A DNA stretch of 40,460 nucleotides from Dimargaris cristalligena (Eukaryota), in NCBI GenBank assembly GCA_003614675.1, contig ML002338.1, positions 1 to 40,460 of the forward strand. Direction: 5' to 3'. Shown piece by piece: positions 1-40,460 of the stretch. The translations under genes were made by a program, and so were the position numbers. The notes beneath the pieces were generated by a model. It saw only the letters and a program-made list of their open reading frames with translations. It was not told where the DNA came from and did not search any database. Within the stretch, counting starts at the first letter, position 1. The number at the start of each line of letters is the position of its first letter.

Positions 1-87
1 ATAAAAGGATATAGTAATGGGAACTGATTAATAAAGAAATACTGCGGTTAACTAATTAGTCTCAGGTCCTACCACAACATGTAAGTG

Positions 88-161
88 GCTTCTGTGGCGC
101 AATTGGCTAGCGCGTCTGACTGTTAATCAGGAGGTTGGTGGTTCAAGCCCACCCAGGAGCG
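88..161 (+). tRNA. tRNA-Asn (anticodon GTT), intronless
   Basis: Acceptor stem GCTTCTG(88-94)/CAGGAGC(154-160). D-arm GCGC-AATTGGCTA-GCGC. Anticodon arm TCTGA-CT-GTT-AA-TCAGG with GTT at 122-124. T-loop GGTTCAAGCC. Discriminator G161; no encoded CCA. Confidence 0.96.
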
Positions 162-170
162 ATAGTATTA

Positions 171-175
171 TTTTT
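171..175 (+). terminator. Putative Pol III oligo-T terminator of the tRNA
   Basis: T5 run starting 10 nt after the tRNA 3' end. Confidence 0.6.
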
Positions 176-1989
176 CATTTAATTCCAAAATCAGTCCTCC
201 AATATTGACACTGTTTACTATTTTCTTGATGAAACCTACACATCAAATATTTCAATGTCCTGTAATAGCCAGTAGCTATGCGCATAGTGTGGTTACTTCG
301 CGAAACAATTGCTTTAAATTGTTACGTGTATAGCGATAAGAGGTAATTTATAGATAATAATATTTATGAGCAGGAGAAAAGGAAACCTCCTGGAATCATT
401 AGATGGAGCAGAGGTACTAGTGTATAGTAAAAACGGTATCCCCAGGATGTTACCGTTGGGGATATTGGCTTATTCATCACAATACCGAAAAGGAATGGTT
501 TGTACTTTACAAAATTATAAAATCGTAAGCAACTTGAGTACCTAAATGTTGGCTGAATTTATTTTTCACTATTCAAGGAGCCGGCAAATCTCTTTGTACG
601 TCAAATAGTATATTTTACTGCTTCTCTGGTGTACATTTAGCTGTTATGGTCGTAACCCGACCCTACAGAAAGAATCTTTTGCCCACCAAATGGGAGCTAC
701 AACCAAAATTGATGGATGTTCGAGTACGACCAGACGGGCGACTTTTTCATCCCTACCAAGCCATTCGCTTCTCCAAAGGTTTCGAACCCGAAGGGTTCGG
801 CCGATATGGAGCGGATCCAGCTATTAACCTATACTTTGCAAAAGTCCAGTACCCCGCATTCGTTTGTGCGAGTAAACCCCTCGTTACCTTGTTCATTTGA
901 GCTCGCCCAGAGGGCCACTCGTAGACTAGGTATAAATTTTATAAAATGATTTTCTCTGATGGGCACCAACTCTCTGATTAATATTGTCACGTTTTTTATT
1001 TTGACTAGATATATCAGCTTAAACGATTATGCCCTATACTTTCCATGCACCGTCTAACTCGGTTGCCGGAGCATCCCCCTCCCCTCCATCCCCCGACGGC
1101 CCTACAATTGCAGTGCCCCCCCCCGTCGAAACTTGCGTCATCCCAACCCGGGACCATATATTACTACTACGTTTTACTGCTGGGTTTTGCTGATTCAATT
1201 TTTGGTACATAGAATCAATTTCCACCATATATCAAATCCGGCTCTATAACTTTAACAATCCTTCCCGTTTGTACATATTTTTTCGATGAAGCCTGGGTTA
1301 TTGAAGGCTTACCTGATGTATCTTCTAGATTCACCGTGTGGTTTATCAGATTCTATACCTAATTGCATTGGAACAGGATGCTTTATTATACAGGAGGGGG
1401 AACCCACTAACATATCCAAAGTGAATTCAACAAGCCGAGATGTTAGATTGTTCCGGGCAACTGGGTTGAATTTTCTTCAATCGCGATTTCAAGGCGCAAT
1501 AACAAATAGGGTGTGCAATCAATCAGGGTCACGTTAGATGTAAGGACTCAGCAACCGCAATACAAAGGTGAAGCGGAAAGTCACAAATGCAAGCAATGTG
1601 TGCGAAGAGTATTTCAACGTATTTATGGATTGCAGTTAATATTGAGCACTCTGGTACTTATAGGATTGACTGCTATGTACCTCTCTATACTGATGTCGTA
1701 AAACAATTTGAGACTAAAGGAAAGTTATACGTAGTTTAGACAAATAGCAGAAAGGGTGCAGAGGGATCGTATAATCGGGCTTCATGGGATGGTGTAGCAG
1801 TCGAAAATCGATGTGATTTAAAGCAATTTACAGGGCTAATAGTGGGATGGTTGCCCAGGATAAGTAAGACAATACACGGAGTAGAAAAAAAAATGAATAA
1901 AAAAAGGGAATTTCGAAGTATGCCATTTCGAGTGCCAATCATATACCCAAGGGGTTGGCACCCCCCCCCCCCCCCCCATCGGTCCCTAC

Positions 1990-3654
1990 TTACAATCGAT
2001 GGCCGAAAGAGTCGGGGGAAGCCGAGGGTGACTGCGAAACACAGTGGGACATACCCTCCTGGGGGCCGGATGTTGGGGTAGTACCGGTAGCTTGAGACAC
2101 CAGGAAGGGGAATCCGGGGGATTGGGGAAAGTAGGGGGCGTACATGGCCGGAGAGACCAAGCCCGTCGGAATCATCGGTGACACCGGTGGTGCGGAGCTC
2201 ATACCGGCGGTAATCAGGCTGGCTGTGAGAGGTGGTGGATGTCCACCATGGTGAGTGGCAGCAGATGACATGCCGGTGCCTTCACTGCCTGCTCCCCCCA
2301 CGCCCATTAGGGTGGAATGCCCACTGCTGCTGCTGTTACAGCCGTGGTTATTGCTCGTGACGGCCGTGTTGCTCAGGGAAAACCCGGGGCTGATGGGCGA
2401 GGGGTACATGCGGCGGAACTGATTCAGTTCCTCCGTGCAGGCCTTAAGTTGCTGGTGAATCTGGAGTAGTTGGCGGTGCAGCATGGTGTTCTGGTTTTGG
2501 AGATCGGTAATATACTGCGACCGTTTTTCCCGACTCCGTCGGGCCGCCAATCGGTTCCGTTCCCGGCGCCGGCTGAGCCGACGGTTGGAGACGCTCTCGT
2601 ACTGATCCGGCGGGGGCACGGAATTTCCCTCACCGTAGTAGGACAGGTTGTCGTGGAGGTTCATATCGACCCCGGCGCTGAGGGGAATGCCATTCACCAT
2701 CCCGGAGGGTCCCCCTAGATTACCCCCATTCATATGGGCCAGGGAGCCGGACGCGGCAGCGGAGCAGGGGGTGTGACCCAGGGATGTGGGCATCAGTCCC
2801 GCCGAGAAACCAAAACTGTCATCCGTAGGCGATAATGAGGCGGGTCCGTTTAGGTAAGGATGAAAATGTTTGTTACCGGCCGATACCATCATGTCCATCG
2901 GTGCCCCATCGCAGGGTGTGGGCGGGGCCGAAAAGGATGAGGCGAAAGTCGAATAGCCCAAGAAAGGGCTGGCCATGGCGGGAGAATAAAGGGCCAGCAT
3001 ATGGGGATTGTGGTGCATGTGGGGGTGAGGGGATGGGTAGATGCCCTGCGGTTGTTCCTGCGCGGTCATCAGAGTTGGGGTGCACAAAGGGGCAATCTTC
3101 TTGGACCCATTCGTGCTCATACGACGTTGGTAAATCGAAAGTTGAGGTGGGTGCATGCTATTTGCCAGGAGGGCCGATGGTACGGATCGGGGCAGTGATG
3201 AGTCCGACACTGCCTCTCCGTCCGAGTCGGACTTGTTAAAGTTGGCTAATCCAACTACAACGGAGTTGTTGGTTGGGGGGGCACCTCGAGTCCCGGTGAA
3301 TGGCGAGCAGGTACGAGGGGATTGCAAGGAGGGGACTGGGGAGCCACTGCTCCCTTGCACCACGGCGTTTAGCAGGGCCCAAGTGCGCTGGTCCACTCCC
3401 CCCTGCGACAGCGAAGCGGTATTTAAATTGCCCATCATGGTGGAGTTGGCGAGAGGAGAGGTCTCGGACGCAGTTCCACTGGATGAGGCCCGGGTAGCGT
3501 GTATACCAGAGCCACCGTGAGGGAAATATGGGGACATTTGGCCGGACATGGCGGCTGACGATGAGTGCTGGGTGAGTTGGGAGGCCACCATGGTGCCGGT
3601 GACGTTACCCGGCCCAGATGCCTGTGACATAGTATACGACATTGGTGATTGCAT
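1990..3654 (-). CDS. bZIP transcription factor (554 aa; N-terminus uncertain)
   Basis: Basic region RRRERNRLAARRSREKR followed by a heptad zipper (L-QNQNTM-L-HRQLLQ-I-HQQLKA-C-TEELNQ-F) within S/P/G/M-rich disordered sequence. A minus-strand GTAAGT near 3697 and a CAG near 3622 could be an intron that removes the first ATG. Confidence 0.88.
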   Translation of the reverse strand: MQSPMSYTMSQASGPGNVTGTMVASQLTQHSSSAAMSGQMSPYFPHGGSGIHATRASSSGTASETSPLANSTMMGNLNTASLSQGGVDQRTWALLNAVVQGSSGSPVPSLQSPRTCSPFTGTRGAPPTNNSVVVGLANFNKSDSDGEAVSDSSLPRSVPSALLANSMHPPQLSIYQRRMSTNGSKKIAPLCTPTLMTAQEQPQGIYPSPHPHMHHNPHMLALYSPAMASPFLGYSTFASSFSAPPTPCDGAPMDMMVSAGNKHFHPYLNGPASLSPTDDSFGFSAGLMPTSLGHTPCSAAASGSLAHMNGGNLGGPSGMVNGIPLSAGVDMNLHDNLSYYGEGNSVPPPDQYESVSNRRLSRRRERNRLAARRSREKRSQYITDLQNQNTMLHRQLLQIHQQLKACTEELNQFRRMYPSPISPGFSLSNTAVTSNNHGCNSSSSGHSTLMGVGGAGSEGTGMSSAATHHGGHPPPLTASLITAGMSSAPPVSPMIPTGLVSPAMYAPYFPQSPGFPFLVSQATGTTPTSGPQEGMSHCVSQSPSASPDSFGHRL

Positions 3655-6600
3655 AGTGGGGAACCAACCAAAAAAAGAATATCCACCAGAAAACTTACAA
3701 AGTAGAGCGAAGTCAAAGAGCTCTGTAAAGGGGTATACGAAAGCGGACTCTATGTATCCCGGGATCAGAATAAGCGCAGGTTGTAAAAAGTGCCAATGAT
3801 GGCGTGGAAAGAAACTAAGGTTCTGATTGGCAAACTATTATCAACCAAGTGGAGAAGAGCCACCAAAGAGCGGTTTGGCGGCAAAACTTCCGATGTATGA
3901 AAAAACGGAGCCAAATCGACTGTATGGGTGTGATTACGTGATTTCAGTAAGAATAAAAATGACTATAGCAGAAGCTGGGAGCGTAGTGTAGGGTGTGAAT
4001 TTAACTACCGGGCGCAGTGTGCTTCACATAGAACATCCACAAAGCTACGGGAACAATGGCAAGGAAATGCGGATTATGTACTTTAAACAGGTGTGCAACT
4101 ATGTTGCGGCACATGCAATAAACAAGGCAATTCAAATAGAAGCGGGGAATGGACAGGTTCTCCAGGCAGCTGGACCCTAGGTCGACTGAGAAGTTGGGCT
4201 GAAGGCTACTGTCACCAATCCGGTATATTTATAAATATCATAAAAAGCACAGGGATAGAATAGAGGAAGTTAATATATTTAGACAATGCCGGGCCATCGT
4301 AAATGAAAAATAAAAAGGAGATGATAGTAAAATACTTGTAATTTCGTAAGGAAAATGGCTTATATCTGCTGGGCAAATCCAACCGCGTCACAGGGCTGCT
4401 ATTTGCCCAATGATCCCCCTATAACCTTGGAAGGGGGACACTACAGCCATTTTTAAGTGGGAACTCATCGCCAATACTTAGAGACGGCTTTTGAAGACCA
4501 TGTCCCCAAACGACGCCGGAAAAGAAGTCGTGCATGCATTGCCCCCCCCCAAAAAAAAATCATCCAGGCGAGCATATGAAACCCATGGAACGCGTACTAT
4601 ATAAAATAGACTATAGCCAGGCGGGAAAGCGACATACCTAGTAATTGCGATTGGCTCATGGACGAGTCGATCGGAGCAATGTATATAGTGAAGGGCGCGA
4701 GTACCGGAATTAGGCTGAAGTCGGAGAGTGGGAAGACCCAGAAGATAAAGTGCCGATGTACAATGTCTGGAGGAGAGCGCAGTGGGTCTAGGCTAAGTGA
4801 GCGGGGGGTAAGTGATGTGCAAAAATATCGATAGCAGGAAGTGGTTAGATTTTTTTTGAACTTTCACTTGTAAAACAACTAGATATCAACGACAGTGACT
4901 AAACCAACCTCCAAAAACAGAGCAGTATCCCTTTACACTGAATATCAAGAGATGAATACGAAGCGGTAGCGGTCGAATAGTGGCAATAAAGAAAAGTATC
5001 AAATAGAACACTGAAACGAGATAATAAACAACTGGGCGGATCCACTAGACAAACAGGTGGGATAAACGAATACTAAATGGCCAGAAGTATGGGGATATCA
5101 CTACGCTAAAGGCTGATTAAATAGAGTACAATGGGAACACCTAGGACTGCTTAAACGATTACGGATAGGCTTCAAAGCCAATGGTATAGGCAATTAATCA
5201 CAACTTGGAGTCCCCGTTTGATCGGTGATGAAACCCAATGCTAGAATACAAGGCCCCAAAAACTATTCAAACCGGGAAAGCAGTGCAATAGAAAATAATA
5301 ATAATAATAAAAAATCCTATCAGACAGCGAAGACTATATTGTAATAATAGTGGAAGGAGTGATCATTATAAAGAAGAGAAATTGTAGGTGAGAAGAGGGG
5401 GGCGTAGGGCCCGGCAGCGGAATAAAAACGGTACCTTCGACCGACGGACGGGGCAGTAGGGTTGATGCGAAGGGAAGACCAAATCAAGGGGAGCGCAACC
5501 TACAAGGTGGCGCAAGTCACGGTTAATCAATGTCGCGATCCGCTCAGAAAGAGGGGGTAAGAGGAGTGGAGTACGGAGGGTTAGATGTGCGCGGTTGCTA
5601 TTCAAGTGCGTTTATGTGGCTATATGTGAAAGGGAGTACGCTCGCGAGTGAATACAGTCCAAGGTACCGCAGATATTGCGGGAATGGGGCGGACCGGGTC
5701 AAGTGCAGTAGGTGGGTAAGTAAAGTAGGTTGTAACAAAGAGAAGGGGGAGAGTCTGATGCTGTCAAAGAGGCTCAGTTGCAGCAATTCAGCTAAGGCCC
5801 ACCAAATATTCGACTGAATTGTATAAACCCAAAATCAAACTACAAGGGAAGCGCGGAACGGAAATAAGAAGGTAGTAGAACGATGTGGCTCGCGTAAGGA
5901 CGACGGAAAAAATTTAAGGAAAACCTGTAAGACGGAATGAATAATCAGGAAGTACTGACCATGTGGGCGGCCGGGGAGGTGGGATTATATACTGGTCCAC
6001 AAGTTGCGCCGTAATCCACGGATTCGCAACACGCCAAGCACACTGGGATTGCTTCCCTCCCCTCCCACCCTACTCCGCCCTCCCACCCTTACACCCCACT
6101 GTACCCATTATACCAACCTGAACCGCCTGCAGCCCAATGGCTAATTAACAGTCCGTTCCCTCTCCCCCGCTTAGTTTAGCGATACCACGGGGAGTGAGGA
6201 ACAAAGGCGCAAGAGAAGGAGAGAGAGAGGGGGGTAAAGTAGGACTGAGAGCCAGACCAGCCACAGTGGAGGAGCCGAACCTCGGTCCAAACGGTGGTTT
6301 CTGGCTGCTGCAGTTTAAACGGTTCCTTACTTTGTGCTAACCCGCCATGCCACAGGAAATAAGGCCAGTCGTCAAACTAAAATTACTCATCCGCCCACCC
6401 ACACATATACGATAAGTTTGGGAAGGATCGCCAAGGTCAGGCCGGTCTTCTTCAACTTGTCCCCCCGCCCCACCACATTACACCCTCCTCCCCCCGTTAG
6501 ATTCCCTTTAATTACACGGCCACTGCTAGTACATCGCTGCATATTCCACTTCGCGATTATCCTTTTCATGGCTGTCTCCTCGATTACATTGAGCGCAACA

Positions 6601-8107
6601 GCACAACGGCATTTAGTGGTATACTTTCATGCAGCCCGCCATTAGCCGAATCGTCCAGTAGTGATAATGGCTGACACTTGGTGAAAAGGAGAGTGAGTCG
6701 ATGTGCGAAGCTGGTAAAGAAAGGGAGGGGAGAGATGTAGCCATGCAACCTACCATAGCCTCCCCTTCCTTCCCACAGTAGCTAGGATGTATTTGGCTTG
6801 CCCACCCAGTCCCTCCTTCCCCCCCTCCCCTTCCCCCTTCCCCGGCACACCCTGTGCACACCCTGACGGAAGGTCCAGGAACTCTTAGTTAGGTGTTAAA
6901 TCCCAAAGGCTATTTACCCAATGATAACCGTCTACTGTGGGGTTCCTATGATGTAGTTGCCTCCTATCTACTGAATCACAGCGAAGGGAGAGTGGAGTAG
7001 AAGGATGTCGAGTATCATTTTCCGCACCACTTCCCTTTCAGAGTGGGGGTAGCCTCTTCCCGCGCCCCACAATTCCACTCCTTCCACCAGCCGCCCAACT
7101 GGCTTCTTATGGGAATAGGTATGGTTATTTGTTTCACCCAAGTCTTCCCCCCATCCCGCGCTAGTAGCAGGGATTATTAATGGTATCGCTAGGACGAGCC
7201 CAATCCCCGCTTAAGCTTTTAAGGTTTATCTCCCAAAGAAACCGTATATTTTAAAGTTCACGAAGCTGATTCGGACTGGGTTCCTGGGTCACTTGGGGAT
7301 TCTGGCTTCCGCATTAGGCACTCGCCAAGGGTGTGTTATTTTTATAAAATTAATGTGGGCGTAGATTGGTATTTGGAAGTTATTTCGGGGGCAACGGGTG
7401 GATTAAAGAGATCTTGCCATGCCCCACTGGCTAAAATCAGCGAGGTGGTATGGAACTTAGCCCCCCACCTAATGTTGTTTTGTAAATGTCCGATCGGAAG
7501 TCGCCCAATTAGAAATGGCCTTTTAATTGGGGGCTGTTTTGCTATTTACGTCACTGCTGTGTATTTTTCTTATTAAAGCCTGGCTCGGCCACCACTAACA
7601 GACTCCAGTGACCGCCACTATAAACGAAAATGGAAAGTACTTAGGGGACAGAGCGACCCCGGCGTCTTCTGGTAAATATGGGTGCAGTCTCCCTCATGTG
7701 CTCGACCGGTTTCCCACTTCTTCACCGCATCCTACTGTTATGGTTATAACAATCCCTCCTTCCCTCCCCCGCGTGGCTCGGTGCCTTCCATCCAAACATT
7801 CCACAGACGATACGATTCCCACTTCGAGTCAGCCACGTTGTTCGGCATTATTTACGGACAATCCCTCTTGTCCCATCCCTTGGACAAACAGTGTTCAGTG
7901 GTGGTGCCCAGCTAGCGCGGATCTTTGGACCAACCCCAGTTCCGCATGGCAAGTGTGTGAACAAGGGATTAGGGGTGGGATGGGAGAGGAGGTGCAGACC
8001 AATAGCCGAATTCCATTGGGGGTGGTGGTACCTATTGTTGTGCCTGTTGCTGTTGGCAACTGAATAATAGATGGTGGGCTTGCCACCGTTTTATTTTGAA
8101 TTTCAAG

Positions 8108-8148
8108 ACCACCCCGGGTACACCATGAAATGGTGTACCTGGGGTGGT
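8108..8148. repeat. 19-bp inverted repeat with 3-nt loop
   Basis: ACCACCCCGGGTACACCAT-GAA-ATGGTGTACCTGGGGTGGT, with a single G.T mismatch. Confidence 0.9.
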
Positions 8149-11100
8149 TTATGCAACTGGAGAGTGCACAGCATCATAATAGGAGTCCAACGTGGTCGAT
8201 AGGGTAGGCAGAAGAGACACTAACAGTGTCATCACTTTGGAACATAAATATGGTGCGATTGCCCAATGTGAGCAGGCGTGGCTTAACGATGTACACTCCA
8301 TTTCCGTTGCATTTCCAACCATGGCTGGGAGGTGTTCGTCATGCTGGGTAAAATAGCAAAAGATTAAACCATCAGTACTTTTCCCTCTCTATAGCAACGA
8401 ATAACCAGCCTTTGGTAATTAATGTGAATGAGGCTCTTCGCTTGGAAGGGTTCGCGCAAAAAGCCGTGTTGCATAGGAAGAGGATTGCTGATTTAGAGTG
8501 GTTTACATTCCCATTTTAAGACATGCCCACCCTCCATTGTTGCAATTTCCGCTGCTCCTGGGCTAAACCGGCCGTCGAGCCAATACGGCCCAGTGGTTAA
8601 TTTTAAATTTAGGCCTCGTATTTTGCATGATATTCCGTATATTTCCTCCGTCTCTCGAAAAAAAAATGCACCGGTGACCTGCCCCTTCCTTGGCACCCCA
8701 GCTTGGGACTGATTGAACCGTCGGACATCATCTGTATACGAAATGGATTATTTACATAGATGTACACCGCCACCAACACAGACTCACTAGCTTATACACC
8801 GGGGCCTATCCCGACTAAATGAACAGTTCATCTAGCAATTCAGCACCCGGGCCCTTTAGTTCTGAGTTAACACATACCAGAAAATTCACCCGACTCGACC
8901 CCGCTCTCTGGCGATATTATTTACTCTAAAATGTATTCATTAACCAGAGGCTCAAGTTAAAGTAAATCGATATAGCCCGGTCCAACCGTTCACAGGAAAT
9001 AGGGACGGCTAAAGGCAGGCAAATAAAGTGTGCGACATATCCTCTTCGCCCAACAAGTTATATAAGTTATGTAATAGAAGTAACAAGGGTAGCTTATGTC
9101 TACTGGTCACGGGTAGTTGGGCGTCTTTTCGAGTCTTCTATTTTAGAACTCCGCCGGTTCACTTCGCTGTTCGTCCGAGACCCCTGTTGTTCGGGGTACC
9201 CCCGCACTTTCTGGCCCTTGTCTGATCATCACTGCGGGGTTGGGTTATCCACGCGCAGCTGTATGACCAAATCGACTGGTCGGCTGGCAATGACTGGGAT
9301 ACCAAGCAGACTACAGGTAAACGCTGAGTGGCTACGCTGGAGGCACTTCTAGCGGATCAATCCAGGGAATAAACACATTTGCATGGTACATGACTATCAG
9401 ATAGCTGTTCTTTTTGCGCGGAGCTGGAACGGCAGTGGTGACCTCTATTTATCTCACACATCTACCCCTTCTTCATTTAATAGAGCAGGTATTATTCTAG
9501 TGACTAAGTCACCCATCCAAGCACAGCTGCATGATTGGTATTATCTCGTGCAATCAGACTGTTAAATGTCCGTTGGTAGTCATGAATTCAAAAAGAAAAT
9601 ATCGCGCTTGGCAAGATATCCGCTTCCGCCTAAATGACAACGCCCGATCGACTATCAGAGATATTTATATTAACATGTGCAACCATTCACCATCGAAAAG
9701 GTGACCCCACCACACACGTCATCCTCTTTTTTTGCCGTTGGTTAGTTTAAAACGAAGCTCCGGCAGCCGAGTACCCCGCGTACATCTGTTTCGATGATGG
9801 GTACAGAGTGGGGTGGGTGCACTCCGTATTACAATCATCACCAAGTACCCGTGAGCGCCATTTCCCTTGATTCATAGGGATGTCGGCGATGCTGTCCGGC
9901 GGTTATTTTGGTAGGGCCATTAGCGTATAAAGTAGTTAACCTGGCAAGACGGGGGTAGCTTAGCTAAAAAAAAACAGTCTACCGCACGGTCGTAAATACA
10001 CCAAGCTGGAGGGCACACACCTTTACCCCCTTCCCCCCCATTTCTCCTTCTAATAAAACCAAAAATGGGAAATGAAGCCTTAAAGAGCTAATCGGCCCAT
10101 TATCAACCGGAAGTAATCCACTGTCGATTATATAATTTCACTTTTTTCGCAACCTTAAATTATACAGTACAACATCCTATGTTCAATACGAGCAAGAGGT
10201 CTAAAAACAGGGGTATGGGTTTCCAGTTTCCTTCCAGCAACTACCCAGCTGTGTACCACATCTCTACTACTTCAATCAATTGTCGGATTTTGATCTCCTG
10301 CAGTCAGAGCTCCTGCTTTGGGCACTAGAGAGCCTGTTTTTTCAAGTTATGTATGGGGAGGGGTGTATTAAAATCGACCTAGTAGCCAGCCCCCTCGTCC
10401 TATATTCCCCGATTAGGGCAAGTCAATGGAATTAAACCATCGAGTTCATTCCCCCTCGCCCTTTCATCTGCTTCCTAGCACAAAAGCCGTTCCCAAGAAA
10501 CTCAGTCATTCATTTACCAGGGGGGCAGCAGTAAACCCCAGCATTTCTTGCTTTTTTCAAGTCGTGTTTCTTTAACTTGCCCCCGCCACCTTTATCCGTG
10601 CATCCTCTGCTTCTCTATTTTCCCTCTCTCTCTCTCTCCTTAACACAGCCTACCCCTCGCCCCTTGAATTTCAAACCCTATTCCCGCGTTTCGCCAGTCC
10701 TCCCCTCCACCACCTCTCCTTTCCTTGGTTTCAGGGAATAGTGTAAGTGACTAATGCAAGGCATCTATTCAAGCCGGCAAGTGTTGGACTTCCAAGTCCG
10801 GATTTTCGTATCACCTCAATTGGTATTGATCATCGCTGGAACTAGTCGGCCCAATGTCCCCAATTGCCAAAAGGAATCATCGACTGTCTAGCGAGATAAT
10901 GGGCACTGATTGCCTCATTAATTAAAGCGGGATATCTGATCGGTTGATACTCCTCTCCACATAATATGCAGCGCGAAATTGACCAAACAGAGTCCATTCC
11001 AGACAGGTTTGGTGGGTGTAACTAGTCCTTGAAATTCGAAAAGCTAACCATTACGAGCAACTTCCCAGCGGGGAAAGAGAGAGAAAAAAAGAGGTGACTT

Positions 11101-12859
11101 AGTGGAGGGTGGGTATATGACTAATATTACCATGGTTGTCTGGGACTGTTGCTTAAACGAATATAACGGCGGTATTGGCCGTTTTGCCCAAATGCGCGTT
11201 TATGAGAAACTTATGGGTATCATGGCAATGGTTGGGGTGCGAGCCAGCACCGCATGTACGAGCTGGGACTCTAGCCAAAGTATTGTAATCCGGTATTAGT
11301 ATGCCGGGTAAATTGGGGCGTGAAGTAATATTCACTGGCTATATAGCCTATCTTCAGTTGCCTCAAGGGAGGGGGATGTCGTGTTAATAGAGATTAACTA
11401 AGGACCAGTTCGCAACCCTCCTCCTTACCTCATGCTTTTCAGTCTTTTAAGCAAACAATTATGCAGGAGTGGGAATTCGCCACTGACTTGTCGGAGACTT
11501 GTATTTAAGTCTCAGATTCAGGCCAGCGGCTTTGGAATCCCTCCACCCCTCCCCCCCCAAAAAAAAATCCACAAAACCAAAACCCAAACTGCCATTTGGC
11601 CACAGCGTTCTATAACTAATAGAGGGCCGTGAAAAGTTTTGCTCCAAGGGTTTCTTCCCAATAAATGTTTAAAGTGAATAGTGTAAGAATAGAGGCGCCG
11701 TAACTACTTGAAGGATATTGATCAAGGAGTTCGGGGAACGCAAGGAAGTCAGCTCGGCTTTTTGGGGACTAATATTTACGGAATTTTGATTATCCACCAA
11801 CGTCCATTTTATCACGTCGTGGCTTTTGAAAATTAATGGGGGTGTGGGGTAGGTGACTACAAACACCGCTGCCACATGGTAGTTCCGTAGGCATTCGTGA
11901 AGCGTATTTACTGGCAGAGTGGAGTAAAGGAGCTGGGACACAGGGATACATTCAGTGTCCGGCAGTGTTTCCCATGGCCATGGACTCGATCAGGTTTGTT
12001 TACATACTCCGGTTCCCATGAAGATACAATGGTCAGGTAGGTGGAAATGTTTCCACATTGGCTCGGAGTTTGATAAGTACCACCCTTCCACCATCATGAT
12101 CGTCAAAGTTTACGAACTCTTTATGAAAAAACAAACCCACGTGTATATGGCGCATGTAACGTTTGATCGGAACCGGCCAAACCAGGCCTTGATTGTTTTC
12201 TCCTCCAACCCTACAGCACGAGAAACGAGCCTACTATAATATATTGTCAGTATTTACCGTGTTATTGATATCGGTTGATATAAGGACCGAGTGACCTGAC
12301 CAACTCAGGAGTTCGCCGATCACATTGTTATTTATTAATGGCACGGTGGGCCCCGATGGCCAATCAAGCGGGCCTAGGCCAACCCGTCCATTAGACAGGA
12401 AGTTAGCCCCCCCACATCCTCCACATTACTATCTAGTCCGGATTGTTAGAATCCCGTATACATGGGTCGATGACGGAGTGAATTCATAATTGGGGATCAT
12501 ATCCTTATTGGAGGGGCACACCCAAGCTGGGTGGCAATTAGACCTGATATGCTGGCAGTCCAAAATGGGGTCAGTGTTGATGGAATGTCTGTTGGACAAC
12601 ATGTGTAATATTCAAAAAAAGAAGGATAGTTCAATAGAACACATTATCTTAAAAAAATGGCTATCCAAGTATATAGTCATTTCAACCCTTTTTCCACTCA
12701 AGGTCTATAAATTAGAAAATGGAGACAAAAGTTCCCAAAAAGCCCGCAGCAACTATCCCACTTACCATTCCCCACTGGCGAATGTCTTTACAAGAATTCA
12801 CAGTAAAAGCCGACGGGTAGACAAACTCCATCACTTGCGCTTTCTATAAACTCAGCTGG

Positions 12860-13616
12860 CATTCCGAACCCTCCGAGGTATACCAGCAGATGGACGGAAA
12901 ATAGCAGAGAGAATAGGTACACATAGGGGAAAAAACCCGGACCCTACAGCTCAACATATTTCAATGGGCCCCAGCCTTTGAGATGGATGTTAAAAAGCCA
13001 GGTCAATGGCCCAGTTCAACGGTTGCAAGTGGAGTAACAGATAGGTAGGTGACTTATGGTACTATGTAGGTGCCCCATGATCATCCCCTCTTTTCGTTTG
13101 CCATCTAGCCAATGTACTGCCTTTACAATGAAGCAATGCCCACCGTACATGGTTCCATGGAAAGATGGACCCTGATTATAATCCACCCTCATCATCAGAC
13201 AATGCACGACCAATGATGGAGTCCAATACTCATACTGCCATTTTCAAGCATGTCTTGGGCTATCCTGCACAGCTGCTGGAAAGCTCAAATATTTCCTTGG
13301 CGTGACTTTGTTGCTTTTGATTTGAAGCCAGCAACCATGGTATTAATCCATACATCCAATACCAAGGTCTGCAAACCTGCCTAAAGAAAATGGACAGGGT
13401 CTACAGCCTAAGGTTGGGGGTGCAATTGAACAGCCAAATGGACTGCACATTGTTTTTCACATTGAATATATAAATGTCCCTCTTACTTCATGGCTATTGA
13501 GTGTTTCCATATTATTTTTTATTACTGCCTTTTATTATGGGCTTGCTATTTTCCCAATTCTTTTACTCAATTTGTTGCCCCCAATTGGCCACCTTGTCTA
13601 CTGTCTTTTTGGATAT
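12860..13616 (+). repeat. Decayed duplicate of the upstream region of the gene at 17423 (homologous to about 16600-17360)
   Basis: Colinear matches, e.g. GGGGGTGCAATTGAACAGCCAAATG vs GGGGGTGCAATTGAACGGCCAAATG, ACATCCAATA in both, and CCAATTGGCC..CTGTCTTTTTGGATA in both. Left boundary is approximate. Confidence 0.8.
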
Positions 13617-14197
13617 TGTTGCCTGGGTTAACCACTCTTAGTCCATCAAGAGTGCCAAGGATAGGCTTCTAATGGTAGGTGGGGCTTAGGCTCAGCCAAG
13701 TGGGCTACTAGTGTTAGGATGGGAGTGTAGTACTAACTAATAAAGGACAAATGTAGGTAAATGTAAGGGACATGCAGTAGGCACACTTATTAGTCAGTAC
13801 AGGGGGGTGAGCATATATAGAGTTTATTGAGGTAAACAGGGGAATATGAATAAGCTAAGGTATGGAACCAGTCCCAGTGGGGCCTGGTTATATATACACA
13901 GGGGCAGCTCTAGTGGAAGGTCCTAAGGGAATACTACTATGGCTAAGGTGTGGATAAGTAATGAATCCAACTGGATGGCTTCACATCGGGAAAACTCTTA
14001 TGGGAACTGGAAGAGTCTTGGATCAGCAAGCTGAGTATTTGGAGTGCAAAGTATTGGGGTTGAATGAGTGGGGTTACATAATAAAGGATGACCCCATAGT
14101 ACTGGGGGTAACTATGGGAGGGTCAATATGGTACTATAAGGCCTAATAAGGATGGTAATCATTAGGTCTGGATTAAGTTGGATTAGGAGGGCCAACA
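13617..14197. mobile_element. Solo LTR of an LTR retrotransposon (581 bp), copy 1
   Basis: Termini TGTTG...CAACA with a perfect 5-bp TSD GATAT (13612-13616 and 14198-14202). Removing it restores colinearity with the upstream region of the 17423 gene. Homologous to 14456-15041 in inverted orientation. Confidence 0.88.
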
Positions 14198-14262
14198 GAT
14201 ATCATACAATTCTTAAAAGACCAACCTTCTAAAGGAAAGTTTACCATCTCCCACCCATAGTA

Positions 14263-14455
14263 ATGCATGCCTGTAACATTGCCCTCTTGGTCCTTACCGC
14301 TTCATCCTTTGGTATTTTACCACTGACTTCCAAGTATCAGTATTCCACAGGTGGCTAACTCCCCAGCCCCAACCCATTCAGCAACAGGTATACTGTAGAT
14401 AAATCTGATGACTGGCCATCTACCAATAGTCAGGATTATACAAGTGATAGCATAC
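14263..14455 (+). pseudogene. Pseudogene (5' fragment) paralogous to the secreted-protein gene at 17423
   Basis: Translates MHACNIALLVLTASSFGILPLTSKYQYSTGG*LPSPNPFSNRYTVDKSDDWPSTNSQDYTSD, against MRACNIALLALAASSCGALALTSQQQYSIGDQLLSPNPFSDKYDVDKYSDWSSANSQYYSSD. In-frame TAA at 14356 where the paralog has CAA. Interrupted by LTR copy 2. Confidence 0.9.
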
Positions 14456-15041
14456 TGTCAGCCCTTCTAATCCACCTTAATCCAGACACCATACTACCTA
14501 CCCTTATTAGGCCTTATAGTACCATATTAACCTTCCCATAGTCACCCCCGGCACTATGGGATCACCATATATCATATAACCCTTCCTCTTCCGGACTCCA
14601 GCTCTTCATACTAATTACTCAGCATGCTGATCTGAAGACTCTTCCAGTTACCATAAGAGTCTTCCAGATACTAGCAGCCATCTGGTTGGCCTATTTTTAC
14701 TATATACCTTAGTTACTCATAGTCTTCCCTTGGGACCTCCCTATAGAGTTATCCCCACATATATATAACCAGGCCCCCTTAGGACTGGTTCAATTCCTTA
14801 GCTTATTCTTACCCCCCTAGTTTACTCTAATATACTCTATATACACGCACCCCCTTATACTGACCCATAAGTGTGCCCACTACACATCCCTTGTATAACC
14901 AATTGCCTAAGCCTTTATTAGTTAGTACCATGCCCCATACCTGATGCTAGTAGCCTGCTTGGCCAAGTATAAGCCCTGCCTACCATTAGAAGCCTATCCT
15001 TGGGACTCTTGATGGACTAAGAGTGGTAAACCCAGGTGACA
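14456..15041. mobile_element. Solo LTR, copy 2 (586 bp), inverted relative to copy 1
   Basis: Termini TGTCA...TGACA with TSD CATAC/TATAC (14451-14455 and 15042-15046, one C/T difference). Its reverse complement aligns end to end with 13617-14197 (e.g. ACCACTCTTAGTCCATCAAGAGT and ATATGGTACTATAAGGCCTAATAAGG). Confidence 0.85.
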
Positions 15042-17422
15042 TATACCCACCTCATAATGTAACCTAGCTGACCGAGTAGAGAACAAATAACTATAAGAAA
15101 CAACTAAGAGTCCCAAGTTAGGCAGGCAGATAAAAAGGTGGTTATATTGAGCACAAAAATGTAATAATGTAAATAATATTTTGTTTAACCTCATTACAAT
15201 AGTTGGCCATTTGGGCCATATAGTTTTTTCCTCTGAGGTGAGTGGCTATTATTGAGCTGTTGGGAGGAGGTTGTCCTTTGCTAACAGGAGGGGGAGGGGA
15301 TGGCCAACACCTTTGTCCAACAAATCTCCTTCACTTGGGCTAGGGGTACTGTGGGGGAGTGATATTGGCCTCTTGCCTATGATGGATAGTGGTCTGTCTT
15401 GGCTGCATAATATTGACTCTAGTTGTTAATGGCTTAACCCAGGCTATCAGTGTATATAGCCAATCTACCTGTCCCACCAGAAAATCCGGCCTAATAGTGC
15501 AACTGTGAGTTAAAACCACCCTGAACCTGGGATAAAAATAAATATAACACATACTAATTCGGATATGGTTTTTGTCAATATATATTTCTTTTATAACGAT
15601 CTATCTGTATTTGCCTACTCGACAGTCTTAGCAACACTTACCCTCCTTAGCCTAAGTGCAGCAATAGGACTAGGGTATATCCTTGCCACTCCCCCATATT
15701 AGATCTTATTGTACCAGAACCCCTTTTCTATGAATACACCTGTCGCCTCAATAACCTACTACTTAACCTTAACACCACCTATTATTATTCCGTCACTATA
15801 TTTCGCAGTTGACCCGGAGTCTCCTCTGACTCCCCCATAGTCTTACGGATACCAATGGGCACTAACTGATGCCAATATTCACTATCTATAGAACGCTCTT
15901 CTAGTATTGTCTTCACATAAATACCCCACCAAGTTGCAAGCGGTTTTTCAATGAAATAATGGGCAACTTAAACTGACATTTCAAATTTTAAGCATATGTA
16001 TGTTTCCTGAAAGCCCCATAACCCATTGAAATCGGCTTGGCAACAAATGTGTATAATAAGAGTTATAAAGATAACCCAAGAATTAACAACCTACGAGAGG
16101 GTGGTTAAGTGCGGCCCATCGCCTGTTACGAGTCAATAAACAGGCGACAGTCTCAAGCTGGGAGCAATACTACTATTTACAAGCACTGCTTCGAAGACGA
16201 GACAAACGTATAATATGAGAAAAGCCCGCGTTCCCTACCATAGACTTTTCCAAAGAAATCCATGCTGGGGTCCTTTTCCGCATATAACCACAGACCAAAG
16301 TGGGTCAACGGTTATCCGGATATATAATTGAGCAATTAATGAAGCTCAACCTGGCTTGAATCATACAGAATATTGGTGTAGGTCGTAAAAAAGAAACTGC
16401 CGTCGGAGAAGATATTTATTTTACCCTCGCCCCCTTTTATGAAACACGAGTCCAATAATCGACAGAATTACCCTGTAAAACTCCACAATAATGGACCCGC
16501 TTGCTATTCGGCACCGGATAACGGGCCTATTAGAATTCCCAATGGAAGCCACCGGACAGAAAAAACCCTTCGCCTGCGCTTTCCTTGAGCACAAAGGGTG
16601 ACCCGGGCCTTCCGGGATATACCGGCGGATCGATTGCAAGGGACCAGAGGGATAGGTACACTGAGGAAACTTATGCCGCTCTCCCCACCAGATTAACATA
16701 CTGCAATGGGCTTATATTATTGAAATGTATATTACAAGGTCGAACCCCCCGGCCCAGCTCGATGGGTGTGATTAGAGTAAAAGAAGGCCGTATGGCTTCT
16801 GTAACTACGTAGGTGCTCTTATGACAATTACCCCTTTGGTTTTTCATCTAATCAATGGACCACGTTAACGACCAATCGGCAGCATTCGCATGTAGCACCG
16901 TAGACCGTTGAAAAAGGGTAATGACACACCCTTGTCTTGGGGGACTTGCCGATATCCATACTAGAGTCCCTTACTCGCTAAACCAATTTAAAACATGCCT
17001 TGGACTGTCACCGCCATACCGCCAGAAAACCCGAACATTCTCTTTGTGTAACTTCCAGCTCTTTTATCGGTCATCAGCTGTTGTGGAACTAATCCGGACA
17101 TCCAATAATAAGGTCCGAAAACCCGCCTAAAGAAAAAAGCAAGGGTTTATATCTTACGTTTGGGGGGTGCAATTGAACGGCCAAATGGGCTATGCTTCGT
17201 TCGTCTCACTGTATATATAAACGCCCATCTTTCTCCCAGACTGTTGAGAGATATAGTATGTTTTTTTATTACTGTCTTTTATTGTGGGCTTGCAATTTCC
17301 CCAACTCTCTTATTCAATTCGCTGACCCAATTGGCCCCCTTGTCTGCTGTCTTTTTGGATAGTGTACTATTCTCGAAAGACCAACCTCCTAAAGGCAAAT
17401 TCGCTGTTTCCCGCCCAAAGTT

Positions 17423-18457
17423 ATGCGTGCCTGTAACATTGCTCTCTTGGCCCTTGCCGCTTCATCCTGCGGTGCTTTGGCGCTGACTTCCCAGCAACAG
17501 TATTCCATAGGAGACCAACTCCTTAGCCCCAACCCATTTAGCGACAAATATGACGTCGATAAGTACAGCGACTGGTCATCTGCCAATAGTCAGTATTATT
17601 CAAGTGACGACGAACAATATGGCGAATTCAATTCCAACAAGTCCAATTATGGGAAAACTATAGCTTCAACGAACCCAAGCGTTGCCACGTGGCCCTACAG
17701 TGAACCCCCCAAGACCAAACCGCTTGGTACCGAATCACGGCGTAATAGCGAACCCTCTTCCACTATAGCCCAAACAGACAAAAATACAGGACAAGAGGAC
17801 AACTTCAAAGCCACCAATCCTCACATTTCTCCGCTTAACCAACCACCGTCGCCGCCACTGACCGCCTATAACCCTAGCTCGGCCCTTCAAGTCGTTCGAC
17901 AAACACCCAAGTATCTGGCCGAACAAACTCGCCCGAATTCCCCGTCGGCGGCTTACGTTTACGGCGCCGCTACCATTTCGAGGGAAACTATGCCCTTGGC
18001 GGCCCAATGGTGTGACGAGACCATGGAATTGGTCGTGGCCAAGCGGGACGCTTCCGAATCCAGCTCAAAATTCCGAAAATGGTTTTCGCCAAAAGGTGTT
18101 GTCAAGTCGGCCCGGTTCGCCATAAACTACGCCGGTTTGCTTTTTGGTAAGGACGCCACCGTGGTGAATGCCCAATCCCGCTTGAAAAATATCTTCAAGG
18201 CCTATAGCGCAAATGTCTCAAGTCCCTACCTCATCGGACCGGAAAAAGAAATGGATACTCGCGGATCTATGCACTTAAAATTCGACTGGGGCGAGAACGG
18301 GTATTCGGCTAAATTGATCCCGGTCGAACCCGACGACTACGTCCATGTGGGCAGAAAAACTTATAATGCCCTGGAAGACTCAATGATTGAATTTTTGGAT
18401 GACCCCTTGGACAAAACCATGTACGAGTTTCTGAGAACCTGCAATACAGATATCTAG
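17423..18457 (+). CDS. Secreted protein, array member A (344 aa): signal peptide, S/T/P-rich region with NPFSD, Cys-bracketed C-terminal domain
   Basis: Hydrophobic leader MRACNIALLALAASSCGALA. C-terminal domain WCDETM...RLKNIFKAY...DKTMYEFLRTCN matches members B-D. TATATAA lies about 200 nt upstream. Confidence 0.85.
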   Translation: MRACNIALLALAASSCGALALTSQQQYSIGDQLLSPNPFSDKYDVDKYSDWSSANSQYYSSDDEQYGEFNSNKSNYGKTIASTNPSVATWPYSEPPKTKPLGTESRRNSEPSSTIAQTDKNTGQEDNFKATNPHISPLNQPPSPPLTAYNPSSALQVVRQTPKYLAEQTRPNSPSAAYVYGAATISRETMPLAAQWCDETMELVVAKRDASESSSKFRKWFSPKGVVKSARFAINYAGLLFGKDATVVNAQSRLKNIFKAYSANVSSPYLIGPEKEMDTRGSMHLKFDWGENGYSAKLIPVEPDDYVHVGRKTYNALEDSMIEFLDDPLDKTMYEFLRTCNTDI

Positions 18458-20328
18458 ACTGGTTCATAGCCAATTTGTTTAAATAACATCGCAACTTCGA
18501 AATCCCGTACAATTCCTATCCAAAAATATTAATACTAGCACAAACTAGCAGTCGTTTTATTTAATATAGTGTATATAAAATATGTCCCCATTTTATTTTC
18601 AATAAATACTGGAGTCTTCACGCATAGTATTCTCATCGGCAATAACTGGCCTCGCGCAAGCTATCGGCGTTTACACCAAGCTTACCCATCGCCAAGCTAA
18701 TTAAAAATACGGTCTATAGGTTTTTCCAAAACTTAGGTGAAAAGACAATGGCGGAATACGATCAATTGGAGCAGCCCAAATGTGCACAAAATAACATGAA
18801 GTAGGGAGAAGAGGTCAATAGCTAAGCTCGAACTGATATGGGTGAGGCCCAGTCAGGCCGTCTAGTGGAAAATGGGGTTGATTGGGCAGGTATTACAGAT
18901 TAAAAATATATATGCCGCCTATTATTATATTTATATATTGTTCATTATACTATACAGCCGCGTTAAATCTCACCTACATATAATAGAAGGAGCCCCCCAC
19001 CCTCCCCCACCCCCCGCTTATATTTGACACCCAATCAACATTTCTATTATATTTTCAACAAAACCCTCCAAAGACTATTGACCTTTCGAGCACAGTGCCC
19101 CCCTAACCTCCTAAACAGCAAGAGCACTTGGCGACTAATTGCTTCGTTTAGGCAATGCTAGTCACTGCGAAAGTCTAGCAGCCTAACGAATGCTTCGCGT
19201 ATCCCCATCAGATCTACCCTGACTATCTACGAACCCATTATTTGACAATTTCCTGTTGTCGATACGGGCGCGCAGGGAGGAGGTTAGGAGGCGGCCTTCT
19301 AGATGCTACGAGTTTATTCGTGTAAATAGTATTTTAAGTGTTACGTTTTCCTTTAAATTATATAATCCCGCCTTACTCGAAGACAGCCCTTACGTAATTA
19401 TAAGGCGGGCCCTATTAGTTTGAACTGTAATGCAGTAGTATGAGTGATAAGGCTGTGGAAAGGCACGGCCCATGGGTCAACCAAGGTGACCGTACAGTAC
19501 AGGTCAACAATACCCTTGCCCCATGGAAGCAAGGGCAACATGGAACAGTCAAATTATTCATATTTCGCCGCTTTTAGTTGACTAGGTGGGACTTACCAAT
19601 AACCGAAGGTCCCTAGATAAAAATAGCACCTTTTTTTTTCTTCCCCTATCAATTCTTAACGTCTGTTCAAGCGAAGTCCCCGCTGCGAGCGTACCTCCTT
19701 CACAGCGAAGGTACCCTACCATATCTCCCTTTCCCCCTATTTACTATTGGAGTGGTGCACCTTGTATTACGCCGCTTCTAAAGGCTCGAATAATTTGGCC
19801 ACTAATTAAACCTATAGCGTCTCATATTTTTTTTCGGACAATGAGATAATGAAGGACCTATCAGGTTTTGGGAACGTCAGTCCTATTGTAGACAGACCTT
19901 TTGAGTTACTATAGCCGTACCTTTCAAAAGGTCGAGCTGTGGGGCCGACATTTGGGAATACAGCAGCGGTTGGAAATAGGCTGACTAGGTATATATGTGT
20001 ATATATAGAGAAGTGAGTATAGAGAGTCCGATTATGCGGTTTTTGTCAGGTCATATAATCATCTTCCTCGAGAAGTCCTTTTCTTTAGCGACTTCCCAAT
20101 TTCCGGCGGCAATTATCCATCGTATATAGTTTCAAGTGCCACGCCCACTATTCTTTCTACAGCACTAATATTGCTCATAAACGGGTTACCTTATCCCAAC
20201 AGACCGTCCATTTTAGTTATTTTGACCTGTAATTGACTGTTGGTGCTGGCCACATAAAGTCGCCCACGTTGACTACGTCGCATCTCTCGGTATCTTAGTA
20301 ATTCCTTATTTTTATATATTATCTGGCC

Positions 20329-21393
20329 ATGAATAGTGCTATTGTTTTGGTTTCCCTATTCTTATCCTCCGCCACTGGGATGAACAGGTACCCTTTCCCC
20401 ATCCCCCAAATGCACCAAGTAGAGACACCATGGCCTCCATTTCCAATTCCGTCACCCGTTCCACCACCCCTTCCTCCTCGGCCCGATGATTATCAGCCGA
20501 GCACACTGTCCCTTCACGGGAAGCCCGACAAGTCATATATTTACGAGAATACTAACCAGTCGTCTATTTATGGAAAGCCCAACGAGCCGTCTATATATGA
20601 GAAGCCCAACGAGCCGTCTGTATATGAGAAGCCCAACGAGCCGTCAATTTATGAGCTGCCTGACCAGCAGTCAATCTATGATAAACCCAATACGCCCTCC
20701 ATATCGGACAGCTTGAACCCCTCGGCAATGGGTGCGCCTGCATTACCGAGTAGGACCAATACCGGGTTTAGTCTGGGGGCATCCAATTCGGCCGTTTCCC
20801 TAAATGTAAACACCCAAATCGACAACAACAGCGACGGCTCCGGCCACAGTTCATACCAGGATAGCCCAGTTTCCCCCGAGTCCGGGATGCTCCAGAGGGT
20901 CTGCGAAGACATGATGGGGTCTATTCAATACCTGACCTTTACTAATGAGGAGTCCATAAGGTCGAGACTCCGCGATTCGTTGACGGGCCAGGCCCACATG
21001 CTGGCGGCCTATGCGGCCCACCTCCACACACGGATTAGCCAAAGTAAGGAGCTTGGCGAGGTCTACCCGCGGGCCCGCCAGATTATGGGGGCCTACGTAC
21101 AACACCGGTCTGACCCCAGCATCATCCCATCGATGCACAGTGTGGATCTGCATAAATATAAGTACGTAATTCTATCGCTCGATAAGCGTACGAATGATAT
21201 TGTCTTGAAATCCACCACCAAAGACAGTTTTTTTCCGGTCCAGGACACAATGCATAATTGTATGAATGAGCCTATGCTTAAGTTTCGGTATGGAAATGCG
21301 AATGACCGTACCATGTATAAATTCCTAAGGACCTGCAACCCTAATTTAGGCCCTATGCGGGATCCCAAATGGCCGTTGGGAAAACTGCCCTAG
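20329..21393 (+). CDS. Secreted protein, array member B (354 aa): signal peptide, PPPLPPRP, six 9-aa Tyr repeats, Cys-bracketed domain
   Basis: Leader MNSAIVLVSLFLSSATG. Domain VCEDMM...RARQIMGAY...YKYV...MLKFRY...DRTMYKFLRTCN. Confidence 0.88.
   Translation: MNSAIVLVSLFLSSATGMNRYPFPIPQMHQVETPWPPFPIPSPVPPPLPPRPDDYQPSTLSLHGKPDKSYIYENTNQSSIYGKPNEPSIYEKPNEPSVYEKPNEPSIYELPDQQSIYDKPNTPSISDSLNPSAMGAPALPSRTNTGFSLGASNSAVSLNVNTQIDNNSDGSGHSSYQDSPVSPESGMLQRVCEDMMGSIQYLTFTNEESIRSRLRDSLTGQAHMLAAYAAHLHTRISQSKELGEVYPRARQIMGAYVQHRSDPSIIPSMHSVDLHKYKYVILSLDKRTNDIVLKSTTKDSFFPVQDTMHNCMNEPMLKFRYGNANDRTMYKFLRTCNPNLGPMRDPKWPLGKLP
20521..20691 (+). repeat. 27-bp coding tandem repeat, consensus KPNEPSIYE, about 6 units
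   Basis: AAGCCCAACGAGCCGTCT(A/G)TATATGAG-like units starting at 20521, 20548, 20575, 20602, 20629 and 20656. Confidence 0.92.
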
Positions 21394-23158
21394 GCTTTTT
21401 GTTGTATCAACCTAAATGTTGTTTTATTTATTTCGGCTAATTCGAATTTTTGTATAACCCTTGAATGGCTTATTGTCAATTTTGATTCTCTCGCAATTTA
21501 CACGGGCATTTATATTTTTTAACAACATTGGAGATAGAGGCTGAAGAAACGGACAGCCCAGCATCTCTTACAAAAAAGTATACTCTAATAAAAATACGGC
21601 CCTCAAAAGCCACGAGTGAATCATGTGATTATCATGTTTTACAACATTGGGGAAGGGGGTCAATAGATAAAAACCTACCTTGATACGGGTGGGTTCCACC
21701 AATTAGGGTGTTTAATTGCCAAAACAGTTGACTAGGTAGGTATTACGGACTTTAAATAGATATAACACCTCTAAGCAGATTTATATAATTTTGGTAAAAC
21801 TATACAGCCGCGCTTAATTTTACCTACATTTAATAGCGGACGCCCCCCCCGTTTATACTTGACACCCAATCGACCCTACCATTATATTTACCAAAACCAT
21901 CCAAAGACTATTGACCTTTCAAGCCGAATGCCTCCCCTAACCATCTAAATAGCTAGAGCGTTTGGCGACTAATTGCTCTACTTAGCAATGCTAGTCACTG
22001 CGGAAGCCTGGTAGCCTAACCAACGCTTCGCGCATTCTCATCAGGCTTAACATAGCTATCGACTAACTCATTCTTCGACAGTTTCCTGGTGTCGATATGG
22101 ACACACTGGGAGGAGACCATCTTCTATTTGGCACGAGTTTAATCGTTTAAATAGTGTATTAAATATTATATGTTCCTTAAAATTATCAAACTCCGTCCTA
22201 CTCGAAGGCAAGCTATCCGTAATAATAATGTGGGCCCTATTAGTTTGGACTGTAATACAATAGTATGAGTGATAAGGCTAAAGGGAGGGAACACAGCCAG
22301 TGGGCCAACCAAGGTGGACCGTACAGTACAGGGCAACGCAACTCTTGACCCATGGACGCTAGGGCAGCATTGAATACTCAATCTACTCATCCTTTCCATC
22401 TTTTTTCCCGGCCAGGTGGGGCTTGCCAATATCCGAAGGGTTGTCGGTAGAAAGAGACACCCCTGTTATCTAGCCCTACACATCTTTCCACCAGGTTAAT
22501 TGAAGTCCCCACTGCGAGAGTACCTCCTTCACAGCGAAGGTACCCTACCATATCTCCCTATCCCCATACTTACTATTGGGGCGCTGAGCCTTGTATTACA
22601 CCTTCTCGAAGGGCTCGATCTATTTGACCACTAATTAGACCAATAATATCGCTGGCTAGTTTTGGACAATGTGATAATGAAGGGCTTATCAGGTATTGGG
22701 AACGTCAGTCCAATTGTAGATAGACCTTTTGAGTTACCATAGCCGTAGCTTTCAAAATGTCCGACAGCTTGGCCGATAATTATGGTTAAAGCAGTGAGTA
22801 AATTTTGGCCGGCTAGGTATATATGTGAATATATATATGTAGGCGCGGGTGTGGGGAGTCCGAAAGTATGTATTTTGCCAAGCCCTACAATCGACTTTAT
22901 CGGGAGACCCTTTTCTTCACCGACTTCCCAATTTCCGACGGCAATTATTCATCGTATATAGCTTCAAGTGACACGTTCATTCTATTTTCTACATACCTGA
23001 TATTACTGATAAACGGGTTATTTTTTCTCTATAGCCCGTCCTATTTAGTTATTTTAGCGTATGGAATACACACCTGGTACTGGTCGCATGAACTCGCTCA
23101 ATTAAGCTACGCCGTTCTTTAATCTTAGTGATTACTAACGTTAATACATTATTCGACT

Positions 23159-24157
23159 ATGTGTATTGCCATTATTTTGGTTTCGTTATTATTACCTTCC
23201 GTCATTGGAATGTACGGGCACCCTTTCCCCAACAACCAAAGGTACTCAGTAGAGCCACTAGGGCCCCCATTTCCTATTTCAACGCATTTTCCACAACCCC
23301 TTCCTCCTCGGTCCAATGTTTATCAACCCAGCGAACCGTCTCTTCACGGGAAGCCCGACGGGGCATCTATTTATGAAAAGCCTAACGAGCCGTATAGTTA
23401 TGAGAATCCTAACGAGGCATATATTTATCAGAAGCCCAACGCGCCGTCTATTTATGGGCAACCTGACCTGGAGTCGGTCTATGATAAACCCAACACACCC
23501 ACCACCGCATCGGGAACATATTACCCATTGGCAATGGGCGCTGCAACGGTACCAAGTGTGCCGGATGCCAGGTTTAGTCTGGGGTCATCCAATTCGGCTA
23601 CTCCCCCAAATCCCAACACTCAAGCCGCCAATGACTTGTACCATAGTTCGGGCCTGGCTAATGCGGCGTCCACTGAGTCCGTGATGCTCCGAGGGGTCTG
23701 TGAAGACATAATGGAGGGTAATCAATACAGGTCCTTGACCAAGGGGAAGTCCATGGGGTCGAAACTACGCAATTCGCTAACGGGACCGGTCCACATGGTG
23801 GCGGCCTATGCGACCCACTTATACACCCGGATTCGCCATCGAACCAAGCCTGGCGAGGTCAACCGGAGGGTCCGCCAGATTATGGAGGCCTACATGCAAC
23901 ACCGGCCTGACCCCAGTATCACCCCGTCAATGCATAAGGTGGATTTACGTAAATATAAGTATGTAATTATAGTGCACAATATACAAACGCGGCGTATCAG
24001 CCTGAAACCCACCACCAAACGCAGCTTTTTGTGGGTAAACAAAAAAGCGACTAGTGATGTGGCGAGGTCTATGCTTAAATTTCGGTATGGGAGCGCACAT
24101 GACCGCGCCATGTACGGACTCCTAAAGGCCTGCAACCCCGATTTAGATCCCTGGTAG
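23159..24157 (+). CDS. Secreted protein, array member C (332 aa): signal peptide, PLPPR, five Tyr repeats, highly basic Cys-bracketed domain
   Basis: Leader MCIAIILVSLLLPSVIG. Closest paralog of B, with 80/145 identities in the domain by manual count. Ends DRAMYGLLKACNPDLDPW. Confidence 0.88.
   Translation: MCIAIILVSLLLPSVIGMYGHPFPNNQRYSVEPLGPPFPISTHFPQPLPPRSNVYQPSEPSLHGKPDGASIYEKPNEPYSYENPNEAYIYQKPNAPSIYGQPDLESVYDKPNTPTTASGTYYPLAMGAATVPSVPDARFSLGSSNSATPPNPNTQAANDLYHSSGLANAASTESVMLRGVCEDIMEGNQYRSLTKGKSMGSKLRNSLTGPVHMVAAYATHLYTRIRHRTKPGEVNRRVRQIMEAYMQHRPDPSITPSMHKVDLRKYKYVIIVHNIQTRRISLKPTTKRSFLWVNKKATSDVARSMLKFRYGSAHDRAMYGLLKACNPDLDPW
23351..23494 (+). repeat. 27-bp coding tandem repeat, about 5 degenerate units
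   Basis: KPDGASIYE-KPNEPYSYE-NPNEAYIYQ-KPNAPSIYG-QPDLESVYD-KPN. Confidence 0.88.
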
Positions 24158-26013
24158 GATAACAAGCGACCATGGAGTAAATTTCCCTCGACGTTTTTGT
24201 TGTACTAGCTTAAAGACTTTTTTTTTGTGGCAAAGTCATACTTTTGTATAACCCTTGAATAACCTATTAATATTTTTCTCTCTCTCAAAATCTGGCTATG
24301 GGCTTTAATATTTGGACGGCATTAGACATGGAGGTTGAAGAAACTGGCAGCCCTGTAACTATTTAAAAAATATATACTCTAATAAAACCAGGCCAAACTG
24401 CCTAAAACTAAACCACTAAATCTAGGGGAATGAATACGAGTCTACTAATTGTATCTTATTATATTATTATAGCTTACTACATCCTTGGTGTGGTTGTAGG
24501 TGGCGAAAAGGTTGGGGGGGTGTCGGTTGGGTAGTTTTATTAACAATAATTGCCTAGATGCATTTACCAAAGGTGTGAGTTTTTGTTTTTTTCTGGACTG
24601 CCAGGCTGCAATGTTCACCAATTATCTATCTATATAAGTACATGTTCACTTGGCAGTCACTAATATGAGCGGGCCCATTGACCCCTTTAGTTTAAACTGC
24701 AACAGAATTTTGCAGGTATTGGACTTGAAACACCCTTAACATGGTACTGGGTCAGACCCCATTCCGACGAACAAATGCTCTCTGGGGATGAGTTAATAGT
24801 AGCCAATCTGAGCTTCACTCCCTCTTTGACGCCCATCGACCGAAATGATGAATTTCTTCCAAACGGATTCAATTTTGTTTTTTTAAAAAAAGAATAACAG
24901 CCATAGGGGGTTGAATGGGTCGTCGATAAGAGGTATGCTGCGTTATTTTATTATAATAAAATAAACTTAATCTACTGATGCTCTTCAAATAGAGGTCGAT
25001 AATATTTGCCGAAAGGCAACCCCAACGTGAGGGGGTGGGTGGGGCGTCAACGGTTGTGGGAGCGAAGGGGACTGATACGGAGCAGTTGAAGGGGAGGAAG
25101 AGGAGGGGGAAGGGGAAGGAAGGGGGTGTCATTCACATTGAAGGAGTACAAGAAGCGCCAGACAGCCATAGGAAGGGAAGAATGTGATACCGGCCGACCA
25201 TTCTAATTATACGCCCCGTCTTCCTCCTTTTTGGTTGGTCTAGCTTTTGCAGCCGGTATCGAACGGGAGATTCAGTGAATAAAAGGTGGCAGGCAGATTG
25301 TCTGCTATTCGTAGACCTCCCCGTCTCTAGGCTAGCCCACTGGCTGAGACTGCAAAAGCCGAAGCGTCGCTATGGAGGCCGGTCGTTCCTTTTGTGCTTA
25401 TATTCGAAGCACTGGGGGAGTTCTGTACGACGCTGTCGAAGGTTCAAAGCCATCGCACCACCAATGATCATATTTTAGTGGGGCTCCTAGAGACCACAGC
25501 TTTGCTTCAGTGGCTATGGGAATAATCGCACTTGGCCAAGTGATGAGCGGACAGGCATAGTTCTGTCCCTTTACGAAAAAAACCTCTTCGAGACCCCCCC
25601 CCCGTTTCAGCTTCCTATACTTATTTACCTTTCAAATCAATCGAATAGGTTTGCCTGATACGGTACGTCTGGCGGGTGCGACGGTACACCATTGAAGAAA
25701 GCCCAGATTTGGGAACAGAGCATAGTCGAAATTGTTGCTGACCTAGAATTAGATGTATATATATATATATATACGGCCATACCTAACCCCAATGATAAAA
25801 ACCAACGTAATAGGTATAATTTACCATTTCCTTCACTATTTGACGTTTTTTTTAAGACCGCTCTTATATTGGTCCAGTTATTTAACGCGGGCGTATCGCC
25901 TATCCCCCAGAACCCGCCACTCATTGATTTAACCTGTTGGCTGCATACCCTGTTCAACTTTGTAAACGTTTCTCTGTTTTCTCTACAACCGTGCATGCTT
26001 ATATTTCTTGACC

Positions 26014-27723
26014 ATGCGCGCGGTAATTGTATTAAGTTTAAGTTGGCTTTCCTTCGTCCATGGAACTGGCGAAGAATTTCGAGGCCAACCTCCTTTTTGG
26101 TTTGACAATTCCGGACCACCTCCTCTTCCTCCTCGAATATCCAGTGTCGAAAGTAGTCAACCGATTGGATACAACCGCCCCAGCCAGGAACAGCAGCACA
26201 ACGGTGAAACTACATCTTACCATGGGAACTCTTATAGCTCCGGACCACCACAACTTCCCCCCCGGCCACTGAGTGCCCAGTATAACCAACAGGCTAATGA
26301 CAACACTGCCTACCAGGGAAAGCAGCACAACGGCCAGACTGCACCAAACCAAGGGCATTTTTATAACTCCGGGCCACCACAAGTTCCGCCTCAAACACAG
26401 AGTACCCATTATAATCAACAGACTAATTATAAAGGTGCCTACCAGGAACAGCAAAACTACGGTCAGACTATGCCTCTACAAGGGCAAAATAACCTTGGTC
26501 CGCAAACTCTTCCCCCTCAAGCGTCGGGTGCCCAGTATAACCAACTGGTTGATATCAGCAACGCCTACAAGGGACAACAAAACTACGGCCATACTGTATC
26601 CAACCAAGGGTATTATTCCAACTTCAGACCACCTCAAGCTCCCCCTCAAGCATCGGGCGCCCAGTATAACCAACGGGTTGATTATAACGGCGCCTACCAG
26701 GTCCAGCAGCAAAATCCCCAAAATCCGCCAAGCCAAGGCCATAATAACTTCGGGCCACAATATTTTCCCTCTCAAATGCCGAGTGTCCCAGCTAACCAAA
26801 TACCCCCTAAAACCGCCCACCAGGCCCAGCAGCAAAATATTCAAATTCCGCCAAACCAAGGCCATAATACCCTCGGGCCACAATATTTTCCCTCTCAAAT
26901 GCCGAGTGTCCCAGCTAATCAAATACCTCCTAAAACCGCCTACCATGTCCAGCAGCAAAATCCCCAAAATCCGCCAAATCAAGGAAATAATTCGCCTAAG
27001 CCCCAACCTCTTCCCCATCAAGCACCGAGCGTCCCAGCTAATCAAATGCCTTCTAAAAACGCCTACCAGGGACAGCAGAATAATGGCCAAATTACATCAG
27101 ACCAAGTGTATTTACCGCGCCCCCAGGAACCGAATGTACCAACTGTTGGTTCTACAACGGCCACCAGCGCCGCCACCGGTCCTTCCCAATTGAAAATCAC
27201 TCCCGCGAGTGACTCGGGGTACTCAATTAATTATGATCCCAACCAGTTGCCCAAGGGCATCTGCGAAATTATCATGAATCTGGACCAGTACCTGCCTGCT
27301 ACGACAGCGGATCCGACCCAAACGTCTAGGAAAAACCCCTGGTGGAATACCGGGCTCACGAAATGGAAGGGTATCCAATATACCCTAAGTGATCTCAAAC
27401 CCTGGGACCCCAGCGATGATAAGATCAGGGAGCGGGCCCGAGCCATTATGGCGGCGTTCGTCAACGGGGAAGACCACCCCAACCTCACGCGGGCTTCGAT
27501 AGTGTTGTCTTGGGATCAATACAAATATGTGAAGTTCTTACAGGATCCCCAAGCGCGACGCATCCGGCTACAGACCCCGGCCGCCGAAGAATTGTTTGGC
27601 ATTAAAAAGGGAGACCAAGCCGGGGCTGTCACCCTGCTCAAACTTAGGTACAATAACCCGGTGGATGAGAAAATGTACGAACTATTCAGATACTGCAATT
27701 CGGGATTGGAACCTTGGAAATAG
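26014..27723 (+). CDS. Secreted protein, array member D (569 aa): signal peptide, two PxLPPR motifs, Q/N/P/Y-rich repeats, Cys-bracketed domain
   Basis: ATG at 26014 in ACCATG context; the ORF track starts at an upstream TTG. Leader MRAVIVLSLSWLSFVHG. Domain ICEIIM...RARAIMAAF...YKYV...LLKLRY...DEKMYELFRYCN. Confidence 0.88.
   Translation: MRAVIVLSLSWLSFVHGTGEEFRGQPPFWFDNSGPPPLPPRISSVESSQPIGYNRPSQEQQHNGETTSYHGNSYSSGPPQLPPRPLSAQYNQQANDNTAYQGKQHNGQTAPNQGHFYNSGPPQVPPQTQSTHYNQQTNYKGAYQEQQNYGQTMPLQGQNNLGPQTLPPQASGAQYNQLVDISNAYKGQQNYGHTVSNQGYYSNFRPPQAPPQASGAQYNQRVDYNGAYQVQQQNPQNPPSQGHNNFGPQYFPSQMPSVPANQIPPKTAHQAQQQNIQIPPNQGHNTLGPQYFPSQMPSVPANQIPPKTAYHVQQQNPQNPPNQGNNSPKPQPLPHQAPSVPANQMPSKNAYQGQQNNGQITSDQVYLPRPQEPNVPTVGSTTATSAATGPSQLKITPASDSGYSINYDPNQLPKGICEIIMNLDQYLPATTADPTQTSRKNPWWNTGLTKWKGIQYTLSDLKPWDPSDDKIRERARAIMAAFVNGEDHPNLTRASIVLSWDQYKYVKFLQDPQARRIRLQTPAAEELFGIKKGDQAGAVTLLKLRYNNPVDEKMYELFRYCNSGLEPWK
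26191..27090 (+). repeat. About seven coding tandem repeats of 123-129 bp (41-43 aa)
   Basis: CCAGCAGCAAAAT recurs at 26703, 26826 and 26949 (period 123). CAGCACAACGG recurs at 26194 and 26323 (period 129). GPQYFPSQMPSVPANQIPPKTA is repeated exactly twice. Confidence 0.9.
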
Positions 27724-29091
27724 CAGGCATAATTATCAAGTTCAGCGGCTCTGGAGGTTCGCTGCGCGCGCGCGCGTGTTTATTTTTCTTTTAAATTTAT
27801 AAATATATCAAAAACTATGGTTGTAAGTTTAACCGACTAAATTTGCTAAATGTCTGAGTTTTTACTCATTTATTTGGTTAACGCATGTGCCTATTAGATA
27901 GTTGAACGGCATTTGCCAGATATAAATTACCGTTTACCAATAAAATAAAAATAAAAATAAAAACCTCCTCCACTCACTAAGTGCGGGTTGCTTGACCAGA
28001 AATAAGAGGGAGAGGTTGCCCCTGGCAAAATCGTTTTGAAGGGTATTTTCTATTGGGCGTGCTTATGAAGGCTGCTTCAACATAGAGAGAGCCCCACATG
28101 GCATTCGATAATTTCACTTTGAAAATGAGGGCAATCGGTGCGCCCCAAACAATGGGTGGATAGGCCAAAAACCTTTGGTGGTTTGTCCATGTTCGATGAA
28201 TGGTACACACCTAGTAGCGGATTAGTATACCCAAAATAGCTTTCGGGCAACTTCGGGGAATTAGTTGTACAAGAGAGGCAGAGCAGCTAAGCCAGCAGCT
28301 AGCTCCAACAGCGAAGAACAAACATCGAGGGAGGAAAACCACCGAAATGGGAGATTTTTTTCATCTCAAATCTTCCAAGATAAGCCAGAGGGTATTGAAA
28401 ATAATGGTGGCCTCACTTGTAATATAGCTTTTTTAATTATAAACGCATCATAAGCCAGACAACAAAAGATCCTTAGACGGAACGGTAGACTGTCCCCGTT
28501 GTTCGTAATAATTAAATGTTTGAATATGTCCACAGGCTCAATTAGTGGGCGGTAATGTAGCGGCGCCCTAAATGCTATTTTATTTAGCCTAAGGTTGGGC
28601 CGATGGTTGTATTTCAAGCCAACAGTAGGTTATATGGGGGTTGTGGAGGAGGGGAGAATATTATGCATTAGGGTTGCGAATATGGTTTTGGGCAGAAATA
28701 AAATGAGGACAAGTCGAGGGCACAGACTATTACAGATGGTAGGAAAAATGGAAGCGTGGCAAAAGAGATACCATATCTACAAACGGAACGCATACTGCAA
28801 GCAAAAGAAATGAAATGAAATGAAAATGACTCGGTACTTAGTGATTAAGAAATAGTGGAGATATTTAAAGCAAGCGGAATATATATATATATATGTATAT
28901 AGGTTGGGCGGGAGGGTGGACAGGAGGGCGCTATGTTAGTAAAAATCATTTCCCTGGGGTATAAATCCAGGAAAGACAGTCGCGTCCCACGTTTGTTGGC
29001 ATCTTCGATAACTCGCACCCTCAATCTTCCCCCCAATGAGAATCAGGCAGACCCCTCCTCCTCCTACAATACTATTCCGTAACGAATCGAT

Positions 29092-31230
29092 CTAACGACG
29101 GGCAATCTGGCCGGATTTGTCCAGAGCCATCAAACTACCAATGAAGGTGAGAATCATCTTGGGCTTCACTTCAACAATATCCTCGGGCAACAGGAAGATG
29201 GTGGCGCCGAGCTTACGGGCCACGGAAATGGCGTACTTGGCATTCAACTTGGCATCCTCTTCGCTTACCCCGCGGGTCAGCATGCTATAATCCACCACTC
29301 CGGGCTGGAGGCCATTGAGGACGTCGGCGAGGAAAAGGCCGCTGCGGAGCGAAGGGTCTTTGAAGCTGGTAATCGATCCGGAGGACTGGTTGGAGGCCGC
29401 GTTACGGCGCACGCATTCGTTGGCCCATTTCACCATGTCCTGGTCCGTAACCTCGCGACCGTTTTTGCTAAGCGACTTGAGGGTCTGCACCACGTGGGCC
29501 CGCATAAGCTGCCAGACCAGGGCCAGAATCAAAGTAGGCACCCCATCGGTAATATCGGCACCCTGGATACCCACCAGTGAGAAGCGCTGGTCCTTGCCGA
29601 GATCAACTACGTAGTTGGTGTTCTCCACCTGCTTAAACCGACTGGTGCTCGCGTTCTTGTTGACCCGGCGCCAGTTAACAGTACCCGGATGCACCTTATC
29701 GAAGGCCTGCAGCAGGGGCAGCCCGTCCTTGAGGTCCTCAAACAGGTTGTTGACGAAGGGGTCTACCCCCAAACTGTTGAGCCACAGGGCGAAGGCCCGG
29801 GCCTCGCGCTCGTGGGTGTTGTTGAAGAGCAACTCATCCAGCTCGGCCTTTTCGGCCCCTTCGGCCAGGGGTTCTAGACCGGGGTGGGTGTTGAACAGGT
29901 GGGCCACAAAGGCCAGGTTGAGCTTAGGGTTTCCGTTCACCAGGGTCTTGGGAGACAGGTAGCGGCGGCAACCGATCTTGTCCGCGTTTTGCAGGACCTG
30001 TTCAGCGCGGCGGTAGAGGTCAGACTCCTGCAGGGGCGCCCGTGAACATTGGGAGGGCACCAGCTGGTTAAGCAGTACCGTGTAGTTTTCACCATCCTTG
30101 ACATCGGTGCTGAAGTTGCTGACCCGACGGTTCCAGTTGGCCGCCTTGAGATGGTAGTTGAACCAGCGCAGCAGAATGGCATCGGCGGGAAGCTTGAGGA
30201 ACTGCTCCAGGGTTTCGTCCTCCTCCAACAGGCGGTATAGCTCTGGGTGGAGTTTGATGTCAATCTTGGCCAGGAGCCCAATCTTGATAATCTGCCAAAT
30301 GAGGCCCAGGATCAGGTGTTCCCGTCCTTCGATCAGATCCTGGGACCCGATGTTGACGACGCTGCAGCCGATGGCCTTGGCGGAGTTGACCACCAGGTTG
30401 TTATTCTCAATGATTTGGAAGGGGCTGAGTTTCTTGCCGCGATTCAGCACCCGCTCGTCGATGGTCCCGGGGACGGCGTGGTTAATCAACTTGGAGAGCA
30501 GTAAACCATCCCGGCACTCGTCAAAGACCTGCATGGTGTTTTCGTCAATCGGCATGCGGGACCCAATGTCCTTATCGCCAGCCAGAGTCTGGTTGATATG
30601 GATGACAAATTCGGCTTTTTCATCCTCGTTCATAGAGTGCGCGGTGTTGGTGTTGGAGCCCATCACGGTGATTGTTTTCTTGTTGTGGAGGCCGGCAAAG
30701 GTGTTTTCGGCTTTGGCGACATTGGAGCGCAGGTTGGCGACAATCTATACGGTCGGCAAGCAGAGAAGGTGATCGGTGGGTAAAACGGGACGGGAATAAT
30801 AACCGGTGATGAATACACACATCCACACCATGGCAGTGTCAGAGGACAGAATTATCCGCAATAACTGATTCTAAAGGACTAAACAAGCGAGTAGTGGCTA
30901 CTACCACCAGTTGATACGAAATGATACGGGAGCGCTACACCATATTCAGGGTACGACTCCATGAAAGGGTTGGTTACTTACCTCAACAAACTCCTCAACC
31001 TCGACCCCACGGGCGGAATTAAGATTAATGTCCCGGATGGCGGTACGAATCTGATCGTAGTCCTTGTCCTTTTCCACCTTCTGACAGGCCTTGACCAGGT
31101 CGCGCTGGTCCAAGGCACCGTTCTGGTCCAGGTGGAAGGAGTTGAACTCCTGGACAAGAGCTTCAATGTCCCAAGGCTTCAACTTGGGGTACTTGCGGGA
31201 GATGCGCTGGATATCGGCTTGGGAACTCAT
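29092..31230 (-). CDS. SAC6: Fimbrin/plastin actin-bundling protein, 2 exons (31230-30982, 30744-29092), 633 aa
   Basis: N-terminal EF-hand-like headpiece plus four CH domains (DGLLLSKLINHAVPGTIDERVLN, LILGLIWQII, ILLRWFNYHL, ARKLGATIFLLPEDIVEV). Phase-0 intron 30981-30745 (GTAAGT...TAG) joins EEFVE|IVANL in frame. Confidence 0.96.
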
Positions 31231-32998
31231 GGCGAGAAATGGAGACGGTAAATTACAGGGCGGACACGGAGCGCAAAGGACGTCGACTTGGACGAGGGTG
31301 TGAATGGAAAGGACTGTGATACAAAGAAACGGGCAGGTGGGTGATTAATAATGAAATATAAATCAGGTCGTTGTTGGAGGGACGGAGGAAGGTTGAGCCA
31401 GATGAATAACAAGAGGGGGTTAGTAGTGTTATAGGGAGAAGGCAGAGGGAGGGAATTAGGCTTTCTCACGAATGCGTTGCGTAATGGGTTCCAGGCCAGT
31501 TGCTACTAAGGCAGTTGGGTAGTAGGTGTAGGGTCACCACCTCTTTCAGGAGTGGGGTTGAAACCCGGACCGGACACCAGGCGGCCAGAACTGAGCAACA
31601 CAGCCCTGGTGGGGCTGGGGGTTTCAGAATGGGCGGAAATTCCCTTCAGGACTCTTTTTCTTTGCATTAACGCAAAGAGTTCCGGCAGTGCTTTTAGGGA
31701 AGCACTAACTATGAACTGTGGGCACTGGTGGCGGAGCGATAGGAGAAATATCTGGTATAAAGCTGACCTACGGCAATAGTTTAAGGGCAGAGACTGCAGT
31801 TTTTTAAAGACCACTATTGGGGCACAAATGAACTGAACAAAACAAATGAGAAACAGGGAAAAGTTAAAGAAAGATAGGCGACGTTTTATAGTAGAAAGGT
31901 GTGGATATATGCGAACAATAGGATACAGCAGGAAGAGGGGGGGGGTTGGCCAATAAGTAGTGTAATATAGTTTTATAAGTAAGCAGTAGTAATAAGTAAT
32001 GGAATGGAATAATGGGTGGCCTGAAGTTCTAGGACAATCTATGAAAGATATATGCTGGTACAATGGGTATGCCGGCCGTCCCTTACACCTCAACCCCACC
32101 TACGTCAGCCAGCACAACCAGCCTACTGGATCAGCTGTCAGTGGATAAGAGAGGTTTGGTATATGCACAGGTCAGGCAAAATAGCCTGCGGCTGAAGAAG
32201 AATCGCAGAGCCAATAGGGAAAAACTGGTCAGGTAGGGCGATGAAAATGGCACTAGGGTCACCTGGGCCTGCTGTTTGCTTGGCCTATCGAAGATTCCAT
32301 TCTTACAGCCTGTATTAGTGGGGAGATAGTTAGTGCCAACCCTCTCCCCAACGCTGAAAGGTTCAACTGCCAAGCAAAATATCCGCTGCGTCTTGGCGTG
32401 GGGCATGGGAAGAGAGGGTATGGAATGGAATGGGACTTGGCACAGTTTAAGTAAGTTAAGTTGCTGGCTAAAGGTATAAAAACTACGAGTGGTCAAGGAA
32501 ATATATAATACAGGTCAGCTATTAACCCAAGGAATGCCTCAGTAAACTAATACCCCGCTGTATTCCATGCGAGCCAGCCAGATAGTAGTAATAGTACCCA
32601 AGGAGAAGAGGTCCAGTGGCCAATTAAACTGGTCGCATTAAATCGATTATGCGCTATATACAATTTTAAGAATAACAACCATTACCCTCTATTTAGAGAG
32701 GTTTATGGAATTTCACCTACACGTATTTAGTTGGCCTGAGGCCCTGAGCCAAGTGCCCCCCCCTCCTCCTAATATGTAGGCGTGCTAAATGGAGGACGGT
32801 AAGCTCATTTACCCATGAACCGGCTAACTATCCCCGCCCTGTCGCCTATTTGTGTGGTCTTGGGCTGTATATAGTTGGCCCATATTTTCTGCGGTTTTAC
32901 TATTCACACCTGGTGGTAGCGCTATCCTTAGAATCCACCCTAATTTTTCTCCCTTCCCGATCTCTTCCATTCCACCCCCTCCTCCGAACTAACAAACG

Positions 32999-34804
32999 AT
33001 GAGTAACGATCAGAAGTCGTCCATATTCCTGGGCATGTGGGTAAGTGGCCCCATGTGGAAATGAAGAGCCGAAAGAGACAGGACTGCCTTCACTTGGCCT
33101 CATTAGGTGCCGATTTACAACATCTCTAGTATACTATACCACATCCACCTAATGGAACGAGGCTTTCGAGACTGCTGAGAGTTATCTTACCGATAGTAAT
33201 ACCCCCATTAACTAACTAACCCTACACCTCCACGGTAACTATGTCCCATATGGCTGGCCCACGCTAATAAAAACAGGACTTTGACCACTGCGACCCCAAA
33301 AGATGTTCCGGGCGACGACTTGCGCGGCTCGGCATCGTCAAAGAACTTAAGGTTACCCAACCCTTCCGGGGCATTGTCCTTAGGTAAGGCCGCGCCGTAT
33401 TATATACATCTCCCGGCTGGGTTTACGGGCAGGAAGGGTTAAGTTTTCATGAACACGGGGGGCTCTATTCCGAATCCCGATTACCATACTATTTATATCC
33501 CTCTCTACTAACCATGTATTCGCCTTCTACGGTCTTAAAAAAATATTCTAACCTTGGGGTATCCCTTCCACCTTAGCCCAATCGGAACCCAGGCGGTGTC
33601 ACCAGCTGACCTCGAAATTGTGAAAAAACACGGCATGGCTGTCGTCGACTGTTCATGGGCCCGCGTTGATGAAGTACCATTCAACAAAATGAAAATCAAG
33701 AACCATCGTCTCTGTAAGTAATCCACGGGTAGAAATACTATTTTCTGGAACTTAGTTATGGCCCAATAGCTCGATCATATGGTCCACCCACGGTCGTCTT
33801 ACTACTTCAGCCACCTCACCCTATCCCTACAAAAACCAATTCCAATATAACTTACGCCCCTCTTACTTAAATCATGCCATCGTACTCCAGTGCCATTCCT
33901 CGTGGCGGCAAATCCGGTCAATTACGGTCGGCCACTACGTCTAAATTGCGCCGAAGCCCTGGCTGCTTGTTTTTATATTCTAAATATGAAGGCGGAGGGC
34001 GACCTTCTAATGGATAGGTTTACTTGGGGCCCTTCGTTCTACCGTGTTAACAAGTAAGTCATCAGAAGCAGCCGATTTCTTTAAATTTTGAGTCGTTTGA
34101 CTATGACAACCGACGACTTACCAACCCACAAATGGTCCAAAATCATTAGGTTCTCTAATTGTAATTTATCTATACATTTTTTTAACATGTTCTTTGATTG
34201 AACCACCAAGGTCCATTTTCCCTCAGTATGCCCAATGCACCGATTCCACTGGGATCGTCGAGGTTCAAACTGCATTTTTGGCCAAATCTGAGGAGTCCAA
34301 CCAAGAGCGGCGCCAATCAAGCCGTCGTCAAGTCAAAGGTAAATACAGGTTATACTTTTCAAATGGAGGATCCGTGTTTAACCGCTGGGCCTTTAACCTG
34401 TGTATCCTAACCATTATTTTTTTGTTTGGTAATATAATAATCTCCTTTCTCTATGTATCGGGTCAGATAACGAGGACTTCGGCGATGACTCCGATGAAGA
34501 TTCCGACGATTCGTTGTTTAGAAACCCCAACCACGACCACGATGATTCAGACGAGGACGATAGCGAAGAAACCGATTCCAAATATGATAGTGAGGAGGAG
34601 ACCAGCGAAGAAGATGCCACCGATGATGAAGGTGAAGACGATGATGAAAGCGAGGAGGCGAGTAATGCGGTATCTCATGACGGACAAACCGCTCAACCAC
34701 CACCTGCGCAAGGAACTCAAAAGAAGCTTGACTCATCCGCTGCCGAAAGTAATGAGCATCCCCTTGTCGAAGCCCTAGCCAAGGCTACCTTGACCGATAA
34801 ATAA
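32999..34804 (+). CDS. TSR3: 18S rRNA aminocarboxypropyltransferase Tsr3, 6 exons (32999-33040, 33277-33383, 33577-33713, 33891-34053, 34211-34338, 34467-34804), 304 aa
   Basis: Spliced translation gives [21 protein letters not shown] and [28 protein letters not shown], then an acidic tail with RNPNH. All introns are GT-AG and exon lengths sum to 915 nt in frame. Largely missed by the ORF track. Confidence 0.94.
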
Positions 34805-36511
34805 ATGGGTCGATTAGTAGTCACTGGGGGATTAAACCGATAATAAATACTCTCCTGGGGGCAACTTCAGACCAATCGTTTAGTCTCGCCAGATGTGTTC
34901 TAACAATTAGGATGGCAGTTAATTCAGTTATGATTATACCTGACTAACCCGAGAGTAGGTTAATGTAACTTTGAGCTGCCTCCGGATCCCCCATAATGTT
35001 AGAGCCGGGATTTTAAACCCCCCACCAATAATTTCTTTATCTGGCGCGGGTTTCCATAAGGGCACTTGGGCACAGTGATATAACATGTGCTTCGCTAGTT
35101 TAAAATGAAATGAAACTCCCATATGCCTCTTGGGAACACAGCCATCTTGGATTTGCGACAGATTTGCCCATGTATCACCTGAATTGGAGTTGGCAATCGC
35201 ACTGGAGGGTGGTGGTGGACTCCCATATTTGGCCTCATTTCCTTATGGTCGGGATTTAGCCAACAATAACTGGAACTAGCGTTTCTTTATTTCTTCCCCA
35301 ATTTCCTGCCTTATTCCATTGCATTTTGAATTTTTGAACCCAGACTCAGTGACAATAAAATAGCCCACCTAAGCCTACTGACCACGCGGGCTTTATTCTC
35401 TACCTCCCCTTGTCTATCAAGGGGCGGATTTGCCGGGCAGCATCGGCTGGCGGGGGAACAATGCCAAGGTGGTTGTCCAGCTGCTTATCAATATTGTCGG
35501 CGGAACAAACCACATTGCATTGGTCATCTCGTGGACAGTTCACGCATAACTACAATAGGCGATATAACAGGTCCCCCCCAGCATCTTACCGACGCTTGCA
35601 AACCTCCCCAAAATGGACCATTTTTAAAATCGCCAATTTTTGGTCCAGTCAAATTGGCGGAGACCCGTATCCACATGTAAAAGCGAACCATATCATATAT
35701 TCGATCCAAAGCAAAGAATTGGGACATTACCCAAACTGTAGAGTGGTCCATTTCAACCATGTACATCTCGGATTTGCGGCAGTTATTAACTATGCAAAAG
35801 TATAATTTTTTCTCTGTATTTCACAACTGAATGTGAGCGGGGACCCTCCCCCTCAAACTCCTAGTTCTATTTATCTAGCTGGGGGAAGAGTGTCGGGAGC
35901 CCCATTTAGGGCACTATCCTTTCTTTTTCTTAGCTTTACTGAACCCACTGCCTCACTTTGACGGCATTTTTAGTGCTCACTGTACACTAAGGGTGGTTCC
36001 CAAAGGTTAAGACCAGGTCGCTTATATTCTCAGGCATTCAAAGCCACCCAAGTAGATCAACCTCGTCGATCCGACCAGGCATACCCAAGGATAGTCGGCG
36101 ACTTACCTAGGTGCATGCTAGTTTTATTTTTATAAGCCCAAGGTCATCCGACGATAAGTCATCCCCAATATATTTGAATCGGAGTCTTGGTACTCCTCAG
36201 ATAAACATCATTTCAACATTATACCCGGGCAATCATATAGCAGTATATATACCACTGTTCTTCTCCCAACTCTTTGACTAGGTATTGTATTTTGGATTTT
36301 TCCCTTATTTACGTAACCATCACATTGTCGCAGCGTTATAATTCATCAGTATTCACACTAGTATTTTTGCCAAACCAAATTAAACCTGCGGGGTACACTG
36401 TAAACAAATTATCTTTCTTGGCATACCTTTACAACCCTATATCCGAACGGCATCCATCACGTTTCCCGATAACCCTTGTGGTAGCCAGACGCTCCCCATA
36501 CACCTTATAAA

Positions 36512-37270
36512 ATGCCCGGAATAGGCGACCTAAACCCCCAGACCGACTACAATCCCGAAACGACCCGCCAGGGGGCCCTAATCGGCGGGATCATTGGCGG
36601 GGTGCTGGGTTTCATCATTTTGCTTCTCGTTGGTTTTTGCGTGTATGTCACCGTACGCCAGCGGCGATTGCGTCGCGACTGGACCAGCCGTCGCCAACGG
36701 GGTATCGAATCCCTCCAATTGCAATTAGCCCAACCCATCGAGCCACTAGACCGATCACTGATTCAGTATCTGCGGGTCGTCGATATCAAGCGGGAACCCC
36801 TAGCAACCTTGGAGCGCGCCCCGGAAACCCCCCGTGGCGAGGTTTCGTCGGGAGACGCGAAATTACCGCTAGTTTCCGGTGAAATTGGACACGTTGCCCT
36901 TCCGATGGGCGATCCTATCCCGGTAGGCGAGGCCGTTGAGGCGACCCAACACTTCTTGCCAACTACCTCTTCTCTCAATGGACAGCACAAGCAGGGCGAT
37001 CCGGAATCGACCCCGGCCCCCGCCGATTTGTCGTGTACCATCTGTCGGAGTGCATTAGCAAAATATCGCAAGGTCCGGCAGTTGCCGTGTCTCCATATCT
37101 ATCACGTTGAATGTAGTGACCAATGGCTGTTGGTGGAGTCCGCTACGTGTCCAACCTGTGGTTTCGACGTGCGCCAATATTGTCTGGAAAAGGCCAAAGA
37201 CCATAGCCACTCGCCTGGCTCGACCGAGAAAAACTCCTTCGAAAAGGAACCGATTGTTTATGTATTTTAG
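36512..37270 (+). CDS. Single-pass membrane RING-H2 E3 ubiquitin ligase-like protein, paralog 1 (252 aa)
   Basis: TM GALIGGIIGGVLGFIILLLVGFCVYV followed by RQRRLRR. RING-H2 pattern C-x2-C-x14-C-x-H-x2-H-x2-C-x11-C-x2-C with conserved W. Confidence 0.9.
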   Translation: MPGIGDLNPQTDYNPETTRQGALIGGIIGGVLGFIILLLVGFCVYVTVRQRRLRRDWTSRRQRGIESLQLQLAQPIEPLDRSLIQYLRVVDIKREPLATLERAPETPRGEVSSGDAKLPLVSGEIGHVALPMGDPIPVGEAVEATQHFLPTTSSLNGQHKQGDPESTPAPADLSCTICRSALAKYRKVRQLPCLHIYHVECSDQWLLVESATCPTCGFDVRQYCLEKAKDHSHSPGSTEKNSFEKEPIVYVF

Positions 37271-38888
37271 TTTGACTTATTGGCGTGTTCTTTATTTATA
37301 TCCGTGGATATAACTCAAAGCCTTACGTTACTAGACTTGGCTTAATTACTATATATAGCGGGCGGTTTATTTTAACACTGGTGGTCAATTATTTGCCCAG
37401 CAGCTTTAGCACTATTATGGCATATTCATTAATTTATAACAAAGGCTTATACTGTTGTCACCACACAACATAAATAAGAGGGACTTAAGGGCTAAGGTAG
37501 GGCCCCGAACTGCGGCATTTATAAAAAAATAATAAAAACCGTTACCATTATTCAAACTGGTGCTTGACTTCAATGGCCTTTATGATATCCATTGTGACAA
37601 GAATCTATTGATAGTAGAGCCTCCTAATACACCCCATTATATTAGAATAAATCGGGACTTAAGAAAGGCACTAGTGCGCCATAATAAAGCACTAATTCTA
37701 CCAGGGGTGGCAGATGGAGATTGGGATTAGCGCCTATGGCAATGAGCACGCCAAATCATTGGTATTTCCGCTTGGCCACTAAGCGCTGTCAACCTATGGG
37801 GTTAACCGTGGGACACCCATATATTTTAGTAGGTTTGGCCCCCATGCTGGCACATGTAAAGATGACGATCCGACAATGTGCGACTTCAATTACCCATTCG
37901 ACCCAGTCCTATTGCAGGTCGATATGGGGAGCCTCAATAATGTGCACTAACCACTATTACAGACACATTAGATGTTTCAGCTCCTACTCCATTTTCTACT
38001 GCCCACACACTAACCTATGGGTGGCCCTTAGGTCCTAGATCATCCATTTTATTGATCATTTTCCGCGCCCTTTCTCTCCTATAGCCCCCGCCTCTCCCCA
38101 CTTGCACTTTGTTTCCGCTGAAAATTTCTTCCAAGTTGACAGTGGCACCTGGGTAAAACATAGTCGTCCGACCTCCAAGGCTTTTTAGCCCTACTGTACT
38201 TATGGAGATGAAAGATCTCAGCCCCCAATACTACCACAAAAGTAAACGTTTTATGCCAGCCATTATTGACCTACATCTTGACCTAGTTGGGGGGCCTATT
38301 TCCCTTCCCCTTATTTACTCCAAAGGCGGCAGGATCGACACCATAATGATCGACATTGGTAGGAATGCTGTATACAAGCTATACAGCCCCATAGTGTTTC
38401 TGATTCAGGGCTTATAGGTCTTTTAGCGGGGAGTGATGAGTGGTTAGACTAGGGGCGATCCTAACCTATCCCCCTCATCCACCAGAGGTATAAAAGTGTC
38501 TACTAATATTATATATAATACGGGGGTCAGGAGCCCCACTTTCCGTTTACTCTATCATTTTTATTGTAATATTTAATTTGAATTGACTGCAACTAATATT
38601 TAACTAGCCTTGGTTTATTTTTTCGTATTACGTACTAGGCCCTACCCCATTGTCTCAGTACTAATTTCTCTAAGAAGATTCGTCCCTTCAAATTGCGTCT
38701 GATATTTCCGCGCGTTTACACTATTCGGTTCTTATCGATATTTCCTAGGAGACTGGGGTTAAGGGTGTGCTACTACCCAATATTTGTAAAGTGAAGCCCC
38801 AGTCCCTATATTATCATACCCCTCCCCCCCCTTTCACCCACACCTGTACCCACACACACGGCACCGTTGAACTTTCAATATAGCCACT

Positions 38889-39686
38889 ATGGCCACCTAT
38901 GATCCAGTGTCCAATAACGTGCCCGGCGATGCCGAGCTAAACCACCAGGCTGCAATTGTCACCGGGGCCGTGGTTGGTTCGGTGGGATTCATCATCTTAG
39001 TGTTAATAGGATTTTGCACGTGCTTTACCATTCGGCGCCGGCGTTTTAATCGGGCCTGGGCCGTACGCCGCCAACGGGGAATCGAGACGTTCACATCGAC
39101 GTTAGACAAGACCAAGGCCCCACCGCTGGACCCGCAGTTACTCAAGTACCTCCGGGAGACCCCAGCCAAGCGAGGCCCGCTGGGGACATTCCAGCGCGTC
39201 ATCCGGAAGGAAGGCCGCGTGCGGGGCAATAGTGAATTGGGGAAAAATGCGATTCAAATCCAACCGTCCCTCAGCGACAAGTCCCTGGCATCGTCCAATG
39301 CCACCGTCGGGCGGGCCGCTGCGGCGGACATCATTCAACCCGAATCCACGGCGACTATTACTAAAATTACAGCCGTCGCCGCCACCGCCAACGTCCCGAT
39401 CCAACCTAGCGGCAAGGATAGCGAAGAGACCTCTATGCCAACTGATGAGACTTGTCCGATTTGCATCGATGGCATGAAGATTCAAAAGGACCTCCGCCAA
39501 CTGCCGTGTCTCCATATTTTTCACACTGAGTGTATTGACGAGTGGTTGTTACAAAAATCCGCCACTTGTCCCATGTGTAAATTAGATATTCGCGAGTATT
39601 GCCGAAAGAAAGCGGGGTCCAACTACCGCAAGCCCCGCAAAACGGATAAGAAGCCTGATGAGGCGCGGTCCATTTATATTTTCTAG
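38889..39686 (+). CDS. Single-pass membrane RING-H2 E3 ubiquitin ligase-like protein, paralog 2 (265 aa)
   Basis: TM AAIVTGAVVGSVGFIILVLIGFCTCFTI followed by RRRR. RING CPICIDGMKIQKDLRQLPCLHIFHTECIDEWLLQKSATCPMCK. Shares WxxRRQRGIE and PLDxxLxxYLR with paralog 1. Confidence 0.92.
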   Translation: MATYDPVSNNVPGDAELNHQAAIVTGAVVGSVGFIILVLIGFCTCFTIRRRRFNRAWAVRRQRGIETFTSTLDKTKAPPLDPQLLKYLRETPAKRGPLGTFQRVIRKEGRVRGNSELGKNAIQIQPSLSDKSLASSNATVGRAAAADIIQPESTATITKITAVAATANVPIQPSGKDSEETSMPTDETCPICIDGMKIQKDLRQLPCLHIFHTECIDEWLLQKSATCPMCKLDIREYCRKKAGSNYRKPRKTDKKPDEARSIYIF

Positions 39687-40352
39687 TCGCCGTCCAAAAA
39701 ACGATATGCCAATTGGCCCACTGGGTATACAGCCAGTGGGTATTGCTTGTGTTTATATAATTGCTTTGTTAAAATTCTCTAATAATAAACACCGAAAAAA
39801 TAAACATAATTAAAACCTTATGGAAAGTCGCTATATTTAGTAGAATAATGGGTTGGCGTATTTTTACGGTTTTTTTTTGGCATTTTATACTATATATTTG
39901 TTGTCGGTTAAAAATATAAATCTGAAACGATAGATACCGCATAACTGAAAACGAAATGCTAGGCACGGTCCAGGGCTAAAGACCCCCCCCGTCTTCCTTT
40001 TCACAGTCCAAGTCATTAATGTTTGTTATAGATCGGTATGTATAGCTGTACACATAATATCTGGTCCATGCCTACCCTTGCTTGGCATTTTCTGCTGAAT
40101 CTCGATGCTTTGTTTATGAATATCCTTCCATCAGCGGAAGCCTTAGTGTTTCGATAACGTCAACTGAATATCACACGACCTTCCACCATACACACACTAC
40201 ACCGTTGTTGTGGCCGGGCCTACTTAATCCCTAATAGCATATCCCGGCCAAACTATTTTTAGTTTAGAAAAGATGAAGAACATCACCAAATATCAGTCTT
40301 CATCTTTTCCCACCCAGTTATAAGCCATTCAATGGCTAGGCCGTTTTTCCAA

Positions 40353-40394
40353 TATTCAACATTCAATATTCAGTATTCAGTATTCAGTATTCAT
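40353..40394. repeat. 7-bp tandem repeat (TATTCAG-like, 6 copies)
   Basis: TATTCAA CATTCAA TATTCAG TATTCAG TATTCAG TATTCAT. Confidence 0.85.
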
Positions 40395-40460
40395 AGTTCT
40401 TACTTATAACTCGAGGATCATTTAGTTATAGGAGTCTGGGGCATATCCCCAGACTTAGTA

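Follow-up and report, generated by a model that had tools for sequence, protein, structure and literature searches.

The window analysed here, a 40,460-nucleotide stretch of Dimargaris cristalligena DNA, carries four intact open reading frames in the standard code, all on the plus strand, which we refer to as genes A to D. Gene A (17423-18457) encodes 344 amino acids, gene B (20329-21393) 354, gene C (23159-24157) 332 and gene D (26014-27723) 569, and all four share a layout of a signal-peptide-like N-terminus, a low-complexity middle rich in Pro, Ser, Asn, Gln and Tyr, and a C-terminal domain of ~160 amino acids. Gene C matches gene B in architecture, with 53% amino acid identity. GC3 in the genes is 0.50-0.60, compared with an intergenic GC of 0.42. 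A Pfam search of 122 further window ORFs of at least 75 amino acids identified a bZIP protein, a fimbrin (four CH domains and an EF-hand) and two RING-H2 proteins, and no transposase or reverse transcriptase. By blastn, the upstream regions of A, B/C and D displayed no similarity to one another, except for that of B with that of C.

A fifth copy is broken and flanked by two inverted repeats of ~580 bp. An earlier note, made from the sequence alone, had described four intact frames plus one pseudogene; the frames were confirmed, whereas the pseudogene proved to be a 5' fragment only, without the domain. The upstream (promoter/leader) remnant of this A-like copy lies at 13338-13619 on the plus strand and matches 17084-17365, in front of gene A, at 78% identity (repeat families D10, D16 and D18). 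At the point equivalent to 17365, the copy is broken by the left ~580-bp element (13617-14198), which pairs along its full length with the right, inverted element at 14455-15041 (inverted-repeat pairs I1-I3, 78-83% complementary). The pseudogene fragment itself (14205-14447, plus strand) comprises the A-like 5' leader and the first 62 codons, with 79% nucleotide identity to 17365-17607, an ATG at 14263 and an in-frame stop at 14356-14358; residues 1-62 of A aligned by tblastn to 14263-14448 with 66% identity. A-like similarity stops at the right element, and no A-like DNA was found in 12860-13337. Searches by tblastn, blastn and HMM recovered no trace of the domain from the pseudogene, and a six-frame search for such a trace or for a fifth domain copy returned nothing above 4.4 bits.

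Genes B and C lie in the first (18849-21698) and second (21699-24500) plus-strand units of a 2.83-kb head-to-tail segmental duplication, visible as direct-repeat families with a spacing of 2794-2850 and 71-83% identity, intergenic DNA included. The two genes are 74% identical in coding sequence (26% of nucleotides differ), which equals the 75% identity upstream and speaks for fast evolution. All four gap runs in the coding alignment are multiples of three (3, 3, 9 and 27), compared with 2 of 13 in the upstream DNA, and in simulations of 26% random substitutions the frame was still open in 1/20000 for B and 1/20000 for C. B and C are real, maintained genes under selection for open frames. Their dN of 0.28 and dS of 0.47 give a dN/dS of 0.61 overall (domain 0.67, linker 0.56), which is below 1 and therefore makes no case for positive selection; relaxed constraint fits equally well. 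The birth-and-death evolution proposed in the earlier note is borne out by this tandem duplication, by the broken 5' A-like fragment and by a 109-amino-acid fragment, P0005, located elsewhere.

The C-terminal domain is bracketed by two invariant cysteines: Cys197 (18011) and Cys340 (18440) in A, Cys192 (20902) and Cys336 (21334) in B, Cys181 (23699) and Cys325 (24131) in C, and Cys417 (27262) and Cys561 (27694) in D. They lie 143, 144, 144 and 144 residues apart, respectively, so that the previously reported spans of 144, 145, 145 and 145 hold on inclusive counting. The reported motifs C-[DE]-x2-M, R-x-[RK]-x-I-[MF]-x-A-[YF]-x6-P and D-x2-M-Y-x-[FL]-[LF]-[RK]-x-C-N were likewise present, as were YKYV and LK[FL]RY in B-D. 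An HMM built from B, C, D and the paralogue P0002, with A left out, scored A at 37.6 bits, compared with 4.5 bits for the best unrelated sequence among 1305 window ORFs; the homology of A is therefore more than chance. Paralogues at 17-26% identity keep 12-13 invariant residues together with the cysteine spacing, and the invariant set (C, M, R, I, A, P, L, D, M, Y, C and N) looks more like a structural core than like a group of catalytic residues.

AlphaFold models of the B domain (model 1: pLDDT 76, pTM 0.70, with blocks 61-160 averaging 80-93) and of the A domain (model 2: pLDDT 75, pTM 0.66), built on alignments of just 5 and 7 sequences, have the same predicted topology, namely a helix at 59-76, five strands within 96-139 and a helix from 142/143 to 155; this agreement is not independent, because the two alignments share members. 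Confidence in both models is low between the first cysteine and helix 59-76. Across B, C and P0002, beta5 is 100% identical, but the beta3-beta4 hairpin only 30% and segment 16-58 only 43%. As modelled, the domain is a conserved core with a variable surface, and the Cys-Cys pair would probably pin the domain ends together as a putative disulfide.

Signal peptides were judged by a hydropathy and cleavage-site heuristic and by eye. By this heuristic, each of the six full-length family members examined opens with a hydrophobic segment of 17-20 amino acids that closes on a small residue. In none of them was another strongly hydrophobic stretch seen, and their C-termini are polar, not hydrophobic. 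We infer from these features that the family proteins are secreted. Low-complexity repeat regions make up half or more of each of A-D, and the linkers contain 11-19% Pro, 18-24% Ser+Thr and, in each protein, 10-25 Tyr and 28-53 Ser+Thr residues. The middles had been called member-specific, and this did not stand, since the differences are clade-specific: B and C share the same 9-amino-acid Tyr/Pro repeats (20486-20728 in B, with a 27-nt period, and 23289-23531 in C, both plus strand), whereas A, whose middle is rich in Ser, Pro, Thr and Asn, has an acidic motif in common with P0006. Gene D carries eight Q/N/P-rich repeats of 41-43 amino acids (123-129 nt; about 26179-27113, plus strand; repeat family D4). 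The proposal of swappable linkers held insofar as linkers differ between clades, but a search with the B linker turned up no other carrier of it (the one match among 237 candidates was the window's own protein model).

Just past the signal peptide, B, C and D have a PPF-x6-PxPLPPR motif in common (plus strand, 20434-20481 in B and, in the form PPF-x6-PPPLPPR, 26089-26136 in D), of which C retains PLPPR without the first Pro. The class II SH3-ligand consensus is PxxPx[KR]. This pattern occurs only in B (positions 46 and 137) and D (36 and 79) and is absent from A, C, P0002 and P0006, and the family does not share a class II SH3 ligand. There are no consistently placed dibasic (Kex2-type) sites between repeats, and no PIR-like repeats are visible by eye in the family protein sequences.

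Searched at E<=0.001 against 1.84 billion representative proteins, prokaryotic ones included, the family profile returned eight matches, six belonging to the family and two judged spurious. Both family members with a named source come from D. cristalligena. P0002, with 226 amino acids, is the only member below 300 and consists of the domain behind a 45-amino-acid linker without repeats. Pfam gave no relevant match for the full proteins at E<=1 (only a sub-threshold GAPT hit on the repeats of B) or for seven domain sequences at E<=10 (one member against DUF6670 at E=0.16), and the profile found nothing significant among PDB sequences (best E-value 1). Foldseek searches of the PDB with models 1 and 2 gave no match at E<=0.001 among the 500 listed for each (best E 0.15 and 0.24, respectively; TM <=0.25), and neither did model 1 against BFVD among the 500 listed (best E 0.034, TM 0.19). 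Two ESM Atlas runs reached recognition values of 1429 and 1877, under the 2300 mark, with no accepted match; viral polymerase or gag clusters appearing there were set aside as noise. The statement that the domain belongs to no known family thus agrees with Pfam, PDB sequences and Foldseek. By these searches the family is lineage-restricted, with no relative of its domain detectable outside D. cristalligena, and it is a real family of modular, predicted secreted proteins with an unmatched domain.

Of the two spurious matches, P0008 (1766 amino acids, repetitive, E=1.3e-4) was dismissed from its sequence. The other, P0007, is a six-fold CAP-repeat protein whose profile E-value of 4.5e-8 arises because six near-identical repeats add up, so that a short local match is multiplied. 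In the last strand and C-terminal helix of the family domain (MY..L..CN), 32 columns resemble the strand-helix-Cys segment of P0007. However, hhalign assigned a probability of only 33% over those 32 columns, the family domain stops where a CAP domain would continue, and none of the seven members matched CAP (PF00188) in Pfam at E<=10. We regard the resemblance to CAP/PR-1/SCP proteins as chance.

The accessible text of PMC9866270 presents D. cristalligena as a haustorial mycoparasite and Dimargaritales as entering their hosts via an appressorium and haustorium, and the species is described as biotrophic and haustorial in the accessible parts of PMC9866270 and PMC6784888. The earlier attribution of the cluster to a parasitic or symbiotic fungus fits this well, the named relatives coming from this haustorial mycoparasite (PMC9866270, accessible text). 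The Dimargaris texts consulted make no mention of an effector or secreted family.

Our best guess, held tentatively, is that these proteins are candidates for an effector-like role at the host interface, and we consider the family reasonable candidates for host-interaction proteins. Under this reading, a tandemly duplicating family would be exported at the parasite-host interface, where its products may act as non-enzymatic binding proteins; both the binding role and the site of action are inferred. A cleavable signal peptide would be followed by an extended, repetitive, clade-specific low-complexity middle (rich in Pro, Tyr, Gln, Asn and Ser) and the ~160-amino-acid alpha+beta domain. The latter would serve as a compact scaffold, with a conserved core of helix 59-76, the last strand and the C-terminal helix, probably held by the Cys-Cys pair; segment 16-58 and the beta3-beta4 hairpin could provide a diversifying contact surface, and the linker may be a spacer presenting short motifs.

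Tandemly clustered CSEPs occur in rusts, smuts and powdery mildews. The Dimargaris family resembles the CSEP families of biotrophic fungi in its predicted signal peptides, lack of a recognisable domain and confinement to one lineage, in its tandem duplication with pseudogenes and elevated dN/dS, in its conserved structural core with variable surface segments, and in coming from a haustorial biotroph. With six family members and two spurious sequences making up all eight profile matches, no homologue turned up beyond the lineage, and neither Pfam nor PDB sequences revealed a known domain. It differs in that the Dimargaris host is another fungus rather than a plant, in that low-complexity repeats occupy at least half of each of A-D, and in that neither its sequence nor, in the Foldseek searches, its predicted structure resembles a described effector fold. 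Effectors of the classic type are small (<300 amino acids) and cysteine-rich, whereas A-D are larger (332-569 amino acids) and cysteine-poor (2-4 Cys), and only P0002 is small. Known effector and toxin folds include KP4/KP6, MAX and RNase-like folds; no killer-toxin-like or other known effector or toxin fold was matched by Foldseek in PDB or BFVD at E<=0.001 among the 500 matches listed for each. Repetitive secreted fungal proteins of the Ustilago Rep1/Rsp3 type also have a signal peptide followed by tandem short repeats whose number varies among paralogues. Here, by contrast, a conserved globular C-terminal domain defines the family, dibasic sites are not placed consistently between repeats, and there is no sequence similarity.

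The main rival, which we judge somewhat unlikely, is a structural role outside the cell, for example as an adhesive, as a matrix of the wall or spore coat, or as a glue of the appressorium. In that case, the Pro/Tyr/Gln-rich repeats would form an extended matrix, possibly Tyr-Tyr cross-linked or glycosylated, and the C-terminal domain would anchor or multimerise, perhaps via intermolecular cysteines. Plant proline-rich wall proteins and mussel foot proteins typically carry short Pro/Tyr/Lys-rich repeats, and silk-type self-assembling proteins combine a repeat region with a non-repetitive C-terminal domain containing a conserved Cys. The Pro, Tyr and Ser+Thr content of the A-D linkers and the regular repeats of B/C and D recall the former, and the overall layout recalls the latter; the Pro/Tyr repeats and Ser+Thr content are no less in keeping with a structural wall or adhesive protein than with an effector-like one. 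However, no hydrophobic C-terminus was seen that could act as a GPI signal, and related species usually share their structural wall proteins, whereas members of this family turned up in a single species. P0002 carries the domain with only its short repeat-free linker, and therefore the domain, not the repeat, is the conserved unit.

A secreted toxin or enzyme harming the host fungus in the manner of a killer toxin is highly improbable. A predicted secreted alpha+beta domain of ~160 amino acids in a parasite, in a tandem family suited to toxin diversification, would be in keeping with it, but the invariant residues contain no catalytic-type set of His, Ser, Glu or Cys, none of the three Foldseek searches yielded a toxin or enzyme fold at E<=0.001 among its 500 listed matches, and the biotrophic, haustorial lifestyle, as described in the accessible parts of PMC9866270 and PMC6784888, argues against host-killing toxins. 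That the genes are evolutionary debris, young functionless orphan ORFs open by chance or through annotation optimism, is the least credible reading: dN is close to the divergence of the non-coding DNA upstream (25% differences), one of the copies has already been disrupted, a fragment lies elsewhere and the public B and D models are truncated, but frames of 332-569 codons would very rarely survive such divergence by chance, the indels preserve the frame, dS exceeds dN, and distant paralogues share their invariant residues, cysteine spacing and a confidently predicted fold.

Returning to the effector-like reading, a far more specific version seems doubtful to us: that this would be the first family of effectors from a Zoopagomycota biotroph living on other fungi, built on a novel disulfide-pinned alpha+beta fold and passed from the haustorium into cells of the Mucorales host. 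The PPF-x6-PxPLPPR motif and Pro/Tyr repeats would then be an uptake signal, or mimics of host proline-rich (SH3/WW-type) ligands hijacking the actin/endocytic machinery, and the variable hairpin would confer target specificity. The searchable literature holds almost nothing on the molecules deployed against fungal hosts by haustorial mycoparasites among the early-diverging fungi, and a species-restricted, duplicating family with an unmatched predicted fold offers a concrete, clonable starting point; as wall or adhesive proteins, these would be of modest interest only. Among the database models, P0004 has the length of gene A, whereas P0001 is gene B minus its N-terminal part (221 amino acids) and P0003 a shortened gene D (417 amino acids). 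Because the N-terminus with the signal peptide is missing from these public models of B and D, secretome surveys built on them would have overlooked both proteins.

The array contains four intact open reading frames (ORFs) in the standard code, all on the same strand, as the earlier note had claimed, which is the forward one: gene A (17423-18457, 344 aa), gene B (20329-21393, 354 aa), gene C (23159-24157, 332 aa), and gene D (26014-27723, 569 aa). The last ~160 residues of the four proteins align, and the domain motifs listed previously were found, with 12 invariant columns among the four window domains (C, M, R, I, A, P, L, D, M, Y, C, and N). Offsets between the two cysteines of 143, 144, 144, and 144 in A, B, C, and D, respectively, agree with the inclusive spans of 144, 145, 145, and 145 counted before. 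An HMM of B, C, D, and P0002, a family member outside the window, scored A at 37.6 bits, against 4.5 bits for the best unrelated of 1305 window ORFs. Because this HMM was built without A and still recovers it, the homology of A, the most divergent member, to the others is not circular. The reverse HMM, built from A and P0006 (also outside the window), scored B, C, and D at 38.2, 32.1, and 18.9 bits, respectively.

Exhaustive profile searching of 1.84 billion representative proteins yielded eight matches at E<=0.001. Three of these are window proteins, namely A and shortened public models of B (221 aa) and D (417 aa); P0002 (226 aa) is also among the eight. P0006 is an A-like protein of 333 aa (E=1.2e-13), and P0005, likewise outside the window, is a 109-aa fragment without the terminal Cys. 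P0002 and P0006 are annotated as hypothetical proteins of Dimargaris cristalligena in two separate annotations. In the domain tree, A and P0006 group apart from B, C, P0002, P0005, and D with support of 97/96, and identity across the two clades is 17-22%. By our count, the family has at least seven loci in addition to a broken copy, spread over three or more contigs, and all of them lie, as far as these databases show, in one species. Two other library matches were not accepted as relatives: P0008, long and repetitive, was judged spurious, and P0007, a six-fold CAP-like repeat protein, was rejected with 31-32 columns matched and an hhalign probability of 33%. P0007 shares with the family a 32-column strand-helix-Cys motif (MY..L..CN), which was judged a chance similarity, although it is the sole outside similarity seen. 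This protein of 1859 aa, encoded outside the window, consists of six near-identical CAP/PR-1-like repeats and a Pro/Thr-rich stalk.

None of the searches linked the domain to a known family or fold. Pfam returned nothing relevant for the full proteins or the isolated domains, and the best match of the profile to PDB sequences had E=1. Foldseek searches against PDB with AlphaFold2 models of the B domain (model 1) and the A domain (model 2) gave best E values of 0.15 and 0.24, respectively, with TM <=0.25 among the matches listed; for model 1 against BFVD the best E was 0.034, with a TM of 0.19. In the ESM Atlas, recognition stayed under threshold and the matches were incoherent. The family is new, apparently with an unmatched predicted fold.

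The two models, for which the input alignments contained 5 and 7 sequences, reached a mean pLDDT of 76.2 and pTM of 0.70 (model 1) and a mean pLDDT of 74.8 and pTM of 0.66 (model 2). In both, N-terminal helices carrying the first Cys, of low to moderate confidence, are followed by a poorly predicted variable segment and then by a well-predicted core comprising a helix at domain residues 59-76, five beta-strands within 96-139, and a C-terminal helix (142/143-155) with the second Cys at its end; ten-residue blocks over 61-160 of model 1 average 80-93 in pLDDT. Since the models share alignment rows, their agreement is supportive rather than independent. Conserved positions cluster in the last strand, the C-terminal helix, and helix 59-76. 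Variability peaks in segment 16-58 and the beta3-beta4 hairpin, even within the close trio of B, C, and P0002 (identity of 43% in segment 16-58, 30% in the hairpin, and 100% in beta5). By inference, this pattern would reflect a conserved scaffold with a diversifying surface.

According to a hydropathy heuristic, all six full-length members examined (A-D, P0002, and P0006) have at the N-terminus a hydrophobic stretch of 17-20 residues, the last of them small, and none has a second strongly hydrophobic stretch or a hydrophobic C-terminus. The public model of B begins at internal Met134, omitting the part encoded at 20329-20727, and that of D at internal Met153, omitting 26014-26469; owing to these internal starts, both models lose the predicted signal peptide and the greater part of the linker. 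Upstream of the public starts, the full B and D ORFs are open, and B, C, and P0002 have conserved N-termini.

Dimargaritales parasitize Mucoromycota and some Ascomycota by means of an appressorium and haustorium (PMC9866270), and D. cristalligena is one biotrophic mycoparasite of a single-cell genome study, in which fast rRNA sequence evolution was described for Dimargaris (PMC6784888). Besides D. cristalligena RSA 1219, PMC9866270 names D. xerosporica, Dispira simplex, and Tieghemiomyces parasiticus among the Dimargaritales. These sources, as far as their accessible text goes, and the D. cristalligena paralogues P0002 and P0006 support the parasitic fungus proposed earlier. In the accessible portions of the literature, no description of the family was found under Dimargaris secreted proteins, effectors, mycoparasitism, or the locus-tag prefix; Dimargaris is unmentioned in the available main texts of PMC9391592 and PMC13188720, and the strings 'secret' and 'effector' do not occur in that of PMC6784888. 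The family resembles a familiar kind, the lineage-specific secreted protein cluster of a biotroph, and an effector role is plausible. We tentatively favor, at somewhat less than even confidence, the reading that the array proteins are exported non-enzymatic binding proteins with a candidate effector role. Once exported, they would act by binding at the parasite-host interface, with the C-terminal domain as a scaffold bearing a putative disulfide pin and variable contact loops.

The linkers bear on the main rival, a possible but more doubtful one, which gives the proteins a structural, adhesive, or matrix role: their Pro/Tyr repeats would form a layer that is extended and perhaps cross-linked, and the domain would serve as an anchor or multimerizer. 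Linkers of A-D contain 11-19% Pro, 10-25 Tyr, and 28-53 Ser+Thr each, that of D additionally 18% Gln and 11% Asn. The repeats of B and C are 9-aa Tyr/Pro units that recur every 27 nt (5.1 and 3.3 copies by TRF, with degenerate units up to about nine), and D has eight units of 41-43 aa each. In P0002, the domain is preceded by a 45-aa repeat-free linker, which argues that the domain is the conserved unit. Under the binding-protein reading, the linker would be a spacer displaying motifs. The middle region had been called member-specific; linkers do vary, but the variation follows clade rather than individual member. An acidic motif is common to A and P0006, and PPF-x6-PxPLPPR is common to B, C, and D, 9-19 residues past the signal peptide. 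Within the latter motif, B and D agree at 10/16 positions, a value reached in 2/300 shuffles of the whole D linker and 0/300 of its first 53 residues. Putative delivery of the proteins into host cells, with PPLPPR-type and Tyr/Pro motifs acting there as mimics of host proline-rich ligands, is unlikely; the strict SH3-type PxxPx[KR] pattern is limited to B and D, two of the six full-length members examined. A toxin or enzyme is very unlikely, and the invariant domain residues include no obvious catalytic set.

Least probable of all is that the ORFs are drifting and non-functional; we take them to be genuine genes whose constraint is weak or mixed. B and C lie in head-to-tail duplication units, each about 2.83 kb long (about 18849-21698 and about 21699-24500, respectively), which are 71-83% identical over their entire length, including intergenic DNA. 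The coding sequences (74% identity) are no better conserved than the upstream DNA (75%). Gap runs between the copies are divisible by three in 4/4 coding cases (3, 3, 9, and 27) versus 2/13 upstream, and after 26% random substitutions only 1/20000 simulated copies of B, and 1/20000 of C, was still open. These frame-preserving indels and the rarity of open simulated frames indicate that both reading frames are protected despite divergence. Nei-Gojobori estimates over 331 aligned codons gave dS 0.47, dN 0.28, and dN/dS 0.61 (signal peptide 0.54, linker 0.56, domain 0.67), values that do not demonstrate positive selection. GC3 in A-D (0.50-0.60) exceeds intergenic GC (0.42) and is below that of the nearby fimbrin gene (0.77).

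Together with the B/C tandem duplication, a broken A-like copy supports the birth-and-death family proposed earlier. Of the pseudogene described in the earlier note, only two forward-strand stretches were recovered: upstream DNA at 13338-13619, which shows 78% identity to the sequence preceding A, and the leader with the first 62 codons at 14205-14447 (79% identical; ATG at 14263), interrupted by an in-frame stop at 14356-14358, 31 codons after the ATG. Searches by tblastn, blastn, and six-frame HMM recovered nothing of the C-terminal domain, and no A-like DNA was detected from the start given in the earlier note, 12860, to 13337. A non-coding element of ~580 bp lies between the two pieces (13617-14198), and an inverted copy, 78-83% complementary to it, directly follows the gene fragment (14455-15041). 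Because the element splits the A-like pieces and its inverted copy abuts the fragment, we infer that the A-like copy was broken by insertion or rearrangement with a repeated element, not by point decay alone. The 243-bp gene fragment is thereby bracketed by inverted copies, which could represent a foldback or MITE-like element or an inverted duplication; the window holds no further copies, and no transposase-like ORF lies near the pair.

Neighboring genes are ordinary eukaryotic ones by Pfam. On the reverse strand, they include a bZIP protein (1993-3834) and a fimbrin/plastin with four CH domains in one long exon (29095-30744) and an EF-hand pair in an upstream exon (30949-31344), separated by an intron-sized gap; GC3 of this gene is far above that of the secreted-protein genes. 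No ORF of at least 75 aa has a Pfam match between about 4 and 17.4 kb (about 13 kb), which places the array in or at the edge of a stretch poor in recognizable genes. The region from about 4000 to 6000 is strongly purine-rich, with GC skew up to +0.27 and AT skew up to +0.30. Downstream on the forward strand, two membrane RING-H2 paralogues (36485-37270 and 38871-39686; Pfam zf-RING_2, E 4.7e-11 and 2.9e-13, respectively), each with a single hydrophobic segment and a C-terminal RING-H2 finger, form a second small tandem duplication on the contig, with 71% identity over 109 nt at a spacing of 2419.
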